Sequence record: OM456492.1
Reading direction: 5' to 3' (one strand)
Length of the DNA stretch: 64,000 nucleotides
Part shown: positions 1-64,000 of the stretch, one piece after another
How the letters are laid out: every line of letters starts with the position of its first letter
Numbering within the stretch: position 1 is the stretch's first letter
Translations under genes and position numbers: made by a program
Notes under the pieces: generated by a model
The model's input: the letters and a program-made list of their open reading frames with translations, nothing else
Told to the model about the DNA's origin: nothing
Database searches by the model: none

Positions 1-813
1 CACAATCCCACCTAACCGACTGCGGTTAAACATGTTATTATCCAGACAAGCCTTAATCATAACGAAGAGGCTAGGCGGATATTCGATGGCGCTAGTAGCG
101 AGTTGTTTTTCATAACTCACCCCGAAGAAGCTGGTATTCAACATCTGCTGTAAAGACAGAATGCTCAGGTCACGCACCCGCGGAGTGATATCTGCAGCCT
201 GCACCATTTCGACGAATTCTGCGATATTACGCGGGAAAAGATATTCTGTGTGGCCTGTCACCGATTCAAACAGTTCCGCAGGTAAGCCTAATTGTTGCTC
301 CAGCATCTGCTGCAAACGTAACGCTTTCACGTCATCTTCGACGTGGTTATAGAACTGCCCCACTGAGAACAATGCAGCCAACGCTTTGATTTGCCCACTT
401 TGATATGGAGCAAGTGCAAACGTGTGGGTAATCGCATCCGACACCCATTTGCTGAAAATCTCATGGTGGTAGGGCATCTGTGCCATCAGTGCAGCAAGCT
501 TACCATTACACCGTTTCCACACCAATTCCCAGCGAGCCTGGTCGAGACGCAATGCGTGTTCGACTGGGTTTCGTATTTTTAGCTCGTTGGTCTTATCCAG
601 CGTGGTAAACGTGGCTGCGTATACATAAACGTCGTCGCCGATAACAATCGGCAAAGGAAACGGTTTTACATCAGCGGTCTCAACAACGTAATGAACTTCA
701 TCGGACTGCGGGACAGTTTGGTTAAGTTTACGGGCTAATTCCAGGTCTGCCTTGGTGCGAGTAAGGTCGATTGCATTAAAGGGATTACCGCTGTAAGCGT
801 TTTCGAGTGCCAT
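1..813 (-). CDS. Probable virion structural protein, partial (runs off the window start)
   Basis: Hand-translated open frame from ATG 813 (MALENAYSGNPFNAIDLTRTK...) to base 1 with no stop. It is divergent from the sheath gene, as recalled for SPN3US/phiKZ. Absent from the ORF track because it is truncated. Confidence 0.7.
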   Translation of the reverse strand, partial: MALENAYSGNPFNAIDLTRTKADLELARKLNQTVPQSDEVHYVVETADVKPFPLPIVIGDDVYVYAATFTTLDKTNELKIRNPVEHALRLDQARWELVWKRCNGKLAALMAQMPYHHEIFSKWVSDAITHTFALAPYQSGQIKALAALFSVGQFYNHVEDDVKALRLQQMLEQQLGLPAELFESVTGHTEYLFPRNIAEFVEMVQAADITPRVRDLSILSLQQMLNTSFFGVSYEKQLATSAIEYPPSLFVMIKACLDNNMFNRSRLGGIV

Positions 814-870
814 GAGTATGATCCTTAGTATGACCATCAGGTCTTTAAGACGAATATATGGAGACGTTCC

Positions 871-2916
871 ATGACTTTTATTCCACGAAACGGCGCGCCG
901 TTGAATAACAAGCAAGGTTGGCAGGATAATTCTGTCCCCGAGCTTGTGCGCACCCCTACGGGTGACGCAATTCATAAGCCGCTGATCTTCACCTTTGCCG
1001 CGCGCGGGGTAGACAACGAGGCGTTCCCGTTAACCGGGGATAATGCACTGTCTCTGCTTGGTCGCAATGTCTTTGACTTGCGAGGCCCCTACGCGACGTT
1101 CAACACGCCCTATCAGGCGATGTTCAACGCTAACGCAAACGAGTGTATGTATCAGCGCTTGATCCCTGAAGATGCGAAGACCGCAAGTGTTCGCGTATTC
1201 GCCGACGTACTCGAAACGAAAGTTCCGTCCTACGAACGCGACGGCAACGGGATCGTTCAGTACGACAACTCGGGCAAGCCCAAGATCAAAGAACAAGTTG
1301 ACGGTTTGGTAATCGTCTTCCGTTCTGTCGTAATCGACGAAACTACCCCGGCCATCGGCGCAGGTGTGGTTATCGAAGGGACGATGACTGGCGAAGGCGG
1401 CACGAAATCGAAGCTGTATCCGTTGTTCGATATCGCAGGCCCGTATGCGGGTGCTGACGTCAACGGTTTCGGTTTCAAACTGATCCCACTCAGCGAGAAA
1501 TCCAGCCCGGCTCTGACCTCCTCCTATCAAAATGAAGTCGGTGGTCGTGTTTACAGCCTGCAATGGTTCGAAACCCTGGCAGGCGTGACTTCTCCGGTAG
1601 TGTGGAAAACTCTTACTGGCATGAGTAGCATCAATTTTAGCTTTAAGCCCGATGCATACTATCAGCCGATGAGAACGCAACTCGACTTCGAAGTTGTTGT
1701 TGCGGATGCATATCGTCAGACGATGCCTGACGTTGGCGAGCTGCCAGATTATGGTCCTTTCGAGCAGTTCTATCTGTATCGCGAGAACCTGGAAACTGTA
1801 CTGGGATTGGCTCAGGCTGCTATCAAGACTGATGCGCCTGCTGACCCGTATATGGTTGACATCTTTGGCGGCTATGATTTACTGGGCCAGCCTTACGATG
1901 GTCTTCAGGTAAACCCGGCTACTGAAACCGGTAAAGTTGTGTTCTCCGCATCCAACATCCACTACCTGCAAGGCGGTAGCGATGGTACCATGAACAACGA
2001 TGTTTACGACGAACTCGTTCGCCGCGAAATGTTGCTGTTCCCGGATGGCGGTAAAGTCCGTTACGACAACGAGCTGAAATACTCGCTGGGTTGTTTCTGG
2101 GACTCTGGCTTTAGCTTCGATACTAAAGCTGCGCTCGTGAACTTCATCGGTCGTTCACGTAACACCTTCTTGACGCTGGCGACTCACGTTTACAACCAAG
2201 GTCGTAACGATGAGCAGACAGAAGAAAGTGCAAAAATCGCCCTGATCGAATTGATCACTGCGGTACCGGAATCTGCCTATTACGGCACTCCGGCTGCACG
2301 CGGTATGGTTACCGGCCAATCGGCATTCATCAAGAACTCTTCCTACAAGAAGCCTGTTCCGATGAACTATTCCCTGGCGAACTTCTTCTCGAAGTACCTG
2401 GGTGCTGCTGAAGGTCGTGCAAAACCGGCTTATCGTTTCAGCCGTGGCGAACTGACGATTATCGAAGATCTGACTGACCTGAGTATGCCGTGGAAAGGCA
2501 ATGAAGTGTATGCGTCTGACTGGGACGTGTCGCTGATCACTGCCCGTTCCTACGACTACTATCGCTTGTTCATTCCGGCGATTCAGTCAATCTACAGCGA
2601 AGATCGTTCTGTACTGAACAACGCCCTGTTCAACTTCATGATGACCTACGTCTATCGTGTTTCCGACCGTGTATGGGCGGACATGTCTGGCGAAGCGGCC
2701 ATGACGGATGATGAACGTGCGAAGATGATTGAGAACAAAATTATCGAACGTCTGGAAGGTCGTCTCGATAACGTTGCTGTCGTCACTCCGAAGGCGTACT
2801 TCACTGCAGACGATAAATCCAATGGTTACTCTGTGACGCTGGACCTGATCGCTGAAGGCGGTGTGCTGCTCACCCAGTTCAACACCACTATCAAAGTTTA
2901 CCGTCGGGAGAGCTAA
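871..2916 (+). CDS. Contractile tail sheath protein (phiKZ gp29-like)
   Basis: 681 aa with a GGAG RBS. Sheath-like GGSDG motif and C-terminal RLEGRLD...VTPKAYFT region. Directly upstream of a tube-sized gene. Confidence 0.85.
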   Translation: MTFIPRNGAPLNNKQGWQDNSVPELVRTPTGDAIHKPLIFTFAARGVDNEAFPLTGDNALSLLGRNVFDLRGPYATFNTPYQAMFNANANECMYQRLIPEDAKTASVRVFADVLETKVPSYERDGNGIVQYDNSGKPKIKEQVDGLVIVFRSVVIDETTPAIGAGVVIEGTMTGEGGTKSKLYPLFDIAGPYAGADVNGFGFKLIPLSEKSSPALTSSYQNEVGGRVYSLQWFETLAGVTSPVVWKTLTGMSSINFSFKPDAYYQPMRTQLDFEVVVADAYRQTMPDVGELPDYGPFEQFYLYRENLETVLGLAQAAIKTDAPADPYMVDIFGGYDLLGQPYDGLQVNPATETGKVVFSASNIHYLQGGSDGTMNNDVYDELVRREMLLFPDGGKVRYDNELKYSLGCFWDSGFSFDTKAALVNFIGRSRNTFLTLATHVYNQGRNDEQTEESAKIALIELITAVPESAYYGTPAARGMVTGQSAFIKNSSYKKPVPMNYSLANFFSKYLGAAEGRAKPAYRFSRGELTIIEDLTDLSMPWKGNEVYASDWDVSLITARSYDYYRLFIPAIQSIYSEDRSVLNNALFNFMMTYVYRVSDRVWADMSGEAAMTDDERAKMIENKIIERLEGRLDNVAVVTPKAYFTADDKSNGYSVTLDLIAEGGVLLTQFNTTIKVYRRES

Positions 2917-2919
2917 TAG

Positions 2920-3795
2920 ATGGCAATCAAAGATCGTCTCATTTTGCCTGATCAGGGTCTGCACGTCGACGGCGGCCAGTACGATATGGTCAACGCGTTC
3001 TCCTCGGGCCAAAACGGCCCGGTTGGACAGGTTGGCAAGTTCGTTACTAACGCCAGCCGTCTGCGTCGTAACGTCATTGCGCGCGTCATGGAATTCCCTC
3101 GTTGGGTGGATTACATGCCGAACCCGCAGATGTGGCGTCAGGCTATCAAGTCCTTTATCGAGGTTCACTCCGAGATTACTGGCCTGGATAAAACCCTGAG
3201 CCATGCGGCTGTTGAAACACAGCAGGGTCGTAACAACCGTACCCAGTATGAAGCTGGTCTGGTAACGGAAGCACTGTCCTCTGTTACCTTCACCACCCCG
3301 GATAAACTCGGGAAGGTGTACCAGAATATGCTGTGGGCGTGGCTGGTTTACGGTGTTTGTGATCCCCAGACTGGTCACCCAGGCCTGGCCGCAATCAACC
3401 CGAACGTTCCTGACCACCTGCCGGATATGTACAGCATGACCGTGCTGTTCATCGAACCGGATGCATATCAGCGTAAACCGCAGAATGCGTGGTGGTTAAC
3501 GAACATGATTCCGGAAACCGCTGGCCAGGATATCGGTGAGCGTGAAACCAACACCGGTCCGCAGATTAACGAACTGTCAATCGCCTTTACCTCCCAGCAA
3601 TGGACAGGTTGGGGTCCGATGCAGGCCGCTGCGAAAGAGCTGGACCGTATGAAGTTGTACGGTCTGCGTCCTTACGAACGCAAACTGTGGCTTACTCCGT
3701 CTCAGCAGACCGACGGTATCAACCCGGACGTCAACGCAACCCCAGGTGGTTACAACTCTGTCTCCGACGAGCAGATGGCCAACCAGATGCGCTAA
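2920..3795 (+). CDS. Tail tube protein (phiKZ gp30-like)
   Basis: 291 aa, 3 nt after the sheath stop. Contains the MTVLFIEPD...WWLTNMIP tube-like segment and is followed by a terminator. Confidence 0.8.
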   Translation: MAIKDRLILPDQGLHVDGGQYDMVNAFSSGQNGPVGQVGKFVTNASRLRRNVIARVMEFPRWVDYMPNPQMWRQAIKSFIEVHSEITGLDKTLSHAAVETQQGRNNRTQYEAGLVTEALSSVTFTTPDKLGKVYQNMLWAWLVYGVCDPQTGHPGLAAINPNVPDHLPDMYSMTVLFIEPDAYQRKPQNAWWLTNMIPETAGQDIGERETNTGPQINELSIAFTSQQWTGWGPMQAAAKELDRMKLYGLRPYERKLWLTPSQQTDGINPDVNATPGGYNSVSDEQMANQMR

Positions 3796-3796
3796 G

Positions 3797-3852
3797 ACAA
3801 AAAAAAACAAGCGTTACCTCTCTCCATCTGGAGAGAGGTACGTTTTATTTTT
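3797..3852. terminator. Bidirectional intrinsic terminator
   Basis: TACCTCTCTCCA-TC-TGGAGAGAGGTA inverted repeat with an A-run before and a T-run after, between convergent genes. Confidence 0.85.
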
Positions 3853-4387
3853 TCGGTTGGCTAGCATCAATTTCACGCTGCGCATTGGCACGAATCAGCA
3901 AGTTCTTGATTTGTAACAATAACAGATAGGTTACGAGCACATCGAATTCAGACGGTGGTTGAACGTCGCCCAAGTCTGGATGGGCAATCTTCCAGAGAGA
4001 CATCCCGTCTTTATAACCTTGCCCTGATTCCGCTGCGAGAATGTCGTTGGTGGACATGCTAATGAGTTCGTGTTCCAGTTGACGGAGCACCTCGTCGCCC
4101 AATTCTACCTGCAACAGACATTTAAAGCGAATGATAAACCCCGCGATAATACGACCGCTACTACCTTTGGTGATCGTGTCGAGAAAACGCTGGTAGCCGT
4201 TGATGGTGTGCGGGATAATCTCAACCGGATATTCGGCAATGGTTTCGAATGCATCTTCCAGTATAGCTTTCATGGACAACGTAAACACGTCACCGATCTG
4301 ATTGATGTGGCGAATAATGTCTTCACGTTTCATATCAGATGGAATCGGTTTGATATCATCCTGACCGAGAGTATTAAGTTGCTTCAT
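3845..4387 (-). CDS. Hypothetical protein
   Basis: ORF track 3845..4423. Start moved to MKQLN (4387), which follows a GGAG RBS. Confidence 0.7.
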   Translation of the reverse strand: MKQLNTLGQDDIKPIPSDMKREDIIRHINQIGDVFTLSMKAILEDAFETIAEYPVEIIPHTINGYQRFLDTITKGSSGRIIAGFIIRFKCLLQVELGDEVLRQLEHELISMSTNDILAAESGQGYKDGMSLWKIAHPDLGDVQPPSEFDVLVTYLLLLQIKNLLIRANAQREIDASQPKK

Positions 4388-4402
4388 TGTAGCTCCAAAA
4401 TC

Positions 4403-4438
4403 AAAAAAAAATAGGGCAGTCATAAGACCACCCTATTG
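4403..4438 (-). terminator. Intrinsic terminator
   Basis: AATAGGG..GTC-ataa-GAC..CCCTATT stem with a T-run on the minus strand. Confidence 0.6.
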
Positions 4439-4492
4439 TTTACTGCTTCCGACCGAGTAGCTCAGCGAGTTACTTTGGGCTGGACGGAATCA

Positions 4493-4981
4493 TTATTCGT
4501 CGTCTTCGTCTTCTTCATCAGTTGCCATCATGGACTTGGCAAACTCTTTACGCAGTTTGCCTTCCAACGCTTTAGACTTCGGAGAACCGAAACCGTAAGA
4601 GATGGACGCTGCCCATTCTTTCTGAGTTGGGTTTTCAGTAACCGGGCGAGAGAACACGGTAGAGAATGCTGCGTTACCGATATCCAGCGTTAAGTCCAGT
4701 GCACCGATATCGCTATCCGCTTTTGCACGGTCAGCAATCAGACCACCGGCAACGCCACCGAACAGTTCAGTGAAGTTTGCGTCGTGCTGTCGCAGAGCGT
4801 CCGCGTCTTCCAGTGTGAAGCGATAGTCCACATCCCCAACTTTCGTTACCGGCAATGTGTCTTCGTAAATCTTAACCAGCGGGTCAGCGTTCAGCGCCAG
4901 GTCTTCGGACAGGGTTGCTGCCGGCGTGTCCAGTTCAGCGATCAGTTTGTGCAGTGCTTTCATTGAAGTTACTTCAGCCAT
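4493..4981 (-). CDS. Hypothetical protein with acidic C-terminal tail
   Basis: 162 aa, strong TAAGGA RBS, ends DEEDEDDE. Confidence 0.75.
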   Translation of the reverse strand: MAEVTSMKALHKLIAELDTPAATLSEDLALNADPLVKIYEDTLPVTKVGDVDYRFTLEDADALRQHDANFTELFGGVAGGLIADRAKADSDIGALDLTLDIGNAAFSTVFSRPVTENPTQKEWAASISYGFGSPKSKALEGKLRKEFAKSMMATDEEDEDDE

Positions 4982-5007
4982 CTTAATATTCCTTAAGGTC
5001 AGTGTGA

Positions 5008-5679
5008 TTAATCGTGTGAAAGACGAGCTTCGAGGTCGTCGATAATGGTATCTGTGAAATAGCTAATATCTAGCTGCTCCACGAAATCCCTGCGTTCCAG
5101 AATGCGCTCTGCGAAGAGCGTACCGTACCAACTAGGGACATTACTAACGCCGTTGCGTCCGAACTTCTGTTGGACATGACTAACGGCATGGAATTTTGCA
5201 TCACCTTTACTTTTACCCTGCTCACGGGCAAACAGATAAGAACGGTGCATGTAATTGCTCACGTCGTCTACAGACGGTATACCGCGGTCAGCTGCGGCAA
5301 CTATCTCAGAGACAATCCCGTTGTAGTTCCCTTTGTGAGAACTGCGGTGTTCTAAGACTGCATGGGCAATCGTCAAACACTCATCATCGGTAAGTTTATA
5401 CTTACGTTTGAGCACTGGCTTGTTATCCAGTATCCAGCTATACCCTTTGATGTGGTGCGACGCACGGTCTTCTTTGGTAGAGAAGATATCGTGAGCTGCC
5501 ACCGCAATCAGTATCAGCTTCAGGTGTTCGGTTTGCCCAAGCATATACGCGATACGAATCGCATTTGATTTAACTGAGTTGATGTGATCCATGCGATGCG
5601 CACTATCGGTATAACGATAGAAGTCGCGGAATTGACGAACCAGTTTTTCCCAAAGTTTGTTGAGTTCAGTGCCCTGCAT
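5008..5679 (-). CDS. HD-domain phosphohydrolase
   Basis: Motifs H(RMDH), AAHDIF, LEHR and AAADR match the H...HD...H...D pattern. Confidence 0.85.
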   Translation of the reverse strand: MQGTELNKLWEKLVRQFRDFYRYTDSAHRMDHINSVKSNAIRIAYMLGQTEHLKLILIAVAAHDIFSTKEDRASHHIKGYSWILDNKPVLKRKYKLTDDECLTIAHAVLEHRSSHKGNYNGIVSEIVAAADRGIPSVDDVSNYMHRSYLFAREQGKSKGDAKFHAVSHVQQKFGRNGVSNVPSWYGTLFAERILERRDFVEQLDISYFTDTIIDDLEARLSHD

Positions 5680-5713
5680 GTAAATATTCCTTACGATAAT
5701 GGTCGATTAACTA

Positions 5714-6103
5714 CTACGAGAATGTGTGATAACAACGTGTCAGTGTAACCTTCGCGTTATCAGAATGGTCTTCGTTGGTATACATCACCGGCCAGATAAT
5801 GTTATCAGACGAAAGCGCCTTTGATAACCCTTCAATCAATTCCTTCATTGAGGTTCCCTTCAGCCGATGGGTCGTACGCCACCTGTGTGACGTCATACGG
5901 CTATAAACCACCATATCTGGTGTAAGGGTACTACTTTCCTCCTTAATCTCCTCTAAACGCTTCTCCTCGCTTTCTACGAAGCTTAGTAAAGCATCTGGAT
6001 TTCGAACAAACTCACCGAAACGATCGTCTCGGCGCAAGCCACAAAGAACCCATAGCGTAAATGGATCTCTGCACGCATCTACCAACCCCTCTGCGATTTT
6101 CAT
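5714..6103 (-). CDS. Hypothetical protein (paralog of 6158..6556)
   Basis: 129 aa. Shares the DPF...LC...EKRL.E pattern with its neighbour. Confidence 0.7.
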   Translation of the reverse strand: MKIAEGLVDACRDPFTLWVLCGLRRDDRFGEFVRNPDALLSFVESEEKRLEEIKEESSTLTPDMVVYSRMTSHRWRTTHRLKGTSMKELIEGLSKALSSDNIIWPVMYTNEDHSDNAKVTLTRCYHTFS

Positions 6104-6157
6104 TTTATTCCTTCCTACACAGTCAAAGGATTTGTACGATTCGTTATTTTTGAGAGA

Positions 6158-6556
6158 TCAGATCAGCTGCTCGGCGCGCAAACGTCTCAACGTGTTCGTT
6201 GCTGTAATAAGAACATCTTGCAGCTCTTGTATTGCTTCGCCATCAAAGTACGCTTTAAGATGCAGGTCGCTGGTGATGAGTCCGCCGTATTTGTAAGGCA
6301 GGTCTGTAATATCACAGACGATGGGATTTTCTGCTCGCCACTTTTCATCAGCAATGAGAATAAGAAACTTCCAGGCGTTTTGATTGTCGAGCGATTCACC
6401 GGTTTCTGGCTTGTAGAGTTCTTTTAAACGTTTATCGCGCTCAGCGATAAGGTATTCGTCATCAGTCAACAGACGAATTAAATCGGCTTCGTTGCTCTCG
6501 GCTTTAGCACAAAGCATCATGGCAACAAAGGGGTCTTGGCGTAGTTGGTTAGTCAT
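6158..6556 (-). CDS. Hypothetical early protein (paralog of 5714..6103)
   Basis: 132 aa, AAGGAG RBS, downstream of the promoter motif at 6616. Confidence 0.75.
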   Translation of the reverse strand: MTNQLRQDPFVAMMLCAKAESNEADLIRLLTDDEYLIAERDKRLKELYKPETGESLDNQNAWKFLILIADEKWRAENPIVCDITDLPYKYGGLITSDLHLKAYFDGEAIQELQDVLITATNTLRRLRAEQLI

Positions 6557-6615
6557 TGTAAATACTCCTTCTGGGTAATAGTCGATTAAAGCGTTAACGT
6601 GTAACGCTCACCTAA

Positions 6616-6639
6616 GTAATATATATCTCAGTTCTTTTT
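6616..6639 (-). promoter_or_regulatory. Putative early (virion RNAP) promoter
   Basis: Minus strand AAAAAGAACTGAGATATATATTAC. Contains TATATTAC, recalled as the phiKZ early consensus. Four similar copies occur in the window. Confidence 0.65.
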
Positions 6640-6651
6640 GAATGCAATTAA

Positions 6652-6694
6652 TAAAATAAAAAGGCTCACCCGTATCCGAAGATAGGATGAGCCT
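6652..6694 (-). terminator. Intrinsic terminator
   Basis: AGGCTCA..TATC-cgaa-GATA..TGAGCCT stem (UUCG loop on the minus strand) plus a T-run. Confidence 0.75.
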
Positions 6695-6702
6695 ACTGGA
6701 GC

Positions 6703-7296
6703 TTAGACTTGCAGTAGTGTCCCCGAGTGAGTAATCGGGTCATTGTAGAACGCTTCACACTGGAGGCAAATGCCATCAATGTTCGGTTCTTCAGTTCGCG
6801 ACCATATTGCCGCGCCACCTTGCAAAATCCATTCTCGACAGTTACGACCATAATCGTCGACAAGCAAATTACCTCGCGAGGCGTAAGCTTTCTTCTGCCC
6901 TGAACTTTCGGTGACGATGACTTTGTCAGCTGGTACCCCAAAGTGCTTCATGAACCACCGTTGTTTTGAGTCCACAACTAATTGGTGGTCGTAGTGATCT
7001 TCTGATCCAGAGGTGAGTATTGCCCAACTGTCGCAAAGTCTATCTACCGTTTCCAGGATTCGCTCTACACCCTCAATTGGTTCGAGTTTGTAAAACAAGT
7101 CAGGATCGTTCTGATACATCGAACGAACCAAACTACGGCGACGGAGTTCAGGTAGTGCGTTAAACTCTTTAATCGTCATTCCGGGAAAATGTGTGGATAA
7201 AACGTATTTACGCCAGCGTGCAAAAACGCCATCGCTATCCAGATAAAACATCTTCTTGTCCTTATTTTGTTCCCCAACACATGAAACCAACGTCAT
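6703..7296 (-). CDS. HAD-family 5'(3')-deoxyribonucleotidase (NT5C-like)
   Basis: YLDSDGVF (DxDGV), ILTS and LLVDDYGRN motifs. True start may be MFYLD. Confidence 0.8.
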   Translation of the reverse strand: MTLVSCVGEQNKDKKMFYLDSDGVFARWRKYVLSTHFPGMTIKEFNALPELRRRSLVRSMYQNDPDLFYKLEPIEGVERILETVDRLCDSWAILTSGSEDHYDHQLVVDSKQRWFMKHFGVPADKVIVTESSGQKKAYASRGNLLVDDYGRNCREWILQGGAAIWSRTEEPNIDGICLQCEAFYNDPITHSGTLLQV

Positions 7297-7304
7297 GTAA
7301 AAAA

Positions 7305-7604
7305 TTACATCTGCTTTATTGCCATATTCGAACGATACGGCTCAGTGAGTAGAAAGTAAGTACGGCGATAGTCGATTGTCACTCCAGCCTCTTTAATGTC
7401 GCAATAGAGTGCCATGATATCTAGCGACGCGATTCCGGAGATGATGTTATTAATCTTGCGTTTTGTATCAAAACGTTCCGATAAGATTTCGGCAAGCACT
7501 TCTTTACCAGCCTTTCCTTGGATAGCGTAGATCGCTAACGCTTTCAGTTCTTCCGGCGTCAAACAACGAAGGGTCGGAGGTATTGCGATGTTAACGACCT
7601 TCAT
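7305..7604 (-). CDS. Hypothetical protein
   Basis: 99 aa, co-oriented and closely packed, with an AAGGGG RBS. Confidence 0.65.
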   Translation of the reverse strand: MKVVNIAIPPTLRCLTPEELKALAIYAIQGKAGKEVLAEILSERFDTKRKINNIISGIASLDIMALYCDIKEAGVTIDYRRTYFLLTEPYRSNMAIKQM

Positions 7605-7660
7605 GCGTCCCCCTTACTGTAGTGGTTTTTAGTTGTGATTTGCAGACCACGAACTAGGCA

Positions 7661-8290
7661 CTACGGTGAAACGACGTATTCGTTCAGTGCGTTATCAAAA
7701 GCAGTACGCGCAGTGGCGACCGCCTCCGAGACCTTAACTTCACCGCGCTCCCAGTTGACGCTGATAATCAGTCGATAAAATTCGCCGGCTTTCAGCAGTT
7801 GACTGGTAGACAGGCGCACATCTTGTCCGAAACTTAAGTGATAGACAAAAACATGGCCACCGTTGCGAAGTTCTGACAACCGCATCTCACCCAGGTAAAT
7901 CGGTTTGATATCCCAGTTCGACATGCGGTGTGGTACAATCCATACTTCACCCGCCCGATTCGGTTCTTGCGTCAGGTTGACCGAAGGCTGCGCTACATCA
8001 CGTTCATCAAAACCGTAAAGATACAATCGTGTGGGTATTTCGATTGCAGAGAAGTTGTGACGTGCACCCTTAATCGCTCGCTCTAAATCTACCGAGCAGC
8101 AAATCCTGGGTACAGTCTTGTCTTCATCTGGCGCGCACGAAAGTGGGATACGCGGCGAAAACGTCGCTATCTTACACTTGCTTAAATGCAGCGGCTGTTC
8201 AGTCAGTTTACGCAACGTCAACTTTTTGGCGACGTGCGGCATCTGGCGTTCACACCACCGCTCTAATGACGGGTCGATATGTTCTGCCAT
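7661..8290 (-). CDS. Conserved jumbo-phage protein next to the protease (possible ART-like fold)
   Basis: FSPRIP...EDKTVPRICCS...GEVWI motifs. Starts 2 nt after the protease stop. Confidence 0.6.
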   Translation of the reverse strand: MAEHIDPSLERWCERQMPHVAKKLTLRKLTEQPLHLSKCKIATFSPRIPLSCAPDEDKTVPRICCSVDLERAIKGARHNFSAIEIPTRLYLYGFDERDVAQPSVNLTQEPNRAGEVWIVPHRMSNWDIKPIYLGEMRLSELRNGGHVFVYHLSFGQDVRLSTSQLLKAGEFYRLIISVNWERGEVKVSEAVATARTAFDNALNEYVVSP

Positions 8291-8292
8291 TT

Positions 8293-9096
8293 TTACCAGC
8301 TCCTTACACCCATGCCCATTACCCGCAGATTGGACACTTTCGGAGCCAGCTGCAGGTATTCCTGCGCGAGTTGTTGGAGAGCACCACGACGGGACTCAGT
8401 GGCAACAGCGCTGGTCGTTGTCGGATTGTACAGAATGTCTTCCAACACTTGACGACTGATAGGACGGTCGACGTAAGTGCGAGTAGATTCCTGTGCCACT
8501 TTACTACCGCGTTGAATCGCGGAGTATTTGTTACAGATTTGCAGGCCATCTTCGATAACCCAGTCAAAGGTGACCAGTTTATCGATACGGCGTACGATAG
8601 TCGTACCCAGACGACCTTCACGAACGATAGCACGCAATGAGAAACACACGTTCTGATGTGGGTTCTCTAGTGCTTCCGCCAGAAGCGGACCACGTTCACG
8701 GTTAGGTTTAATCCAACCCCAGATTTCCATCACCGGCAGACCGTTACACATCTGGTCGGTCGGCTTCACTTCTACTTCGCGAATGTGCATACACACGTTA
8801 CGCGTTTCGATCCATTCGTTACGTTCGATCCACTGGGCTTCGCTCATGCCTTGTTCGTATTGCGGATGGTCTTCTTCACCGAAGAGATTCCCCGCTAAAA
8901 CTTTACGCATGAATACGTTAGAGCGCTCGAAGACATGTTTTGACTCGTTATAGGCGTAGTAAATATTCTCAGAGTTGAAAATATTCAGTGCACCTAACAG
9001 GACGTAGTAATACCCGTCCGCATCTTTCTTTAGCGTTGCCCCTTTATTGACCCCAGCGAGTGCCACGCAGTTATAACGTAGTGACAAGTTTTCCAT
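8293..9096 (-). CDS. Prohead maturation protease (T4 gp21/phiKZ gp175-like)
   Basis: LFGEEDHP (His motif), CFSLRA (Ser motif) and TFDWV (Asp motif) in T4 gp21 order. Confidence 0.85.
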   Translation of the reverse strand: MENLSLRYNCVALAGVNKGATLKKDADGYYYVLLGALNIFNSENIYYAYNESKHVFERSNVFMRKVLAGNLFGEEDHPQYEQGMSEAQWIERNEWIETRNVCMHIREVEVKPTDQMCNGLPVMEIWGWIKPNRERGPLLAEALENPHQNVCFSLRAIVREGRLGTTIVRRIDKLVTFDWVIEDGLQICNKYSAIQRGSKVAQESTRTYVDRPISRQVLEDILYNPTTTSAVATESRRGALQQLAQEYLQLAPKVSNLRVMGMGVRSW

Positions 9097-9158
9097 TGGT
9101 TTCCCCAGTTGTTATTACCGAAGTGGGTTATTGGGGACGTACAATAACCCTACCCCAG

Positions 9159-9887
9159 TTACCTCATATACAAATCCTCGAGTGGCTCTGCACGTACCGG
9201 ATCGACCTGGAGTGCAGAACGGATACCTTGTTTCAGCTCCACATCTGCAATCTTGGCCAAGCGGGAAGTTTTGTTCAATGAACCTGAACGCAGCGGAATA
9301 AACTGCACCCGATTCATCAAATCGCTGTCTTTTTTCAGGGTATAGCGGAAATACGTCCGCGGGTCGCCAACCTTACGCTGTGTGTGGGCAGCATAACAGT
9401 CAGCGGTGATTTGATCGTTAAAGACCGTAAAGCCGTTCCACGTCTTAGTGTCAGACAACAGCTCAGCGTCATCTACTGCGGTGTACCAGAAAGGACGGTT
9501 GCCGAAGTCGTAGATGTACGAAGCAATGTTGTAGACTGGCGAGGATAGCACTTGCAGCATTCGGTTGGGGAACACCACCGTGCCGGGGTCAAAACGGAAC
9601 TCGTAATACGGCACACCCTGAACATCAATTTCCTCAAACGCCGACGGGGTAATTTCAATGAACGTCGTAACGTTCGATACTCCGTAGGTTTTGCGGTCAG
9701 TGGAGATAGCGAAAATGCCGACGATTTCTACTTGTGAAGAAATTACCGCCAGCTCTTTAGCCACGAAGCCAACAGGGATGTAAATGTAACATCCCCCTTT
9801 GGTGATGGTGGCCGTGCCTTGGTCCACTAAATCTGCATGAATTTTCGTCGCGTCACGACGTGCTGTTTCAATGGCGCTCACGACCAC
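9159..9887 (-). CDS. Virion RNA polymerase beta-prime C-terminal subunit
   Basis: C-terminal IPLRSGSLNKTSRLAKIADVELKQGIRSAL resembles the RpoC [22 protein letters not shown] region. Position matches recalled SPN3US gp244/phiKZ gp176. Confidence 0.75.
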   Translation of the reverse strand: MVVSAIETARRDATKIHADLVDQGTATITKGGCYIYIPVGFVAKELAVISSQVEIVGIFAISTDRKTYGVSNVTTFIEITPSAFEEIDVQGVPYYEFRFDPGTVVFPNRMLQVLSSPVYNIASYIYDFGNRPFWYTAVDDAELLSDTKTWNGFTVFNDQITADCYAAHTQRKVGDPRTYFRYTLKKDSDLMNRVQFIPLRSGSLNKTSRLAKIADVELKQGIRSALQVDPVRAEPLEDLYMR

Positions 9888-9896
9888 CTCTCTTTA

Positions 9897-11372
9897 TTAA
9901 ACTTTGCTCGGTACAGAAATAACCACACCGCCACAAATCCAATCCAGGACGTAGTTAATCATCCAGTCGGTTGCTACCTCGTCAGGTTGACGGTTAGCAA
10001 TCATACCACGATGAATATCCAGCATTAGCTTGGACAGTTCGTACTCACCAAAGACCTCGGTTGCTGAGACCTTGATAACGAACTCAGTGATGTCGGTGGT
10101 GTCGGTGGTGAAGAACTCGTCGATGAAGCTCGCCGTCGAACGCTTAATGTATTCTGGCGTTGCTACCTGACCGTCTTCTCCACGCCAGAACAGTTCAGGA
10201 TCGGTTGCATCGATAGCCACGTTAAACGCTTGTTTCAGTGACTGGCGATTGCGTGTTACCCAATTGCTGTCAAGTTTAGCACGCTGAATCGCGGAACGGT
10301 GGCCCCAGGCAGCGATGTAGTCTTTCTGTTTTTCCAACAGTGAAGCTACACGCGTGGAGACATTGGTGTCACCTTCGTCCAGTTGGTAAATAGCGCCCAG
10401 TAACGCTTCAACGCTACCGCCTTTTTCCAGATAGTCGTCCATCACTTCCTGACAGATATACACTTTCTTCTCAACGTTGTCGTATCCGAAGACAATGTTA
10501 CCGGTCTTGATACGGGTAACGATGTTCTGGGTGTAGGCGTAAACCCAGCCGATATAGCTGTAATGCAATGGCAGCATCTGTGCTTTCCACTGCCCGCTAT
10601 TCAGACCAGAGTCTTTCCACGGCATTTCCAGGTAGTAGCCAGAAAGCAACATAAACAGAATGTTACGTTTCAGGTTGTGTGGTGCCTGGTCGCTTACCGG
10701 AGAGAGCATGTTCCCTTCGAGCATGGTGCGAACGGCTTCGTTGATATTCCAGCCCAGCGAGTTCAGCAGTTCTTTAACCAGATCGTCGTAAGCTTTGCTG
10801 CCGGTTTCTGGCAGTTCGATATCGGCAGGGACGTTAGCTTTAACCGCAGGATGCGTGGTACCGTTACCCAGCGGGTTCTCTACCGAATCAATTAATGCCT
10901 GTACCACCGGGGAGTTCAACGCCGGGTCCATACCTGTAGGTACGAGTGCCCACTCTTCGCTAACTGCCTGGTTTTCAATACCCTGGTTGTTTTGGATAAC
11001 CAGCTGAACAAACGGCTGAATAACATTACGGGCAAAGTCAAGCATACCCTGACAACGCTGGATAGCCATGCGCTTCAGTTCAAACAGCGTTGGTTCGTGG
11101 TCTTCGACGTTCAACGTTTCTGGACCCGCTGCCGTATCCGCGATTACAGACGCTTCGCCCGTGTCAAATTGCGGCGTTTTCAGTGCAGTGATATCCGGCA
11201 GAGACTGGAAGAACTCTTCGTCAGTTATCTGTGTATCGAAAACGCTCTGCTGCGTAGTCGCTTTTGTCAGTAGACCAACAGGACTGTCAACGTCAGCTTC
11301 CAAACGAATCTGGTGTTGTTTCGCCAGTTTCATTGCGTTGGTGACAGCATTAAGTGAATATAAGTTGATCAT
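9897..11372 (-). CDS. Probable head/virion protein
   Basis: 491 aa within the RNAP-protease operon. Position recalled as the phiKZ gp177-like head protein. Confidence 0.6.
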   Translation of the reverse strand: MINLYSLNAVTNAMKLAKQHQIRLEADVDSPVGLLTKATTQQSVFDTQITDEEFFQSLPDITALKTPQFDTGEASVIADTAAGPETLNVEDHEPTLFELKRMAIQRCQGMLDFARNVIQPFVQLVIQNNQGIENQAVSEEWALVPTGMDPALNSPVVQALIDSVENPLGNGTTHPAVKANVPADIELPETGSKAYDDLVKELLNSLGWNINEAVRTMLEGNMLSPVSDQAPHNLKRNILFMLLSGYYLEMPWKDSGLNSGQWKAQMLPLHYSYIGWVYAYTQNIVTRIKTGNIVFGYDNVEKKVYICQEVMDDYLEKGGSVEALLGAIYQLDEGDTNVSTRVASLLEKQKDYIAAWGHRSAIQRAKLDSNWVTRNRQSLKQAFNVAIDATDPELFWRGEDGQVATPEYIKRSTASFIDEFFTTDTTDITEFVIKVSATEVFGEYELSKLMLDIHRGMIANRQPDEVATDWMINYVLDWICGGVVISVPSKV

Positions 11373-11662
11373 GCCTGACCCCCGTTTTTGGTGCTGATGG
11401 TATCCTGGATGCGGCCAGTAATACGCGCACCCACCATATCAGCGATGTCTCGTTTCAGCAAACGCTGATCGCCCATGCGGTCAGACAGGCCATTGCTGCC
11501 CTTCAGCAGTCCGTGAATGATTTCGGTGGCCAATTCAACCGCATTGCCCAGAACAACAAAGTTCATGCGTTGCTGTGGGGAATAACCTTCCGTTTCCGGA
11601 TTCGTGCTATTACGGCCCACCGGAATCCCATGCTGCTGCTTGAGCGTATCTAAAATTCCCAT
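11369..11662 (-). CDS. Small hypothetical/virion protein
   Basis: 97 aa, GGAG RBS, ATGA overlap with the next gene. Confidence 0.7.
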   Translation of the reverse strand: MGILDTLKQQHGIPVGRNSTNPETEGYSPQQRMNFVVLGNAVELATEIIHGLLKGSNGLSDRMGDQRLLKRDIADMVGARITGRIQDTISTKNGGQA

Positions 11663-11709
11663 TATTAACTCCGGAGTTTATTTACCGGGCGGGAGCGACC
11701 CGCCCTACA

Positions 11710-14700
11710 TTAGTTGATTTTAGCCGGCAAGGCTGGGACGTCTTCACCATCTAAGATGCGTCCGATGTTCTCCCCACCACGATACCCGACAGCGTTGGTG
11801 GTTCCGATGCGCATGATAGAACCTACGATACGTGCGTCGACGGAATCACGACCAAAGATAATGTCGAGTTCCTGCCCATCTTCCGTTTTGTTGGTTCCAT
11901 ACATCACTTCCTGAACCGTCGTTTTCAGCTGGTTAGCAATAACCATCTTATCCGCTGCTGCCATCTCTACCCGGTGTGTGATGTAGAATCGGACACACAG
12001 GCTATTGTACGCTAACGGCACCCCCTCAACACGAAAATCACCGTTGACTCGACCGTCCTTCGGCTCGTCACGTTTGAGAGCCAGCGCAGTCTTCCGACGT
12101 ATACGGTCGTATTTACGAACCATCTCCGCCAAAGACGGGGTCATATCTTCCACCTCGCCGTGGTAAACCACTTCGATTTTGTCGATAAACCCACGAACAC
12201 CAGAGCGTGGTGCAAAAGAGCTTAACTCACGCAGCGTTTCCGCTGCTTCTTTACTGAACCCGCTCATATCGCCGGTCAGGTTGTCGGTGAAGGTGCATAG
12301 AATTGAATCCACGTCTACGTGGTCCCCTTCTTTTACCATCTCCAACAGGTTCTGAGTGAATGTCATTGTGACTTCTTTGAGTTTGGTAACATCGGCTTCG
12401 GCCTTAGCAGCGAACCGCTCACTAATGGCGTTGGAGTCCTCAATTACTTCTTCCCCTTCAATCAAAGCGACAGTTGCCAGTATCCCGTTTTTAAAGCTGA
12501 CTTGCGTTGGATCGTAGATGTCTGGTTCAAAGTGTTGTTCGTTGTACGTGATAACGGCACCGGCAGGGAGTTTATCTCCGCGCTTCCATTTCGTTACCAA
12601 GGTGTGTGGGTAGTAAGTCCCTTCATGCGGACCGAACCAACGGCCCAACGGGAAAGCTTCTTCCTCACCGTCGTCGTATTTGATTTTAACGTGGTCGTTA
12701 AGAACCTCCACAATCTTGCCAGGTTTATCGATTACGCGTGCGTGCTTCACAGAAGTACGGTGTGCTACGAACTTTTCTTGCTCGGTACGATACGGTGTGG
12801 TGGTTGCGCCAACACAACTGGTCGCAGAACCGAATTGAATCCCAACGAAGTTCTGACGCTTGGCGTCGTCCATCAGGGTATCCGGCACCAAGCCATCAAT
12901 AAACGACAGCGCTTCACCCGGCTTCAGTTTATTGAGGTCCTTTTTAAAAGTCGTGCCATCCACGGTATCGTAGCGTGGGTTGTTTGTTGCAAAGGCGGTG
13001 ATACCTACATCGCCGTTATCGACCGTGTTACCGGAGATAATCCCCAAATCACTCGGTTGGAATTCACGGGTACTGTAGACCATGGTCTTGCGGTTACGAC
13101 CTCCCGTACCGCCCATGGTAACAACATCTTTTTCTTTGATGTTCTGTATTGGGTTTGCGCCAGGTGCCAGCAGAACAGACGGGTCGGAGTTAATCGCACC
13201 CCACACCATGTCCTGCGTCAACTCAAACTTACGATTCGAGTTAGGTGCGTTGTTGTAGTTACGCATCGCTCTCACCATGGCGGTGTAGATGTGATACGAA
13301 ATACGTTGGTTCCCAACGAACATCATTTCGTCACCGTTAATTTCCGGTAACGTGTGGTCTGTCTGCAACAGTTCGTTAGAACGCTCCAGTAAGCCGATAA
13401 AGGTTTCCGGCTCGCCCATTTTCCTGAGGATACGCGCGTGCATGTCGTCAACAAATGCGGTCCGCATCAGTTTCAGCTCTTTGATGTAGCGTGGTGTTAG
13501 CCCATCTGCATCGCGTAGTAAGTTCAGGTAAATGTCTTCCCGGTCAACTTCCGACTCGGTATACGTGGTAAAATGTTTAATGTAACGGTCTAAGCCGTTG
13601 ACAATCATCCTCTGTTGATCGTTCTCGCAGACAATTGCAATTTTCGCATCCTGGAGACGAATAATGGAGTCGAACTGACCCTTATCGATACGTTGTCCGA
13701 CAGAGAGAACCTCGTAACTGATACCGAAGTGTTTCAACATCCCGGTTAACCCGAGATAGTACGCAAACACAAAGCCCAGCGAGATTGATTTGCCCATCAG
13801 TGACAGTTCGGTCATTTCACGTGGAGCCTTAGCGGTGTCCACGCCAAAGACTTCGGCGAGAGTACCCAGTGGTTCGGTCTTATCCTTATCCACTCGATAG
13901 AGTTGGGAGTTTTTATCCATACCGACGATGACATGACTCCGCGGTTTCTTCGCCACAGGTACCAGCTCGACACGGTCCGCATCTGCCAGTTGCCCTTCGT
14001 TAAAGAATGCCGCTTTCTGTTTAATGTCAAAGTTCCATTGGTACCCAATTGCATTGAATGCTGCTACACGACGTGCCATCTCGGTGTACTGACGCGGCAG
14101 TTTAGACAGCGGATCGAACACATTCGCCAGTTTTGCATCAGTGATTTCGGTGTTCTTTGGATCGACTGCACGAGTAATAATCGCGTTAGTGAGCCAACGT
14201 CCGTAATCATTGACGACTTTATCACTGCGACGGACAAAGTTCTTCCCGTAGGCAGTGGTTAACGCTACAGTATCGTGGGACACTTTACGGATAGGAACAT
14301 CAACGCGCTGACGACGCATTGTATATTCCACACCATTCGCAACCCAAGTACCGTCTTCGGTTAATGCAGGAATTGAGAAACGTACCGTGGTTGGTTCTCC
14401 GCCAATCGGCTGAATACGCAACGTGTGGTGTTCGATATTCCCGGTAACGGAAATCTCTTTCTCAACAGTGTGATTGTGAATTGCCAAACCGAGACGCTGA
14501 GATGACGCCACTGCACCCAGAACATCTTTCGGGAAGATTTCCTGGTTGTACCGACGAATAATTTGGTCGGTAGTATTTTCCGCCCAGGCTTCATCCGTAA
14601 CTAAGCGTTCAATCTTCTTAGGCTCGGCTTTAACTTCGAGTTTCTTTGGATCGATGGTCAGACCTTCGCCGTACGTCTCTTTAGGATTGTACGGGTTGGG

Positions 14701-15915
14701 TAAGTTTACGAAACGTTTAGAAGATTCGTTCAGGAACTGATACGCTTTGGCGGTGACGCGGCCCGCTTCTGCCAGGCGCTCAACTTCCTGTTTAATCACA
14801 GCATCGTGCGGGATGGTACGTTCTACGACGATGGTGGTTGGTTTGACATCTTCTTTCGGTGCTTCGATGACCAGATCTTCTTTCTCATCGAACTCATGAT
14901 CGTTCAATGTATCGTCAACGTTGTCGCCTTGTGTTGCTTCATCGTCAACGATATCGAGCGTTTCCTCCGGCTTATTAGCAACGGTTTCAACAGCATCGCC
15001 ATCCTCACCCAGATGGACACGCTCGTCACCTTCCGGTGTAACGAACTCGTCATCTTCGTAGTCAGTAGACGGCGGTACGGTCATCACGGTAGTCAGCGTA
15101 CGGTAGAACATTCTACCCATTTGTACGTCAGTCAAACGTCCACCGGCAGACTTACGCATTCTTTCAATTACACCCATGTTCATGGATGTAAAACCGCCGT
15201 TGTGCGTGAAGATAAAGTTCACACGCGACAGCTGGTTCATGTCCATACCGTCAAACAGGGTTGCTTGCTGATCGCCGTAAGCCCAACCGAACAGTTCCAG
15301 TAACCACAGGAGGTTGAAGTCCTTAAAGTGCTCCAGTTTGGTTTTAACACGATCGTTATACGTCATTTTAAAACGATCGAAAGAAGGTAGCACGTTACCC
15401 AGTTCAATGATGTAATAGTTCTGACGCATGTACTCACGTGCGTCAGTTTTCATCTGGTTAGTTATCAGCAGCTGAATGTTGTGCAGACGTTCGTACCAGG
15501 ACATCAGAGTATCAGGGTAGAAATAATGCGGCAGCATCGGTGTGTAGTTTTCGATGAGCAGCACTTTTGGATCTGAACGCACCACGCCGTCTTCAATCAT
15601 GCGACGAATACGACGGTTGTTACGATGGTACTGGAAGATTTGACGTTCTTGGCCAACAACCGGTTTCTTACGCGGATGGCCAATAATGCCGTCTTCAGGC
15701 AGCTGGAAGTGATGACGAATCATCGCCGGTTTTTCCAGCTGGCCAAAACACGGCGTAGTTAACGGCGGCGCTAAAACCACCTGGTCTAAATCGATGGTGT
15801 GGTAGATAGAACCACGTGGGAGCTGGAGCTTCTCCAGCGGGATAATACGCGGGCGACCGAACTCATCGGTCTTGCGCACGGTAAAGCGCTGGTTAAACTG
15901 TTTCAGAAAAATCAT
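11710..15915 (-). CDS. Virion RNA polymerase beta subunit, N-terminal/major part
   Basis: 1401 aa with RpoB-like motifs: QNFVGIQFGSA, IEDSNAIS, ADKMVIANQLKTTV and DGQELDIIFGRDSVDARI. Confidence 0.9.
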   Translation of the reverse strand: MIFLKQFNQRFTVRKTDEFGRPRIIPLEKLQLPRGSIYHTIDLDQVVLAPPLTTPCFGQLEKPAMIRHHFQLPEDGIIGHPRKKPVVGQERQIFQYHRNNRRIRRMIEDGVVRSDPKVLLIENYTPMLPHYFYPDTLMSWYERLHNIQLLITNQMKTDAREYMRQNYYIIELGNVLPSFDRFKMTYNDRVKTKLEHFKDFNLLWLLELFGWAYGDQQATLFDGMDMNQLSRVNFIFTHNGGFTSMNMGVIERMRKSAGGRLTDVQMGRMFYRTLTTVMTVPPSTDYEDDEFVTPEGDERVHLGEDGDAVETVANKPEETLDIVDDEATQGDNVDDTLNDHEFDEKEDLVIEAPKEDVKPTTIVVERTIPHDAVIKQEVERLAEAGRVTAKAYQFLNESSKRFVNLPNPYNPKETYGEGLTIDPKKLEVKAEPKKIERLVTDEAWAENTTDQIIRRYNQEIFPKDVLGAVASSQRLGLAIHNHTVEKEISVTGNIEHHTLRIQPIGGEPTTVRFSIPALTEDGTWVANGVEYTMRRQRVDVPIRKVSHDTVALTTAYGKNFVRRSDKVVNDYGRWLTNAIITRAVDPKNTEITDAKLANVFDPLSKLPRQYTEMARRVAAFNAIGYQWNFDIKQKAAFFNEGQLADADRVELVPVAKKPRSHVIVGMDKNSQLYRVDKDKTEPLGTLAEVFGVDTAKAPREMTELSLMGKSISLGFVFAYYLGLTGMLKHFGISYEVLSVGQRIDKGQFDSIIRLQDAKIAIVCENDQQRMIVNGLDRYIKHFTTYTESEVDREDIYLNLLRDADGLTPRYIKELKLMRTAFVDDMHARILRKMGEPETFIGLLERSNELLQTDHTLPEINGDEMMFVGNQRISYHIYTAMVRAMRNYNNAPNSNRKFELTQDMVWGAINSDPSVLLAPGANPIQNIKEKDVVTMGGTGGRNRKTMVYSTREFQPSDLGIISGNTVDNGDVGITAFATNNPRYDTVDGTTFKKDLNKLKPGEALSFIDGLVPDTLMDDAKRQNFVGIQFGSATSCVGATTTPYRTEQEKFVAHRTSVKHARVIDKPGKIVEVLNDHVKIKYDDGEEEAFPLGRWFGPHEGTYYPHTLVTKWKRGDKLPAGAVITYNEQHFEPDIYDPTQVSFKNGILATVALIEGEEVIEDSNAISERFAAKAEADVTKLKEVTMTFTQNLLEMVKEGDHVDVDSILCTFTDNLTGDMSGFSKEAAETLRELSSFAPRSGVRGFIDKIEVVYHGEVEDMTPSLAEMVRKYDRIRRKTALALKRDEPKDGRVNGDFRVEGVPLAYNSLCVRFYITHRVEMAAADKMVIANQLKTTVQEVMYGTNKTEDGQELDIIFGRDSVDARIVGSIMRIGTTNAVGYRGGENIGRILDGEDVPALPAKIN

Positions 15916-15933
15916 ACATGTGCCTTATGGGTG

Positions 15934-17547
15934 TCATTTCAACAGCGCAGCAGTCGTTCTTTTAATCACGTTGTTAACCGGATTGATTTTGAAACTGCCG
16001 TCTGTTGCAAACCAGTAGTTTTTCGAACTGACCCACTTCCGATTTTCCTCGAGCGCTTCGGTTGACATCGGGCTGTTTGCTGAGCCGGTGTCACCATCGT
16101 AGTCACCACCCAAGCCCCCTAATCGGGATGGATGTGGTGCCATGGATTCCACAAAGGTTTTCACGGTACGGTCAGGGAAGCTAATTGCTCCCTTCTCTTT
16201 TAACGTGACCCAATCGTCTTCCAGTTCATGCAAATAGAGGGAAGAGGTGGTGGTCTCCAATCTTATGGTCGAGGAGTAAGTCGAACCGCGTCCCGTAACC
16301 GGATAACGCGTGATGAACGAGAAGTAGTCATTCCAAATATCGTAACCTGACAAATAGAGGAGTTCTGCTAAGCTCAGTCCGCGGACAAGCTTACGGTCAC
16401 GTCCTTCCGGCAGGTCTTCAATATCGTAAAAGATTTTGAAGCTGCGTTTGTCTTGGTAGATTAATGCCACGTAATGGTCCGGATCAATCATCAGTGGTTT
16501 ATGTCGAAGCTCGCGCGCTTCCATTCTGTTGATGAGAGTTTCGATACCATCGTCGGTAGTGAAAAGGTCATACACCCGCCCGGAGACTTCCAGGAACTCA
16601 CGCTTGAGTGTTTTGGTGTTAACGCCGTATAAGTTGCCGTCCCCTGCCCGGATGTTACTGAGGTAACGTTCACGGATGTGGTATTGAGCCACAGGCAGTA
16701 ATGCCTTCAGAGTTTGGTACAAACCGATACGGGTATCCGTTGGACGAATCGCATCTTCGCGACCCATGACCTTGGAACCGGTTGAGAATGAAGACAGTAC
16801 GTTACGCGTACCGTTCATTAACTTACGTGACGTCACTTTACGACGTGCAAAACCACCTTTACCATCTTGGATGTTAAAGAAGTACATCCAGATATCATTA
16901 AAGGTTTGTTGGAGCTTCCAGCGAACCGGGTCAGTCAGTTCCGTTCGCGTACTGCGGTCGGGGATTGCACGCGCCAGAGAAATCAGACGACGGTAGAGTC
17001 CGCCAATCTCTTCTTCTTGGTCGCGGCCATCCTGACGAATGACCAAATCACGTAATCCCGCAGGTAGAACCAGCACATAGCGGCTGAGACTGACCGGACG
17101 GAACTTATTGAAGAAATCGACTGTCTCGTCGCGACGCATTGATTCGTTGCGTCCTGGCGTCAGTTGTTCGTAGTAGCGTAGGAAGAAGTTGAAGCCGGTG
17201 TCTGCACCTTTATCACTGGGCAGAGCCGGCTCGAAATCTTTTTCTTTCTCATTCCAGATAGCGAATCGCTTCCCGGAACAGATTTCTTCGTACAGCTGTT
17301 TCAGCTGGAACAACGCCAAACAAACGGTCGGCGAAATGATATCCAGTTTGATATCAATGTACGAGAACGTTGAGTCTCGTGCCTCGCTCCCTGTGAGGCC
17401 AAATATTTCAGTTGAATACAGTCCTTCAGGGTGAAAGTTTTTCGTCAGTCCCTGAAAGGTGTCTGTTGTTGTAACTGGTTTTAAATGCGACACCAGGGAC
17501 TTGTTGACGTTTAACAGGTAAAAGTCAACCCAGTTTAGCTTTCTCAC
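15934..17547 (-). CDS. Virion RNA polymerase beta-prime subunit carrying the catalytic DxDGD
   Basis: GLYSTEIFG, RKLMNGTRNVLS, ITRYP and GGDYDGD motifs. GTG start after an AGGAG RBS. Confidence 0.92.
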   Translation of the reverse strand: MRKLNWVDFYLLNVNKSLVSHLKPVTTTDTFQGLTKNFHPEGLYSTEIFGLTGSEARDSTFSYIDIKLDIISPTVCLALFQLKQLYEEICSGKRFAIWNEKEKDFEPALPSDKGADTGFNFFLRYYEQLTPGRNESMRRDETVDFFNKFRPVSLSRYVLVLPAGLRDLVIRQDGRDQEEEIGGLYRRLISLARAIPDRSTRTELTDPVRWKLQQTFNDIWMYFFNIQDGKGGFARRKVTSRKLMNGTRNVLSSFSTGSKVMGREDAIRPTDTRIGLYQTLKALLPVAQYHIRERYLSNIRAGDGNLYGVNTKTLKREFLEVSGRVYDLFTTDDGIETLINRMEARELRHKPLMIDPDHYVALIYQDKRSFKIFYDIEDLPEGRDRKLVRGLSLAELLYLSGYDIWNDYFSFITRYPVTGRGSTYSSTIRLETTTSSLYLHELEDDWVTLKEKGAISFPDRTVKTFVESMAPHPSRLGGLGGDYDGDTGSANSPMSTEALEENRKWVSSKNYWFATDGSFKINPVNNVIKRTTAALLK

Positions 17548-17576
17548 TTTTAAGCTCCTGAATTGGAAGAAACATT

Positions 17577-20500
17577 ATGGCAAAAAGAGGCAAAGACGGT
17601 TTCGATGATATCGATTTAGATAGACTCGACGACTGGGATGATTTCGGTGAACCACCCCGTCCCAAAGACGAGAAAAAACGAAGCCCGATACTCAGTACCC
17701 TGAATGTTGCCAGGAAGTCGGCGTTGTCAACTATCTGGCCAGAAGGGAAACGTGACCAAGTTATCCTCAAGGGGATGCCTAAGCCGGCAGCTGATGCATA
17801 CGAGGGCTATCAGTCAGCGGCAGCTGCAGCAAAGGACATTTACGCCCATACGAAAGGGGAGCTTGAGAAGACCGAGCGCACGCTGAAGATGCAAGCACGC
17901 CAACTCGGTCCGACGATGAAGAAATACTTGCCGGATGCAGTTACTAAGCGCTTCGACAAGTGGTCAAAATCTGACCAGTTGGATTACCAAAATTACGATC
18001 CTAATCAGGCGTTGATGGATCGTGAACTGGGCGACGTTTTCTCAGGTGTGCCAAAGGACGCCGAAGAACAACGTCAGCTGCAGGACAGCATGGTAGAGGA
18101 CAAGCTCCGTGACAGCATCAAAGAGATGCGCGCGGATGCAATGCACCAAACCATGATTGGGATGGCGAAAGACATTAACCTGCTAACCGGGTTAAGCCGC
18201 GGGGTATTCTTAAACATCGAGCGTAAGAAACTCGAACTGCAATACCGTACCCTGTTTGCCATCCAAGACATCGTGAAGATGAAGCAGTCGGAGTTCGATC
18301 GTAATACGCCTGCTTTAGAAGCCATCGTGAAGAACACGGCGCTGCCGGATTACGCGAAGGAAGACTTCTCAGAAGTCCGTTGGGCGAACGTTAAACGCCA
18401 AGCCGCGGAATGGATGAACCCGTTGCGTTATGCTGACGGGTTTATGGACATGATTCGCGAAAATACCAAGAAGAAGATTTCTGGTATATTTGGCGAAGGT
18501 CGTGGTTTGTTAGAGTCTGTTCTCGGCATGGGTGTTGAAGACGATTTCGGCATGAGCGACAGCTCTTCGTTGACTGCCGAACGTCGCAAAACAAATGCTC
18601 GCGATAAAGCGACTGCGTGGGGTAGTGGATTCCTTGCGAAGAAACTACTCGGTCCACAAATCGAGAAACTCCAGAAATGGACTCGGGAGGAGATGGAGAA
18701 AAATCCAGAGGTCATGAAACGGCTGCAGAAAGGCGCGTTCACCTTTGGTAATCTTTCCTCTATCTCTAACTCAGCCATCGCAGGCGAAACGCAAGGACCA
18801 TTGGCGGATTTGTTCCGGGTATTGAATGAACTCGGTATTGTCCAACCGTTAAACCGCGAGAAAGCTTTCCTTGACGAACGTAATGGCGAAACGTTAAGCC
18901 GTTCGGCGAAGTTTGACCGTAAAGCATATCTTAGCCTGGTTGAAGTTATCCCCGCTTGGCTGGCAGAGATTAACAAATCTGTTCGTCGGGGTTATGGCGA
19001 ACATGCCGATCTGGAATACGACATCACCAGTCGTGGATTCGTAGACCGCAAAGTGGTCGGTAACCGCGTGCGCAAGGCGGTTGCAAACGATGAACAACGC
19101 CTGCGTCTCCAAAATTCCATTAACAGCACTGTGGATTTTGTTGACCGCGGCAAAACGCTCTCGCAGAAGGATCGACAGCATCTCGCCGACTATATCGAGT
19201 CACGTGCCTCACAGGGCCGCGCATTCGACGTAGAAGCGATTCTGAAAGACCCGATGCATCTTCATCGGTATATGCCAGGAAGCTCCGCAGAACGCATTAA
19301 AGAAGTGTTACAGGGGCATTCTGACAGTCTTACCGGCGGTAGCAACGAATTAAGTAACGAACTGGCTCGTAAAATCTCCACAGTACAATCGTCTATCACC
19401 CAGCGTCAGGCAGTTATCGACGAAGCGGTGAACATTTACGGCGAACGTGCGCTACGCGATGCAGGTATCTTCAACTACGACGCGAAGAGTGACACCTTCG
19501 GCGTGGATAAAGACCTCTCCGATCCCTACACCTTGTTTAATGACTTGGCGATGGGTAAGACACGCAGTGGTCGTGCACTGACTCGTGACCAGGAGATTCA
19601 ACGTAAACTGCAAAATGGTTCAGCGTTAGGCGACTACTTGCGCCGGATGAACCAAGGGGCAAATGGTGGTGTCGATGACACGTCGTTGCCGCCGGCTTTA
19701 CGTGGCGGTGGTAAAGGCCGCGGAATGTCGCCTCGGCAGTTAGCCGCAGTTCTCTACGGTGAAACCTCGACTAACTTTGTTGAATTGTTGAGTCAACGTA
19801 ACCGCGGCGAAGAAGCACCACGGAATAACTTTGACGGCATCATCGAAGCGATTCGGGGTAATAACAACAGTGACACCCTCCAGAAAATTCTGGAACACGT
19901 CAGAAGTATGGACGAAGAAGGGGTTCTCCTGGCTTCGTTAGCAGGGGGTGCTGGTTCTGGTGACGAAGAGATGGGACCACCTCGTCCTGGTGGTGGTAGC
20001 GGTGGCGGTAAACGCCGCCGTATTATCATCGGTGAGGATGGGCTTATTCGTCGTTGGGGCGGTGTGTTGTTCGACACTGCAGCAGGAATCGGTGGCTTTG
20101 CAAAACGTGGTGTTAAAGGTGCCTGGAATAAACTGAATCAGTTCGGTGGCTGGGCGCGCGGTAAAATCGCGGGGATGGGCGGCGGAGAAGGTCCTGGTTT
20201 CTTAACCCGGATGCGTGGCCTTATCAGCGGTAGTGTTCGTGGGGGCTTTGAAGCGGTAAGCTCTTTCGGTAAAGGATTGCTGGGTATCCGCGACGTTTAC
20301 GATGACCACGGTAATGTTGTTCTGCAAGGTGCACGTCTGGAAGCTGGAGAATACTATCAGGTCATTGATGGTAAAATGGTTCAGCTGAAAACGCTGGACG
20401 ACATCAAACTGGGGAGTGATATTGTTGACTCCGCAGGTAATCTGATATTAGCAGCCGCTGACTTAGCCGCTGCGGGTAAACTCCGCTACTATAAAGGCGG

Positions 20501-23500
20501 GAAAATCCAAGCACTGACCCAAGGTCTGGCCAGTAAGATTGGCTTGGGCTTTAATAAGGTGGCTAAGCTACCGAAACGGTTCCTGGATTTCCTGTCGCCA
20601 AAAGCGGGCAGCATCGTTGGTAAGATTAAGGACTGGCTGAACGAGATTCCGGAAGGCGAAGAAAAGACACGTCTCCAGAAAGCGTTCAACCGCGTAACGA
20701 GCTTACCGGGTAAAGTGCTCGGTTTTGCGAAACGTGGTGTCGACCGTCTGAAAGACATGATTACCGACAACCCACTGACGCGTTGGTGGAAAGGCCGTAA
20801 AGATGGTGGGGGAGGTGGTTTCAGTCTCTTCTCATCGACCGGCAAGAAAACCAACCACATCCTTATCCGTATCTATAAACTGTTGAACCAACGTTTACCG
20901 GGCGAACCGGAAGACGAAAGTTGGACAGAAGAAATGGAGAAGGGTGTCGGTGGCGGTGGTAGTACGATCGGCCGTGCAGTTCGCGGGGCGTATAATCGTG
21001 CGAAATCGTCGTTGTCTGAACGTTTTGGTGGACGTTGGTCAAGAACAAAAGCGTTCTTTGGTCGTGGACGTGACCGCCTGCGTGGTTGGTTCAGTGGTTT
21101 CCGAGGCCGGGCTGGGGATATGCTCGATGGATATCGTGGAGCACGACACGACATTGCTACACGTTACGAAGTTGAACGTCGGTTGGCTGGACGCGATGAC
21201 GATGTTGCTGAGTTTTATCGCAGCCATTTGAACGCGAAAGGTGGCCTTTCTGGCCGTAAAGTCTACGGTGATGCGAAGGAAGACCTTGAGACCGCCCGTG
21301 ATGCGGCAGGGAGGGTTATTAACAAAGGGAAGAATGCTGCCAAGTCTGCAGGTGCAAGGTTATTCGAACGCTTGGACCGAATGATTGGCTTGCAAGAGAT
21401 GTCGTGGTTTAACACCATGCGCGAATCAGTATCCCGTGCAGGTGGTGACGACGGCATTATTCGTACCATGTTTGCGAAGTTCGGTAAACGTAACAAGCCG
21501 CCTGAAGGTGATGAAAAACGCGACTACTTTAACTTCTTCAAACGTTGGCGTGAGAAACGTAAGGAGAAGAAAGAGAAAGCGCAGGGCTCCAAAGGGAAAT
21601 CTGGCGGTCTGTGGGATATGGTGAAAGGCTTACCTATCATCGGTCCCATCGTCAGTATCTTGGGAACTGTGGGTAATATACTCGGTTCTATCACGAAATG
21701 GGGCGTGTTAAAACCAGTAGGTCTTTTAGGTAAGGCTGCGTGGAATGTTGGTAAGTTCGCAGTAACCCGTTTGGCAGCACCCGCGGTGTCCGCTGTGGCA
21801 ACTGCGGCATCTGCCGTCGTGACCGCAGTGGGTTGGCCGGCAATTCTCATCGGTGGTGCGATCGCTGCGGCTGGTTACGCTGCGTACAAGATCGCAACGA
21901 CTACCTATACCCAGTACCTGGATAAGATGCGTTTAGCTCAGTACGGTTTCCGTGATTACGATAAGTGGTCGTCGGACGACGGGGCGAAGGCGCGTTACTT
22001 AGAAGACGCATTGCGTGAGTATGTGTCTTACGCGGAAGATGGCCAAGCCAGTCTCCGCGGGCTAAGTGGAAAAGACGTTCAGAAGTTAGCTGAAGGGTTC
22101 GGTATTAACGTTGAGGAAAAAGGCGAGATGTTGGCCTTCCAAGCGTTTATGCTTCAGCGCTTCATTCCGATTTATCTCCGTTGGATTACGGCACTGAAAT
22201 CAATGCCGAATAGTATCCAGTTGGCTGACGTCGGCGATGCGAAGAAAGTATCGAAAGAGGACATGCAGACACTCTTCAACAAAATGAAGATGACTAAGGA
22301 TGCAAAAGCGTTCTCTTCGTTAACAGACCCACGCAAAGTCAACCAAGGTTTCTTCTCGAAAGCTTGGGACGTTGTAACCTTTACACCGAAGGAGTTCTTG
22401 AGCGGTGAAGAGGTTATGGAAGTGCAGAATGAAGTCGAGCGTGCAATCAAGTTCAGAATGGACGATAAGAAAGCACGTAAGTACGGAATGGCACCGGCCG
22501 TGGAGGGGATTAAATCCGCTGGCGTTGATGAAGCTATCAACAAACTCGGACAGCTGGATAACGAACGTAACAAAAATCTGGCGAAGGTAGAAGGTTGGGA
22601 AGACGGAACAGAGCAGGTTCAGATTCAGGTAGACTGGAATGCGGTGCTCGACCAGAAAGACATGAATGCGATGGAGTCGGTACGTTGGAAGACTTATGGT
22701 TTTACCACCATCGACAACGCCACACGCACGTTGATTACGGTATTCGAGAAGAACGTCATTAAGGACATTGACGTGAAAACCGCGAGCTATAAAGGCGATT
22801 GGAAGAAAGCAATCGCTTCGATGGTTCCAGACGCTATCGGTACACCGAAAGAAGATCGATTGAAACGGTGGTTCTTTGACCGTTTCTTACCGGTATTCAT
22901 GACGTATTTGGTTGGGGTGAAGCGTTACCTGCCAACAGCCGATCCGCTGAACTTGAAGCTGACAGGTGGTTACCTGTACGAAATCAGCTTGATGATGTCA
23001 ACAGCCTACAGCTTGAAAGGCGGTATAAGACAGTCGGTGTGGGAAGTGAATATCAACCCATTAGGGGGTGAGGCTAACACGAACCCATCGTCCATCAAAG
23101 CCGAACTGGAAACGCTGAAGCTGCTGTCAAAAGAAGCTGACCTTGCCGTGCGTAACATGATCAAAGCCATTAAAAATAATGGCAAGCGTGCACGCTGGAA
23201 GGATCGTAACAAGAACCGCAGTTCTCTGGAGGTCACCGGTGAAGATGATGAGGACTCGAACATCAGTTCGGGAGATTCTTTGTCATCCGACGGTGCTCGC
23301 GCCTCAGGTTATATCCCAACGGGTACAAGCGGTGGCGTACCGGGTAACTTAGGCCAAGTCGTCGATGCGGTTGGTGGTGTGCGGAACTACGCCGCAATGA
23401 CCACGGGTTCGTCTTCGATTAACCTGAGTGATGTGAAAGACGGTGATTATAAGTCACTGGCTGAAAAATACCCGATAGAAATGTTGGGTAGAAAGGGTGC

Positions 23501-24698
23501 GTTGAACGTTCCAAATATCAAAGCATTGATTACCGATGCAGCGAACATGATGGGCGTGCCACCTGCAGTGGCGTTAGCAATGGCTAAGGCGGAGTCTGGA
23601 TTTAACTACACCGCTAAAAACCCGTATGCTTCGGCGTCTGGGTTGTTCCAGTTTGTTAACGGTACGTGGGACGGGATGATGAAGGGGTATTCGCGGAAGT
23701 TCGGTATTCCGCGTGTTAACCAGATGGACCCGTGGGCGAATGCTATATTGGGTGTACAGTTCATTCGTGACAACATCCAACAAGCACAACGTGACCTGGG
23801 TGGTAAAGCACCACCTCCAGCCGTGGCTTATCTGTATCACTTCCTGGGTGCAGGCGGCGGTAAGAAATTCCTGGAAGCATGGAAGCGTAATCCGAATATG
23901 GCGGCATCAAGTGCTCCTGGGATTACATCTGCAATACTGAGAGGGAATGCCAACGTCTTCTACAGCAACGGTCGTATACGTAGCGTGGATGGGGTTATTC
24001 AGGAACTGAACCGCCGTATGGGCGCAATTTCCGCCAACGAAGTCGCTGCCGATCCGAGCAAGACGATGGATATGGTTGCAGGATTGTCGCCTAATTCACC
24101 AACCAACCCGGCAGCAGCAATGGGTGCACCGGCCGCTAATGACCCGAGTCTGTCGCCAGCAGATAACCTGCCAGCAGATAATGCTAATCGTCGTGATGAC
24201 GCATTAACGCAGAAAGGGGCCATGGCGGCACAAGATGCAATGGCTACCGCCGCAGGTAATGTAGGACCAGCAGCACCTACACCAACTACAGGTGGTACCG
24301 GAACATCCGATGCCTCAACAACGGCCGAAACCGTAGCGTCGCAAGCTGCAGCAGAAGGATTGTCTGCGACGGATGTTGCTAAAGTGAAAGCAGGCGCGGA
24401 AGCGCAGGTTAACGCAGCAGCACGTCCAGTTGCCGCTCCAACTTCTGATGCTACAGCATCGACGCCGACGCTGAATGGTGACCCGATAGATGTTCAGCAG
24501 CTCAAGGTACTGATTCAGTCTCGCGATTACTTGAAAGAGATTCGTGATATTTTGAAATCAAATCCAAGAGCGGCAAACGACACGCGTGGTGGTAGTATCC
24601 AGCAAGCGGCAAATGTGCCTCCTCCGGGCTCAGCTGCACGTAGGCAGGAAATAACCCAACCGACACCGTCGTTAAACGTAAGTCGGAAAGCAAGCTAA
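17577..24698 (+). CDS. Tape measure protein with C-terminal lytic transglycosylase (phiKZ gp181-like)
   Basis: 2373 aa with Gly/Lys/Arg-rich tracts and a hydrophobic segment. SLT motif AMAKAESGFN...ASGLFQF lies near the C-terminus. Confidence 0.88.
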   Translation: MAKRGKDGFDDIDLDRLDDWDDFGEPPRPKDEKKRSPILSTLNVARKSALSTIWPEGKRDQVILKGMPKPAADAYEGYQSAAAAAKDIYAHTKGELEKTERTLKMQARQLGPTMKKYLPDAVTKRFDKWSKSDQLDYQNYDPNQALMDRELGDVFSGVPKDAEEQRQLQDSMVEDKLRDSIKEMRADAMHQTMIGMAKDINLLTGLSRGVFLNIERKKLELQYRTLFAIQDIVKMKQSEFDRNTPALEAIVKNTALPDYAKEDFSEVRWANVKRQAAEWMNPLRYADGFMDMIRENTKKKISGIFGEGRGLLESVLGMGVEDDFGMSDSSSLTAERRKTNARDKATAWGSGFLAKKLLGPQIEKLQKWTREEMEKNPEVMKRLQKGAFTFGNLSSISNSAIAGETQGPLADLFRVLNELGIVQPLNREKAFLDERNGETLSRSAKFDRKAYLSLVEVIPAWLAEINKSVRRGYGEHADLEYDITSRGFVDRKVVGNRVRKAVANDEQRLRLQNSINSTVDFVDRGKTLSQKDRQHLADYIESRASQGRAFDVEAILKDPMHLHRYMPGSSAERIKEVLQGHSDSLTGGSNELSNELARKISTVQSSITQRQAVIDEAVNIYGERALRDAGIFNYDAKSDTFGVDKDLSDPYTLFNDLAMGKTRSGRALTRDQEIQRKLQNGSALGDYLRRMNQGANGGVDDTSLPPALRGGGKGRGMSPRQLAAVLYGETSTNFVELLSQRNRGEEAPRNNFDGIIEAIRGNNNSDTLQKILEHVRSMDEEGVLLASLAGGAGSGDEEMGPPRPGGGSGGGKRRRIIIGEDGLIRRWGGVLFDTAAGIGGFAKRGVKGAWNKLNQFGGWARGKIAGMGGGEGPGFLTRMRGLISGSVRGGFEAVSSFGKGLLGIRDVYDDHGNVVLQGARLEAGEYYQVIDGKMVQLKTLDDIKLGSDIVDSAGNLILAAADLAAAGKLRYYKGGKIQALTQGLASKIGLGFNKVAKLPKRFLDFLSPKAGSIVGKIKDWLNEIPEGEEKTRLQKAFNRVTSLPGKVLGFAKRGVDRLKDMITDNPLTRWWKGRKDGGGGGFSLFSSTGKKTNHILIRIYKLLNQRLPGEPEDESWTEEMEKGVGGGGSTIGRAVRGAYNRAKSSLSERFGGRWSRTKAFFGRGRDRLRGWFSGFRGRAGDMLDGYRGARHDIATRYEVERRLAGRDDDVAEFYRSHLNAKGGLSGRKVYGDAKEDLETARDAAGRVINKGKNAAKSAGARLFERLDRMIGLQEMSWFNTMRESVSRAGGDDGIIRTMFAKFGKRNKPPEGDEKRDYFNFFKRWREKRKEKKEKAQGSKGKSGGLWDMVKGLPIIGPIVSILGTVGNILGSITKWGVLKPVGLLGKAAWNVGKFAVTRLAAPAVSAVATAASAVVTAVGWPAILIGGAIAAAGYAAYKIATTTYTQYLDKMRLAQYGFRDYDKWSSDDGAKARYLEDALREYVSYAEDGQASLRGLSGKDVQKLAEGFGINVEEKGEMLAFQAFMLQRFIPIYLRWITALKSMPNSIQLADVGDAKKVSKEDMQTLFNKMKMTKDAKAFSSLTDPRKVNQGFFSKAWDVVTFTPKEFLSGEEVMEVQNEVERAIKFRMDDKKARKYGMAPAVEGIKSAGVDEAINKLGQLDNERNKNLAKVEGWEDGTEQVQIQVDWNAVLDQKDMNAMESVRWKTYGFTTIDNATRTLITVFEKNVIKDIDVKTASYKGDWKKAIASMVPDAIGTPKEDRLKRWFFDRFLPVFMTYLVGVKRYLPTADPLNLKLTGGYLYEISLMMSTAYSLKGGIRQSVWEVNINPLGGEANTNPSSIKAELETLKLLSKEADLAVRNMIKAIKNNGKRARWKDRNKNRSSLEVTGEDDEDSNISSGDSLSSDGARASGYIPTGTSGGVPGNLGQVVDAVGGVRNYAAMTTGSSSINLSDVKDGDYKSLAEKYPIEMLGRKGALNVPNIKALITDAANMMGVPPAVALAMAKAESGFNYTAKNPYASASGLFQFVNGTWDGMMKGYSRKFGIPRVNQMDPWANAILGVQFIRDNIQQAQRDLGGKAPPPAVAYLYHFLGAGGGKKFLEAWKRNPNMAASSAPGITSAILRGNANVFYSNGRIRSVDGVIQELNRRMGAISANEVAADPSKTMDMVAGLSPNSPTNPAAAMGAPAANDPSLSPADNLPADNANRRDDALTQKGAMAAQDAMATAAGNVGPAAPTPTTGGTGTSDASTTAETVASQAAAEGLSATDVAKVKAGAEAQVNAAARPVAAPTSDATASTPTLNGDPIDVQQLKVLIQSRDYLKEIRDILKSNPRAANDTRGGSIQQAANVPPPGSAARRQEITQPTPSLNVSRKAS

Positions 24699-24746
24699 TC
24701 GTAGGGGGTGGTAACACCCCCTAATCATCTTACAGAGAGGTTTTAC

Positions 24747-26969
24747 GTGGAAGCAAGACAACTAAAAGATTCAGGATGGGTAACCGGCCTGTTTGGCGGT
24801 ACAACCGCACAGCGCGATGAGCGCTTCCTGGGTTTGCGTCGTTACTCTAACGCGATGCTCTCGTTTGAAGATACCACGATGGGTGGTTCGCAAGCGTTAA
24901 ATGCGCCGCCGCAGTTTACGATGTTTGCTGATCCGAGTTCAACAGGTGCTTTTGCACAACCTGATGCAGGTCGTGGCTCGTACTCAAAGTACGTTAAAGG
25001 CCAAGACCAACGTGGTTCCTATCGTTTAGGGACTTTCTACTACGAAGCTATTAACCAAAACAGTTTTTATCTTCATTGTCGTTTCGGTAAACCTCGATAT
25101 ATCGGGGTCGCTGCATTCTTCGCGAATATGTACGATTCCAACCTAGCGTATCTGGCACGCACAGGTGACTACCCAGGTATGTTACGCGCGATGGGGACGT
25201 ATGTTGCCGCCGCAGCAATATGGGCCGCAGTAGGTACGGTTGCTTTTGCGGTTATTCTGATTACGCCACGTATGTTGAAGATGGTGCTGAATAAGCAGAC
25301 TTCTCGCTACTACTACGTGAAACCGACAATGCACTTGTATCTGCGCGCTGTGCAGAATATGGTCAACACACAGTTAGTTTATCGCCGATTGGTACCAACG
25401 GGTGTGTTAGGGACTTTCCAGCTTGCTAATGCTGTAGATGGGTCTGAGAAAGGCGGTACCGCCAATAAATACAACGGTGACCGCAAAGAGTGGTACTCGA
25501 TGCTGCCGGAAATCTGGACAGCTGACGGTGAGTTCGATATCTATCGAATGATTAACCGCTACCAAACATTAGCCAACTACCAGGCGAAAACCATCGATAA
25601 AATTCGTAAAGAGTCGAGCAACGAAGAGGACATGGCTCGTCGTTTGCGAAACTTCTATCTGGAAGCGACGTACTCAACAACCCATTTGGAGAAAGCTGCG
25701 CAGTACGAGGTTTCTTTACGTAACCTTGAATACGTAGCCAAAGCTGGTAAAGGGTACGATGCCGGTTTTGAAAACGTCGATAACAAAGAAGACGAACTGG
25801 TAGCAGGGATGAATGGAAGCTTTCAGGATGCTCAGTCACAAGGAGGTAAAGCTGAAAACTTCGAAAACGAAGGTGATGTGCAACGTAAAGAGCTTGCCGA
25901 TCGCATGGCGCAGGTTGAAAAGAACCAGGCTCAAGTTGCCAAGAGTCAGACTGAGGCAAACTCGATGGACGAGAACAATCTCGACATTGGGAAAATTGAA
26001 AACTGGATGGACCAAGGCCAGAAAGAATCTGTCGGTAGCGTCTTTAAAGACTATATCGATATTTTAGATGGTGCTATGGATGGCCTAACTTCGAACATCG
26101 CTTCGGAGATACGTAATGGTTCGCAATGGATTACTTGGCGTGTTGATGGGCGTGACACCGTAGGGCGTTCGTTCTCCAACACCACCAAAGAACCTGAAAT
26201 CTCTGGCACGGTTAACTCCGCCACGCAGAAAGCACGTTCTTTGGAAGTAAACCTCTCCGGTGGTAAGACTGGTTTCGACGCAGTCGATGGTCTCATTACT
26301 GGGTTGAAGTCCGCCTTTACAGGCGCACTCGATTTCTTGCATTTATCAGGGATTATGTCACTGTACAACTCGTCGGTGATTGACTTCCCGGAAGTGTGGG
26401 ACTCCTCAGACACCTCAGGTGACGATATCTCGCTAAGTATTCCCCTTCGTTGTTGGTCGGGTAACGACTTAGATGTGTTTCAGGATCTGATTGTCCCGTT
26501 GTCGTTCTGGTTAGCGGCAGTTTGTCCGCTAGCAACCGGTAAACAATCGTTTACACACCCGTTCTATCTGGAATGTTATTCTCGCGGTCGTTATTCCATG
26601 CGTAATGCCATGGTAACTAACCTGAGTCTCCAGTTCGGTACAGGTGGTTTAGGTTGGCGTGCGGACGGTCTGCCGTTGTCGTGTGATATACAGGTAACTA
26701 TTCGTGACCTGTCGCGCGTCATGTACATGCCGATTGTAACTGATATTGGTGTGTTTGATGATGATAACAAGTTCAGTGAATTTATGTCTGTGTTGGGCGC
26801 TGCCACGCTTTACGAGCGTACCAACGGTATCGCGCAGGCTAAAATCAATGCGTCTATCTGGGCGCAGAACTGGGCAAGTGCCTGGTCGCAGGGTAGCATC
26901 GTCAACGCCGCCTTAGATATCATACCGGCCCGACAAATCGCGAACATTTTCCTACCACAAGCGCGTTAA
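24747..26969 (+). CDS. Tail/baseplate structural protein (phiKZ gp182-like)
   Basis: Follows the tape measure. GTG start chosen after an AGAGG RBS (track start 24708). C-terminal beta-rich CDIQVTIRDL motif. Confidence 0.65.
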   Translation: MEARQLKDSGWVTGLFGGTTAQRDERFLGLRRYSNAMLSFEDTTMGGSQALNAPPQFTMFADPSSTGAFAQPDAGRGSYSKYVKGQDQRGSYRLGTFYYEAINQNSFYLHCRFGKPRYIGVAAFFANMYDSNLAYLARTGDYPGMLRAMGTYVAAAAIWAAVGTVAFAVILITPRMLKMVLNKQTSRYYYVKPTMHLYLRAVQNMVNTQLVYRRLVPTGVLGTFQLANAVDGSEKGGTANKYNGDRKEWYSMLPEIWTADGEFDIYRMINRYQTLANYQAKTIDKIRKESSNEEDMARRLRNFYLEATYSTTHLEKAAQYEVSLRNLEYVAKAGKGYDAGFENVDNKEDELVAGMNGSFQDAQSQGGKAENFENEGDVQRKELADRMAQVEKNQAQVAKSQTEANSMDENNLDIGKIENWMDQGQKESVGSVFKDYIDILDGAMDGLTSNIASEIRNGSQWITWRVDGRDTVGRSFSNTTKEPEISGTVNSATQKARSLEVNLSGGKTGFDAVDGLITGLKSAFTGALDFLHLSGIMSLYNSSVIDFPEVWDSSDTSGDDISLSIPLRCWSGNDLDVFQDLIVPLSFWLAAVCPLATGKQSFTHPFYLECYSRGRYSMRNAMVTNLSLQFGTGGLGWRADGLPLSCDIQVTIRDLSRVMYMPIVTDIGVFDDDNKFSEFMSVLGAATLYERTNGIAQAKINASIWAQNWASAWSQGSIVNAALDIIPARQIANIFLPQAR

Positions 26970-26991
26970 TATACCATAGAGGTAGTGCGTT

Positions 26992-27543
26992 ATGAGTTTA
27001 TTTGGAAAGACCGCAAAAGAGCTGGTTTACGATCTCATCGTGTCTCAGAATCCTGGACTGACTGGTAAGGGCGTGACCATCGATAAATTGTCGTTCGGTA
27101 ACCCGGCACACATCACCGCAGCCGATCCTGACCCAGAGCAATACACCAGACTGAACACCAACCTTGATGTTTCTGGTATCATTGAGAAGGGTACGTTCGG
27201 TAAGATGGGTCTTACTTATCGACGATTGGACGTAGCACATTTGTTTGAGAACGTCGTGTTGTCTGTCGATGGCACCGGCGTGTCGACCGCTGCCGATCTT
27301 GTTCCCTTGCTGCGAACCAAATACAATTGGTTAATCGACGCAACCGAGATTTACGCGACAGAATCAATGACTTCCCCCACGAAACACAATCTGCGTTTCA
27401 ATGGAAAGTCGCTGGCGTGGACAGGTACGGTTGAGGTTTATTTGACCGAAGTTCCGAGCGATGGTGTCGATATCAGTAAACTGATTACCGTTACTGAGTT
27501 GAACGGTTTGGTTTATGACGTTTCCGACATGGCTCAAGCGTAA
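26992..27543 (+). CDS. Virion structural protein (baseplate/fibre-attachment type module)
   Basis: 183 aa with GAGG RBS. LTYRRLDVAHLF and SLAWTGTV motifs are typical of jumbo-phage virion modules. Confidence 0.6.
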   Translation: MSLFGKTAKELVYDLIVSQNPGLTGKGVTIDKLSFGNPAHITAADPDPEQYTRLNTNLDVSGIIEKGTFGKMGLTYRRLDVAHLFENVVLSVDGTGVSTAADLVPLLRTKYNWLIDATEIYATESMTSPTKHNLRFNGKSLAWTGTVEVYLTEVPSDGVDISKLITVTELNGLVYDVSDMAQA

Positions 27544-27600
27544 CAAAAAAATAAGTAATGCGAGTACCCCTAACGGGGTACTCGTTTGCTTTTATTTTTA
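27543..27600. terminator. Bidirectional intrinsic terminator
   Basis: CGAGTACCCC-taac-GGGGTACTCG with flanking A and T runs between convergent genes. Confidence 0.85.
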
Positions 27601-28020
27601 GCGTTCGATAATCACTTTTACGATATCTTCTACCGGAGGGTAATACCACAACACCACACTGTTTCGTCCCAAGTCTTTTGGAAACGTTTGACAGTACGCA
27701 ATGTCGGTGCCGAAGCGTTCAGAGAGCTTTAAAACGTTCTCTGGGAACTGACAACCGCCACGCCAATCGCGCGTATAGAGTACCTGCTGTAATAACATCA
27801 CATTAGCATCGAAGAAGTACAAATTTTCTACCGGCGCAATGTGAGGTACCGGAATTGGTGTGTCGGTAAGTACGAACTCCAAACCACCGCATTGTTCTGA
27901 ACGCTCCGCTAGGAATTTCAGATGCCATGGCATTAGACCGTGGTCTTCCCAGACGATATTGTTGACCAGTAAACGATCAGCGTATTCGTCGTAATCAACC
28001 GTGAACAGTTTCTTCGCCAT
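27598..28020 (-). CDS. Hypothetical protein
   Basis: Start set at MAKKLF after a GAGG RBS. Overlaps the end of the MazG-like gene. Confidence 0.65.
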   Translation of the reverse strand: MAKKLFTVDYDEYADRLLVNNIVWEDHGLMPWHLKFLAERSEQCGGLEFVLTDTPIPVPHIAPVENLYFFDANVMLLQQVLYTRDWRGGCQFPENVLKLSERFGTDIAYCQTFPKDLGRNSVVLWYYPPVEDIVKVIIER

Positions 28021-28936
28021 CGGTAAACGCCTCATCTTTTACAGTAAGGGAACCGTTTACTTCGATTTCAGCAGCAGTCATGTCTGCTTCTTTAACGAAG
28101 ATACCGTCCGCGTTCAGGAAACCCTTACGGTCTTTGATTTCATCCCATGCCAGAGAGAAGCACTGTTCCAGAGTCATATCGTACGCATTAGCCAGCGCAT
28201 TGGCGTATTCGACCATCTGAGCGAAGTGACATTCGATCATTACCGCGTCGCTGTTTTCGAAGTGTTTATATTCGAGTTGCTTAGCTGAGTCGATGCCTGC
28301 CTGATCCCAGATATAATCAACCGCACAAGTAAGATGGAAACGCATTTTGTGGAACAGGTAATGACTGTTCCCGGCGTGTGGTTTCTTTGAACGTGCGTCG
28401 TTGACGTATGTGGTGATATCGGTTGAGTCAAACTTAATGAGTTCCATCAAGTTAACCAACACGACCAGAGCATCACCGATACCGTCCATGATGTAACGAC
28501 GTTTGTTTTTACTGATACCGGTTGCCGCTTCACCGTCTTCTTCGTAGAGTTTGGTGGCTTGGCTATACCAGACGCCGTTATCCAGAATACCACGCGCTTT
28601 AGACCAACCCATAACGTTAGTAATACATTGTGGGATGGTGTACAAAGGTACGTAACGCGGACGATCAACCGTACCACGATACTCGACACCTTCCAACGTC
28701 CACGGCATTTCGAAATCATTTATTTCCAAACTCTGGTCGCCTGTGAAGACTTTACCTTCGACGTAAGTGTGACCGGTTTCACTGTTCACGCACAGGGTGT
28801 ACAGTTTCTCAAAGGACCACGGTTCAACAAACTGACGTTGGCAGAATCCAGCCAGAAGCTCATTAATCTGTGCCAGGTACTGGTTAGGTTCAACAATAAC
28901 GTTATACGGAATCTGGATAATGAAACGGTCGCCCAT
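27995..28936 (-). CDS. MazG-like nucleotide pyrophosphohydrolase with extra N-terminal domain
   Basis: W..ARG...Q..KLYEEDGEAA...IMDGIGDALVVL and C..LAWDEIKDRKG match the phage MazG-like family. Confidence 0.85.
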   Translation of the reverse strand: MGDRFIIQIPYNVIVEPNQYLAQINELLAGFCQRQFVEPWSFEKLYTLCVNSETGHTYVEGKVFTGDQSLEINDFEMPWTLEGVEYRGTVDRPRYVPLYTIPQCITNVMGWSKARGILDNGVWYSQATKLYEEDGEAATGISKNKRRYIMDGIGDALVVLVNLMELIKFDSTDITTYVNDARSKKPHAGNSHYLFHKMRFHLTCAVDYIWDQAGIDSAKQLEYKHFENSDAVMIECHFAQMVEYANALANAYDMTLEQCFSLAWDEIKDRKGFLNADGIFVKEADMTAAEIEVNGSLTVKDEAFTDGEETVHG

Positions 28937-28951
28937 TTTGATAGCTCCTTA

Positions 28952-28991
28952 AACAAAAAAAATAAGTAGGGTGTCCATATGGACACCCTAA
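28952..28991 (-). terminator. Intrinsic terminator
   Basis: TAGGGTGTCC-atat-GGACACCCTA plus a T-run on the minus strand. Confidence 0.8.
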
Positions 28992-28999
28992 TACGTATT

Positions 29000-29188
29000 T
29001 TAAATCTTGCACGCACCACCGGTGCAGTTGTCGTCGTCTTTCGACGGGTCAACGCCACCTTCCACACCTGCGTCCGGGTCAAGTCCAGGGATAACCATCT
29101 CGTCATCCGGAGACATGTTTACATCCACACCTAACCCATCACGATACATGAACGTTGTGGCTTGCCCACGACCGAGTTCTCCAGCCAT
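29000..29188 (-). CDS. Small protein resembling the class Ia RNR alpha-subunit C-terminal redox tail
   Basis: 62 aa with AGAGG RBS and its own terminator. Ends DPSKDDDNCTGGACKI, versus the recalled E. coli NrdA end VPSIQDDGCESGACKI. Confidence 0.75.
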   Translation of the reverse strand: MAGELGRGQATTFMYRDGLGVDVNMSPDDEMVIPGLDPDAGVEGGVDPSKDDDNCTGGACKI

Positions 29189-29200
29189 ATTTTCCTCTAC

Positions 29201-29680
29201 TTAATTAATCAGGTGTATCACAACGTCTGGCGTTACTACGTCGACCAGACTGCGATAGATTTTATCGTAACTGAACTTGTTGAAGAAGAAACCCGCTTCG
29301 TCGACAATAACCAAGCCGAATTTCTCGTAGCCGGATATACCAGCACCCGTCGCGTGTTTCCAACCCTCAGGCAAGTAGTTACAGTGCACGGTCAGCCAAC
29401 CGTTCCCAGCGGCTTTTTCATGGAATTTCTCCACCACTTCGCTCCGTAACGCTTCGTTGTGAACCAGATACAGAACGCTGCCGTGGAACTTTGCTGACAT
29501 ATCAACAGCGTGTGTTGTAACGCCTTTCTGACGACCAGCACCATAGCGGATAGTGCGGAACTCGCTCAGTGCAATATGCGGTAAAAAGCCACAGCTACGG
29601 GCTTCATCGGAGTCCAGTTCGATAAGACCTTTGGACAGTTCTTTTACTACGGCACGATAATCGATCCGAGTTATAGACAT
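29201..29680 (-). CDS. Degenerate P-loop NTPase-like protein
   Basis: GAGRQKGVTT (Walker A-like, Lys replaced by Val) and LVIVDEAGFF (Walker B). Confidence 0.5.
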   Translation of the reverse strand: MSITRIDYRAVVKELSKGLIELDSDEARSCGFLPHIALSEFRTIRYGAGRQKGVTTHAVDMSAKFHGSVLYLVHNEALRSEVVEKFHEKAAGNGWLTVHCNYLPEGWKHATGAGISGYEKFGLVIVDEAGFFFNKFSYDKIYRSLVDVVTPDVVIHLIN

Positions 29681-29691
29681 CTGTTTTCACC

Positions 29692-30459
29692 TTATTTGTA
29701 GTTAACCATATACGGCGCGCCCTGCTTAGTAAAGCCAACCGTCAGCTTGCTCGCCTCTTTCTTTACCCATGCGGGTAATTCTTCACGGAATGCCGGGTTC
29801 AGGAACCAAATCTGCTCATAGCGCCCGTCAATCTTTTCAACAACACGCTCCCAACCTTCGACGTACGTCAACGAGAACCATTTAAAACGCGCCTGGCGTG
29901 CCCAGTAGTGGTATTCGATGGTTCGACCGACGTGAGTCAAGACATCAATCAGAACTTGGTAGAAGCTCGGCTTTCCGATGACATGGGTATACTCGAAGAT
30001 AACAGACTCTTCGCCAGGGACGAAGTTATCTTCAAAATTCTTCTCCCCTGTTAAAGGTACCATTATCGTGTCGTTGTTGATACACAGCAACCAGTGCTTA
30101 TTCGAAAATATCGGCGTGTCGCCTGAGAAACGAGCCCAGCGATAATTTTCAATCGCGACGCCAACCTGTGGCCGTAGCGTATCGACCACCTTCGCTATCG
30201 CTGCAGGGTCTATCGGCTCATAAACCAGACAAATCGCCTGCGCTTGCTCTCTTTCCTGCTCAGGTTCCGCAGGGCGTGGTCGCCGCCCCAGCATCAAAAT
30301 CCCACTAAGATTAGTTTCCCCAATCTCAATGATTTCTATTTCGCTAGTAGGAAGCTGGCGTTTAGCGTCCTCCATGTCGACGGCCCCTAATAACCCGTAT
30401 TCGTAGTCGTCGAATTCCACCGTGTAGAATTCATCGGAGAACGCAAAGAGTTTCATCAT
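29692..30459 (-). CDS. Hypothetical protein
   Basis: Start moved to MMKLF after a GGAG RBS. Confidence 0.7.
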   Translation of the reverse strand: MMKLFAFSDEFYTVEFDDYEYGLLGAVDMEDAKRQLPTSEIEIIEIGETNLSGILMLGRRPRPAEPEQEREQAQAICLVYEPIDPAAIAKVVDTLRPQVGVAIENYRWARFSGDTPIFSNKHWLLCINNDTIMVPLTGEKNFEDNFVPGEESVIFEYTHVIGKPSFYQVLIDVLTHVGRTIEYHYWARQARFKWFSLTYVEGWERVVEKIDGRYEQIWFLNPAFREELPAWVKKEASKLTVGFTKQGAPYMVNYK

Positions 30460-30460
30460 C

Positions 30461-30712
30461 TTATTTCTCCATTGTTTTAAAGAGAACATCTACGCTGTTA
30501 CGGAGCATATTCAGTTCTTCTTCTTTCTTACGCAGCAGCATTTCAGGAGCGTTCTTTGCAAACTCTTTCAGTGCCATTTGGACGACATGCGAATCGGTTT
30601 CGTCCGGGAACAGAGCCTTTAATGCGACCCATTCCTCCGCGGTGAATACGTCGCCTTTGCGGACATTACGCTGTTGTGGCAGTCGAATTGTTTTACTGAG
30701 ACGGTCTGTCAT
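30461..30712 (-). CDS. Small hypothetical protein, possible ribbon-helix-helix fold
   Basis: MTDRLSKTIRLP... starts by ATGA overlap with the upstream stop. Confidence 0.55.
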   Translation of the reverse strand: MTDRLSKTIRLPQQRNVRKGDVFTAEEWVALKALFPDETDSHVVQMALKEFAKNAPEMLLRKKEEELNMLRNSVDVLFKTMEK

Positions 30713-31245
30713 AACTCCACCCAAATCAGTTTAAAGGTATTACCTTCTAAGCCAGTAGGATGGATAATCATCGCTTCGGTATAGATAGGCTCTTCTTCCG
30801 CAATACGGTGCTCAGCTGCTAAGCCTGAAAGGTGCATGTAGAGGTCTTCATCCATATCCCCGTTAAAAGACGAAGTCAGGATAAAGGGTGTGGACTCAGC
30901 GATTTGCAAAAGCGTTTCTTTGCTAATCTGTATTTCCATTGTCCGACGCCGTTCCATCCAGCTACCTTGCTCGTGGATATATGGGTCGGTATTAATGCGA
31001 ACGACAGGTTCCGTAGACACACCCAGACCACGCGACATCATCTGGATAGCCAGAAGCGTCCACCATTCTTGTTCGGATATCGGGAAACCGATAGCCTTCA
31101 TTGTACCGTCCGGTTGTGGAACGTGTAATTGTCCACGATGTTCGTCTGGAAACTCGATGATCTTCTGTCCGTTGATAGGAATAAACGGCGATTCGTCCGT
31201 AGCAACCACCGCTTTAGGCTTGAAGGGAACGATGTTGTCAACCAT
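30709..31245 (-). CDS. Hypothetical protein
   Basis: 178 aa, AGGAG RBS. Confidence 0.7.
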   Translation of the reverse strand: MVDNIVPFKPKAVVATDESPFIPINGQKIIEFPDEHRGQLHVPQPDGTMKAIGFPISEQEWWTLLAIQMMSRGLGVSTEPVVRINTDPYIHEQGSWMERRRTMEIQISKETLLQIAESTPFILTSSFNGDMDEDLYMHLSGLAAEHRIAEEEPIYTEAMIIHPTGLEGNTFKLIWVEL

Positions 31246-31257
31246 AAACGCTCCTAA

Positions 31258-32295
31258 TTAGATAGCCACCGGTGCAGATATTTTTTCATGGGACTGATAC
31301 CCGACGATTTCGAAATCTTCGAATTTGTAATCGAAGATAGAATCCGGTTTACGCTTGATGACCAGTTTCGGCAAAGGTAAGGGTTCACGAGTCAGCTGCA
31401 GCTTGGCCTGCTCCAGATGGTTGGAGTATAAATGCACATCGCCACCACTCCAAACGAAATCGCCCGGCAACATGTTAACTTGCTGTGCTACCATGTGAAT
31501 CAGTAACGCGTAAGACGCGATGTTAAACGGCACGCCCAGGAACATATCTGCGCTGCGCTGGTACAGTTGACATGAAAGAACGCGGCGAGGTATTTCAAGT
31601 GCGTCCATCTCAACGTGGAACACTGCGTCATCTGCTACAGCTTCATTACTAAAGCGGGAATCGTTAAATTGATCTGGAAGGTTCTTTTCAAACCAATCAA
31701 GACGCTCGTCGATAGACAGCTCACGAGTGTAGAACTGAAAGAACGCATGACACGGAGCTAACGCCATTTGATCCAACTCACCCACGTTCCATGCGCTGAC
31801 AATAATACGGCGACTGTCAGGATCGTTACGCAGCTGGTCAATCACCTTAGAGATCTGGTCGTGCTCTTTCAGAAGTACACGCGCATCGAACATTTGTGAA
31901 CCGTCGTCCGCGTCGCCATAATCCGCGTATCCAGCAGCTTGCAGTTTCTCGAGTAAAGCTGCATTTTTCTTAGGCACCAGTTTCACATCTTTCCAACGTC
32001 TCCATTGTGCACCATACAGGGGTCCAAGGTTCCCATTCTCATCTTGCCACTCCCGCCAAATGGTAACGCCGTTATCTTCCAGATATTTGGTGTTGGTATC
32101 CCCACTAAGGAACCACAGCAGTTCATGGATAATAGAACGCAGGTGGAGTTTCTTAGTCGTGACTAACGGGAAACCTTTACGCAAATCAAAACGCATTTGG
32201 CGACCAAAGACGGAGAGCGTCCCTGTTCCAGTACGATCGCCTTTAACATGACCCTCGTCCAGAATGTTCTGCATCATCTCAAGATATTGTTTCAC
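31258..32295 (-). CDS. thyA: Thymidylate synthase
   Basis: [33 protein letters not shown] and [21 protein letters not shown] start after AAAGGA. Confidence 0.97.
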
Positions 32296-32297
32296 AA

Positions 32298-33167
32298 TTA
32301 TTTTCCTTTCAATAAATTCAAAATGTCTCTTAAATCGTCGTTCGCACAAATGTTTACAGCGTTACCATCGAACTTAACATCAACACGAGGGTTACGATTG
32401 AACAACATTTGTTTTCTTACTATCCACGGTTCAAAGTGCGCCTTGAGAAGCTCTTGCAGCTTTTCGTTCATAATGTCCTCCATCCGCAGCAATAGCTGCG
32501 GCATGGCGACTTCACCGTTATGTTTGGTTTGTAAATCATTCGATGTGGCCAAAAGGCAATTTACAATAATGTCGTGAACTGACTCGTTGGTTTTGTACAC
32601 CGCCTGATAGGTTTGTTTCGCCAAATCGTTGTCGGGTAACGGCAACGTTGCTTTAAGCAGTTCGCCGAGCGTGCTTAATGTTTCGGGAGTCTTAACGAGC
32701 TTACGATGACCGTTAAAAACAACGCGGTCAAACTCCAGCCCACAGCGACACGCTAACAATTGATACTGCCTCATCAACTTACGAAGCAGCGAGCTGTAAC
32801 TCTTAGGGTCGTGTTCTGGTTCTCGCAAAACAACACTAACGGCCTCGACCGCAATTAACATGAGTTGCTGCAGCTGCCCTTCTTTCGTTCCAGTTGTAGT
32901 ACGAACGGATAGCGCGTCACTCAGCGGAACGATAATATCGCCGAAGTTAGAATGTGGACCGAGGTGTAGCAGCGCGGCAAATGTCCAAATCGATTCGCCG
33001 ATACCGGCAGCCACCTTTAGGTTATCCAGTTCATCGACACCTGCTGAGATCCTGCCGAGTGTGACGTAATACTTTACCAACTGACGCTCAGTCGCTTTCT
33101 GTTGGTAAATATCTGTCTTGCGAAACCATTCTTCGACTGCCTGAACTTGTTGAATGATGCTAGGCAC
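32298..33167 (-). CDS. MazG-like fold protein lacking catalytic acidic residues (putative pseudo-enzyme)
   Basis: W...T.I....[13 protein letters not shown]...[11 protein letters not shown] aligns by eye to the MazG core of 27995..28936. GTG start overlaps the upstream gene. Confidence 0.5.
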
Positions 33168-33582
33168 AGACTTCTTCCTCCTGATACGCGTAGCAGATTG
33201 CAAAGTTAAGCTGGCCGGTTGCGCGAGAAACCACAACGGCAATAGTCTGGTCTTCCACACCTGACATCGGTGTGCCCTGGTTAACCATCTGGCCAGCGGC
33301 TTTACTTACTGGACCCAACAAGCGCCAGCTGTACAGACGACTACGTAACGACGCGTTTTGTAAGAAAGCGGAGCCGCAATCATAGTCGACATTAAACGCT
33401 GCAAACATTGGACCACAGTCTGCCATCGTGCCGTTTAACGGCAGCTCGCTCGTTACCACAATCTTCACAGGCTTGTCTTTGAGACGCTGTGCTAACGCTT
33501 CCCAGTTAGCGTTATTAGTGCCAGCGATGATGGTGTTGTTCAGAAGTAAGCCAACGCCTTTTTCAAACGCGATATTGTTCAT
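33160..33582 (-). CDS. Hypothetical protein
   Basis: 140 aa, AAGGAG RBS. Confidence 0.7.
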   Translation of the reverse strand: MNNIAFEKGVGLLLNNTIIAGTNNANWEALAQRLKDKPVKIVVTSELPLNGTMADCGPMFAAFNVDYDCGSAFLQNASLRSRLYSWRLLGPVSKAAGQMVNQGTPMSGVEDQTIAVVVSRATGQLNFAICYAYQEEEVCA

Positions 33583-33630
33583 TATAGTTCTCCTTGAGGT
33601 CTTTTACATACGTACAGCCGTGGCCGTAAA

Positions 33631-33993
33631 TTATCGAAGAATAAGAATTTGACTACTGTCGTGCACATTGTACGTATTCATCCTGGGCTTGCTAGGCGGG
33701 TTGAAACCCATCAATAATTCGCACAATACACGACCAGGCTGCCCACTGAAGATAACCAGGTGCGTGGTGTCTTCGCCGTCTCCAAGTCGGGAGAAAGCCA
33801 CGCGTGGCGACGCAGCTTGCGTGTAGAGTTGCAATAGTTGAAACTTACCTTCTTCGAAGGGAGCAAGTTTCTCTTTCCACTCGACCATAGATGTTTCGTC
33901 GAGTTCTAACGTGCGTACACGTCTCCCGTCGCTATCCGCAACCCCACAAACAAACACGATTCCGTGACGATTAAAGAAAAAACCGATTTGCAT
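33631..33993 (-). CDS. Hypothetical protein
   Basis: 120 aa, TAAGGAG RBS. Confidence 0.7.
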   Translation of the reverse strand: MQIGFFFNRHGIVFVCGVADSDGRRVRTLELDETSMVEWKEKLAPFEEGKFQLLQLYTQAASPRVAFSRLGDGEDTTHLVIFSGQPGRVLCELLMGFNPPSKPRMNTYNVHDSSQILILR

Positions 33994-34012
33994 TTACATA
34001 CTCCTTAAGATA

Positions 34013-34049
34013 AAAAATGAAGATACCCTCCCCCGAAGGAGAGGGTACG
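34013..34049 (-). terminator. Intrinsic terminator
   Basis: TACCCTC..CC-cgaa-GG..GAGGGTA stem (UUCG loop on the minus strand) plus a T-run. Confidence 0.75.
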
Positions 34050-34051
34050 AC

Positions 34052-34711
34052 TTAGATGCGGGTTTCATTATCCCAGTAGTTCGAAATAACTAACTGGGAC
34101 TCCACATCCGACGGGTTGCCTGGAATAGCGTCTTCTACTGCAAACGGCAATACGTCCTTAATAGACGTCAGCTCAAATCGCTCAACTTCCAGTTCGACTT
34201 TTACCCACTCGCCGAATGTAGTGGAGTCGCGCAGTTCGTTGACAAGGTCTTCGAAACCTGCCTGCGATTCGATAACTGGGTGACCTGCCAGTTTAAAGAA
34301 CAAGTCGATATCCCAATGCTTCGCACCTTGCTCTGCCAGCTCGCCTGGCTCGAGTTTGATACGACGCACGAGATGTGCAAGATTGCCATCTTCGTAGAAG
34401 GTCAGACCGGAAGCAAACCCGATATCTGAGTTCTCTTCGATACGACCATCAGATGCTTGTCGTTTTAACGTTAAGACTGCGGTTTTATCGGTGGACAACC
34501 GCACACGACGTTTGCCGTTAACGACCGGCATGATGACGTCCAGGAACGTTTCACCTGTCTGACCAAACAGCCATTGCCAACCTTCTTCAGTGGGTTTAAC
34601 CCACATGCAATACTCACGTTCCTTCTCCGTAGAGATGGACTCACGCGCAACAGTAATGACTTCTTTTTCCTGCTGCTCGTCGAGGTTTTTGAGAATATCA
34701 AATAGTCCCAT
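34052..34711 (-). CDS. CYTH (triphosphate tunnel metalloenzyme) domain protein
   Basis: EKEREY (ExE motif), RVRL...LTLK, RIEE, WDIDLF and VKVELEV in CYTH order. Confidence 0.7.
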   Translation of the reverse strand: MGLFDILKNLDEQQEKEVITVARESISTEKEREYCMWVKPTEEGWQWLFGQTGETFLDVIMPVVNGKRRVRLSTDKTAVLTLKRQASDGRIEENSDIGFASGLTFYEDGNLAHLVRRIKLEPGELAEQGAKHWDIDLFFKLAGHPVIESQAGFEDLVNELRDSTTFGEWVKVELEVERFELTSIKDVLPFAVEDAIPGNPSDVESQLVISNYWDNETRI

Positions 34712-35549
34712 CGTCGATTCCTAGTTTCTTCAAAAGTTCGGCTCGATCAAACGTACTGTCTTCAGGATCGATATGTTCAGCTATCATCTCAATCAGATTT
34801 GGTAGCCAGTCCCAGTGTGCTGGGAATATCTTACGCCCTTGCATCATGTAATAATGCTTAAGCGGGATACGTGCTCGCAGAATCTCTGCAAATACATTAC
34901 CTAACGATGTCCCGTCGACCGACAGTATAAAGAGTTTATTTACCAGCGCATGGATAAAACGGCTTTCTGTAACCGGAGTAAATGTACCTGGCTTATAACT
35001 GGTTCCTCCGTAGATTTCCGCTTTCAGATTACGACCTAACCGGATACAGTCGGTGCCATCTAGCGCACGTAACTTCTCAATATCAGGCCAGGTGTTCACT
35101 GCCTGTTGCATGATATCAAATTCCATCACCAAAGTGCGGTCATCAATCTCACGCATCAGGTAATCCAGAATACGCAGATAGTGGTAATAACCCTCGAGCG
35201 TTCGGAAAGGCCCGTGGGGGGTAACAAAATACTCACCAGGGCGAGCATAAAAGTTACTCGCCATCCGACCTATCTCAGTTCGACCCTGCGAATAGATGTT
35301 GAAGTGATTCAAACCATCTGTAGACGGCGTGATATCCACCAGGGTACTCTGATAACCCATACGCAGTAAATAGCGTACAAAGGCTTCCTTTTCTTCTGGC
35401 GGGAGGATGGGACGTAAAACGGGATATGTGGTTCCTACTGCGGCGGGCAATGCAAAGCCAAAAGCAGCCGCCAAAGCATCCACCGATGCACCATCATCGC
35501 GTAGGCGTTCCAACGCACTACGCAAAAACTTACCTTCATCTTTCGACAT
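34698..35549 (-). CDS. NADAR-like protein (T4 gp30.3 type)
   Basis: NIYS...GRMASNF...F.TPHGPF.TLEGYY..L, LRALDG..CIRLGR and LKHY match the recalled gp30.3 pattern SNFA..F..DG..F..LEGF.Q, IFGLSG..AQQAGR and LKH. Confidence 0.6.
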   Translation of the reverse strand: MSKDEGKFLRSALERLRDDGASVDALAAAFGFALPAAVGTTYPVLRPILPPEEKEAFVRYLLRMGYQSTLVDITPSTDGLNHFNIYSQGRTEIGRMASNFYARPGEYFVTPHGPFRTLEGYYHYLRILDYLMREIDDRTLVMEFDIMQQAVNTWPDIEKLRALDGTDCIRLGRNLKAEIYGGTSYKPGTFTPVTESRFIHALVNKLFILSVDGTSLGNVFAEILRARIPLKHYYMMQGRKIFPAHWDWLPNLIEMIAEHIDPEDSTFDRAELLKKLGIDDGTI

Positions 35550-35558
35550 AGAGGTACC

Positions 35559-36833
35559 TTATAAGGCGAAATAGCTCTGTACCAGTGTACTGGCAGACTG
35601 ATATTGGACACTACCACCGGCGATAACGTATGGGCGTTTCTCGGTAGTTAAGAGTGCTTGAATCGCATTACTGTTGGCGTATGTGTAAAGCTTAAGCTCA
35701 ACCATTCCAGGATTCGTTTTAGAGATATCCCAGTTTGGATTAAGCGCTTTAAACAACGTTAACAGTCGCTGACCGTAGGTACTGTAACCCACGCCTGGTT
35801 CAACGTTAAGGTTCATCAGAAGATTCTGAATAACGGTATCTGCAATCTCAGCACCTTGACCAGGCTGTAGTTTAGGCAAGTAATACTCAACAGAATTGAG
35901 ATTACCCGCCGCTGCAGCCTGTATCATCAGTTCGCCGTACAACGCTTGCTGTGCAACAGGATCGGTGATGGCCTGAATCATCGGATCGATACGATTCGGC
36001 AGGCCGAATTGATTAAGCTTCGTGGACATCCCGTATATCAACGCAGACGAGGTGTTGATATCCAGTGAGGAGAAATTACCACTCCCGCCCGTAAAGCTAT
36101 CAATGATCCCATCGATAGACAAGAAGTCGTCCAGGTCCTTAAAGCTATCGAACGTGTGTGTAACATCGTCAATCAGTGCAGTGACTTGCCATTTGGCGCT
36201 ATTGGCCATGTCGACGTAGTTACCGATTTCACGTTGCACCTCACCAGGCAGTTTGGCAAGCTGTCCCGCGATGTTCATCGTGGATTCCAGGCGAGCTTTC
36301 ACCGACGCATAATCTGTCCCGACTGCGCTTAAAGCGCTATCGCGAAGATCAGTCAATGTGTCCCATCCTTTACTTAACAAACTACCTGCGCCGCCCGGTG
36401 AGAGATAGCTCAGTGCAGTTTTCCCTTCCTGGTTTACCTTCTGGAAGGGTTCGGACACATCGCGCTTCTGCGGATCAATAACTGGCAGCGCTTCTTTCGT
36501 GTTGGAAGCAAAAGTAGGCACACGTTGTGGCGGCGATACTCCGGAAGCCGCTGAACCTGCTGCCTTTTTACCACCTACCGTGACTTGGTCGCCACCCCCG
36601 AACACGTTACCAAATTTTTCACTTATCGTGTTGCCAATGTTGGAGATCTTGTCGAAAGTTTCCCCTGCTTTGGCGGTTACGTTATTGTACAAATTTTGAG
36701 CACTTTCAATACCGCGCTCGGCATTACCAATCGTTGACTGGACACGGTTTTGAACATCGTTAACTTTGTTCTCTATTGCGCCCGTTGTGCTGCTTATCTG
36801 GTTGGTAATCCCATCAAGGTTGTTCAGTTTCAT
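35559..36833 (-). CDS. Probable virion structural protein
   Basis: 424 aa with a low-complexity N/S/T/G-rich N-terminus. Function inferred from composition and neighbourhood only. Confidence 0.5.
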   Translation of the reverse strand: MKLNNLDGITNQISSTTGAIENKVNDVQNRVQSTIGNAERGIESAQNLYNNVTAKAGETFDKISNIGNTISEKFGNVFGGGDQVTVGGKKAAGSAASGVSPPQRVPTFASNTKEALPVIDPQKRDVSEPFQKVNQEGKTALSYLSPGGAGSLLSKGWDTLTDLRDSALSAVGTDYASVKARLESTMNIAGQLAKLPGEVQREIGNYVDMANSAKWQVTALIDDVTHTFDSFKDLDDFLSIDGIIDSFTGGSGNFSSLDINTSSALIYGMSTKLNQFGLPNRIDPMIQAITDPVAQQALYGELMIQAAAAGNLNSVEYYLPKLQPGQGAEIADTVIQNLLMNLNVEPGVGYSTYGQRLLTLFKALNPNWDISKTNPGMVELKLYTYANSNAIQALLTTEKRPYVIAGGSVQYQSASTLVQSYFAL

Positions 36834-37692
36834 TGGAACTCCAGAATCTATACGTCGCTAACGGAACGTCGTCGCTGACCTCATATTCTCTACCACTACG
36901 ATGACGAACTTTGAAAGTGATTTCGAACTCACGTACGTCCAGCGCTTGTAAGATTATTAGAAACCAACGCCAGGTGATTGCCTCGGTGTGACGCATCGCC
37001 TGTTTCATGTTGTTTCGTCTGTCCCCACGTTTGGATGATGTGCCTGGGCACAACTTAGGGTTGTTGACGTAGTTCGTCGTCCACCGTTCCAGTTTATCAC
37101 CATCGATTTTATACCCACGAATAACTTTGTAGATTAAACGCAGGAGAATGTGCTTCATCACATGTTCGATAGTGTGGTCGATGTTCGCGACATACTCGTT
37201 AACGTCGTGAGATGCAGGATGCTCGAAACGCTCTTTACGTTTCTTCCTGTTCTCATTACGTAAGTTCTTAATGAAGTCCTCACGCACAAACGTACTGTCG
37301 AATACAAAACACTTCGTGTCAAAGCTTCCCCGCTTGGTCAGCAGGGTGACTGTTAGCGTTTGCATCTCCAGGATAACTAATCCCTCGATGAAACGTTTCC
37401 ACGTAAAATCGACTGTCAGGTTACGTACTGAACCACCAGTAAGTGAGGTGTTCAGCCGGTTAACGCGGTCGGTCATCGTGGTCAGTTTGCTGTCGCGAAA
37501 CTGTTTCAGATACTCCGGGTCGTTGACATGTTGACGGATAAGGTTTTTCCATATCCCGTCGCTAATACCCATCAACTTAACCAGATTCCAATAAGCTTTC
37601 CTTAACGGGTAGCTGGAATCTGACGCCGGTGGTGTACCGTGCCAAATTTGCTCGCGTGTGCTATTCAGCGGCGGCTTTTTCTCATCATCCAT
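36814..37692 (-). CDS. Hypothetical protein with internally duplicated domain
   Basis: Two copies of L..(Y)...I......W......(H/Y)VN.P...R.N.L......TW..F...L..L.....(T/E)(V/I)T. Confidence 0.65.
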   Translation of the reverse strand: MDDEKKPPLNSTREQIWHGTPPASDSSYPLRKAYWNLVKLMGISDGIWKNLIRQHVNDPEYLKQFRDSKLTTMTDRVNRLNTSLTGGSVRNLTVDFTWKRFIEGLVILEMQTLTVTLLTKRGSFDTKCFVFDSTFVREDFIKNLRNENRKKRKERFEHPASHDVNEYVANIDHTIEHVMKHILLRLIYKVIRGYKIDGDKLERWTTNYVNNPKLCPGTSSKRGDRRNNMKQAMRHTEAITWRWFLIILQALDVREFEITFKVRHRSGREYEVSDDVPLATYRFWSSNETEQP

Positions 37693-37725
37693 ACATCACC
37701 TTGTTACAAGGGAATAGATTAAAAG

Positions 37726-38256
37726 TTAGAGATAGTGTTCCACTATCACTTCTAACTCGCGGAAGATATGTGCGGTTTGATTAAACAGCGTATCCTGTTC
37801 GGGCGTTTGTTTATCAAATGCACGCTGATACAGTTCTAACATAGCGAAGACTGTGCGCAGTTTATCGCGCGCGACTTCAGGATCGGATGCACCGAAATAA
37901 TGATCAAGCCATCGTGGTTCTGAACTCTCTCCTTTTCTATCGATTGCCTCAGGCAACTCTAACCAACGTTGATTGGGGATGTTGCTACTGGATACACGGT
38001 TATACTCAGAAATGAAGAATTCCAATCGCTCCACCAACGTGTCAAAATCTCGAATGCGTAATTCGAGTTGTCCACGCAATGAAAAAGGAAGGTATTCTTT
38101 CCCATTATATTCCAGAGGCTCTGTAATGAGTTCTAAGCCCACCATCACTCTGTGCAGGGTGTTATGGGTATTCTTATGAAACTCAGCCTCCAAAGAGCGT
38201 CTACGAGCTTCTACAGCCTTACGACGCAGGAGTGTTGAAAGCCATTTAAAAAGCAT
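37726..38256 (-). CDS. Hypothetical (possibly virion) protein
   Basis: 176 aa, AGGA RBS. Confidence 0.65.
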   Translation of the reverse strand: MLFKWLSTLLRRKAVEARRRSLEAEFHKNTHNTLHRVMVGLELITEPLEYNGKEYLPFSLRGQLELRIRDFDTLVERLEFFISEYNRVSSSNIPNQRWLELPEAIDRKGESSEPRWLDHYFGASDPEVARDKLRTVFAMLELYQRAFDKQTPEQDTLFNQTAHIFRELEVIVEHYL

Positions 38257-38292
38257 AGGTGTTATCCTATTATGAGATGTTGTCTCGGATAG

Positions 38293-38316
38293 ATAATATC
38301 TGTCTGAGTTCTTTTT
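38293..38316 (-). promoter_or_regulatory. Putative early promoter
   Basis: Minus strand AAAAAGAACTCAGACAGATATTAT, a near copy of the 6616 motif. Confidence 0.6.
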
Positions 38317-38332
38317 GAGATGAGGTTATCCC

Positions 38333-38803
38333 ATGAGCGAAGAAGTGAAATACCAAGCGTTCGACGGAGATGTGGACAACGAAGATTCGCTTCTCCGCCA
38401 AACACAACAGCTACGCATTAAGCTCGTCACGGATATGGTGAACGACGGTGAAGTACACAAAGACTTAAAAGCCGTCGACCGAATCGAACGCCTAATCAAC
38501 GGCATCGACAAACAGGTCATGACGAAGCGGAAAATTAAAGCTGCTGAGAAAGGCGCTGAGGCGACTCAAGATTTGGCCAACAGTTTAAACGGCTTCTTAA
38601 TGACCCGTGCAGGCGTTGGTATCAAACGTCACGACGATGAAGAAGATTTAAATAACGGATACCAACCCACCGTCCCACAGATTGCCGCAGTACGGCCTCC
38701 GAAAGAAGGTGAGTTGGCACCAGTAGGCGAAAAGATTGACGTTGACCAGATCATGGCGTCTGCGTTTGCGAGTCGTCGTCCTGCTGATGACGACGAAGAC
38801 TAA
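38333..38803 (+). CDS. Hypothetical protein
   Basis: 156 aa, GAGG RBS, helical and acidic C-terminus. Converges on and overlaps the next gene by 53 bp. Confidence 0.7.
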   Translation: MSEEVKYQAFDGDVDNEDSLLRQTQQLRIKLVTDMVNDGEVHKDLKAVDRIERLINGIDKQVMTKRKIKAAEKGAEATQDLANSLNGFLMTRAGVGIKRHDDEEDLNNGYQPTVPQIAAVRPPKEGELAPVGEKIDVDQIMASAFASRRPADDDED

Positions 38804-39479
38804 AGAGCGCAGTGTCCTTTACGTCAGTACCGACGTATTGAGCAAGAAAACGGGTGGACTCCTTAAAGGGGTTCACCTTATCTCTTTTTATTTGCGCGAT
38901 TGCTTCTTCCGTTAATTCGCTGGTCAGCATACTCGGTCGGGTAATCGTAAAATCCGGAATCGGTTTCTGGAAATGGTTCGCGTGTTGTTCTATCCACGGA
39001 TACCAATCATACATTATCCAACCATCCCATGCAGAAGCAAGTCGTCCGGGTGTAAGATCGCTGTGAGGAATAACCACGACGTCTACTTGCACTTCGTTGT
39101 AGTAGTAACGCAGTTCCTCCAAAAACGCGTGACGTTCTTCATCATCGAGATCAGCGTATGGCCACAGGTTAAACGTTAAGACGGGTCGCTCGATAGGGGC
39201 GTGCATCTGTATCGTCATTAACATTGCCTGTACTTCGTTCTTTAACGTAAGCAACATTTCTGTTGGCTGCGCATTCTGCAACGCACGTTTATCACGCTCC
39301 GCGAACTTTTTATTCCAGTCCTGAATCCCCACCACTTCGGCCCACGCATCCGTGAACCTCATCCGATAGACTTCTAAATCGAGCTTTTCTAATACATCAG
39401 GCTGTAGCACTTTCGCCCAACCAATTCGTGTATCGAAGATTGTGTCGATGTCGACTAAGAAACGGCGTCCTAATCTCAT
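38751..39479 (-). CDS. Conserved jumbo-phage protein with HAD-like N-terminal DxD
   Basis: FLVDIDTIFDTR motif. ATGA-coupled to the RNAP beta-C gene. Confidence 0.55.
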   Translation of the reverse strand: MRLGRRFLVDIDTIFDTRIGWAKVLQPDVLEKLDLEVYRMRFTDAWAEVVGIQDWNKKFAERDKRALQNAQPTEMLLTLKNEVQAMLMTIQMHAPIERPVLTFNLWPYADLDDEERHAFLEELRYYYNEVQVDVVVIPHSDLTPGRLASAWDGWIMYDWYPWIEQHANHFQKPIPDFTITRPSMLTSELTEEAIAQIKRDKVNPFKESTRFLAQYVGTDVKDTALFSLRRHQQDDDSQTQTP

Positions 39480-40144
39480 TCCGGGCGTCCTAAGTTGTTA
39501 CCGATGTGCATTGCTTTAAAGTACGAAGACCATGTACGTGGCGCTTTTGAACTGGTACGCTCAGCCCCTTCCAGGTTGATGCGACCTTTACCGGTTTGTC
39601 GTAGAGATTGATAGAACGCACGTTGTAACGTATCGTTACCACCACGCGCCCACAGGAACTCCTGGAGCGTTGAGTCGTGTCCATCCGAGTACATGATGTA
39701 CGCTTCTGGAAACGAAACACCTGAAGCTTTGGAAGGCCCTACTACCTGACCTGAGAGTTTATCGCGGACTTTATCGTTCTTCGCCACCGCCATTTTCTTC
39801 TCTTGCATCTGCGTCTGGCGACGTGCAGGTAAACGGAAGACTAAATGGGGGTAACGGGTACGCTGCAGGATACCGGTTTTCGGTTCCGTGAGCCACAGGC
39901 GCTGACACAAGTTCAGTCCCATCGCTTCGCAAATTTTAATATTGCGCATATGGTCAATTTTGACCTTGCCACCAGTTGGGTTGTAAACAGGCAACCCTTC
40001 GCGCAGACGATTGAACTCTTCGTCAGACATTCGCGAGAAAGCGCGCTTGGCAGCTTCCGCGTTAATCCCGGTCGGGTCAACTAAGTTCAGTAACTGTAAA
40101 GCATAAGCTTCTGCTTTTTTTCGCCGTGCCGGGTCTAATCTCAT
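39476..40144 (-). CDS. Virion RNA polymerase beta C-terminal subunit (phiKZ gp149-like)
   Basis: HLVFRLPARRQTQ...DKLSGQVVGPSKASGVSFPEAYIM resembles the RpoB KLHH...[20 protein letters not shown] region. Confidence 0.8.
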   Translation of the reverse strand: MRLDPARRKKAEAYALQLLNLVDPTGINAEAAKRAFSRMSDEEFNRLREGLPVYNPTGGKVKIDHMRNIKICEAMGLNLCQRLWLTEPKTGILQRTRYPHLVFRLPARRQTQMQEKKMAVAKNDKVRDKLSGQVVGPSKASGVSFPEAYIMYSDGHDSTLQEFLWARGGNDTLQRAFYQSLRQTGKGRINLEGAERTSSKAPRTWSSYFKAMHIGNNLGRPE

Positions 40145-40416
40145 TTTTTCATCCTCTCACGGAGCACTGGAAGAACCACACGTTCCAGGTCTTCAATCCA
40201 GTACGGGATATCTTCATTGTGTTCAGGCACACCGACCGCATCAACCTTCGGTTTATCATTAATCAGGTTGCCGTAGTGGGCATTTACCTGATGACTAAAT
40301 TCAGACAGTGCATGTCGCGGTGCTGAGAACTCGTTATGGAACGCAGTGCTAAGCTCCTGGCTAATGCCAGCGAGGCCCAGACAGAGACGCTCTACAATAT
40401 CTTTCTGATAACGCAT
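40141..40416 (-). CDS. Hypothetical protein
   Basis: 91 aa, GAGGA RBS, ATGA-coupled to the next gene. Confidence 0.7.
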   Translation of the reverse strand: MRYQKDIVERLCLGLAGISQELSTAFHNEFSAPRHALSEFSHQVNAHYGNLINDKPKVDAVGVPEHNEDIPYWIEDLERVVLPVLRERMKK

Positions 40417-40459
40417 CGCTAATCCTCAGGGGAAAACAGGCGGGTTGCCCCGCCCATGC

Positions 40460-41953
40460 TTATTTCTTCTTAGTCAAGAACTTCGGTTCCAGACCATCCA
40501 CGGCCATCGCTAGTAATGACATTGCTGTTAAACAACGCTTACCACCTTTGACTTCCTGATCCTTGAACATCCAGTATTCCACCGTATTGTCCAGAATTTC
40601 ATTCCAGTCCCACTTTTCGTCGATAACCTTATAAAGCTCCGCCGGTGAGAGATGATATTTCATTTCCAGTCGGTGGTAGTTGTTCTGCATATACGCTAAC
40701 GCAGCAGTGATTTCCAATGCCCTACGTAAACGCGGATTGCTGTCACACATGTCGCGAATCGTGGTACGCATGAAAGATGTACCAGGTAACAAATCGAGGG
40801 TATAATTAGCACCACTACGTTTGTAGCCCCATTCATCTTTCAGTGTGTCGCTCAGGTAATGCCACAGAGAGAGGTGATAAAGCAGACCCATCTCCTGTGA
40901 GAAAACCATTTTGAACTTAACGCCAGTGTGACCACCTTTCGCGCGGTACTGCGTGAAAACGATTTCTTTCAGGTCGTTTACCGAAGCATTCATCGCTTTT
41001 GAACGCGCAGTCGGGTATTTCTCTTCGTTTACACCGGTCTTCGCGTTGTAAGTCTGATCCTGCTTCAACTCACCAGACTTCGTTGCAACCAGCAGGGAGT
41101 TAGTTAAGAACGACAACTGACGACGCGGAATACCCGCAAACTTCAAATCATCGCCAGCATCGTCTAGCAGTTTACCGTTCGCTTTCGGTCCACCACGACC
41201 GCCCGCAGCCATCGCCTTACCAGCATCGTCGGCCAGTTGAGCAACAAAGCCCATGTAGAAACCGCCACGCGCGAATGCAGATGGCCAACGGCTCATCATG
41301 TTAGACTTTTGCAGCGCGTCGTGGGCGTTCAGGATGTTCTGTTCGGAGTCACCGACTTCTGATTTGGCATGTTTCTCTTCCAGAGAAGAGGTGTGCCATT
41401 CAGACAGGGAGTCAATCGAGTACAACCACGGGTCGAGAATCTTTTTCGCAGAGCGGCGAATTGGGTCCGGGAACGGCGTTTCGCGCGCTTTACCAGCCAT
41501 ATACTCTTTGAAACGTTTTTCGACTTCATCACGAATATAGGCAGAGTAATATTCTTCACCTGCCATGATATCCGAGCCAACCATGTTGTAACGACCTTCG
41601 TGGATCAGGTCCAGCACGCCGCCTGTTGGTGATACTTCTAATCCGTTTGCTTTCGCAGCGGAGATGTACCCAGTTTCCAGACGACTTAATGCTGCCGTAA
41701 CTTCGGTATCGTATTTCGATCCCCAGGCTGCATTATAACGTTGCAGAATCATGAAAATGCAGAAGTCTAATAAGGTAGACTTAAAAGTGTTCCCACGACC
41801 TGCGAAGCCCATGATGTGGGCAAAACCACCGTTGAGGTAGTACAAACCATCTTCCCCGCGCTCGTAGTTACCGAGAGCGTGGTCCATGATGGTATATACG
41901 TTAAAACGAGGGCGAATTACTTCACCCATGACTTGTTTAGCTGGACCTGCCAT
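40460..41953 (-). CDS. uvsX: UvsX/RecA-like recombinase
   Basis: Walker A AGRGNTFKST (UvsX-style FKS) and Walker B YSIDSLS, followed by a RecA-like MGFVAQL strand. Confidence 0.8.
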   Translation of the reverse strand: MAGPAKQVMGEVIRPRFNVYTIMDHALGNYERGEDGLYYLNGGFAHIMGFAGRGNTFKSTLLDFCIFMILQRYNAAWGSKYDTEVTAALSRLETGYISAAKANGLEVSPTGGVLDLIHEGRYNMVGSDIMAGEEYYSAYIRDEVEKRFKEYMAGKARETPFPDPIRRSAKKILDPWLYSIDSLSEWHTSSLEEKHAKSEVGDSEQNILNAHDALQKSNMMSRWPSAFARGGFYMGFVAQLADDAGKAMAAGGRGGPKANGKLLDDAGDDLKFAGIPRRQLSFLTNSLLVATKSGELKQDQTYNAKTGVNEEKYPTARSKAMNASVNDLKEIVFTQYRAKGGHTGVKFKMVFSQEMGLLYHLSLWHYLSDTLKDEWGYKRSGANYTLDLLPGTSFMRTTIRDMCDSNPRLRRALEITAALAYMQNNYHRLEMKYHLSPAELYKVIDEKWDWNEILDNTVEYWMFKDQEVKGGKRCLTAMSLLAMAVDGLEPKFLTKKK

Positions 41954-41968
41954 TTAGCGCTCCGTCAA

Positions 41969-42268
41969 TTAGCGTTTTTTCAGTGGGAGTAACAGACGAC
42001 GTTTATGCCAAACTTCGAAATGCATTTCTGCCCACTCGGTGACTTGATTGTCATCCTTAGGATTGATGTTAGAAATGCTTTTGAAGCGGTTACGGTTACG
42101 TTCGTCGATTTCGATTTCTAGAACGCGCTTACCATCAGCACGAGTGGTCACGTTCAGGATTTTACCAACCACGATAGGACTACCATCGGCATTCTTCTTC
42201 GTCGGGGTGGTGTAAATCTCAGGTTCGATACGAGAGGTTAAAGCACGAGTCAGTAATTTGATTCTCAT
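41969..42268 (-). CDS. Hypothetical basic protein
   Basis: 99 aa, AAAGG RBS. Confidence 0.65.
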   Translation of the reverse strand: MRIKLLTRALTSRIEPEIYTTPTKKNADGSPIVVGKILNVTTRADGKRVLEIEIDERNRNRFKSISNINPKDDNQVTEWAEMHFEVWHKRRLLLPLKKR

Positions 42269-42366
42269 CAGGTGTTACCTTTTTGCAGTTCTCGTACATA
42301 AGGTTTGGGTGATACGTAAAAGACTTACTATGTAGCCCAATCCCTTATATATTCGAGGTTGATAGA

Positions 42367-43122
42367 ATGAATGTTAATCCACTTGCAGCGTTGTCGGGCT
42401 TTGTTGCCAAAGCATCCACGATTCTGCCTAAAGCCTTTAGCGGCTCTCAACAGGAACTCGCGCTGACCACCTATGACGACATGTCTGATGTGTCCAAGTG
42501 GATGCAGCAAGAGAAGTTTTTAAACTTTACCGGAATGCTTGTACCCGTACCTCCGGGCTTCAACACGTATGTGATGGACCACATAGAACGGTTGGAATCT
42601 GTATGGGCTGTGCTCCAGAAGATTCAGGAAGGGGTTTTAACACCCATCGATAAACGTTTCGGTGCGATGACCCATGACCTGGGCATGTTAACTCTGCCGA
42701 TTGGGTTTAAGTTCAAAGACCTGAACTACCCACTGAAAAATATCAATCCAAAAGATCTGGTTGAGAAACTGGCGAAGTCGTATACCAACAACGTCATTGA
42801 CCAGCGTCCGATTGAAAAGACCTACCACAGCGCGGGCGAGATCGATGTTGCATTTAATCGTGCCAAAGCGCTGAACCTGGAAGTGACTAAGAAACTTCAG
42901 AAAAGTATTGACCGTACAGTTGAAAGCATCAATGTCTCTGTGGATATTATCTCTAATTCACAAGTCCATCCTAATGTGGCGGCAGAGTTAGTGAAGATGG
43001 CTGACATGGGTGCTGACTGGGTTGAGCTGTTCGGACTGTTTATGAAACAGATTAATGAACTGACAGAATGCCTGAACGTAACCGGTGATCGCCTCAAGAC
43101 CCTGAAAGCAAACAAAAAATAA
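42367..43122 (+). CDS. Probable virion (head) protein
   Basis: 251 aa on the + strand, GAGG RBS, own terminator. Same orientation as other structural genes. Confidence 0.55.
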   Translation: MNVNPLAALSGFVAKASTILPKAFSGSQQELALTTYDDMSDVSKWMQQEKFLNFTGMLVPVPPGFNTYVMDHIERLESVWAVLQKIQEGVLTPIDKRFGAMTHDLGMLTLPIGFKFKDLNYPLKNINPKDLVEKLAKSYTNNVIDQRPIEKTYHSAGEIDVAFNRAKALNLEVTKKLQKSIDRTVESINVSVDIISNSQVHPNVAAELVKMADMGADWVELFGLFMKQINELTECLNVTGDRLKTLKANKK

Positions 43123-43173
43123 AACGTGATACCTCCCACCTACCGTAACTGGTAGGTGGGAGGGTTTTATTTT
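43116..43173. terminator. Bidirectional intrinsic terminator
   Basis: CCTCCCACCTACC-gtaact-GGTAGGTGGGAGG with flanking A and T runs. Confidence 0.88.
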
Positions 43174-44095
43174 AAACGGTAAGGAAACCACGAACGAGCG
43201 TTGGTGGAATCCATCTTACGACTTTCTGGCGTACGCCATCGCGCGGACCTTTCCAGAAAGTGTGCCAATGTGCACGCCGCATATGTGCTTTACGACCACC
43301 TTCTCTTAATCCGCTCGTGGTTGTTCCGTACTGATTGAGATAGCGTTCCTGTTCGTTTATGGTTGAAATAACAATTGGCTTAGATCGTGGCTGGACATGA
43401 TAATCCGGCATCGTTTTTCTTTTCTTCCTTTTTGGGTATACCGTAGGTTCGGGATAACGCGGGATGAGAGAACAGGTAAAGAGCATTGCAGTGACTAGCC
43501 GATGGGGTGCCTCTGTCCATTCATCGAACACCCCACTAAGTTTAACAAAGCCGTTCCCCACATCTACGATTTCTGCGACATCAACCTGTACACAATCGAC
43601 CGCGTTACGAAAAATACTTAGAATCAAACAGTCTTTTCCTTGAATCCACCGCCTGGAGATATAATAAACCAATTCCAGTTTTTCACCAGTCTGCTGTATG
43701 ATCTCTAGGGGGAATTCTACGGTCCATCCTGGGATTTTATCAAACCAGTCTCGCGGCAATTCATCGAGAAGATCGGAGCCTATCATCTGTTCAAATACAA
43801 AAGAGTCACCGATAAGTAACACACCACCATAACGGTAACCGTGTGCGATAGTGGCGTAAAGATTTTGAACTTCAAGGTTTTTCGGAGTAGACGATAAGAA
43901 ATATTCCGGTGGAATGAACCGCTGACCTATGCGCCCCTCGTGCTCAGACGCATATTTCTCAACCAAGTTGATGCCCCTGGAACGTTCATTTGCTTTACTC
44001 AACATGACAAGGAAATCACCATCGGTTTTCACTCTATCAGCATCAATACCCAGCAATTTTAATGCTACTTTATCACTTTCACCAATGTTAAACAT
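43172..44095 (-). CDS. AcrVA2/FinQ-like protein
   Basis: C-terminal RKAHMRRAHWHTFWKG...VRWIPPTLV and central LLDELP.DWF.KIPGWTV match the recalled AcrVA2 segments KRPHIRRGHWHGYWQG...VRWQPAVFV and LPDDTP.SIF.NLPDWCV. Confidence 0.65.
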   Translation of the reverse strand: MFNIGESDKVALKLLGIDADRVKTDGDFLVMLSKANERSRGINLVEKYASEHEGRIGQRFIPPEYFLSSTPKNLEVQNLYATIAHGYRYGGVLLIGDSFVFEQMIGSDLLDELPRDWFDKIPGWTVEFPLEIIQQTGEKLELVYYISRRWIQGKDCLILSIFRNAVDCVQVDVAEIVDVGNGFVKLSGVFDEWTEAPHRLVTAMLFTCSLIPRYPEPTVYPKRKKRKTMPDYHVQPRSKPIVISTINEQERYLNQYGTTTSGLREGGRKAHMRRAHWHTFWKGPRDGVRQKVVRWIPPTLVRGFLTV

Positions 44096-44122
44096 TTTAA
44101 TACTCCTTACGTAAATAGTCGA

Positions 44123-44160
44123 TTAAAAAATAAAACTGCGGACACCCCGAAGAGTGTCCG
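44123..44160 (-). terminator. Intrinsic terminator
   Basis: Minus strand CGGACACTC-TTCG-GGGTGTCCG followed by TTTTATTTTTT. Confidence 0.85.
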
Positions 44161-44165
44161 TTTAA

Positions 44166-44708
44166 TTAGAAGTTGCCAATAGCGATAGGCTGCATTGGCT
44201 CGACCACAATCAGTATTTCTTTCAGACGCGAAACGATATGCTCCCAGACTTGTGCTTCGAGATGACGTAGCATAGTGGTGAACTCCTCCATGTACATCTC
44301 TTTAAACTCGTCGCGATTGAGATGTTCCCACGCTTCTTTCAATGGGCCTGCTTCTGGACCAGACATCTTGATCATCATTTCGATGTCTTTCATCTCATCA
44401 AACGCCTTGCCGACTTTATCAATAACCTCGTCGGTCTTGAGTTCGAGTGAGAAACGACCCATCTTAGACTGCAGGAAGCCGTCTTCAATATCTTCGTCGT
44501 TGTATTCGAAACACGCAATACGTTGCGCGAGTTGATGAACTTCATTTACCGCGATGTTGACGTACGCCGCAGAAATAAGTCCAGCGAGGTGCTGACGATC
44601 GATATTCTTTGGTATCAGATAGTCTTCACACTTACGCTTAAACTCGAACAACGCCGCTGGAAATATTTCACGAAATTCGTCATCGAGTAAATCAATGAAT
44701 ATTTTCAT
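44166..44708 (-). CDS. Acidic hypothetical protein (array member)
   Basis: 180 aa, ATGA-coupled, similar to 44705..45244. Confidence 0.7.
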   Translation of the reverse strand: MKIFIDLLDDEFREIFPAALFEFKRKCEDYLIPKNIDRQHLAGLISAAYVNIAVNEVHQLAQRIACFEYNDEDIEDGFLQSKMGRFSLELKTDEVIDKVGKAFDEMKDIEMMIKMSGPEAGPLKEAWEHLNRDEFKEMYMEEFTTMLRHLEAQVWEHIVSRLKEILIVVEPMQPIAIGNF

Positions 44709-45244
44709 TCAACAGGTTTCCCATATTTCTCGCCGAGATACAGCAGTTCACGACGACAGATAGCCAGCACTTTCATTTCCGCTTCACGATACAGCTTGGT
44801 GATTTTGTCAATGATTGGCTGGTCAACGATATCAGACCAAGTTACCGTATCCGTAACGTTCGATGATTGCCCGTTAATGACCACAGCAACGTATGTCTCG
44901 CCCAGGTTCTCTTGATGTAACCCCGCCAGAGATTCACCAACCTTATCAAAGGCTTCACTCAATAAGTCGGTGATTTGGTCCGTCCCTTCTACCAGTTCAA
45001 AACGATGGGGATAGTTCAGAATGTTACGCAGCCGCGTGAACATGCGTTCAATAAGCTGATTTACCATATCCTCAGTGTCACAGATAGCCACATCTACGCC
45101 CGAACCTATTTCGTCAGACAAACGATTTTCGTGGACGACCAACGCGTCGTGAAGTTCAAATTCCACGTCTCGTTTTAATCCTAACAGAATTTCATCTAGC
45201 TGACGTCTCGACTCCGACAGAGCGAAGTCTATTACGATTTGCAT
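44705..45244 (-). CDS. Acidic hypothetical protein (array member)
   Basis: 179 aa, TAAGGAG RBS. Confidence 0.72.
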   Translation of the reverse strand: MQIVIDFALSESRRQLDEILLGLKRDVEFELHDALVVHENRLSDEIGSGVDVAICDTEDMVNQLIERMFTRLRNILNYPHRFELVEGTDQITDLLSEAFDKVGESLAGLHQENLGETYVAVVINGQSSNVTDTVTWSDIVDQPIIDKITKLYREAEMKVLAICRRELLYLGEKYGKPVE

Positions 45245-45254
45245 CTAATACTCC

Positions 45255-45662
45255 TTAAAAGTTACTTACCTCGGGCTGCGTATACCAGTATCTGCACGCT
45301 ACGAGATCCACAACGTTATATTTCAGTTGCCCACCGTGCTGTGACGTGTCTGCCAATTCATGCGCAAGCTTGTACGCCAAATCTTCACGGTTGTCGAGGA
45401 TAAGCAGCACAACACGTTGCACCTCATTAAAGATATCCGGTTCACGTAAACAACTGTAGCGGTCGCTAAGATGCTTAATAACGCCTTTATAAACATCTCC
45501 TGGTACAGCAGTGCCATTTTCTGCCGCGTGGAATGAAACAAGCACGATTTTAATTAAAATCTCGACAACCATGGAGTATATCATTCCACGGTTGCCGTTA
45601 ATTTCCACATGCTTTAGATACTCTTGCAAGTCCATCAGTGACTCGCTATACACCTTTAACAT
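45255..45662 (-). CDS. Hypothetical protein (array member)
   Basis: 135 aa. N-terminus MLKVYSESL resembles MLRVVSESL of 46846..47586. Confidence 0.7.
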   Translation of the reverse strand: MLKVYSESLMDLQEYLKHVEINGNRGMIYSMVVEILIKIVLVSFHAAENGTAVPGDVYKGVIKHLSDRYSCLREPDIFNEVQRVVLLILDNREDLAYKLAHELADTSQHGGQLKYNVVDLVACRYWYTQPEVSNF

Positions 45663-45672
45663 AGCGACCTCG

Positions 45673-46044
45673 CTATTTGTTCGCTGGCCATACCCCCGGT
45701 GAAGGTATTGCCGTTAATCCTCGCCACTTCTTGACGATTATTTGATCCTGTCCAGCCACGCCGAATATGTCGAACCCCACAGTTGCCACCACATCGACTT
45801 CGCGGTCAAGTGACGATTCGCTAAAGGAAGAGATATGCGCAAACGACACCAGCTTGCCGCCGTTGATGGCTGTGTCGCGAACGAGACGTGCCATCTTACG
45901 CAACTCTAGGGTCACATCACCGCGTATAGCCGTGCTTGCGGTAGTGGGATTTAACCATTGTTCATGGCCAGGTGCCACAACATACAGAATAGCACCTTCT
46001 TTGTAATACTGTTTTACCATCGTTTCAAATTCGTTTTGCGTCAT
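45673..46044 (-). CDS. Hypothetical protein
   Basis: 123 aa, AAGGAG RBS. Confidence 0.7.
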   Translation of the reverse strand: MTQNEFETMVKQYYKEGAILYVVAPGHEQWLNPTTASTAIRGDVTLELRKMARLVRDTAINGGKLVSFAHISSFSESSLDREVDVVATVGFDIFGVAGQDQIIVKKWRGLTAIPSPGVWPANK

Positions 46045-46057
46045 GTTAAATACTCCT

Positions 46058-46792
46058 TCAGTAGTTTAGCTTCTCAGAGACTTCTTTACGGATGCGACAC
46101 ATCACCACCATCGCACCATTCGGAATTTGGCTCACGCAGTTATCCGTGTAAAACTTACCTTCACACAGATAAAAGTCCAGACACATGGCATCGGTCAGCT
46201 CGTGCCACAGTGTGCCGAAACCGTACTGCCAAGGGCCAGAATGAACGACATCGTAATCGCCTTCAGTTATGCCAAAAGCGGCAGTAGCGGAAGACCACAA
46301 TGTTGAGGAGGTGGTATATGTGTCGTACCAGTAACCGAGCAGTCGGTGGTTACGACGTATCTCAGCTAACCGCTCGTACATTGGGATGAATACGTCCTCC
46401 ACTTGCGTGACAAAATCAGCCAGCATCAACTTTTCCGTGAACCACTCGATCCACGCAAAGATTTGTTCTTCAACGTCTTGCTGGCTTAACCCCGTGGCAG
46501 TAATGCCTTCTTCGTAGGAGTAACCTTCGTAGACGTCAACAACATTAATCTCTACATGTTCTAGCGTGAACAACCGTTCGGTGTTGATGCAGTCGTACAT
46601 CTCTTGTAACCACGCAGTGAAGACTTCTATACAGACGTTGATGGCTGTGTACTTGAACTCATCACGCAGAGGATACCACTGTGGGTTATCCTTTAGTTCG
46701 TTCTTCGCGAACGCGGGCCAATGCTTTTCGAACAACGCTTCAAAGAACTGGGGCGTGAGGTTTAAAAGCACTGGCACTTCGACTTTAAGCAT
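46058..46792 (-). CDS. Acidic hypothetical protein (array member)
   Basis: 244 aa, TAAGGAG RBS, downstream of the promoter motif at 46829. Confidence 0.72.
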   Translation of the reverse strand: MLKVEVPVLLNLTPQFFEALFEKHWPAFAKNELKDNPQWYPLRDEFKYTAINVCIEVFTAWLQEMYDCINTERLFTLEHVEINVVDVYEGYSYEEGITATGLSQQDVEEQIFAWIEWFTEKLMLADFVTQVEDVFIPMYERLAEIRRNHRLLGYWYDTYTTSSTLWSSATAAFGITEGDYDVVHSGPWQYGFGTLWHELTDAMCLDFYLCEGKFYTDNCVSQIPNGAMVVMCRIRKEVSEKLNY

Positions 46793-46828
46793 CGTGGATA
46801 AATTCTCCTTAAGGTTACGTCCCTGTAG

Positions 46829-46852
46829 ATAATATCTATCTCAGATTACTTT
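46829..46852 (-). promoter_or_regulatory. Putative early promoter
   Basis: Minus strand AAAGTAATCTGAGATAGATATTAT. Confidence 0.6.
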
Positions 46853-47586
46853 AAGTGATGCAAGAAGCGTGCTGCCTGTTCTGTAAAGTGAAAATACTCG
46901 ATGGTATCAGGTTCGTCCGAGTGAATGTCGTCCGAGTCCAGCAAGTAGCCCGAGATATCATCCGTTAAAACCCAAGCGTCCCCTTGCAGGAAAATACCCA
47001 TCGGTTTTTCTACCACGGGCATCACTAAGTCCGAATAAGAGTTACCTTCTGCTACCCTTACAATGTCTACACACGGGTCAACAATATACAGGTTGCAGAG
47101 ACTGCGATCTTTAAGACTGCGATGAAACATCGCTCGATCGTACCAAATAACCTGAGAACAATTATCTTCGTCACCCGCCACATCGACCAACTCTGTCCAG
47201 AAACGATGTAAGAACCAGTTCAACGCACCGGTTATTAGCTCGTTCGGTTTCAGCATTCTAACGTGTTCGTCGTACAACTCTTCCATTGTCCAGATTCGAC
47301 ATTGCTCACGATCGATTGTCGGTAGCGGAGGTATTTGCGGCGGGACTTGTTTGGGCATCGGCTCATCACATCTTGCATTGTAACGCGCAATTGTTTCGGT
47401 AACCAGCTCTGCCACAACATCACAAGCCGCTTCAAATCCCCACTTGTACAACACGTCGTAATCTTCCATGGGTGCAGCACCGAACTCACGGTTCGTTGCC
47501 ATCCACGACATCCATCCGTATTGCTCCACACAGTTAATCAGACTTTGTGTGTGGAGCGTGAGCGATTCACTCACGACTCGCAACAT
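46846..47586 (-). CDS. Acidic hypothetical protein (array member)
   Basis: Start MLRVV lies 1 nt after the RNase H stop, with a GAGG RBS. Shares W.EL.D...DNC.Q...AM with 46058..46792. Confidence 0.72.
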   Translation of the reverse strand: MLRVVSESLTLHTQSLINCVEQYGWMSWMATNREFGAAPMEDYDVLYKWGFEAACDVVAELVTETIARYNARCDEPMPKQVPPQIPPLPTIDREQCRIWTMEELYDEHVRMLKPNELITGALNWFLHRFWTELVDVAGDEDNCSQVIWYDRAMFHRSLKDRSLCNLYIVDPCVDIVRVAEGNSYSDLVMPVVEKPMGIFLQGDAWVLTDDISGYLLDSDDIHSDEPDTIEYFHFTEQAARFLHHLK

Positions 47587-47587
47587 G

Positions 47588-49102
47588 TTACACCTCTTCT
47601 TCTCGCAGTATGCGACGGTTTGCGTAATACGCACACCACAACCCATGATACTCTTTACCGATATAGATTAAGAAGTAACGGATGTAGTATTTTTCAGGAC
47701 GACACACCGCGATGTAATAACGGCCTTCTGGTTCCTTGATACGGTTGATTTCCGTACGCGACGGAATATCAATACCGCGAGTCAAAATAACCGAGACAGG
47801 TCGTTTACCCATCGGAAAGTCAATCTTTAACGTTATTGACTTATCGACGCTACGGTAGTAATCCTTGACAGGTTTACCTTTGTCGTCGAATAGCAGGTCG
47901 GTAATGTCGTTTAAGACATAACCCTTTTCCTGATGCAGAACATCTCGCAACGTTGTAGCGAGTTCGTCACGAATATCCAGCGCACGGTACGACAATAAGG
48001 GCGGGCGAAGCATTCTGGAGATGGCCAGGTCTTCAAAGAACCAGACGTTGGAATCTTCTCCACTGAAATGCATCTTGTCCGCCGGTAATCCATCACCTGC
48101 CACGTCAACGAACTTCTTACGTTTAACGAACTCGTTGTTAACAACACCGATTGGATCATACTGCCGCATTTTCGGTGTGTCTTTCCATGCCAATGCGGCG
48201 TGATTGTTTACAATCGTGTAGATGTTATCCCACGGTTGTTTAGTGAACATGACGGAAAAGTGTGCATCAGGAATCATTTTCCCAATAAACACCAAGTCGT
48301 CCTTGTTCTTTGCATGGTTGCCACCAAACATGTAATAGAAAGTTTCATCTTTCACTTTTACAGTAGGATGGTCTTCGTTCACCAACGGATAGCAATATTT
48401 AACCGTGCAAATCGGTGGATATGCCGCAAGGTTCATCCCAGCGGCGATGGGCTCGGGTTCCGCGGATGCAGGCAACTCATCCTTCGACCAGTACGGCTGA
48501 TATGGAACGCCGTCGTTGGTCGCTGTGATAGCTGAACCTTTTCTAGCCAATTCGTCCGCCCGGTCGTTACCGTAGTGGCCGGAGTGTCCTTTGATTTTGA
48601 TAACCTTAACACCCCGTCCTTCTTTTTTCATCTGCTGTTTGATTTCCCAGATACGAACAATAAGTTCTTTGTTCGCCAGCGGGGTACCGTCAGCACGAAC
48701 CCAACCACGTTTATGCCAGCCGTCTATCCACTCGTTAAAAGTGTTTACAACGTAACTGGCATCCACGTAGATGATATAGTTCTTCGCGCGGAAGGGTGCG
48801 TTCTCAAACAACGTGATGAAGGCGATTAACTCGCCCACATCTGAGTAGAACTCTTTCGGAACGGGAATAACGGCGTCGACAAATTGAACGGTGTCCGGCA
48901 ACTCCGGACACTTCACATCCTGCGGCACTTTTTTGTATCCAACAGTGGTAATCCGTTCTGAAACACCCGGATGGCTATAAGCCTGACTGTCTTCCAAATC
49001 TCCGTTGTTGAATAAATAACCATGAATACCAGCCCCCGAACCTTTCGGGGACTCAGTATGACTACCATCGGTATAAATAACCGCTACGTCGACGTCTTTC
49101 AT
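47588..49102 (-). CDS. rnhA: Ribonuclease HI with long C-terminal extension
   Basis: IYTDGS, GELIAF, YVDASYV, NKEL and KGHSGHYGNDRADELARKG are the canonical RNase HI motifs. Confidence 0.92.
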   Translation of the reverse strand: MKDVDVAVIYTDGSHTESPKGSGAGIHGYLFNNGDLEDSQAYSHPGVSERITTVGYKKVPQDVKCPELPDTVQFVDAVIPVPKEFYSDVGELIAFITLFENAPFRAKNYIIYVDASYVVNTFNEWIDGWHKRGWVRADGTPLANKELIVRIWEIKQQMKKEGRGVKVIKIKGHSGHYGNDRADELARKGSAITATNDGVPYQPYWSKDELPASAEPEPIAAGMNLAAYPPICTVKYCYPLVNEDHPTVKVKDETFYYMFGGNHAKNKDDLVFIGKMIPDAHFSVMFTKQPWDNIYTIVNNHAALAWKDTPKMRQYDPIGVVNNEFVKRKKFVDVAGDGLPADKMHFSGEDSNVWFFEDLAISRMLRPPLLSYRALDIRDELATTLRDVLHQEKGYVLNDITDLLFDDKGKPVKDYYRSVDKSITLKIDFPMGKRPVSVILTRGIDIPSRTEINRIKEPEGRYYIAVCRPEKYYIRYFLIYIGKEYHGLWCAYYANRRILREEEV

Positions 49103-49821
49103 TATTCTCCTCGCAACTGCGGTGGAATGTATTCACCTGTGCACATTTCGCGGTGGGCTTCTAACATGCGCTCGAAGCCGTACGTACGTGCGACCAGGGC
49201 CAAATGATAGATGCGTGCCGTAGAATACGCTTCCTTCGCAGCATCGAAGCTAGCGTTATGCTCGTACGCTTCTTTGCCACGGGTCCAGTGGTGCGCTTCT
49301 GCGTGCCAGTTAGGTTCCAGGCCAAACGCATATGCAATACGCTCTGCAGTCCGGTCAGAGTCCAATATAGAAAACTTGCGGTACTTGCCCGGCGGGATAT
49401 CGCACTGCGCGAACGCGTTCATCAGAATTGGAGCATCAAAATCGGGACCGCGCATGGTGATAACCATTTTCACGTTGCCCAGATCATCCAACCATTTTTT
49501 GGCCGCCCACAGTGCTTCTGGCAGTGGCGTGGTCCCAGAAAACGCTTCAATACGTGCTTTCTCGCTCGGTGCGTATTCGGGGTCGCCTTTACCTTCCCAA
49601 TAGCCGACCGTTTGTGGGTCGATGTAGAAGATTTCTTTTGCCTTTGCATCATTGGGGTCGATTTTGTGGTAACATGAACCGATCATTTTCATTGTCGGAA
49701 CATCGAATGCCACGTTTGCCAACGTTAAGATGTAGGCATCTGGACGCAAGGCCAGAGTCTCTAAGTCCGTTCCAACAACCACGGTTGGCGTTAAAACAGG
49801 CAGAATTTTAGGATAGGTCAT
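49102..49821 (-). CDS. DEDDh 3'-5' exonuclease/exoribonuclease
   Basis: TDLETL (ExoI), RGPDFDAPIL (ExoII) and HNASFDA (ExoIII). Confidence 0.85.
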   Translation of the reverse strand: MTYPKILPVLTPTVVVGTDLETLALRPDAYILTLANVAFDVPTMKMIGSCYHKIDPNDAKAKEIFYIDPQTVGYWEGKGDPEYAPSEKARIEAFSGTTPLPEALWAAKKWLDDLGNVKMVITMRGPDFDAPILMNAFAQCDIPPGKYRKFSILDSDRTAERIAYAFGLEPNWHAEAHHWTRGKEAYEHNASFDAAKEAYSTARIYHLALVARTYGFERMLEAHREMCTGEYIPPQLRGE

Positions 49822-49868
49822 TTCAACTCTCCACGAGATTATATATCACACTATTAACTACTAACGTA

Positions 49869-49907
49869 AAAAAAGGAAATCCCTCTTACCCGAAGGTAAG
49901 AGGGGAG
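49869..49907 (-). terminator. Intrinsic terminator
   Basis: CCCTCTTACC-cgaa-GGTAAGAGGG (UUCG loop on the minus strand) plus a T-run. Confidence 0.85.
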
Positions 49908-49910
49908 TTT

Positions 49911-50390
49911 TCATTGCACAAGGCAACTACTTCTGTGCCGTTCGTAGGCACGATTAAAAGACTCTCTGTCTTCGCGATAGCCGCGAATGAGAGACTTAAT
50001 CTGTCGTGACAAATCACGACTAATGTCTTGAGGGCTACGAGAACCAGGGTCGAGATATATCCCGGTGGGTATATCATGAAGAGTGGGGCGAATAAACTCT
50101 TCACAAAGCGGTGCGGCCATCGGGATGTGCCACCCCTTAGCTTCTGCGTAATTGTTCATCGTCTTAGCGTACAGATAAACGTAATAAGCATAAGCGTTCA
50201 CATCCGCAACAAACATTTTCCCTGCCAGCTTTTTCGCCTCAGGACTGTTCCCACCGGCATAAACTGGTGGATGTTCTAAAGGACGAAAAGGCCAATCTCC
50301 GGTTGAGGAGTAATCTGGGTCTACGTGACGGATGCCTCCAGGGCATCCTGTCAACAATAGCGCCAGTATCGCCACCAAAAATAACTTCAT
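49911..50390 (-). CDS. Lipoprotein, candidate o-spanin
   Basis: Signal peptide with lipobox LLLTG-C and a Pro-rich region. Directly downstream of a single-TM protein. Confidence 0.6.
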   Translation of the reverse strand: MKLFLVAILALLLTGCPGGIRHVDPDYSSTGDWPFRPLEHPPVYAGGNSPEAKKLAGKMFVADVNAYAYYVYLYAKTMNNYAEAKGWHIPMAAPLCEEFIRPTLHDIPTGIYLDPGSRSPQDISRDLSRQIKSLIRGYREDRESFNRAYERHRSSCLVQ

Positions 50391-50399
50391 GTATGCTCC

Positions 50400-50915
50400 T
50401 CATGGATTATTAAGCGTACTGATAATCTCCTGTCGGAAATCATTTGCCTCCTGCGACCCTACCGGGCGAGAAGCGACCTGGTGTTTCTTGGCAGGCGGGC
50501 TAGACGGATTTAACGGTGCCGGCGGTGTTACCGGCTTGTGTTCTACAGGCGGAACCGCGGCCCCTGTGCCTGTTCCTGTTGGAGATTTGGTACCATCATA
50601 TGGCGGTCGAGAACCCAGGCACGTGAAGAGACGATCGTACAACTTATTGTTCTCCACTTCGTCATGATCGGACTTCTCTTTTAGCTCCTTATAGGATATC
50701 TCCAGATACTGAGTACGCGATTGAATGCTAACCAGTGTGTGGTATTGAACAATATAGGCATATGAGACAAATGCAGAGAACGCGATCAGTGCCACTATCA
50801 CTAGTGTCACTATTTTCCCGGCACGTGTTACTTTCTCCCCCTCGCCCGGTTTAAATGCTTCCCACAGTATCTGTAAGAATGGAAGCAGTTTGAAAACTGA
50901 TGCTATCATGCTCAC
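50400..50915 (-). CDS. Inner-membrane protein, candidate i-spanin
   Basis: One N-terminal TM (IVTLVIVALIAFSAFVSYAYIV), then a coiled-coil-like segment and a Pro-rich linker. Confidence 0.55.
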   Translation of the reverse strand: MSMIASVFKLLPFLQILWEAFKPGEGEKVTRAGKIVTLVIVALIAFSAFVSYAYIVQYHTLVSIQSRTQYLEISYKELKEKSDHDEVENNKLYDRLFTCLGSRPPYDGTKSPTGTGTGAAVPPVEHKPVTPPAPLNPSSPPAKKHQVASRPVGSQEANDFRQEIISTLNNP

Positions 50916-50933
50916 CTCGGAGAGTTTTTAATT

Positions 50934-52313
50934 ATGTATGATTTACAAGGCTTTATTCAAATAGCGGCTCTGATTGATAATGGCCCTGGCAACACCGCTC
51001 CGGTAGGTGAGTTGTCTGAGCTGTCATATTCGTTCGCTAAAAGCAAGCAGTATTTTACTAAAGAAAATCTGCAGGTGGAACTGGTTGCTTTTACTTCTAA
51101 ACGTGACGAGTTGCCTATTAAGACCCCGGCCGTCTTTAGCGACCACGTTCTTACTGTTTCCCAATGGATCTACCAACAGTCCATCCTGGGCAACTTAAGA
51201 AACGACGAAGTTGAATTCCAGCGTTTGCTGTTGGGGCAATTTAATAGTGTCATCAGCGGTGTTCAGTCTGGCGCGATGATTCAGACTAACAGTAACTGGT
51301 TCCCACGTTGGGTCAGTTGGAAACTTGAAACCACAGCAGATAGAGTCGAAGACCCATCTGATGTGAATAACCAGATTATTCTCTGGTTTGCTGATGAAGA
51401 TTTCAATCAGGACTATACCGGATTTGAAATTGAAGTCCAAATGCCGATATTACCGGTTGATACTTTCTTGGCTGTGAAATCTGTAGTCGAAAAGGCAATG
51501 GAGGGGTTTAACCTTCCGGATCACCATAATAAGATCAATGAATTAGCTGACGGTTATCCGTACACTAGCCTGATTACTAACATCTATACTTGGCACGACC
51601 AGGAAGACTTTGATTCCACCCTACCGATACCGATGTCGGCTATCATCTACGGACGCGCGGGTCGTAACCCGAGCAGAATTAAACAAGCGTTACGTGATTA
51701 CATTTTGGCAAACTCCAGTTTTACTGTGGCGTTGGGTGTCAAGGTGTTCCCAGAAATCTTTACGACCACCAAGTTCACAATTGTTCCTGGTTGGTCAATT
51801 CGTGGGATTCCAAATGAGGAAGATGTTGCGGCATTATACTCGCCGATTCTCCCATATGATTTCTGGGTCAAAGCAATCTCCCGATTTGGGGAGTGGACTG
51901 TTCAAACCATTACGGAAAAAAATAGTGGAGCAATCTCAACTCCAACTACCGATGTAACGGATTTACCGTCCATCTATAAATCACTAAACGCTGTAGTTAT
52001 CGCAGGCCCTGAAAACGATTCACGCAAAACGACCCTGCACGATACGATTCCCGACTACGCATTAATCGGCACTAACAATGCAGATATTGCGAGAATGTCG
52101 AAGAAAACCACCGAGTGGCTGGACTTGTTCTTCCAGGCGTTAATCGCAGCGGAAGAGTATCACCCACATTCCACCCCGCTGGATATCGTGAAGCTCGTAG
52201 ACGACGTCGATCCTAACGTTTACTTCTACGTCTTTGAATTCGATAACGTGGAATATCGCGTCTTGGCCCGCAAAGCTGTTTGGGATGTCCCTGCGGTAGA
52301 GCCAGAAGCCTAA
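50934..52313 (+). CDS. Virion structural protein
   Basis: 459 aa, GGAG RBS. Position recalled as an SPN3US gp203-like virion protein. Confidence 0.6.
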   Translation: MYDLQGFIQIAALIDNGPGNTAPVGELSELSYSFAKSKQYFTKENLQVELVAFTSKRDELPIKTPAVFSDHVLTVSQWIYQQSILGNLRNDEVEFQRLLLGQFNSVISGVQSGAMIQTNSNWFPRWVSWKLETTADRVEDPSDVNNQIILWFADEDFNQDYTGFEIEVQMPILPVDTFLAVKSVVEKAMEGFNLPDHHNKINELADGYPYTSLITNIYTWHDQEDFDSTLPIPMSAIIYGRAGRNPSRIKQALRDYILANSSFTVALGVKVFPEIFTTTKFTIVPGWSIRGIPNEEDVAALYSPILPYDFWVKAISRFGEWTVQTITEKNSGAISTPTTDVTDLPSIYKSLNAVVIAGPENDSRKTTLHDTIPDYALIGTNNADIARMSKKTTEWLDLFFQALIAAEEYHPHSTPLDIVKLVDDVDPNVYFYVFEFDNVEYRVLARKAVWDVPAVEPEA

Positions 52314-52323
52314 GGAGGGTTAA

Positions 52324-52947
52324 ATGGCACAACTGTTGCCTAACACGCCTCAGGTTAACCTTGAGGGGTTGTTCAAGGTTAAGGCACCTTATACGTTGCC
52401 AGATAAAGTGATTTACCGTGTTGACGCGGTACAGAACTTTCCGAAACTCCAACGTAATAATATTGACGTTTATAACAAGTATTATAAACCCGTCGGCCTA
52501 ACTCGTGACGACTATATCAGCGACGCTAATGTCGAAGCTTCGATTGTAACATTAAAGTCGAGGGATGGTCAAGTCTACGAGTTGCCTGATACGTACATTG
52601 AGACGTATCCTGGACTGAACGGGTTAAATTATAGACGCAATGTTGTGGTTATTGACCTGGCATTAATACCCGAATACGTCGATGTCACGCTGTTAACGAA
52701 CGACCTGAAAAGCGTCTTAGAACGCGGTTTAGGAATCGATGCACGTGTGGATATCACATCGATGGATTACGAAGGGACGGTGACGGAAGAAGAACACTTG
52801 CGAATGGAAGCGGTGCGTAAAGCCAAAATCCGTGAGCAGGTTCCTCTGGCAGAACAAGTTGCAACACTCACTAAGCAGAATCAAGAACTGCAGGCGTTGA
52901 ATGATGCGATGTTGAAAATCCTGAAAGATAACGGGTTAACAAATTAA
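52324..52947 (+). CDS. Virion structural protein
   Basis: 207 aa, AGGAGG RBS, C-terminal coiled coil. Confidence 0.6.
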   Translation: MAQLLPNTPQVNLEGLFKVKAPYTLPDKVIYRVDAVQNFPKLQRNNIDVYNKYYKPVGLTRDDYISDANVEASIVTLKSRDGQVYELPDTYIETYPGLNGLNYRRNVVVIDLALIPEYVDVTLLTNDLKSVLERGLGIDARVDITSMDYEGTVTEEEHLRMEAVRKAKIREQVPLAEQVATLTKQNQELQALNDAMLKILKDNGLTN

Positions 52948-52998
52948 AGAAAAAAAGAACTACCTACTCCCTTGGGAGTAGGTAGACTTTTATTTTTT
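52947..52998. terminator. Bidirectional intrinsic terminator
   Basis: CTACCTACTCCC-tt-GGGAGTAGGTAG with flanking A and T runs. Confidence 0.85.
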
Positions 52999-53004
52999 AT
53001 CGCA

Positions 53005-54138
53005 TTATTTACCGACGATGTCGCGGACCATTGCTTTGATTGTGGCAGCAGTACGTTTCTTTTTCGGCAGCTTGCGGATTTCTGCGTACAGTTTATCCAG
53101 GTTCAGAGTTTTCTGTACCTGCGCAACAATCTGCATTTGCTCTTCGTCGATTTTCACTTCGACAGTCTGCTCCTGCATTTTGCCCAGTTCCTGAATCACA
53201 CTGGCAACCGACACCGGATAAGCTGTTGATTTTGGACGTTCGATACCGAGGGTAACAAAGATTTCGTCGTCAATAAACACATTTTCGATATCAGCCAAGT
53301 TTTCCAGAATGATTTCATCGTGGTCTTCATCTTCTGACGCATTCGGATATGGACGTTTGTAGGTGTAATCCCACACGTCGTAGCCGAGTTTATCTGCGAG
53401 TTGTACGAAACCTTCCCAGGTTACTTCGCCGGGGTTGATAGTCTGACCACGGAAACCAGGGTTGGCCGTAAAGACTTTCACCCAGTCGATGTTTGCGATA
53501 GTACGACACTCTTCCAGCGGCGCGTAACGATCTCCCACTTCGTCATTGTCAGACTTTTCAACATGCTCTGCTTCACAACGCTCGAAAGTAACTGAGTGTG
53601 GTTTACCGTCACCGAAGATAACGGAGGCAGAACGCCAGTCTTCGATAGTCCACTGGACATGAGTCAAATCAATGTAACAATGCCCAACTTTAACACGACC
53701 TCGTGGGGCACTTACTGGTTTAATCAGTTCACCTGGTTCGAAGAAGAATTCGTCAGAATGTGCAATGGCATACCAGACACCATCAACACCTTCAACGAGA
53801 ATAGACCAGTTATACGGCGCATGGCAACTTTGGAAAGCTACGCCCAGCATACTTCCCCAACGGTCATCTGGCGAATATTTCAGCGGCGGTAGGTTATCAA
53901 ACTGAAGAGTTTGAGAAGAAAGGCACAACTTATTACGCAGGTGCGGCAGCGGCAGATAAGCCTCCACATTGTTATCGAACAGCGCATTGTAAAGATCCGG
54001 GTTGATAACACCGGTGCCAGTGATGTGTTGTGCAATCAGAGCTTCGGAATATGCACGAACACCTTCGTAGCTAAGCACATACGCACGGTTACGTACTACA
54101 CGAGCCATATCTTCGATTACGGAAATTGGAAATTGCAT
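53005..54138 (-). CDS. Hypothetical protein
   Basis: Start set at MQFPIS after TAAGGA (track start 54162). Confidence 0.7.
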   Translation of the reverse strand: MQFPISVIEDMARVVRNRAYVLSYEGVRAYSEALIAQHITGTGVINPDLYNALFDNNVEAYLPLPHLRNKLCLSSQTLQFDNLPPLKYSPDDRWGSMLGVAFQSCHAPYNWSILVEGVDGVWYAIAHSDEFFFEPGELIKPVSAPRGRVKVGHCYIDLTHVQWTIEDWRSASVIFGDGKPHSVTFERCEAEHVEKSDNDEVGDRYAPLEECRTIANIDWVKVFTANPGFRGQTINPGEVTWEGFVQLADKLGYDVWDYTYKRPYPNASEDEDHDEIILENLADIENVFIDDEIFVTLGIERPKSTAYPVSVASVIQELGKMQEQTVEVKIDEEQMQIVAQVQKTLNLDKLYAEIRKLPKKKRTAATIKAMVRDIVGK

Positions 54139-54197
54139 GTTAATAGTCCTTATAAAAGTCAATGGTATTTTCAGATGATTAGTTACTGCTGTAAAAA

Positions 54198-54464
54198 CTA
54201 GTTACGGTCGGAATTAAAGACGTGCCAGGTACTACGCCAGCGGAAGAATCGGGTTATGAATCCACGCATGTGATAACCTGAAAACAGCATCCAGATCGTG
54301 AGAAAAAGCTGCGCCCATGGAGTGGTGAGTTCCATCAAATGTGCGACTATCGCACCAACTATCAACATCACCGTGGAGAATAACAAACCATACATCATCG
54401 GAATGTTGTGGCTATAGTGTTTCTCCATCCAGTAGAGAAAATTTATTAAACGTTTCACGAACAC
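54198..54464 (-). CDS. Small membrane protein (2 TM)
   Basis: 88 aa with two hydrophobic helices. Confidence 0.6.
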   Translation of the reverse strand: MFVKRLINFLYWMEKHYSHNIPMMYGLLFSTVMLIVGAIVAHLMELTTPWAQLFLTIWMLFSGYHMRGFITRFFRWRSTWHVFNSDRN

Positions 54465-54477
54465 ACATCCAAGAATT

Positions 54478-54511
54478 AAATAAAAGGTGGTCAGACCCGA
54501 AGGTCTGACCG
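54478..54511 (-). terminator. Intrinsic terminator
   Basis: GGTCAGACC-cgaa-GGTCTGACC plus TTTTATTT on the minus strand. Confidence 0.85.
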
Positions 54512-54515
54512 TTAA

Positions 54516-55109
54516 TTACGCATCGGCCTCAAAGAACGGCTGGTTTGGTACCACTGCGTATTCGAGCACGAACAGATGTTCTGGGGCATCTTCTGCTCGC
54601 CACAGTTTGTGACACGTTGCCAGTTTTTCCAGGATGGTCAGCCAGCTGAGTTGGCAAAACGCACGATCGCCGAAGAACAGTTTCTGCAGTGCAATTGACA
54701 CATCCATATACGCCTGTTTGAAGTCGAGCCCTTTATCGTAACCTGCCGACTGTCGCCAGGTCAGCACGAAACCTGCTTCGGTTTCGTTAATTGCTGGACG
54801 TAAACCACAAATCCACATCAGTGCCAGATTAACGTTCCAGTCGAATTCGATACCTTCGTCTTCGTCATCACCAAACGCCGCGTTTAACGCGTCGTAGAAA
54901 CCGTGGTTCTCTGCGAACCATTCGCCGTACTCAACGTAGACCGGTGCTTCGACAGCCTCCCCATCGACTTCACCGATAGGGCGCTCTACATAGTTCGGGT
55001 TGGTTTGAACGTGTTCCGCACCCGCGCGAATCAGTTCGTAGACATCTTTGGCGGTGATTTGTGCGGCTGTTTTAAGACCTGGATACCAGGGGCGTGTTAC
55101 GAGTGTCAA
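54516..55109 (-). CDS. Hypothetical protein
   Basis: 197 aa, TTG start after AAAGGAG, 4-bp overlap with the transglycosylase stop. Confidence 0.68.
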   Translation of the reverse strand: MTLVTRPWYPGLKTAAQITAKDVYELIRAGAEHVQTNPNYVERPIGEVDGEAVEAPVYVEYGEWFAENHGFYDALNAAFGDDEDEGIEFDWNVNLALMWICGLRPAINETEAGFVLTWRQSAGYDKGLDFKQAYMDVSIALQKLFFGDRAFCQLSWLTILEKLATCHKLWRAEDAPEHLFVLEYAVVPNQPFFEADA

Positions 55110-55828
55110 AGCAGTGCTCCTTTCATGATGGTGTTATTTGCCAGTAATGTACCGGCCGCAGGTGATATTTTGGTGTACAGCGTATCCCAGATTTTCTGAA
55201 GTTCAGCGACGCGTTGGTCGTGGTCTTCCTTCGCAAAAGCAAGCTGACGTGTTTCAGCTTTCGGTGGCGTCATTTTCGCACCGTAGAATGCTGCGTCTTT
55301 TCGGTAGCTGGCCATCCAGCGTTTCCCGACCGGTGATTTCTTTTTAATCATCGCAACAGCAGCACTCTCACCGAAGCGGTAGCCTAATGCGATTTCGGCT
55401 GTGCTCGGCTTGCGTTTGAGTTGTTTCGTCAGATGATCCTCGATGTGTTTCATGTAAACAGCAGCAAGCTGTACAGCATATTTCGGTTTATTAAGGTCTG
55501 CGTTCTTTGGGATGTTAAGTTGTTTCCCATACAGACGTATCATGGAGCGTTTAGTGCCTGTCGTCATTTGGACAACACTACTAGCACTGCTCGATTTATT
55601 CTTACCCACGTTTTTATTAAAACGGGATTCACGGTAAATAGTGGTCGCAAGCATCCCGGCGTGTACACCTTGCTTTTGAGATGCGGAGACGATGAGAGGT
55701 TTAATCTCATTGAACTGGTCCTGGATAAGGACAAATTCTTTTTGATGTTTGTTACTGGTGGACTGGTAAGAAGCGTTGCTGTTGAATGTGGTCACTGCTA
55801 CCAGAAGAAATAAAATGGTGCGAAACAT
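55106..55828 (-). CDS. Signal-peptide-bearing lytic transglycosylase (candidate endolysin)
   Basis: N-terminal signal peptide. IYRESRFN (catalytic Glu) and SASSVVQM align with the tape-measure SLT domain (KAESGFN, SASGLFQF). Confidence 0.78.
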   Translation of the reverse strand: MFRTILFLLVAVTTFNSNASYQSTSNKHQKEFVLIQDQFNEIKPLIVSASQKQGVHAGMLATTIYRESRFNKNVGKNKSSSASSVVQMTTGTKRSMIRLYGKQLNIPKNADLNKPKYAVQLAAVYMKHIEDHLTKQLKRKPSTAEIALGYRFGESAAVAMIKKKSPVGKRWMASYRKDAAFYGAKMTPPKAETRQLAFAKEDHDQRVAELQKIWDTLYTKISPAAGTLLANNTIMKGALL

Positions 55829-55848
55829 GGATGTATCTCCAAACGGAT

Positions 55849-55893
55849 TTATACTTTTCCGTTCCCAATCCGGGAAGACGGCGCGGACGGCAT
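55849..55893 (-). CDS. Possible 14-aa upstream ORF (MPSAPSSRIGNGKV)
   Basis: AAAGGAG 4 nt before the ATG. Lies between the promoter motif and the transglycosylase RBS. Confidence 0.3.
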   Translation of the reverse strand: MPSAPSSRIGNGKV

Positions 55894-55920
55894 TGTGCTC
55901 CTTTGTAATGTGCCCTGGTG

Positions 55921-55943
55921 ATAATATCTATTTGAAACTTTTT
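55921..55943 (-). promoter_or_regulatory. Putative early promoter
   Basis: Minus strand AAAAAGTTTCAAATAGATATTAT. Confidence 0.5.
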
Positions 55944-56428
55944 GGGATGATTTTCTCTGCTTCCCTTAGCAATGTGTCTGGTAAATAGAATCGATAAGTC
56001 TGCTCCGTGTGCTGTAGTCTTTTCTGTAAGTGTATAAAGATTTCCAATCGCTCATGGTAACGTAACCAGCCGTTAGCCATCCCTAGGGGCGGTATCGCAA
56101 TCCCTCCTTCTAAGTCTTCCCCTAGTCGCGCCAGCGCATCAATGCCGGACGTGACATAGTAAATCTGCGATTTATAGCGAAAATGGGTTTTAGTAGGAAG
56201 GAGTATTACCCCTTCCTCAGGATAACAATAGACCTCACCGATAATGATTTGCTCTTTACGGCATTTCTGGCGATAGTCATTATAAAGCGATGGGAAGCGT
56301 TCTCGGCACGCCAAGGCAATGCCCCTTCCCATTGCACCAACACAGTTAACTGTAACGACCTTGAAGCGCTCAGGCGCGTTAAACAAGTCGTGGGAGATAA
56401 CGCCCTCGTCGATCAGTTCGAGTGACAT
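55928..56428 (-). CDS. Macrodomain protein, DarG/TARG1 class
   Basis: VTVNCVGAMGRGIA...RFP, LPTKTHF and IAIPPLGMANG match the DarG-type NTVNTVGVMGKGIA, FPTK.HW and IAIPPLGAGNG. Confidence 0.85.
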   Translation of the reverse strand: MSLELIDEGVISHDLFNAPERFKVVTVNCVGAMGRGIALACRERFPSLYNDYRQKCRKEQIIIGEVYCYPEEGVILLPTKTHFRYKSQIYYVTSGIDALARLGEDLEGGIAIPPLGMANGWLRYHERLEIFIHLQKRLQHTEQTYRFYLPDTLLREAEKIIPKSFK

Positions 56429-56627
56429 CTATTGCCATACCCCATTGTGAAATAACCGGAGACTGAAGCAATGATTCCAGCTCAGTAAGAACTCTGGCTT
56501 TTGCTTCTTCGCGCAACTTACGGATTTCCGGATCAGGTTTGCCTGCGCCCAGATACTGGGGTTCTGTTTGTGGTGTAGGGAAGCCGCAGAAAGAACCAAC
56601 CATTATTCCGATGATTGTTTTTTGCAT
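56379..56627 (-). CDS. Hypothetical protein
   Basis: ATG directly abuts the upstream TAA. Overlaps the macrodomain start by 50 bp. Confidence 0.5.
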   Translation of the reverse strand: MQKTIIGIMVGSFCGFPTPQTEPQYLGAGKPDPEIRKLREEAKARVLTELESLLQSPVISQWGMAIDVTRTDRRGRYLPRLV

Positions 56628-57050
56628 TTAGCTATTCCTTTTCGCCCAGGCATGTACCGCTGACTCGAAACCTTCGTGTTCGATACCGAGTCGTTTCATT
56701 GCCAACATAGTGTTGAGGCTATTCGTAATTTCTTCACGGTAGCGATGGTCGTCCATCTTACGCCAACACTTCTCCGGGTCAACACCTAAGCGTTGGAGTA
56801 GATACGCCTCACGCACCATACCAGGCCGCCAGAATTTAGGGCGGGTAATCGCGATTTCAATCATGGGCGTCATGTCCAACGTGTGCGCGAGAATACTAAC
56901 CGGTGTTTCCCCAACTTTATCACGTAGCGCTAAACGTAACCACCACTGAACGTTTGCTTTGGTTTCAGGTAACAGATCGTAGAATAAGGCTGTTTCTTCT
57001 TCTGATAAATGATCGTATAGTGATTTTGTTTCGCGAATAGCGGTAACCAT
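56628..57050 (-). CDS. Hypothetical protein
   Basis: 140 aa, AAGGAG RBS. Confidence 0.7.
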   Translation of the reverse strand: MVTAIRETKSLYDHLSEEETALFYDLLPETKANVQWWLRLALRDKVGETPVSILAHTLDMTPMIEIAITRPKFWRPGMVREAYLLQRLGVDPEKCWRKMDDHRYREEITNSLNTMLAMKRLGIEHEGFESAVHAWAKRNS

Positions 57051-57061
57051 TTTAATGCTCC

Positions 57062-57280
57062 TTAGGGTAAAGTTGCCTCCCGGTCGTAACGGTGAGGCTC
57101 AGGCAGCGTACCAAGCGCTGCTTTAATACACGTACTCAGCGGAGTATCATCGAACACAACACGCCCGATAGTACCCACGTTGATGTGTTTTGGATTTACG
57201 GGTAAGAACTCCTTCACCCGCTCGTACTCAGCCCAACAGATATCGGTGTTTAAAGCTGAAAACCCAGGACGGTGAAACAT
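57062..57280 (-). CDS. Small hypothetical protein
   Basis: Start MFHRPG after GAGGAG (track start 57325). Confidence 0.65.
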   Translation of the reverse strand: MFHRPGFSALNTDICWAEYERVKEFLPVNPKHINVGTIGRVVFDDTPLSTCIKAALGTLPEPHRYDREATLP

Positions 57281-57283
57281 AAA

Positions 57284-57342
57284 TAGCACTCCTCGCGTAA
57301 AAATACCCCACTCATAGTGAGGCATAATCGTAAGGAGTGCTA
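57284..57342 (-). promoter_or_regulatory. RBS-sequestering hairpin
   Basis: TAGCACTCCT...AGGAGTGCTA perfect 10-bp outer stem covers the SD. Inner stem ATGCCTCACT/AGTGGGGTAT. Confidence 0.65.
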
Positions 57343-57350
57343 AAACAGGA

Positions 57351-57839
57351 CTATGCTACCGCAGTCCTTAAAGGTTCATCTGCTTCCGCAGGAACCTGCT
57401 TCGTAAATTCAAGCCATTGTCCGTCTGTAGAGACGGTCTTGCCAAAGCCGCGAGCGGTAAAGAACGCAATACCAGCTTCCTGGCAAGCGTATATTCCCCC
57501 ATGCGCACTGGTGAACCGTTCATTCACATCAAGCGCATCAAAAATCTGCGTCATCGTTTTGCGACGGCGTGCCATTTCGGACACGAACATCGTACGAATC
57601 TTCAGAACCCCGGCGATTACGCGATAGAGACAGTAACCAATAGGGGTGCCCCCTTCCAGAGCAACGCAAGCACGGTTCCCCGCCAACAGTTTCTCCAGAG
57701 TGAGGTTCGGAATCTCACCTTTTTCGATATGGAGTATGGTACGTTGGTGGTTCAGAAATTTATAATGCAGCCCCAACAGCTGTTTATTTTGTGCTTCCGT
57801 TAAATCTGAGGATGAGGAAAGAATGACAATTTCGGCCAT
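57351..57839 (-). CDS. GNAT-family acetyltransferase
   Basis: VALEGGTPIGY, IRTMFVSEMARRR (motif A) and AGIAFFTARGF (motif B). Start MAEIV after TAGGA. Confidence 0.8.
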   Translation of the reverse strand: MAEIVILSSSSDLTEAQNKQLLGLHYKFLNHQRTILHIEKGEIPNLTLEKLLAGNRACVALEGGTPIGYCLYRVIAGVLKIRTMFVSEMARRRKTMTQIFDALDVNERFTSAHGGIYACQEAGIAFFTARGFGKTVSTDGQWLEFTKQVPAEADEPLRTAVA

Positions 57840-57854
57840 GAGCTGAATTCCTAA

Positions 57855-58282
57855 GTGAGCTTTCACCTGCAATGAAAGCGTGTAACGAAGAATTGCGTTT
57901 GTGTTTTCTTAAGTTTACCGGTAAAGCTTAGCGGTGTATACCGCCACAGATGAAGACCAGTTCTCTATCGGAACTATGTCTTTAATCAGCAACGACGTTG
58001 AAAACGTCGTGATGCTGAGGTAACCTTCCGTCGCCACATTCGCTCATGGCGCTTCTGATTACCACGCCAGTCTTCCCCGACTGTACGTGAAACTGCAAAA
58101 TCATCCGGCCCGCAGACTTCCGCGATGTCTGCTAAAAGGTTCTTTGAAGACCCTATAGCCATCCCCACGCTAGAAAGAACGATACGCCGGGTTGGCTCGG
58201 CCGCCCCTAAACCCCCGACCACGGGATCAGAGACTGTTTCACTACTACATGCTGTTTCTCCCACTTCGTAATTACCCTCCTG
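57855..58282 (-). ncRNA. Candidate large structured non-coding RNA or leader
   Basis: At least nine hairpins in ~430 nt, with G-U pairs consistent with the minus strand. No convincing ORF in an otherwise gene-dense genome. Confidence 0.55.
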
Positions 58283-58378
58283 TTAAAACCAACCTTGCGT
58301 CAATGCAAGGATTGCGCCTAGGGCGTATGCGCCTGCTCCTAGTATCAGGCTACAGACGATACACCCAATCCATTTCAC
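58283..58378 (-). CDS. 31-aa membrane micropeptide
   Basis: GTG overlaps the upstream TAG. MKWIGCIVCSLILGAGAYALGAILALTQGWF. Confidence 0.55.
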   Translation of the reverse strand: MKWIGCIVCSLILGAGAYALGAILALTQGWF

Positions 58379-58509
58379 TAAAATAGCCACGTTACTACAA
58401 ACGCTCCGATTGCGCAAACGATAAACGTGATACCAACATCTGTCCAGGTGGCACCGTCATACGCACCCGTTGCAATCATCGCCGCGTTGACACTATTCAC
58501 GACTGTCAT
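58378..58509 (-). CDS. 43-aa membrane micropeptide
   Basis: MTVVNSVNAAMIATGAYDGATWTDVGITFIVCAIGAFVVTWLF. Overlaps the upstream gene end. Confidence 0.6.
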   Translation of the reverse strand: MTVVNSVNAAMIATGAYDGATWTDVGITFIVCAIGAFVVTWLF

Positions 58510-58696
58510 AAGCCGGGTCCCTTAAACGTGGGGGCTTGCTCCACAGATTACCGAAGTAAACCCCTTCTAAGAACACCAAAACAACTAATCCCCAAAAGGC
58601 AGGCGTGGCACGAGACAAGAAAATACCCAGCAGCACCACTGTGTGCATTACCACAACTGCCCAAAACTTTAAACGTCGCGGTTTACGTGTTGCCAT
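58493..58696 (-). CDS. 67-aa two-TM membrane protein
   Basis: MATRKPRRLKFW... after AAAGGA. Basic N-terminus followed by two hydrophobic helices. Confidence 0.65.
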   Translation of the reverse strand: MATRKPRRLKFWAVVVMHTVVLLGIFLSRATPAFWGLVVLVFLEGVYFGNLWSKPPRLRDPAYDSRE

Positions 58697-58787
58697 GGAA
58701 TGCCCATCCTTTCGTGCGGATAATCCAATCCCAGGCACCACGAATTAACCACAGCGCAATACCGGTTAGTACAATACCTTCGATCAT
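58683..58787 (-). CDS. 34-aa membrane micropeptide
   Basis: ATGA overlap with the upstream stop. MIEGIVLTGIALWLIRGAWDWIIRTKGWAFHGNT. Confidence 0.55.
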   Translation of the reverse strand: MIEGIVLTGIALWLIRGAWDWIIRTKGWAFHGNT

Positions 58788-58975
58788 GACCGTTCCCCTA
58801 CATCTCGCCACTCACAACGTGTATCGAACAGACGTTCTTTAAGAGCAGCAGCTAAATAAACAACCGCAGCGATAACCACTACGGTTGCACAAAAGGAGAG
58901 GTACAGTACCATCACAACAAACTGAAGAAACTGAAAACCCCACCAAGCCCATAAGCGCCAACCTTTATGATGCAT
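58784..58975 (-). CDS. 63-aa membrane protein
   Basis: Overlaps the sbcC stop. Contains a long hydrophobic stretch. Confidence 0.6.
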   Translation of the reverse strand: MHHKGWRLWAWWGFQFLQFVVMVLYLSFCATVVVIAAVVYLAAALKERLFDTRCEWRDVGERS

Positions 58976-61475
58976 ATTTGATTATTACCCCTTCGTTATA
59001 AACCGGTGGAAGCGTTACACCTTCTGGCTCGACGACACAGTAGGTGGCTTCGTTAAGTTTAGAATGAACTTCCGCTTCATGCGAAACGACCAGCAATTGA
59101 GAAAACTCTCCCGACAACGCCAACGATTTAATGAAGTTAACTAATCGGTTTTTGTGTTCTTCATCCATGCCTTCAGATGGTTCATCCAATAACAAAGGAT
59201 AGTTTTGTAAACCAAGCGCTTTATACGCCGTTAAACGAAACATCATGTTAAAGATAATACGCTGTGCTTTCGAACCTTTCTTCACGTCAGGTACCAGTTC
59301 TTCATGGTCTTTTAATCGTACCGGGAATGTGTAATCCAAATCCCCGTCGGTTAAATCGCACGGAATAACCTGCATCGGATATGCCCACACCATTTCGATA
59401 TACCGATTCATTAAATCCATGATGCGGGTAATCGCAGCGTAGAAGTAACGTCTCAGTAAACCTTTTTCAGGAGAAACCGCATTAATAATCAGTCTGGCAT
59501 GGTGGTGTTCTTTGAGCAACTCAGCTTGCTCTTTTTCCAGTTCCGCTAAACGCGCAATAGCCCCTTCCATTTGACGAAACCGTTCACGAGCTGAAGTATA
59601 CGCATCGAGCTTCGCTTCGCGCCGGTTTAACAACTCACGAACTACGACGTTGTTAACGGAGATGTTCATTTCCGATACCAGATGTTCGTAGCCCTTTTGG
59701 AAACGTTCGATTGCTTCTTTGGTTTGTTGCAGTTGGGTGGTTTCGCGTTCCAGCTCATTGGCTTGTCTGCGGTATTCTATCAGTCGACGGTTAGCCCCGT
59801 CTAGTTGTGAACGGATATGTTCAATTTTCTGGCTCAGCGCACCATCAACATTACCTACCGCGGCAACAGCCTCTTGCCATTCCCGTTCCGCTGTTGCAAG
59901 CTTCGCCGATTGACGCAGATACATCATGGCCGAATCTAACTCTTCGGTAAAGGCACGTGCAATGGCACCATAACGATCCCGCGACGTGGTGAAGATATCC
60001 AGCTCCTGCAGTTTACGGAAAAACAAACCGACAACAGGATGATTGGAATAGGACATGACAATTTCGCGAATCGTACGTAGGCTACGGACGTCCTCTTCAA
60101 TCTCTTTGCGGTCACGCAAAAGACTATCCATTTCGTCTTTCAGCTGTTTTTTCCAACCTTCGTTATCGTTGATGGCCTTTTCAATTTCAGGTAACGACTT
60201 ACGAATCCCAGGACGGAAACGGTGGTTACACTGTGGACAATCAACTTCTGCAGTTTCTAAGAAGTGTTGACGGTCGTGGTATAAACCGTGTAGCACATTC
60301 TCACAACGTTGCAGCTTTTCAGATAGACCCGCAGAGGTTAAATCCATACCCTGTAAACGCTTCTCTAACGCTCCCAGGCGCTCTGTTGTCTTTAACTGGT
60401 CCAGATGCATGGACAACGGTAAATTCCAGTTACAGGCATCGTTTAACGCATTCTGAATGCTATCCACGTCGATGCGGGTACCTTCAAACAGAGCCGGGAA
60501 CATCCAGTTCTGTTGGAATGTTGCCAGTTCCTGTTTTAAGCTGTCGATTGTTTGTTTTAGACCGGTATGGTTGCGCATCAGATACGTTTGACGCGACTCC
60601 TCATCCAGTAGCTGTGACAACTCTTTATTGTACATGTTGCATTCAGTTTCGGCAGAGGCCGCTTGCTCACGCCATGCAACCACGCGACTTTGAAACTCGT
60701 TAATCAGTTCGTCAGAAGGCAGAACGCCATAACGTTCCATAATGAGTTTTACAGCCGGTTGCAACGAAGCAATGCGTTTCCGGATACTGTCAACCGAAAC
60801 AGCGTTATCTAAACCGGGCCTTGCTTCAATTGTGCGGTTTAATTCCTGAAGCTCAGCATCGAGTTCTTTCAAACGAACTTCTAAACGTGCACGATCTTCT
60901 TCATCATCAACGACGCGCATTTTTGCTTCGCCGATTTTTCGTCCGGTGTGTTCGATGGCCCCGCTTAAACTGGAAGCGAGTTTACGCAAACGTCGATAGC
61001 AGCCAACAACGTATGTCAGATCAGATTCTGACATTAACGTAAACCATTTACGACGAACTTCGGTAGTGGCGTCGGTTAATAAGGTCTCACCATTAATTAA
61101 CTCTTTGATTTCTTTGGTGATTCCGGTTAATTGCTCCACCATGGAGTTGTAAACTTTAGCGTTTACTGAATCTACGATGGAAACACCTTTAGTGATGTTG
61201 AAGATACTACAAGACAGAGAAGACCCACGACGCAGGACTTCAAACTTAAGACGGTCGTCCCCGACTAACGCGTAGTTAGTGTAAGAACCACCTTCACGGA
61301 ATTCAGATTTTGCTGGAGCTAAGGGGAGAAAAACAGATAGGAGGCTTGTTTTACCGCAACCATTCCCACCGAGGATGATGGTAACGGTTGACTTAAGGGT
61401 GAAATCAAACGTTTCGATTTCATGTAACCCCATGCCGGTAAATCCTTTCAAAATGATACGTTCGACCTTGAGCAT
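58965..61475 (-). CDS. sbcC: SbcC/Rad50-like SMC ATPase
   Basis: Walker A GGNGCGKT, coiled coils with the CPQC zinc hook, GSKAQ signature, LLLDEP Walker B and VSHE H-loop. Confidence 0.92.
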   Translation of the reverse strand: MLKVERIILKGFTGMGLHEIETFDFTLKSTVTIILGGNGCGKTSLLSVFLPLAPAKSEFREGGSYTNYALVGDDRLKFEVLRRGSSLSCSIFNITKGVSIVDSVNAKVYNSMVEQLTGITKEIKELINGETLLTDATTEVRRKWFTLMSESDLTYVVGCYRRLRKLASSLSGAIEHTGRKIGEAKMRVVDDEEDRARLEVRLKELDAELQELNRTIEARPGLDNAVSVDSIRKRIASLQPAVKLIMERYGVLPSDELINEFQSRVVAWREQAASAETECNMYNKELSQLLDEESRQTYLMRNHTGLKQTIDSLKQELATFQQNWMFPALFEGTRIDVDSIQNALNDACNWNLPLSMHLDQLKTTERLGALEKRLQGMDLTSAGLSEKLQRCENVLHGLYHDRQHFLETAEVDCPQCNHRFRPGIRKSLPEIEKAINDNEGWKKQLKDEMDSLLRDRKEIEEDVRSLRTIREIVMSYSNHPVVGLFFRKLQELDIFTTSRDRYGAIARAFTEELDSAMMYLRQSAKLATAEREWQEAVAAVGNVDGALSQKIEHIRSQLDGANRRLIEYRRQANELERETTQLQQTKEAIERFQKGYEHLVSEMNISVNNVVVRELLNRREAKLDAYTSARERFRQMEGAIARLAELEKEQAELLKEHHHARLIINAVSPEKGLLRRYFYAAITRIMDLMNRYIEMVWAYPMQVIPCDLTDGDLDYTFPVRLKDHEELVPDVKKGSKAQRIIFNMMFRLTAYKALGLQNYPLLLDEPSEGMDEEHKNRLVNFIKSLALSGEFSQLLVVSHEAEVHSKLNEATYCVVEPEGVTLPPVYNEGVIIKYAS

Positions 61476-61527
61476 GTTTGCCTTCTAATGAGAAAGTATT
61501 AGTCGTTCATATCCAAAAGGTCATGCG

Positions 61528-61562
61528 TAAAAAAGAAGAAATGGAACCCCGAAGGGTTCCAG
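61528..61562 (-). terminator. Intrinsic terminator
   Basis: TGGAACCC-cgaa-GGGTTCCA plus a T-run on the minus strand. Confidence 0.85.
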
Positions 61563-61571
61563 AGAGGAGAG

Positions 61572-62198
61572 TTATTGCGGAATAAACTTACGGTGTCCGA
61601 GTGATTCCCAAAAACTATCGGTGCGCTCTTTGGTTAATTCGTACCACGCACGCCCGGCATCAGAATCGACAACCTTTAACGTTTCGGTAAGCAGGAATTT
61701 GAACAGTTCAGCGCTACGACCCGGTGCCACGCCATCGAGATATATCGGAATTAAATAACCAGTTTTGATTTCTTCGTACGGTTGCGATTGGTGCTGACCA
61801 ACAACCCAGGCGTCAGCCGCGCTACCGACCAAAGTGGTGTTCACAGTTAACTCATCAGAAATCCAGTTAACGGTATCAGCCATTATTGAATCGCCATTGA
61901 CGTAGAAGAAAACTAAACGTTTAGGTTGCTCCACCGAACCGGCCAAATCTAATGCAGTAGTTCCGGTGAAGATCGTATTATTGGGATTACGTTCTGCAAT
62001 AGGTAGAGCAAACCACGCTTCGAGCTGTTCCCAGCTACGTGGTAATGCTTCTTTAAACCATTTTACTAGCCGCGGGTATTCCAGAAACCCTTCGACTTCT
62101 TCTTCCATCAGATTGATGCGCAGTTTCGTGTCCTGACGATTCGCTTTCTGACATGTCACCATGTCATCGATGAAACGAATCAGGGTAATTTCGTTCAT
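61572..62198 (-). CDS. Hypothetical protein
   Basis: 208 aa, AAGGA RBS, flanked by terminators. Confidence 0.72.
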   Translation of the reverse strand: MNEITLIRFIDDMVTCQKANRQDTKLRINLMEEEVEGFLEYPRLVKWFKEALPRSWEQLEAWFALPIAERNPNNTIFTGTTALDLAGSVEQPKRLVFFYVNGDSIMADTVNWISDELTVNTTLVGSAADAWVVGQHQSQPYEEIKTGYLIPIYLDGVAPGRSAELFKFLLTETLKVVDSDAGRAWYELTKERTDSFWESLGHRKFIPQ

Positions 62199-62216
62199 GT
62201 TTAATCCTTCTTCAAC

Positions 62217-62246
62217 AAAAAAAGAAGGTAGCCCGTAGGCTACCTC
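62217..62246 (-). terminator. Intrinsic terminator
   Basis: AGGTAGCC-cgta-GGCTACCT plus a T-run on the minus strand. Confidence 0.8.
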
Positions 62247-62252
62247 TCGTAT

Positions 62253-62753
62253 TTACAGCCCCATATGCATAAGGGAAATGATTGGGACCTTACGGCCACG
62301 AATCATTGCATACGGTTCGTACATTTGTGCGTTAGTTTCGAATAACTCACAGGCCGGAATACGGTCACCGGTAGAGAGTTGTAAGACTTCGATTTGGTCG
62401 CCCCAGAAGTTATTCACTAATACGTGGTCGACAGTGTTGTCTTCACGACCTTCAGGGGTTTTGCAATAAGTGGCGGCATCGTACCAACCTTTGCGGTATA
62501 CTTCATAACCCGCGTGAAGCATCCGGTAGTACGGACGCAGTTGTGGGGCATTCAACGCAGCATCTAGCCACTCGCTGTGAATGCTGTTAATCAATACGGT
62601 CGCTTCTTCTGGCCACTCACTGCGGTTTAGGGTTAACTCGCCTAACAGCTTTAACTTCCAGCCAGTGGAAAGAATAGCGCGGGTACGTTCTGGATTAACG
62701 TTCATCTGAGTAAAGAAAGTAGAACGAGTATCGTCAAGAATGTTCATGTTCAT
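62253..62753 (-). CDS. Hypothetical protein
   Basis: Start MNMNIL after TAAGGA (track start 62819 runs into the leader). Confidence 0.72.
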   Translation of the reverse strand: MNMNILDDTRSTFFTQMNVNPERTRAILSTGWKLKLLGELTLNRSEWPEEATVLINSIHSEWLDAALNAPQLRPYYRMLHAGYEVYRKGWYDAATYCKTPEGREDNTVDHVLVNNFWGDQIEVLQLSTGDRIPACELFETNAQMYEPYAMIRGRKVPIISLMHMGL

Positions 62754-62780
62754 TTGCTTAGTCCTTACGAGTAATAGTCG

Positions 62781-62856
62781 ATTAAAAAGGACCCTGCGGC
62801 TATGTGTTGGGGATATCACCGCAGGGCCAAAGTGAGATGGGTCGTCATCTCACGTT
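62781..62856 (-). ncRNA. Candidate ~75-nt small RNA or attenuator leader
   Basis: Directly after the promoter motif: hairpin GTGAGATG/CATCTCAC, then CCCTGCGG/CCGCAGGG with TTTTT. Confidence 0.4.
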
Positions 62857-62879
62857 ATAACATCTGTCTGAAAACTTTT
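62857..62879 (-). promoter_or_regulatory. Putative early promoter
   Basis: Minus strand AAAAGTTTTCAGACAGATGTTAT. Confidence 0.55.
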
Positions 62880-62882
62880 CGG

Positions 62883-63266
62883 TTACTGGTCGAGCGCTAC
62901 TGAACCACGCACCACCCCTTGCTGTTCAATAACCAGGAGGCGTTGTTTGGTTTTCGTATTGTAAGCGAGAGACGCGCGAAGCGTCGGGTCGCACGTTATT
63001 GTCTCTACTGGCACAATCTCTTGTGCCTTTGAGTTCAACAAAAAGTAGTAACCTGCCGGACAAGTTTCCTCGCCCTTTGCGTGGACCAGGATGTACTCGT
63101 CGTGCCGGCTGACTTCTTCACATCTACCATCATCCCCAGTACAGACTTCGAACGAAGGCGGGTTGTACTGATACGGTGTGCCTGGTAGTAAATCTTCTAC
63201 GCTAGTTGTAGCTGAAGCAGAAGCGGTAAAGAACACCGCCACGATAATACCCATAAATCCACGCAT
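62883..63266 (-). CDS. Secreted Cys-containing protein (paralog family, copy 3)
   Basis: Signal peptide (TASA-SA) and the pattern C...C...YILV...G...C..GYY...C. Confidence 0.72.
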   Translation of the reverse strand: MRGFMGIIVAVFFTASASATTSVEDLLPGTPYQYNPPSFEVCTGDDGRCEEVSRHDEYILVHAKGEETCPAGYYFLLNSKAQEIVPVETITCDPTLRASLAYNTKTKQRLLVIEQQGVVRGSVALDQ

Positions 63267-63279
63267 GTTGTTTCCTTAC

Positions 63280-63690
63280 TTAAAAGTCGAGTTTATTGAT
63301 GCCTACGTTTTTCTTAATCGTAGGGTCATACATGATAACCGTCAGGGCATTATCACCTGGGTCGCGAGTAAACTCAGCAACGGCTTCACCACTGCAGGCC
63401 TGGTTATCATTATAGTTCATGGTTTCGGCTTGCCCGGTTGCCATGTTAATAACCCCGTATTCCGGGTCGCCACATGCGACGCCGCCCATCGTTTTCACTA
63501 ACAGGTAACGGTTGTTATCGGACATCGCAACGATCTGGCAGCTACCGCCTTGTACGTCAGAGTTCTGGCACCAAAACTGGCCGCCGTATTCGTGATCGTT
63601 AACAACTTTTGGTAACTCGATACTTCCAGCACGAGCGAAGAAGCTAATGGCCAGAGTAGCAAGTAAAACTGGTAATAAAAAATGTTTCAT
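63280..63690 (-). CDS. Secreted Cys-containing protein (paralog family, copy 2)
   Basis: Signal peptide (ARA-GS) and the pattern C...CQIV..S.N.RYLLV...G...C...YG...C. Confidence 0.75.
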   Translation of the reverse strand: MKHFLLPVLLATLAISFFARAGSIELPKVVNDHEYGGQFWCQNSDVQGGSCQIVAMSDNNRYLLVKTMGGVACGDPEYGVINMATGQAETMNYNDNQACSGEAVAEFTRDPGDNALTVIMYDPTIKKNVGINKLDF

Positions 63691-63712
63691 AATGGCACCT
63701 CAATTTTTTGAG

Positions 63713-64000
63713 TTATTCTGAATAGTCGATTGTTTTGATAGTTTCCATACCGTAGTACATAGCGATGGAGGCCAGAGTTTTGGTATCCGGTCGCTGTACA
63801 AAACCGGCCCTGAAATCTTTGCTGCAAATTTTCTCCACTGATAGTTCATCACGATTAGGGATAAGCCATAACGCGTCACCGTTGTGACGGTCGACTGCAC
63901 CCCACCAACCACCTGGGCAATCTTTATCGCCAGGACGGTGTACGATAGCGACACGACCGTTGAAGGATATGTCAACTACACGACACTGTTTCTTAAGCAG
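63713..64000 (-). CDS. Secreted Cys-containing protein (paralog family, copy 1), partial
   Basis: Hand-translated frame open from base 64000: ...QCRVVDISFNGRVAIVHRPGDKDCPGGWWGAVDRHNGDA...KICS...IDYSE*. Not in the ORF track. Confidence 0.7.
   Translation of the reverse strand: MLKKQCRVVDISFNGRVAIVHRPGDKDCPGGWWGAVDRHNGDALWLIPNRDELSVEKICSKDFRAGFVQRPDTKTLASIAMYYGMETIKTIDYSE

What the first reader, a model, noticed from the sequence alone, without database searches (positions are those of the whole stretch)
29000..29188. Stand-alone mimic of the ribonucleotide reductase alpha-subunit redox tail
The 62-aa acidic protein has its own RBS and terminator and ends PSKDDDNCTGGACKI. The recalled E. coli/Salmonella NrdA C-terminus is PSIQDDGCESGACKI, with the same C-x4-C pair, the same terminal GACKI and the same acidic run. 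Upstream, MYRDG echoes NrdA NTRDG. In class Ia RNR this flexible tail shuttles electrons from thioredoxin or glutaredoxin to the active-site disulfide. No nrdA gene is in this window. A free tail could boost host RNR turnover in trans, decoy Trx/Grx, or block RNR. It sits among nucleotide-metabolism genes (MazG, ThyA). I know of no description of such a protein.
Basis: partly seen in the sequence, partly recalled or inferred. Interest (0 to 1): 0.85.

Follow-up and report, generated by a model that had tools for sequence, protein, structure and literature searches.

The report
Free-standing copy of RNR redox tail
A 62-residue acidic protein of a giant Salmonella phage ends in the same two-cysteine tail through which the bacterial enzyme that makes DNA building blocks receives its electrons. 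It belongs to an undescribed family found in jumbo phages and some bacteria, and it probably plugs into the host's DNA-precursor supply.

Summary
Window 29000-29188 (-) is a real, selected gene, SPN3US gp234. The window is Salmonella phage SaP7.

**Likeness to NrdA**
- Its last 15 residues align end-to-end with the C-terminus of E. coli NrdA (10/15 identical). The geometry matches: two Cys four residues apart, the second two residues from the C-terminus.
- A profile of 75 relatives finds only class Ia RNR alpha C-termini in the PDB (E 0.005).
- A degenerate DNA pattern for the tail hit 120 bacterial loci. 109 of them are nrdA (102 clear 3' ends, 7 cut or interrupted copies); the rest are small stand-alone ORFs.

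**Evidence that it is a functional gene**
- Both cysteines are invariant.
- pN/pS is 0.19-0.26 with synonymous sites near saturation.
- It is not a decayed nrdA.
- SaP7 and the distant relative CR5 have no detectable RNR, thioredoxin or glutaredoxin.
- The gene sits in thymidylate/dNTP gene clusters in eight phage lineages.

- The family also occurs as orphan chromosomal genes in Neisseria, Moraxella, Rheinheimera and others.
- The tail matches the general proteobacterial NrdA tail, not the host's variant.
- The 'MYRDG' echo is chance.

Function is untested. Most likely it is a free tail that engages the host thioredoxin/glutaredoxin-NrdA electron relay. I found no prior description.

The parts
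29000..29188 (-). Gene for the 62-aa acidic protein (stop codon included). It equals SPN3US_0234 / ACQ60_gp032 and belongs to PHROG 38753.
   Evidence: pN/pS 0.19-0.26. Net charge -9, pI 4.05. AlphaFold2 with 75 sequences gives mean pLDDT 56 and pTM 0.18, with no secondary structure over residues 26-58.
29003..29095 (-). Conserved C-terminal module (residues 32-62). This is the only part shared by all phage relatives; the N-terminal part varies in length and sequence.
   Evidence: Alignments A1 and A2. PHROGs 14561 and 24014 match only this part.
29003..29047 (-). NrdA-type redox tail (residues 48-62): an acidic run, Cys55 (29024-29026), four residues, Cys60 (29009-29011), two residues, then the free C-terminus.
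   Evidence: BLASTP to NrdA 747-761. tblastn 29047..29003. PDB profile hits. Pattern scan.
29193..29197 (-). Shine-Dalgarno GAGGA, 4 nt upstream of the ATG. The upstream gene stops at 29201-29203, so the two genes are probably co-transcribed.
   Evidence: SD-like sites are present upstream of 5 of 9 homologues examined.
28957..28990 (-). Intrinsic-terminator-like hairpin (10 pairs, 6 G-C, loop of 4) plus T run, starting 10 nt after the stop codon.
29201..29680 (-). Upstream neighbour, 159 aa, PHROG 2586, unknown function. It has Walker-like motifs by eye only. It is conserved next to the tail gene only in Seoulvirus, Erskinevirus and Agricanvirus.
29692..30489 (-). 265-aa protein, PHROG 10453, unknown function. 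In one 237-kb metagenomic jumbo phage (L140) its homologue carries the tail module fused to its C-terminus.
   Evidence: The single-sequence model was too poor to use.
31258..32274 (-). Thymidylate synthase ThyA (bounds as annotated in SPN3US). It lies within 0.5-2 kb of the tail gene in six jumbo-phage lineages.
27995..28936 (-). MazG-like nucleotide pyrophosphohydrolase, the next gene downstream.

Best explanation
The gene encodes a short, strongly acidic, disordered protein. Its functional part is its last ~31 residues, and the final 12-15 are a copy of the flexible C-terminal redox tail of class Ia ribonucleotide reductase alpha (NrdA). In NrdA that tail is reduced by thioredoxin or glutaredoxin. 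It then swings into the active site and re-reduces the catalytic disulfide after each turnover (established; PMC11903788, PMC5704485).

The phage has no RNR, thioredoxin or glutaredoxin of its own, yet it must make several megabases of DNA, and it keeps this gene inside its thymidylate/dNTP module. I therefore propose that the protein is made in the infected cell as a free tail. Host Trx1/Grx1 would reduce it as they reduce NrdA's own tail. It would then engage host NrdA, so that it plugs into the host RNR re-reduction relay.

My preferred direction is support: an extra, trans-acting electron shuttle that keeps host NrdAB turning over for phage DNA synthesis.

Shown here: the sequence likeness, its specificity, conservation and selection, the genomic context, and the absence of phage RNR/Trx/Grx.
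Inferred: that it is a Trx/Grx substrate, that it reaches the NrdA active site, and the sign of the effect.
For: - End-to-end match to NrdA 747-761 with identical cysteine geometry.
- Family profile against the PDB: only RNR alpha C-termini, E 0.005. They include chain 1qfn_B, the 25-residue NrdA tail peptide. By my knowledge, and as cited in PMC5704485, that peptide was solved bound to glutaredoxin 1.
- The tail pattern occurs in bacterial genomes only in nrdA (109 of 120 loci: 102 clear 3' ends plus 7 cut or interrupted copies) and in this small-protein family (11 of 120). No unrelated protein was hit.
- Both Cys, the Gly-Ala before the second Cys and the Lys after it are present in 98-100% of 136 distinct tails.
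- pN/pS is 0.19 over the last 12 codons.
- The protein is predicted to be disordered.
- SaP7 and CR5 have no NrdA, NrdB, NrdD, NrdG, TrxA or GrxA homologues and none is annotated.
- Eight phage lineages place the gene beside ThyA, MazG, dCMP deaminase, dNMP kinase, ThyX or dUTPase. RNR is the only thiol-dependent step of that pathway (established biochemistry).
- In L140 the tail survives as a C-terminal fusion after loss of the intervening gene, so the tail is the selected unit.
Against: - The likeness covers only 12-15 residues. In the 1.84-billion-protein profile search no NrdA-length protein reached E 0.001.
- The tail does not follow the host's own variant: Ser at the sixth position from the C-terminus in Salmonella and Erwinia NrdA, Gly in the phage.
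- Further conserved motifs upstream of the tail have no counterpart in NrdA.
- Homologues exist in bacteria whose NrdA already has the tail. They sit at loci unrelated to nrd genes and share no upstream motif with nrdA. This fits a regulator at least as well as a booster.
- NrdA's own tethered tail has a high local concentration, and nothing shows that a free tail can enter the active site.
- No expression data were found.
- Absence of phage redoxins rests on tblastn and annotation only.
Confidence: 0.45

Rival explanations
1. Brake or decoy. The free tail competes with NrdA's own tail and with substrate for the active-site pocket, or soaks up reduced thioredoxin/glutaredoxin. Either would lower host RNR activity or divert host redoxins, by analogy with yeast Sml1.
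For: The sequence evidence is the same. In class I RNR the alpha tail and nucleotides compete for the same pocket (PMC11903788, read). Bacteria that already have a tail-bearing NrdA keep a separate copy, which suits a regulator. From my own knowledge, Sml1 blocks tail-mediated regeneration of yeast R1.
Against: A phage without any RNR gains little from blocking its only de novo dNTP source. The gene travels with dNTP-producing enzymes. Both cysteines are kept, so it should cycle as a substrate rather than trap the redoxin.
Confidence: 0.2
2. Detachable redox tail for a phage enzyme. The tail serves a phage-encoded protein of the same cluster that forms a catalytic disulfide, such as the PHROG 10453 protein, and relays electrons to it from host redoxins.
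For: In L140 the tail is fused in frame to the C-terminus of the PHROG 10453 homologue. The cluster holds several conserved proteins of unknown function.
Against: The fusion is seen in a single metagenomic contig and coincides with loss of the intervening gene, so it may be a tolerated deletion. The immediate neighbours differ between genera. The 60-kb phage lineage and the bacterial homologues have no PHROG 10453 relative nearby. No invariant cysteine appears in the six-sequence PHROG 10453 alignment; its only invariant columns are M1 and D124.
Confidence: 0.12
3. Another role, with a convergent or relic tail. Examples are an acidic adaptor within a dNTP-synthesis complex, a metal-binding peptide or a peptide precursor.
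For: The extra conserved motifs are not found in NrdA. Acidic and aromatic repeats in the N-terminal halves loosely recall NrdB tails. There are no functional data.
Against: The tail motif is found nowhere else in 120 genomic hits. The exact distance to the C-terminus is kept. No maturation enzymes or transporters lie nearby in any context. Two cysteines are too few for a usual metal site.
Confidence: 0.15
4. Spurious ORF, or decayed fragment of a phage nrdA.
For: It is short, has no Pfam or NCBIfam family and no expression data.
Against: There are 18 synonymous against 3 non-synonymous differences to CR5 in 31 codons. The gene has an SD and a terminator. 81 clusters were found at 50% identity. 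No relative has an adjacent nrdA.
Confidence: 0.02

Closest known systems
C-terminal redox tail of class Ia RNR alpha (E. coli NrdA residues ~737-761, Cys754/Cys759; PDB 1qfn chain B is the isolated tail peptide)
   Same: In both, the last 12-15 residues are an acidic run, then two Cys four residues apart, with the second Cys two residues from the free C-terminus. 10/15 residues are identical to E. coli. Up to 11 of the last 12 residues match NrdA tails of other proteobacteria when Erwinia-phage members are compared. Both are predicted or known to be disordered.
   Different: It is not attached to any catalytic body. It has further conserved motifs upstream that NrdA lacks. It has Gly where enterobacterial NrdA has Ser at the sixth position from the C-terminus. 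It is a separate gene family with its own history.
Orphan small acidic proteins of Neisseria, Moraxella, Rheinheimera and Alishewanella (for example 'hypothetical protein NMO_1220'); unnamed, with no Pfam or NCBIfam family
   Same: These are true homologues: 38-64 aa, acidic, with the same tail. In the Neisseria/Moraxella type the same motif also lies upstream of the tail.
   Different: They are chromosomal, in housekeeping contexts, and have different N-terminal repeats. Their function is equally unknown.
Sml1 / Spd1 / Hug1 / Dif1 (small disordered RNR regulators of fungi; own knowledge)
   Same: They are small, disordered proteins acting on the RNR large subunit. Sml1 interferes with tail-mediated regeneration of the active site.
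   Different: There is no sequence likeness (no Pfam hit). They are not cysteine-pair mimics. They are eukaryotic and all are inhibitors.
Free NrdB (beta) C-terminal peptides as competitive RNR inhibitors (own knowledge)
   Same: The principle is the same: a free copy of a flexible subunit tail acts on the alpha subunit.
   Different: They copy the beta tail, which binds alpha, not the alpha redox tail. They are synthetic, not natural genes. A test for a beta-tail-like motif in this family was inconclusive.
Phage- or operon-encoded redoxins for RNR (T4 NrdC, NrdH; own knowledge)
   Same: They are accessory proteins that feed electrons to RNR and are carried by phages or nrd operons.
   Different: They are thioredoxin-fold proteins with a CxxC site and they act on the tail. 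This protein is the tail.

Membership tests
Class Ia ribonucleotide reductase alpha subunit (NrdA) | Catalytic ten-stranded barrel and ATP cone (Pfam PF02867, PF00317, PF03477) | tested here: not met
   The 62-aa protein has no Pfam hit even at E 10. True NrdA proteins carry all three domains.
Class Ia ribonucleotide reductase alpha subunit (NrdA) | Flexible acidic C-terminal tail with two Cys four residues apart, the second two residues from the C-terminus | tested here: met
PHROG 38753 / 14561 / 24014 (phage small proteins of unknown function) | Profile match | tested here: met
   E 2e-45 over the full length. The two other PHROGs match residues 26-62 and 33-62 only.
NrdA-tail-like small protein family (defined here, alignment A2) | Size under ~130 aa, acidic, both Cys plus the Gly-Ala-Cys-Lys core at the extreme C-terminus | tested here: met
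   Invariant columns in 75 sequences. 81 clusters at E 0.001 or better among 1.84 billion representatives. Column shares.
Thioredoxin-fold redoxins (Trx, Grx, NrdH, NrdC) | Thioredoxin fold with a CxxC active site | tested here: not met
   No Pfam or NCBIfam hit. The cysteines are four residues apart at the C-terminus. No confident fold is predicted.
Sml1-type RNR inhibitors | Sequence family membership | tested here: not met
   No Pfam family at E 10.
Sml1-type RNR inhibitors | Binds the RNR large subunit and blocks regeneration | not testable with these tools
   This needs binding or structural data.
Peptide natural-product (RiPP) precursors | Adjacent maturation enzymes or transporter | tested here: not met
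   None is present in any phage or bacterial context read.
Substrates of thioredoxin/glutaredoxin | Reversible disulfide reduced by Trx/Grx | not testable with these tools
   This is inferred only, from identity with the NrdA tail peptide present in PDB 1qfn.

The most novel reading that the evidence does not exclude
Free-standing RNR alpha-tail proteins are a new class of trans-acting components of the ribonucleotide reductase redox relay. Jumbo phages that lack RNR use them to take control of host dNTP synthesis, and some bacteria use them as a so far unknown layer of RNR regulation.
Probability: 0.4. Interest if true: 0.9.

Novelty: new variant of a known kind. Interest (0 to 1): 0.75.

Why it matters
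Re-reduction of the active site through the alpha tail is the least understood half of the RNR cycle and a proposed drug target. A natural gene family that consists of little more than that tail has several uses.
- It would be a ready-made probe of how the tail docks to redoxins and to the active site.
- It would show how giant phages that lack RNR secure DNA precursors.
- It would point to an unrecognised regulator of dNTP supply in bacteria, including Neisseria and Moraxella.
- It gives a name and a testable hypothesis to three PHROGs and about 80 protein clusters that are currently 'hypothetical'.

Tried and rejected
- Single-sequence phmmer of the whole protein and of its last 25 residues against the PDB found nothing. 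Only profiles found NrdA.
- blastn of the gene against 5,426 E. coli genomes gave no match, so there is no recent DNA capture.
- The profile search of 1.84 billion representatives found only small proteins, no NrdA.
I replaced it with a degenerate pattern for the last 12 codons.
- Host tracking of the tail was rejected. Salmonella and Erwinia NrdA have Ser where the phage tails have Gly.
- Split-gene idea (a tail-less phage or bacterial NrdA complemented in trans) was rejected. The phages have no NrdA at all, and bacterial NrdA keeps its tail.
- Beta-tail mimicry in the N-terminal halves: a PSSM of 54 NrdB tails scores above shuffles (z 6.2 bacterial type, 2.3 phage type). The absolute scores are mostly negative, so this is not established.
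- Shared regulatory motif between small-ORF and nrdA upstream regions: nothing above shuffles.
- Function of the neighbours: PHROG 2586 and PHROG 10453 have no Pfam or PDB relative. The single-sequence model of PHROG 10453 had pLDDT 44, so no fold search was run.
- The 280-aa neighbour in the 60-kb phage is unrelated to PHROG 10453.
- Literature: no paper on SPN3US gp234, on the tail motif or on a phage RNR-tail mimic.

Full report
**What the window is.** Bases 27000-32000 are 100% identical to Salmonella phage SaP7 (OM456492.1) and 97% identical to SPN3US. Both are 240-kb jumbo phages of the genus Seoulvirus. The window is the last 64 kb of the SaP7 record. The ORF is annotated as a hypothetical protein in all records: SPN3US_0234 / ACQ60_gp032.

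**The observation.**
- A GAGGA lies 4 nt before its ATG and 12 nt after the stop of the upstream gene.
- A 10-bp hairpin with a T run follows the stop.
- The protein has net charge -9 and pI 4.05.
- With a 75-sequence alignment AlphaFold2 finds no fold: pLDDT 56, pTM 0.18, no secondary structure over residues 26-58. This fits a disordered peptide.

**Is the likeness to NrdA real?** I did not use the recalled letters.
- I fetched E. coli K-12 nrdA by an accession shown in papers.
- BLASTP aligns residues 48-62 of the phage protein with NrdA 747-761, the last residue of each. 10/15 are identical, and both cysteines and the last five residues are in register.
- Single-sequence searches of the PDB were blind, but profiles were not. 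A 12-sequence profile, and then a 75-sequence profile, return as their only hits above noise 14 distinct RNR alpha chains. All are matched from the profile's end to the protein's end, best E 0.005. Among them is 1qfn_B, the 25-residue NrdA tail peptide.
- I then searched one genome for each of 185,579 species with a degenerate DNA pattern for the last 12 codons of the family.
  - 102 are the 3' ends of genes 70-91% identical to E. coli NrdA.
  - 7 more are cut or interrupted nrdA copies.
  - 11 are small stand-alone ORFs.
  - None is anything else.
- So the motif is specific to NrdA and to this family.
- The 'MYRDG' echo is present in 2 of 141 family members and means nothing.

**Is it a gene?**
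- tblastn finds it in 72 phage records. These are jumbo phages of Salmonella, Escherichia, Proteus, Erwinia and Cronobacter: Seoulvirus, Erskinevirus, Derbicusvirus, Alexandravirus and the Caitlin/Huxley group.
- It also occurs in 16 IMG/VR contigs.
- It occurs once more in a 222-kb Enterobacter 'plasmid' that is probably a phage.
- The N-terminal part varies freely in length and sequence. The last ~31 residues are conserved.
- Across ten phages the last 31 codons have pS 0.74 and pN 0.19. The last 12 codons have a ratio of 0.19. Against CR5 there are 18 synonymous and 3 non-synonymous differences.
- Column shares over 136 distinct tails, counted back from the C-terminus:
  - 8th position: Cys 100%
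  - 6th: Gly 87-96%
  - 5th: Gly 100%
  - 4th: Ala 98-99%
  - 3rd: Cys 100%
  - 2nd: Lys 99-100%
  - last: Ile 80-91%, otherwise Leu
- That set was selected for the Cys pair. The unselected alignment A2 also has both Cys invariant.

**Not a decayed nrdA, not a split nrdA.**
- The whole SaP7 genome (plus the window) and the whole genome of the distant relative CR5 contain no homologue of NrdA, NrdB, NrdD, NrdG, TrxA or GrxA by tblastn. None is annotated.
- In both genomes the best 'hit' of NrdA is the tail ORF itself.
- In relatives the ORF is always small.
- Bacteria that have a stand-alone copy still have the tail on their NrdA.

**Context.**
- In Seoulvirus, Erskinevirus, Derbicusvirus, the Caitlin group and two further metagenomic jumbo lineages the gene lies 0.5-2 kb downstream of thymidylate synthase, usually just before a MazG-like gene.
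- In Alexandravirus it lies near dCMP deaminase.
- In an unrelated ~60-kb phage lineage a 47-aa member sits between RdgC/deaminase-like genes and dNMP kinase, ThyX and dUTPase.
- The immediate neighbours differ between genera.
- In one 237-kb contig (L140) the PHROG 2586 gene is missing, and the tail module is fused in frame to the C-terminus of the PHROG 10453 homologue. The tail, not the N-terminal part, is what is kept.

**A wider family.** Profile searches brought in 40-64-aa acidic proteins from bacteria.
- One type is found in Neisseria (including N. meningitidis and N. flavescens) and in Moraxella. It shares with the phage proteins a motif a few residues upstream of the acidic run.
- A second type is found in Rheinheimera, Alishewanella and Chromatiaceae. 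It has the tail but not that motif.
- These genes are chromosomal, in housekeeping neighbourhoods without nrd genes.
- Their upstream regions share no motif with nrdA upstream regions.
- No Pfam, NCBIfam or named PHROG covers the family.
- The library of 1.84 billion representatives holds 81 clusters at E 0.001 or better. Nearly all are under 125 aa.

**Relation to the host.** Salmonella and Erwinia NrdA end with Ser at the sixth position from the C-terminus. The phage tails carry Gly there, as do most other gamma- and beta-proteobacterial NrdA. There is no DNA similarity to E. coli. The phage gene is therefore an old family member, not a recent copy of the host's nrdA end.

**Mechanism.**
- Established: in class I RNR the active-site cysteines oxidised in each turnover are re-reduced by the cysteine pair on the flexible alpha tail. 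That pair is in turn reduced by thioredoxin or glutaredoxin. The tail and nucleotides compete for the same pocket (PMC11903788; PMC5704485).
- RNR is the only thiol-dependent step of dNTP synthesis, and the phage has none.
- I infer that the protein is a free tail that host redoxins reduce and that engages host NrdA (confidence about 0.45).
- I favour support of turnover, because a phage without RNR depends on host NrdAB and the gene travels with dNTP-producing enzymes.
- A brake or decoy in the manner of Sml1 is the main rival (0.2). The bacterial homologues fit that reading at least as well.
- A detachable tail for a phage enzyme is suggested only by the L140 fusion (0.12).
- A beta-tail-like second motif in the N-terminal halves was considered. 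NrdB tails of the same taxa look loosely similar, but a PSSM test is inconclusive.

**Novelty.** I found no description of SPN3US gp234, of the motif or of a phage or bacterial free RNR alpha tail. I rate it a new variant of a known kind: the known RNR redox relay with its tail as a separate polypeptide. Interest 0.75.

**Limits.**
- No expression or biochemical data exist.
- The similarity is short.
- Absence of phage redoxins rests on tblastn and annotation.
- Only two tail-bearing phage genomes were scanned in full.

Noticed in passing
L007:6001-6132, L010:6001-6144, L027, L049, L022, L050, L054, L133, L035, L040: Orphan 42-64-aa acidic chromosomal ORFs in Neisseria, Moraxella, Rheinheimera and Alishewanella carry the same NrdA-type tail, although NrdA in those bacteria has its own. 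They have no annotation family and no link to nrd genes.
   Followed up: partly
L140:3026-4093: In a 237-kb IMG/VR jumbo phage the tail module is fused in frame to the C-terminus of a PHROG 10453 protein, and the PHROG 2586 gene is absent. This is a single contig, so a deletion-fusion or an assembly artefact cannot be told apart.
   Followed up: partly
L151:900-7300 and L152: A ~60-kb phage lineage carries a 47-48-aa member of the family inside a cluster of deaminase-like, RdgC, dNMP kinase, ThyX and dUTPase genes.
   Followed up: partly
L140:502-1752: The thymidylate synthase ORF of this contig also matches HNH endonuclease PHROGs in its middle (residues ~112-271). It looks like a homing-endonuclease or intein-type insertion in thyA.
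   Followed up: no
SaP7 record 24130-26365 (L013); CR5_153/154 (L156:34830-36978): Both jumbo phages carry a pair of adjacent radical SAM genes. They showed no similarity to NrdG at E 1 or better.
   Followed up: partly
Salmonella phage SPFM records LR535901, LR535903, LR535905-LR535908, LR535911-LR535913: In nine SPFM records the ORF is recovered only in two or three pieces, and the deposited protein predictions are scrambled. The wider region also aligns in up to 40 pieces. These look like sequencing or assembly errors rather than biology.
   Followed up: no
NZ_CP134650.1:48576-48677 (Enterobacter ludwigii, 222,441 bp, filed as a non-mobilizable plasmid): This is the only 'plasmid' hit of the protein. 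Its size and content suggest a jumbo phage genome or phage-plasmid.
   Followed up: no
P0094, P0113 (metagenomic proteins): The first ~50 residues of an IscU/NifU-like protein are joined to a bacterial-type member of the family. This may be a chimeric gene call.
   Followed up: no
window 29201-29680 (-): The 159-aa upstream neighbour (PHROG 2586) shows Walker-A-like and Walker-B-like stretches by eye but matches no Pfam or PDB family.
   Followed up: partly
L081, L132: Two bacterial loci, a Psychrosphaera genome and a Neisseria MAG, have an nrdA that tblastn recovers in several frames or pieces. These are probably assembly errors or pseudogenes.
   Followed up: no

Follow-up and report, generated by a model that had tools for sequence, protein, structure and literature searches.

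T4 gp30.3 (AdfN; PF08010, Phage_30_3) is the anti-DarT1 NADAR of T-even phages, a 152-residue protein encoded by an orphan gene that has no toxin partner. Together with two further phage proteins, NADAR-Bas32 and NADAR-Bas60, it counters DarTG1, and guanine-ADP-ribose (G-ADPr) is hydrolysed by every NADAR class tested. This activity has its limits as a guide, as hydrolysis of G-ADPr by a NADAR in vitro is no predictor of protection in cells, and good performance of AdfN itself is limited to T-even phages. The catalytic Glu and Lys of NADARs are known from published mutagenesis, while the subfamilies are distinguished by a residue on the last strand, which is Glu in YbiA, Asp in DarG1 (the DarT1-associated antitoxin of the BC4488 family, with examples from G. 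lovleyi, 8bat, and E. coli C7) and His in phage gp30.3.

AdfM (PhiKZ gp104, PhiPA3 gp108, Asesino gp217) is likewise an orphan, antitoxin-like ADP-ribose eraser, in this case of nucleus-forming phages. It differs from the protein described here in having an unrelated fold, the macrodomain, and in acting on the thymine adduct produced by DarT2; furthermore, AdfM has been characterised experimentally and localises to the phage nucleus. According to a 2026 study, the shell does not keep DarT2 from reaching chimallivirus DNA, and the phages depend on AdfM to counter the toxin. Since nucleus-forming phages still need AdfM against DarT2 damage, the shielding given by the protein shell is imperfect.

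Here we analyse a NADAR-like gene of a nucleus-forming Salmonella jumbo phage, found in a 64,000-nucleotide stretch of sequence record OM456492.1 (the window). All the features described below are encoded on the minus strand.

The gene is intact and under purifying selection

The open reading frame (positions 34698–35549) starts with an ATG at 35549, ends with a TGA at 34698 and encodes 283 amino acids plus the stop. Its product is 100% identical to ULF48420.1 from Salmonella phage SaP7, which is annotated as a "hypothetical protein". The orthologs are gp224 of SPN3US and gp246 of Asesino, on which a literature search returned nothing relevant. A search of the window for paralogs found none. 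The gene is intact across 24 related genomes, and comparison with SPN3US gives a dN/dS of 0.11 for the whole gene and 0.06 for the NADAR-like core, which is under strong purifying selection. Phages of this type use their own RNA polymerases.

Profile comparisons connect the protein to gp30.3 and to solved NADARs

The query sequence on its own is uninformative: no Pfam model was matched at E ≤ 10, including NADAR (PF08719) and Phage_30_3, no NCBIfam model was hit, a phmmer search of the PDB gave nothing useful, and pairwise BLASTP against T4 gp30.3 found nothing (E 15). A profile built from 11 sequences produced a lone short match to lytic transglycosylase B in the PDB, which we judged spurious. 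The profile of a 91-member family, on the other hand, retrieved by hmmsearch the NADAR of Phytophthora nicotianae (8bau, E 7.9e-6) and E. coli YbiA (2b3w, E 8.3e-5), as well as a weak match to 8bat (E 0.91) confined to the core; for comparison, the profile of the gp30.3 family reaches YbiA at just 5e-3. Together with the hhalign and structural comparisons described below, these matches delimit a NADAR-like core of residues 73–262 (34764–35333).

In profile alignments with hhalign, T4 gp30.3 was a closer match than a canonical NADAR. An alignment of 82 query-family sequences matched the T4 gp30.3 sequence with 95.1% probability (E 3.4e-8, 103 columns), and comparison of the query family with an alignment of the 48-member gp30.3 family raised this to 97.7% (E 1.6e-12), with 149 columns corresponding to T4 residues 1–152; a T5-type canonical NADAR reached 77% over 56 columns. 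The homology thus covers all of gp30.3, and the aligned blocks are S98-N99-F100, F115..L118-E119-G120, G172-R173 and K231-H232. The sequence-only reading had recognised three motif blocks like those of T4 gp30.3, and these are real, though they can be seen at the profile level only. The HMM of the query family matches all 48 gp30.3-family sequences, and 35 of 82 are matched in the reciprocal direction; the gp30.3 HMM alone, run on the window, did not pick out the open reading frame (as a positive control, T4 gp30.3 matches PF08010 at 4.6e-71).

Orthology clustering gives the same picture, with the query (2.3e-90), T4 gp30.3 and Kuttervirus gp54 all falling in phrog_652. Among the 91 relatives, three match PF08719 (best 7e-6) and four match Phage_30_3 weakly, and several family members bear the JGI name YbiA/DUF1768. 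The label "putative N-glycosidase" carried by the Kuttervirus homolog was set aside as evidence because that homolog, taken alone, has no Pfam or PDB match.

The predicted fold ranks NADARs first

The AF2 model is confident, with a pLDDT of 94.3 over the full length and 93.8 over the core, and the core comprises strands at residues 82–84, 108–110 and 113–115, the core helices, strands within 230–241 and a final helix. When the full-length model was compared with the PDB by Foldseek, none of the matches reached significance. With the core model, the stand-alone NADARs YbiA and 8bau ranked first and second of 350,542 PDB chains, yet at E-values of 0.095 and 0.27, which are below significance; restricting the search to the core therefore improved the ranks and not the significance. 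Across NADAR structures the values ranged from 0.095 to 0.6 in E and from 0.33 to 0.47 in TM score. The sequence-only reading had proposed a comparison with NADAR structures by HMM and Foldseek as a check, and the outcome was mixed: the family profile matches these structures significantly, while the Foldseek hits take the top ranks but stay below significance.

Could the resemblance to NADAR and gp30.3 be a product of chance or convergence, with an unrelated fold underneath? The lack of a Pfam match, the null BLASTP result against T4 gp30.3 and TM scores below 0.5 would fit such a view. We nevertheless regard it as highly improbable, given the agreement of independent methods (hmmsearch against the PDB, hhalign, PHROG clustering and reciprocal HMM searches), the first two Foldseek ranks going to stand-alone NADARs, and the alignment of the catalytic residues. 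NADAR homology is, in our assessment, well supported and very probably correct. The gp30.3-type class assigned to the protein by the sequence-only reading is backed by the profile–profile homology, the shared PHROG, the profile matches to solved NADARs, and the conserved Glu and clade-marking His. The sequence comparisons place the protein within the NADAR superfamily, as a divergent representative of a large clade that is carried by phages and forms the sister group of T4 gp30.3/AdfN.

The catalytic Glu and the clade-marking His are retained, with Arg in place of Lys

Two of the key positions are invariant in all 91 family members. E119 (codon 35193–35195) aligns with the catalytic Glu of T4 AdfN (E36), the P. 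nicotianae NADAR (E43) and E. coli C7 (E88), and H232 (codon 34854–34856), which occupies the subfamily-defining position, is aligned by hhalign with T4 H123. The query thus shares with T4 gp30.3 the SNF block, the Glu, the G-R block and the clade-defining His. In addition, R173 aligns with R79 of the P. nicotianae protein in the profile comparison with the PDB.

The third position differs. The seven-residue spacing from the Glu and the hhalign alignment place R126 (codon 35172–35174) at the catalytic Lys (K43 in T4, K50 in P. nicotianae, K95 in E. coli C7), so that the essential Lys of T4 gp30.3 is Arg in the query. This residue is Arg in 10 of 10 long forms of the family and variable in the short forms, and it is Lys in 46 of the 48 gp30.3 proteins. 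Substitution of this same residue in the E. coli C7 NADAR (K95R) has been reported to preserve hydrolysis in vitro and to abolish rescue from DarT1.

Comparison with solved NADARs reveals further similarities and differences. Like YbiA and the P. nicotianae enzyme, the query has the Glu, a basic residue seven positions after it, the G-R block for the diphosphate and, in the fourth core helix, a conserved Lys; it departs from them in carrying His instead of Glu on the last strand, in its added domains and in the low TM scores given above. It also keeps canonical NADAR features that T4 gp30.3 does not have, namely the N84/Y86/S87 strand and K205, both of which align with YbiA. Relative to DarG1, the last-strand Asp is replaced by H232, and a Lys that is conserved in DarT1-associated NADARs (K115 in E. 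coli C7) corresponds to Ile169 in the query.

Additional segments distinguish the long forms

The query is considerably longer than T4 gp30.3, owing to an N-terminal extension of ~72 residues, a helical insert of ~24 and a tail of ~21. Neither T4 gp30.3 nor the ~150-residue members of the family have the extension (residues 1–72, 35334–35549), which is predicted to form three helices (residues 7–18, 23–29 and 51–63) with pLDDT values mostly above 87. The first residue of T4 gp30.3 falls close to query residue 80 in the alignment, so an extra N-terminal domain of about 75 residues, already suggested by the sequence-only reading, is indeed present. The insert (residues ~130–153, 35091–35162) appears as a gap in the hhalign comparison and contains a predicted helix at 140–153, while the C-terminal tail (residues 263–283, 34698–34763), found in the long forms only according to the 11-sequence alignment, contains a predicted helix at 269–275. 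In these long forms D261, P262 and F267 are nearly invariant.

The extension has a narrow distribution and evolves faster than the core (dN of 0.031 versus 0.005). Searches by tblastn found it in 38 phage records only, from Seoulvirus, SPAsTU/STsAS, pEa_SNUABM_29 and Asesino, and no Pfam model matches it. DarG1, a member of the same superfamily, also has an N-terminal extension before its core, but the two show no detectable similarity and kinship between them is unsupported, 8bat having been matched weakly and over the core only. Any part played by the extension in targeting or substrate handling within a nucleus-forming phage is speculation.

The gene is nested between tail and head genes

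The genomic setting differs from that of known relatives. Immediately upstream lies the ortholog of SPN3US gp223 (35559–36833), detected as a tail protein, and downstream is the ortholog of gp225 (34052–34711), a low-abundance head protein that is cleaved by the prohead protease. The NADAR-like gene overlaps this head gene by 14 nucleotides, and the same overlap is present between Asesino gp246 and gp247. T4-like NADARs, in contrast, have been described in an early-gene setting, and the location of the query among structural genes, in a jumbo phage that forms a nucleus, is, along with the lack of a PF08010 match and of pairwise similarity, a further difference from T4 gp30.3. Neither toxin genes nor NAD-salvage genes were found among the neighbours, and the query consequently has no adjacent DarT1 gene of the kind that accompanies DarG1.

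This setting counts against a DNA-protecting, anti-DarT1 role. It could instead indicate a NADAR-derived protein whose catalysis has been lost or changed and which has acquired a binding or morphogenetic function tied to its structural neighbours, an idea that gains from the nested position and head-gene overlap kept in Asesino, from the exchange of Lys for Arg and from the extra domains. Against it stand the invariance of E119 and H232 in 91 diverse relatives, the strong purifying selection on the core, and the virion data: the sensitive proteome of SPN3US, which lists 102 proteins, includes both neighbours, gp223 and gp225, and lacks gp224. We therefore consider a binding or morphogenetic role quite unlikely. 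The same absence led us to reject, for the SPN3US ortholog, packaging of the protein into the virion (which would fit the proposal of Iyer et al.), and to drop the idea that the extension is a propeptide or capsid-targeting element. If gp224-type proteins protect DNA, their being outside the virion means that they would have to be made after infection.

A DarG2-like macrodomain is encoded in the same window

The window also contains a 166-residue macrodomain gene (55928–56428), an AdfM-type, DarG2-like open reading frame. Its product matches the macrodomain portion of the NCBIfam model antitoxin_DarG at 1.9e-30 and Pfam Macro at 4e-4, and shares 68.7% identity with Asesino gp217, a published AdfM. 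Judged by these matches, it is an ortholog of the chimallivirus anti-DarT2 protein AdfM. The sequence-only reading had named a DarG-type macrodomain at 55928, and the antitoxin_DarG match and the identity to AdfM bear this out; its pairing of a NADAR with a DarG-type macrodomain is correct because this second open reading frame is the AdfM ortholog.

A possible anti-DarT1 eraser is the preferred explanation

We propose that the 34698–35549 product may be an active ADP-ribosyl N-glycohydrolase. In such an enzyme E119 and H232 would sit on either side of the distal ribose, with R126 and R173 holding the diphosphate, like their counterparts in solved or mutated NADARs. The protein would be synthesised after infection instead of being brought in with the virion and, by analogy with AdfN, would strip ADP-ribose from guanines of phage DNA that host toxins of the DarT1 type have modified; such a substrate, G-ADPr DNA, would be shared with DarG1. 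Its action would complement that of AdfM, which would clear the thymine-linked ADP-ribose left by DarT2, and the phage would then hold erasers for both of the known types of DNA tagging by DarT. The fusion partners of family members, which include Macro, YAcAr-SLOG, DUF4326 and DUF488-N3a domains, speak for an ADP-ribose context.

The removal of DarT1-type G-ADPr from phage DNA by an active NADAR, complementing AdfM, is in our view the best explanation, and an anti-DarT1 role is a reasonable although tentative reading, to which we assign a probability of roughly 0.45. It is weakened by the missing Pfam NADAR and Phage_30_3 matches, the subsignificant fold match, the change of Lys to Arg, and the mismatch between NADAR activity in vitro and in vivo. 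Literature searches found no assays of any member of the clade and no data on DarT1 in the Salmonella hosts of the phage.

Two other readings keep the enzyme active and change its substrate. Two comparative surveys of NAD/ADPr systems in phages, one of them by Iyer and co-workers, take the view that phage NADARs act mainly on soluble derivatives of ADP-ribose and not on DNA adducts; signals in immunity, toxic side products such as ADPr-phosphates, and intermediates of NAD salvage are the candidates. The fusions to SLOG/YAcAr and DUF4326 have been linked by the survey authors to ADPr-derived signalling, and the variability of the pyrophosphate-binding Lys position within the family could mean different ligands. 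However, base-linked ADP-ribose in nucleic acids is the target of every NADAR assayed so far, AdfN, the closest validated relative, works on DNA, and no NAD-salvage genes adjoin the NADAR-like gene, all of which makes a primarily soluble substrate improbable here.

Alternatively, the protein could be a nucleic-acid de-ADP-ribosylase directed at something other than DarT1 damage, such as RNA G-ADPr, the products of YarT-like or pierisin-like toxins, or a modification made by an enzyme of the phage itself. NADARs also remove G-ADPr from RNA and some remove C-ADPr, other NADAR–toxin pairs exist (for example YarT–YbiA), specificity in vivo is narrow and idiosyncratic, and the Arg at the E+7 position might reflect such a change. 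On balance we find this unlikely too, as DarTG1 was countered by all three phage NADARs tested, and pairing with an anti-DarT2 macrodomain in one genome suggests that the two form a matched set against DarT toxins.

A more elaborate version of the preferred anti-DarT1 reading would have the chimalliviruses of the SPN3US and Asesino groups carry matched de-ADP-ribosylases, AdfM for thymine and the NADAR for guanine, with a nucleus that is leaky to both DarT classes. In this scenario the lineage-restricted extension, which is absent from the other phage NADARs of the clade, would be an adaptation that brings the enzyme to the shell-enclosed DNA by import or docking. We regard this combination as doubtful.

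Implications for nucleus-forming phages and the NADAR clade

The clade to which the protein belongs includes Ackermannviridae, many Vibrio phages and many jumbo phages, is missed by the Pfam models NADAR and Phage_30_3, and is annotated as "hypothetical" in essentially all records. A function-level annotation, resting on homology, can now be offered for no fewer than 1,036 representative clusters (50% identity), and the variable residue at a supposedly essential Lys in this clade is relevant to substrate binding by NADARs. Should the gp224-type protein prove to be a functional eraser of guanine-ADP-ribose, the phages that carry AdfM against DarT2 would be armed against DarT1 too, and the imperfection of the protein shell would extend to a second class of toxin and to SPN3US and Asesino, model phages of Salmonella and Erwinia.

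Identification and conservation of the query gene

The window derives from Salmonella phage SaP7 (OM456492.1; Seoulvirus, SPN3US-like; 100% identity), and it is matched at 95-99% by 33 SPN3US-like genomes beyond SaP7. The query ORF runs on the minus strand from an ATG at 35549 to a TGA at 34698, with an AAGG about 10 nt 5' of the start codon, and encodes a 283-residue product annotated as a hypothetical protein in every record. Its orthologs are gp224 in SPN3US (SPN3US_0224) and gp246 in Asesino; 24 related genomes carry an intact copy, and the gene has no paralog within the window. Comparison with SPN3US gave a dN/dS of 0.11 overall, 0.06 for the NADAR-like core and 0.14 for the first 72 residues.

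In 11 SPFM records (LR535901, LR535903-LR535908, LR535911-LR535913 and LR535917, corresponding to phages SPFM1, 5, 6, 7, 8, 9, 10, 12, 14, 15 and 20) the gene is broken into 9-12 separate matching pieces, and these records yield the fragmentary predicted proteins P0007-P0009, P0011, P0012 and P0015. Ten sibling SPFM records carry the gene intact, and SPFM6 also has its macrodomain gene split into six pieces. The breaks look like numerous small indels introduced by faulty assembly, not real decay. Across the window, GC skew is positive at 14000-28000 (maximum +0.20 around 20-24 kb) and mostly negative elsewhere, probably reflecting a gene block on the opposite strand.

The gene is flanked on the same strand by the orthologs of SPN3US gp225 (34052-34711), which overlaps it by 14 nt, and gp223 (35559-36833), an arrangement kept in Asesino (gp245-gp247). 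Of the 102 phage proteins identified in the published SPN3US virion proteome, gp223 is listed with the tail and gp225 with the head, the latter as a low-abundance protein that the prohead protease cleaves; gp224 is absent from this set. Since it has no entry there, the protein is not packaged and must act after its synthesis in the cell. The putative enzyme gene, whose product is thus non-virion, sits within a structural gene block.

The query belongs to a large family related to NADAR proteins

Searched alone, the query matched no Pfam family even at E<=10, had no meaningful match in NCBIfam and, with phmmer, none in the PDB, while PHROGs placed it in phrog_652 (2.3e-90), a group annotated as of unknown function. 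By tblastn it matched 439 phage records: full-length matches were restricted to SPN3US-like and Erwinia jumbo phages, and the core (aa 73-261) matched proteins of ~140-166 residues from Ackermannviridae, Vibrio phages and others. An exhaustive profile search (E<=1e-3) collected 1,036 representative proteins, the majority 145-190 residues long.

Among the short members is gp54 of the Salmonella phage FrontPhageNews (L001:1453-1953, in a comparison sequence). In Kuttervirus and other Ackermannviridae, the short member (~140-166 aa) adjoins genes for a histone-like protein and topoisomerase II, and its labels range from hypothetical protein to 'putative N-glycosidase'; a single record has 'virion structural protein'. 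The P0017 cluster (273 aa; 46% identity to the query; 316 member sequences) includes many sequences from 200-225 kb contigs deposited as isolate assemblies of Salmonella enterica, Shigella flexneri or E. coli, which suggests that jumbo-phage genomes were sequenced together with the bacterial isolates.

A profile of 91 diverse members retrieved the Phytophthora NADAR 8bau (7.9e-6) and E. coli YbiA 2b3w (8.3e-5) from the PDB, values to be read against the proven gp30.3 family profile, which scores just 5e-3 on YbiA. In these alignments the E119 column corresponds to the catalytic Glu, and G172-R173 to the G-R of the diphosphate-binding loop. Individually, 3 of the 91 members match NADAR in Pfam and 4 match Phage_30_3, and several family members are named YbiA/DUF1768 by JGI. 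Others carry a fused Macro, YAcAr-SLOG, DUF4326 or DUF488-N3a domain, all listed in published surveys as NADAR partners in large phages; the His-type core occurs in such fusions in P0219, P0224, P0259, P0261, P0125, P0180 and P0255. The 293-residue 'DprA-like' protein of Erwinia phage RAY (BFVD A0A173GE06), which matches the query in structure (Foldseek E 6.6e-6), probably belongs among the SLOG fusions.

For comparison with the anti-DarT1 NADAR AdfN, T4 gp30.3 was located through a primer that the AdfN paper gives for its cloning (L003:901-1359 of the comparison sequence) and scored PF08010 at 4.6e-71 as a positive control. Pairwise BLASTP between query and gp30.3 showed no similarity (E 15). 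Yet hhalign matched the query family to the gp30.3 sequence with 95.1% probability (E 3.4e-8, 103 columns) and to a 48-member gp30.3 alignment with 97.7% (E 1.6e-12) over 149 columns that take in T4 residues 1-152 and residues ~80-262 of the query. The query-family HMM matched 48/48 gp30.3-family sequences, the gp30.3 HMM matched 35/82 of the query family, and gp30.3 (9e-51) and the Kuttervirus homolog both fall in phrog_652. A canonical T5-type phage NADAR (PF08719, 7e-22) was a poorer match (77% probability, 56 columns). Because of the hhalign, HMM and phrog_652 matches, and the weaker T5-type result, AdfN is the closest validated relative. Homology of the query to the NADAR superfamily, with the gp30.3/AdfN clade as its nearest branch, is shown here at a confidence of about 90%; the profile matches bear out the gp30.3-type assignment proposed in the sequence-only reading.

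Predicted fold and domain architecture

AlphaFold2 models built with the family alignment had high scores for the whole protein (pLDDT 94.3, pTM 0.91) and the core (pLDDT 93.8, pTM 0.89). The predicted order runs from a small N-terminal sheet through a helix series to a C-terminal hairpin region, which holds H232, and ends in one last helix; this is in keeping with the NADAR fold as described in the literature. In Foldseek searches of the PDB, the whole model ranked YbiA second and 8bau fourth, neither significantly, and the core ranked them first (E 0.095, probability 0.89, TM 0.43/0.47) and second (E 0.27, TM 0.33). In a viral library the strong matches were family members that are uncharacterised, with many proteins named NADAR ranking below them (E 0.06-1.4). 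The comparison with NADAR structures proposed at the outset thus succeeded by profile but fell short of significance in Foldseek; the predicted fold agrees with the sequence evidence, although it is not significant alone.

Preceding the part aligned to T4 is an extension of three predicted helices (aa 1-72), close to the ~75-residue extra domain anticipated earlier. By tblastn it occurs in only 38 records (Seoulvirus, SPAsTU/STsAS, pEa_SNUABM_29 and Asesino) and diverges fast, identity falling from 93% to 56% to 37%. The NADAR core, at about aa 78-258, contains a ~24-residue insertion relative to gp30.3 that forms an extra helix, and the C-terminal tail is conserved among the long forms. Other long relatives (326-358 aa) have different N-termini, which lack Pfam matches.

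Catalytic residues and putative function

NADARs carry a catalytic Glu (Pn E43, E. coli C7 E88, T4 E36) and a Lys seven residues later (Pn K50, E. coli C7 K95, T4 K43), and a last-strand residue names the subfamily: Glu for YbiA, Asp for DarG1 and His for phage gp30.3 proteins. The query has E119, R126 and H232 at these positions. E119 and H232 are invariant in the 91 members, as are G79, N84 and G94; D78, H82, Y86, S87, S98, N99, F100, F115, K205, P229, Y233, Y234 and W248 are at least 90% conserved. The query is probably an active ADP-ribosyl N-glycohydrolase, given that this Glu and this His never vary, that purifying selection acts on the gene and that G-ADPr is hydrolysed by every NADAR class tested. 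At the third position, Arg is found in 10/10 long forms, short forms are variable, 46/48 gp30.3 proteins have Lys, and 41/91 family members have no Lys or Arg at +6 to +9 from the Glu. T4 K43A is dead, and E. coli C7 K95R keeps in-vitro hydrolysis but loses rescue of cells from DarT1; the Arg in place of Lys is the main biochemical caveat.

By analogy, the query may protect phage DNA from DarT1-type guanine ADP-ribosylation, a tentative proposal at slightly below even odds; its competitors are soluble ADPr derivatives as substrate, other nucleic-acid adducts as target, a non-catalytic role and chance similarity.

The second ADP-ribosylation-related gene anticipated in the window, a DarG-type macrodomain (55928-56428, minus strand), is confirmed by its match to the macrodomain part of antitoxin_DarG in NCBIfam (1.9e-30) and its 68.7% identity to Asesino gp217 (33% to PhiPA3 gp108). 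Both relatives are published AdfM proteins, which localise to the phage nucleus and remove DarT2 adducts; the AdfM paper mentions DarT1 and NADARs no further than its introduction. The SaP7 gene is annotated as a hypothetical protein; after it comes an endolysin-like gene with an SLT domain (55106-55828, minus strand), the same order as in Asesino (gp217, then gp218).

That NADARs are common among large phages is already known, and AdfN is established. New here are the placement among His-type NADARs of both the SPN3US gp224/Asesino gp246 group and a clade that Pfam misses, with at least 1,036 representatives; the extended architecture and Lys-to-Arg change of the chimallivirus forms; and the co-occurrence of AdfM with a NADAR-like gene in nucleus-forming phages.

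Follow-up and report, generated by a model that had tools for sequence, protein, structure and literature searches.

An AcrVA2/FinQ-family protein at a variable locus of Salmonella jumbo phage SaP7, and its proposed action on a target other than Cas12a

AcrVA2 is the one member of its protein family with a characterised mechanism, a translation-dependent and polypeptide-specific down-regulation of the Cas12a mRNA (bioRxiv 10.1101/2022.11.29.518452). It is so far the sole bacterial example in which a nascent polypeptide is recognised and its mRNA removed. In the same study, residues H286, R288 and H291 were required for mRNA down-regulation and not for binding, whereas W79 and D89 were moderately important, the W79A substitution having weakened AcrVA2. 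A layout in which a variable recognition part is joined to a constant effector part was described there for both AcrVA2 and FinQ, and a block of biogenesis of this type was reported to leave already-made protein in place. The fold of AcrVA2-type proteins comprises three domains: a helical N-terminal domain, a beta/alpha middle domain and a four-strand C-terminal domain (PMC10846135).

FinQ was first held to cause the termination of tra transcription, at several sites, and its phenotype was later reinterpreted as reduced mRNA by Marino et al. (bioRxiv 10.1101/2022.11.29.518452). By their count, plasmids and megaphages carry about 1,800 AcrVA2 orthologs, most of them in Cas12a-less bacteria, and they proposed that other targets exist. 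Huge-phage proteins that cluster with AcrVA2 were noted by Al-Shayeb et al. (PMC7162821), and a homolog in a Shewanella phage has also been noted (PMC10846135). The first-pass annotation of the DNA studied here, which stressed an AcrVA2-like protein in a phage whose likely hosts lack Cas12a and which may have another target, was therefore overstated, as AcrVA2 homologs in Cas12a-less bacteria, the proposal of other targets and relatives in huge phages were already in these reports.

What is new here, at the level of sequence comparison, is the assignment of a gene of Salmonella phage SaP7 and of its phage clade (PHROG 6160) to the AcrVA2/FinQ family with strong statistics, together with the description of its locus as a hot spot of presence/absence, allele swapping and duplication in SPN3US-like, Erskinevirus and Machinavirus phages.

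The SaP7 gene product and its family

The window, that is, the whole stretch of DNA that was analysed, is the final 64 kb of Salmonella phage SaP7 (OM456492.1; 240,613 bp; Seoulvirus SPN3US), with which the compared region 42300-45300 is 100% identical. SaP7 carries phiKZ-like jumbo-phage genes, among them a split multisubunit RNA polymerase, tail sheath, UvsX and RNase H. As had been noticed on first reading, the window contains an open reading frame of 307 amino acids with an ATG start on the minus strand, the product of which is labelled in the record as hypothetical protein ULF48428.1. The features of the locus are as follows.

43172..44095, minus strand: coding sequence of the AcrVA2/FinQ-family protein (open reading frame, PHROG, profile matches and conserved columns)
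43124..44184, no strand: segment variable with respect to SPN3US, ~1.06 kb here versus ~80 bp in SPN3US
42367..43122, plus strand: gp214 homolog, neighbour and conserved flank (sequence comparison with SPN3US)
44166..44708, minus strand: gp213 homolog, hypothetical protein, neighbour forming the upstream flank on the same strand (sequence comparison with SPN3US)
44103..44108, minus strand: Shine-Dalgarno sequence AAGGAG, 7 nt upstream of the ATG (read from the sequence)
44114..44126, minus strand: 13-nt motif TTAATCGACTATT, candidate for a promoter or leader element specific to the phage (found three times in exact form within the window)
44129..44160, minus strand: upstream hairpin (44139-44160) and T-run, intrinsic-terminator-like end of the gp213 homolog, which would insulate the cassette
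43132..43163, no strand: hairpin with a 14-bp stem and T-runs on both strands, bidirectional terminator-like, which would serve both the AcrVA2-like gene (minus) and the convergent gp214 homolog (plus)

When the SaP7 protein alone was compared with all PDB sequences, AcrVA2 (7ci1/7ci2) was the top and sole significant match (E 0.0039). The match was significant only over the 42 C-terminal residues (261-302), and a collinear patch at residues 108-131 stayed below the threshold. With a profile made of the SaP7 protein and five close relatives (6-sequence profile), 7ci1 was matched with an E-value of 3.8e-8, positions 85-307 being aligned with residues 73-317 of the chain; AcrVA2 similarity was not detectable by this profile in the first ~84 residues, as the alignment begins at position 85. 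With a 60-sequence family profile, the E-value was 5.3e-41 and the alignment extended from position 14 to 303, against residues 12-318 of the 323 of the chain, AcrVA2 being far ahead of every other PDB entry. The first-pass annotation had described the similarity to AcrVA2 as spanning the protein. At the profile level, this description stands, and both profiles match well beyond the short C-terminal motif; for the single sequence it does not, since only that motif is matched.

The protein was also matched by PHROG 6160 (E 8e-46), to which no function is assigned. In a library of 1.84 billion proteins, the 6-sequence profile retrieved 2,841 cluster representatives, counted at 50% identity, 680 of them at E <= 1e-10. 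The matches are mostly 300-390 amino acids in length and are found on both plasmids and phages, the SaP7 member being phage-borne and 307 amino acids long; its identity to distant members of the family is only 13-22%. All the relatives bear the precomputed Pfam tag PF26125.1. Scans of the SaP7 protein and its relatives against Pfam, NCBIfam and PADLOC gave no match, the Pfam scans being empty because the copy used did not include the PF26125 model, and a literature search found no paper mentioning this accession.

FinQ was not reached directly when the SaP7 protein was compared with plasmids by tblastn. This search yielded a Providencia plasmid homolog (E 1e-7 over 80% of the length) which, used in turn as query, matched 744 plasmid records, including 310 from Escherichia and 145 from Salmonella; the sampled rows from Escherichia, Salmonella, Shigella and Klebsiella were annotated 'protein FinQ'. 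One annotated FinQ, encoded by an IncI-gamma/K1 plasmid of E. coli that had been recovered from surface water, was aligned by hhalign with the 60-sequence profile (99.9%, E 6.6e-35), and the full 363-aa FinQ reading frame with the 6-sequence profile of the close subfamily (97.7%, E 2.2e-12). Direct comparison of FinQ with the SaP7 protein by BLASTP gave an E-value of 9e-8 over the C-terminal motif. By these profile matches to AcrVA2 and FinQ, membership of the SaP7 gene product in the AcrVA2/FinQ family is established at the sequence level, and the double relationship named in the first-pass annotation is borne out. The FinQ branch is common on IncI plasmids in Escherichia and Salmonella hosts. 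Its presence on these plasmids shows that, in those hosts, the family is used in conflicts between mobile elements.

The residues of known importance in AcrVA2 were located in the family alignment. H271, R273 and H276 of the SaP7 protein align with H287, R289 and H292 of the 7ci1 chain. The numbering of this chain appears to be that of Marino et al. plus one, because all five residues considered (the triad, W79 and D89) fit the same offset. The C-terminal His-x-Arg-x-x-His-Trp motif is complete in the SaP7 protein (H271, R273, H276 and W277), and in each of the His/Arg/His columns the same residue is found in 59 of the 60 family members. The essential C-terminal His to which attention had been drawn is thus present, accompanied by the Arg and the second His. 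In the column of AcrVA2 D89, the SaP7 protein has D97 (Asp in 49/60 members). In that of W79, it has Tyr87, where Trp is found in 54/60 members and in the allele of phage JN03.

Along the SaP7 protein, a variable and mostly helical N-terminal region (residues 1-~85) is followed by a beta-rich middle region (~90-210) and by a conserved C-terminal module (~240-303) which includes H271, R273, H276 and W277. Among 15 members of the subfamily, the mean pairwise identity is 15-28% over residues 1-80, 17-24% over residues 161-200 and 50-60% over residues 261-300; conservation is lowest over the N-terminal 80 residues even when the phage alleles are compared. Such a gradient agrees with a constant effector part that is attached to a variable one for recognition.

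An AlphaFold2 model of the SaP7 protein, computed from a 21-sequence alignment (pLDDT 63.5, pTM 0.60), has N-terminal helices, a beta-rich middle part with one long helix and four C-terminal strands. When this modest-confidence model was compared with the PDB by Foldseek, no match was obtained at E <= 0.001, and 7ci1 was absent among the best 50 rows. In BFVD, the same model matched only homologs of the jumbo phages Yoloswag, JA13 and RisingSun, all of them uncharacterised, at TM-scores of 0.3-0.4. Because these undoubted homologs also score so low, the Foldseek result was read as the failure of a mediocre model and was rejected as evidence against homology. The RisingSun homolog is labelled 'mycothiosynthase'. 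The family assignment thus corrects this label as well as the annotation of the gene in SaP7 (hypothetical) and in JN03 (none).

A variable slot and its transcription unit

In SPN3US, the genes of gp214, an essential head-associated protein (PMC5105663), and of gp213 lie only 62 bp apart, and the spacer holds one hairpin. The flanks of the SaP7 gene were found at high identity in 36 records of Salmonella, Escherichia, Enterobacteria and Proteus phages. By tblastn, no more than five phage records from Salmonella or Escherichia were found to encode the SaP7 protein, so that at least 31 of these 36 close relatives, including SPN3US, are without the gene. An intact gene for a 307-aa protein occupies this site in phages JN03, EC001 and Lh1B and is left unannotated in JN03. 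Their allele is 41% identical to the SaP7 protein and the flanking proteins are 97-100% identical. Between SaP7 and JN03, near-identity returns exactly at the start codon and the 5' leader, which suggests that one allele was swapped for another with the regulatory ends on either side conserved.

The same site is occupied in more distant phages. In Erwinia phage Asesino (Erskinevirus) and in ChrisDB (Machinavirus), the gene is found at the syntenic site, by a gp214-like gene and uvsX. The Asesino allele is 52% identical to the SaP7 protein, closer than the JN03 allele, and that of ChrisDB is 30% identical. A 222-kb record of Enterobacter ludwigii, filed as a 'plasmid', is a jumbo-phage genome that shows synteny with these phages (its UvsX is 83% identical); its slot holds two tandem paralogs with 27% identity between them. 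The reading frame is intact in all six alleles, each framed by a hairpin, a short motif, a Shine-Dalgarno sequence and, after the reading frame, a second hairpin. Base composition was considered as a sign of foreign origin and set aside, the G+C content of the cassette being like that of its flanks. From the presence/absence pattern, the replacement of alleles and the tandem duplication, we infer that the locus behaves as a counter-defence slot with fast turnover.

In the first-pass annotation, the gene had been taken for a self-contained cassette, and all the elements of such a cassette were recovered: the upstream hairpin with its T-run, the motif TTAATCGACTATT, the Shine-Dalgarno sequence 7 nt before the ATG and the two-sided downstream hairpin. 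The upstream hairpin is GC-rich and is also found in JN03, and each of the phage alleles is likewise followed by an equivalent of the downstream hairpin. With up to one mismatch allowed, the complete SaP7 record yielded 15 occurrences of AATCGACTATT, the 11-nt core of the motif. Nine of the 15 lie 14-20 nt before a start codon that bears a Shine-Dalgarno sequence, all on the minus (main coding) strand and several right after a hairpin; the core was followed in other alleles as well. It is also conserved ahead of the JN03 allele and, in part, ahead of that of Asesino. In jumbo phages that encode RNA polymerases of their own, early promoters have short conserved AT-rich motifs that differ between phages (PMC7598289). 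Together with its placement in the genome, this makes the 13-nt motif a candidate phage promoter or leader element. A literature search for SPN3US promoter or transcriptome data by which the motif could be classified found none. Sigma-70 promoter-like matches near the gene were set aside, as nine were counted against 5.7 +/- 2.4 in shuffled sequence.

SPN3US is among the phages given as having a homolog of chimallin, ChmA (PMC10643120). Owing to its species-level identity to SPN3US, SaP7 very probably belongs to the group of phages that build a protein nucleus. Phages related to phiKZ are reported to protect their DNA from host nucleases inside this nucleus. The suggestion of the first-pass annotation that the mRNAs of this phage are exposed to host systems agrees with such a lineage, in which mRNAs, and not DNA, are exposed to the cytoplasm.

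Proposed action of the SaP7 protein and its alternatives

The reading that we favour, with somewhat more confidence than doubt, is that the SaP7 protein is a cytoplasmic silencer of the mRNA of a protein other than Cas12a, encoded as a stand-alone unit in a fast-turnover slot. The protein would be made from its own transcription unit, under the phage-specific promoter-like motif, and would act in the cytoplasm as a polypeptide-specific silencer. The nascent chain of one given protein would be recognised by its N-terminal and middle parts, which are variable, and its conserved C-terminal His-x-Arg-x-x-His-Trp module would then trigger the loss of the target mRNA, as reported for AcrVA2 acting on Cas12a. 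By analogy with AcrVA2, the silencing would probably proceed through translation-dependent mRNA decay. The target would most likely be a protein encoded by the host or by a co-resident element and newly made during infection, for instance an inducible defence, or else a protein of a competing phage or of a plasmid or prophage present in the cell. As a block of biogenesis cannot remove pre-existing protein, a target made after the start of infection is the most plausible.

Several observations were counted against this silencer reading. The mechanism of the family is drawn from a single member, AcrVA2, and FinQ was originally described as causing transcription termination. The equivalent of W79 is a Tyr here and a Trp in 54/60 members. 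The AlphaFold2 model has a pLDDT of 63.5 and did not retrieve 7ci1 in Foldseek. Finally, a virulent phage gains less than a prophage or a plasmid from blocking biogenesis.

A classical anti-CRISPR action against Cas12a, like that of AcrVA2, would agree with the intact effector motif and with the fact that AcrVA2 is the only solved relative. However, Salmonella and E. coli, which carry type I CRISPR systems, are not known to have a type V-A (Cas12a) system. In addition, the first ~84 residues of the phage subfamily have no AcrVA2 similarity detectable by the 6-sequence profile, the identity to distant family members is 13-22%, and the DNA of phiKZ relatives is reported to be shielded in a protein nucleus, SPN3US itself having a ChmA homolog. 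Most members of the family, moreover, occur without Cas12a (bioRxiv 10.1101/2022.11.29.518452). The hosts, the distribution of the orthologs and the unrelated recognition region together make Cas12a a very unlikely target, and an anti-Cas12a function is in our view extremely improbable. A protein of the same fold could also act otherwise, by stoichiometric block of a mature protein or by termination of transcription as first proposed for FinQ. The description of FinQ as terminating tra transcription at multiple sites, the binding of AcrVA2 to mature Cas12a peptides and the Tyr at the Trp79-equivalent position all speak for such an action. On the other hand, the His/Arg/His residues, which serve mRNA down-regulation specifically and are dispensable for binding, belong to the best-conserved part of the protein, and the FinQ phenotype was reread as reduced mRNA by Marino et al.; we regard this alternative as unlikely.

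The position of the gene among replication and recombination genes such as those of UvsX and RNase H, and a regulatory motif common to about nine other transcription units of the phage, could indicate a temporal switch acting on the phage's own mRNA rather than an attack on a host or rival protein. In a core regulator, one would expect neither absence from 31 or more of 36 near-identical genomes nor replacement by an allele of 41% identity or duplication, so this role seems highly improbable. The same presence/absence polymorphism, with most relatives doing without the gene, would be expected of a selfish or decaying passenger cassette whose function is lost in SaP7. We give this explanation very little credit, since the six alleles, which are 24-52% identical, are without exception intact and differ little in length, effector motif and regulatory frame are both preserved, the G+C content matches the flanks, and no homing endonuclease or transposase adjoins the gene.

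Beyond the silencing of a non-Cas12a protein by the SaP7 gene product, a broader proposal may be put forward tentatively, although we consider it rather unlikely as a whole: jumbo phages with a protein nucleus would reserve a slot of rapid exchange for mRNA silencers that are specific to nascent chains, and every allele or tandem pair would be aimed at a different cytoplasmic threat. If so, the threats would be those that the phage nucleus cannot exclude, such as infection-induced defences that target RNA or translation, or proteins of rival elements, and the natural alleles would together be a collection of recognition modules, each joined to the same constant module that triggers decay.

With 2,841 representatives the family is very large, yet its known targets are only Cas12a and the F tra genes. 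For work in Salmonella and E. coli, the SaP7 locus is a tractable case, with isolates devoid of the gene, two 41%-identical alleles in near-identical genomes and a relative with two copies. Owing to this natural variation, the question of what else the family silences can be approached by descriptive transcriptomics.

Comparison with AcrVA2, FinQ and jumbo-phage homologs

AcrVA2 of the Moraxella bovoculi prophage (PDB 7CI1/7CI2) resembles the SaP7 protein by a near-full-length profile match (E 5.3e-41), by its size (a 323-residue chain versus 307 amino acids) and by its location on a mobile element. The His/Arg/His triad and Asp89 are kept in the SaP7 protein, and the order of secondary-structure elements in the modest-confidence AlphaFold2 model agrees with the published three-domain description (PMC10846135). 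The two proteins differ in that their pairwise match is significant over the 42 C-terminal residues only, in that the N-terminal ~84 residues of the SaP7 subfamily are unrelated at the level of the subfamily profile, and in that Trp79 of AcrVA2 is replaced by Tyr. Furthermore, the carrier here is a virulent jumbo phage, of a lineage with a chimallin homolog, whereas that of AcrVA2 is a prophage, and the SaP7 gene has no adjoining partner acr gene such as acrVA1. As Cas12a is not known from the hosts of SaP7, the target must differ.

FinQ, the fertility inhibitor of IncI-type plasmids of E. coli and Salmonella, belongs to the same family by profile, has its host genera (Escherichia and Salmonella) in common with the SaP7 protein and acts on a non-CRISPR target. 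It differs by being plasmid-borne and lowering the F tra transcripts, and by its longer reading frame (363 aa); outside the C-terminal motif, its likeness to the SaP7 protein is visible through profiles only.

The closest counterparts are the jumbo-phage homologs (PHROG 6160; Asesino gp235, ChrisDB gp236 and the proteins of JN03, EC001 and Lh1B), all annotated as hypothetical or left unannotated. They share with the SaP7 gene the slot between gp213-like and gp214-like genes near uvsX, the length and the regulatory frame, and are 30-52% identical to its product, these alleles differing far more than the remainder of the genomes that carry them.

Alleles and neighbourhood of the AcrVA2-like gene

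The AcrVA2-like gene of the Salmonella phage SaP7, in the slot between the gp213 and gp214 homologs, has counterparts in related records. Three such genes are (coordinates are those of each sequence piece):

L002 1875-2798, intact 307-aa AcrVA2-like ORF of Salmonella phage JN03 (MT799840.1)
L007 3893-4828, first of two tandem AcrVA2-like genes of NZ_CP134650.1, in the slot equivalent to that of SaP7
L007 4839-5723, second tandem gene, same slot

In the JN03 record, the 1-kb stretch containing the ORF carries no annotated gene; the same allele was also found in EC001 and Lh1B. The record with the tandem copies, NZ_CP134650.1, is filed as Enterobacter ludwigii "plasmid unnamed1" (222 kb) and typed as a non-mobilizable plasmid. 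Its synteny with SaP7 runs from RNase H to UvsX, the UvsX proteins being 83% identical, and the record has the appearance of a jumbo-phage genome deposited as a plasmid.

The small genes immediately upstream of the cassette (gp213 and gp212 homologs, window 44166-45244) share only 3-31% identity between SaP7 and its Erwinia/Enterobacter relatives, whereas UvsX is 80-88% identical in the same comparison. The variable region therefore reaches past the AcrVA2-like gene.

A repeated element upstream of SaP7 genes

The 13-nt motif TTAATCGACTATT, found upstream of the AcrVA2-like gene, has three exact copies in the window. The sites that bear the motif or its 11-nt core include:

44114-44126, minus strand, copy upstream of the AcrVA2-like gene
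62773-62785, minus strand, further copy
6577-6589, minus strand, further copy
5698-5710, minus strand, further copy

When the whole SaP7 record was searched with its 11-nt core, AATCGAC(T/C)ATT, allowing at most one mismatch, 15 occurrences were obtained. Nine of them lie on the main coding strand, 14-20 nt upstream of an SD-preceded start codon and often directly 3' of a hairpin. Among the genes that follow are those for a putative transcriptional regulator and for an HD-domain protein. The motif probably serves about ten SaP7 transcription units as a phage promoter or leader.

Family members in other phages and on plasmids

In Erwinia phage RisingSun (MF459646.1 128482-129123), a family member is labelled "putative mycothiosynthase", a name that found no support in this analysis and is likely a misannotation. 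In IMG/VR, one 246-kb Asesino-like contig carries a family member, and more distant ones were detected on viral contigs of 7-109 kb, mostly 27-67 kb; the AcrVA2/FinQ family is thus not limited to jumbo phages.

Two plasmid-borne members were considered:

L006 3689-4759, 356-aa family member of the conjugative Providencia rettgeri plasmid p06-1619-1
L008 2255-3346, 363-aa ORF of E. coli plasmid pNMBU-W12E19_02

The former lies next to ssb, parG/parA, mazEF and hok, a gene context like that of the leading or maintenance regions of plasmids. Within the latter begins the RefSeq finQ CDS (259 aa, from 2567). The part conserved across the family begins to align at residue 91 of the 363-aa ORF, upstream of this annotated start, so FinQ as annotated may lack part of its N-terminus.
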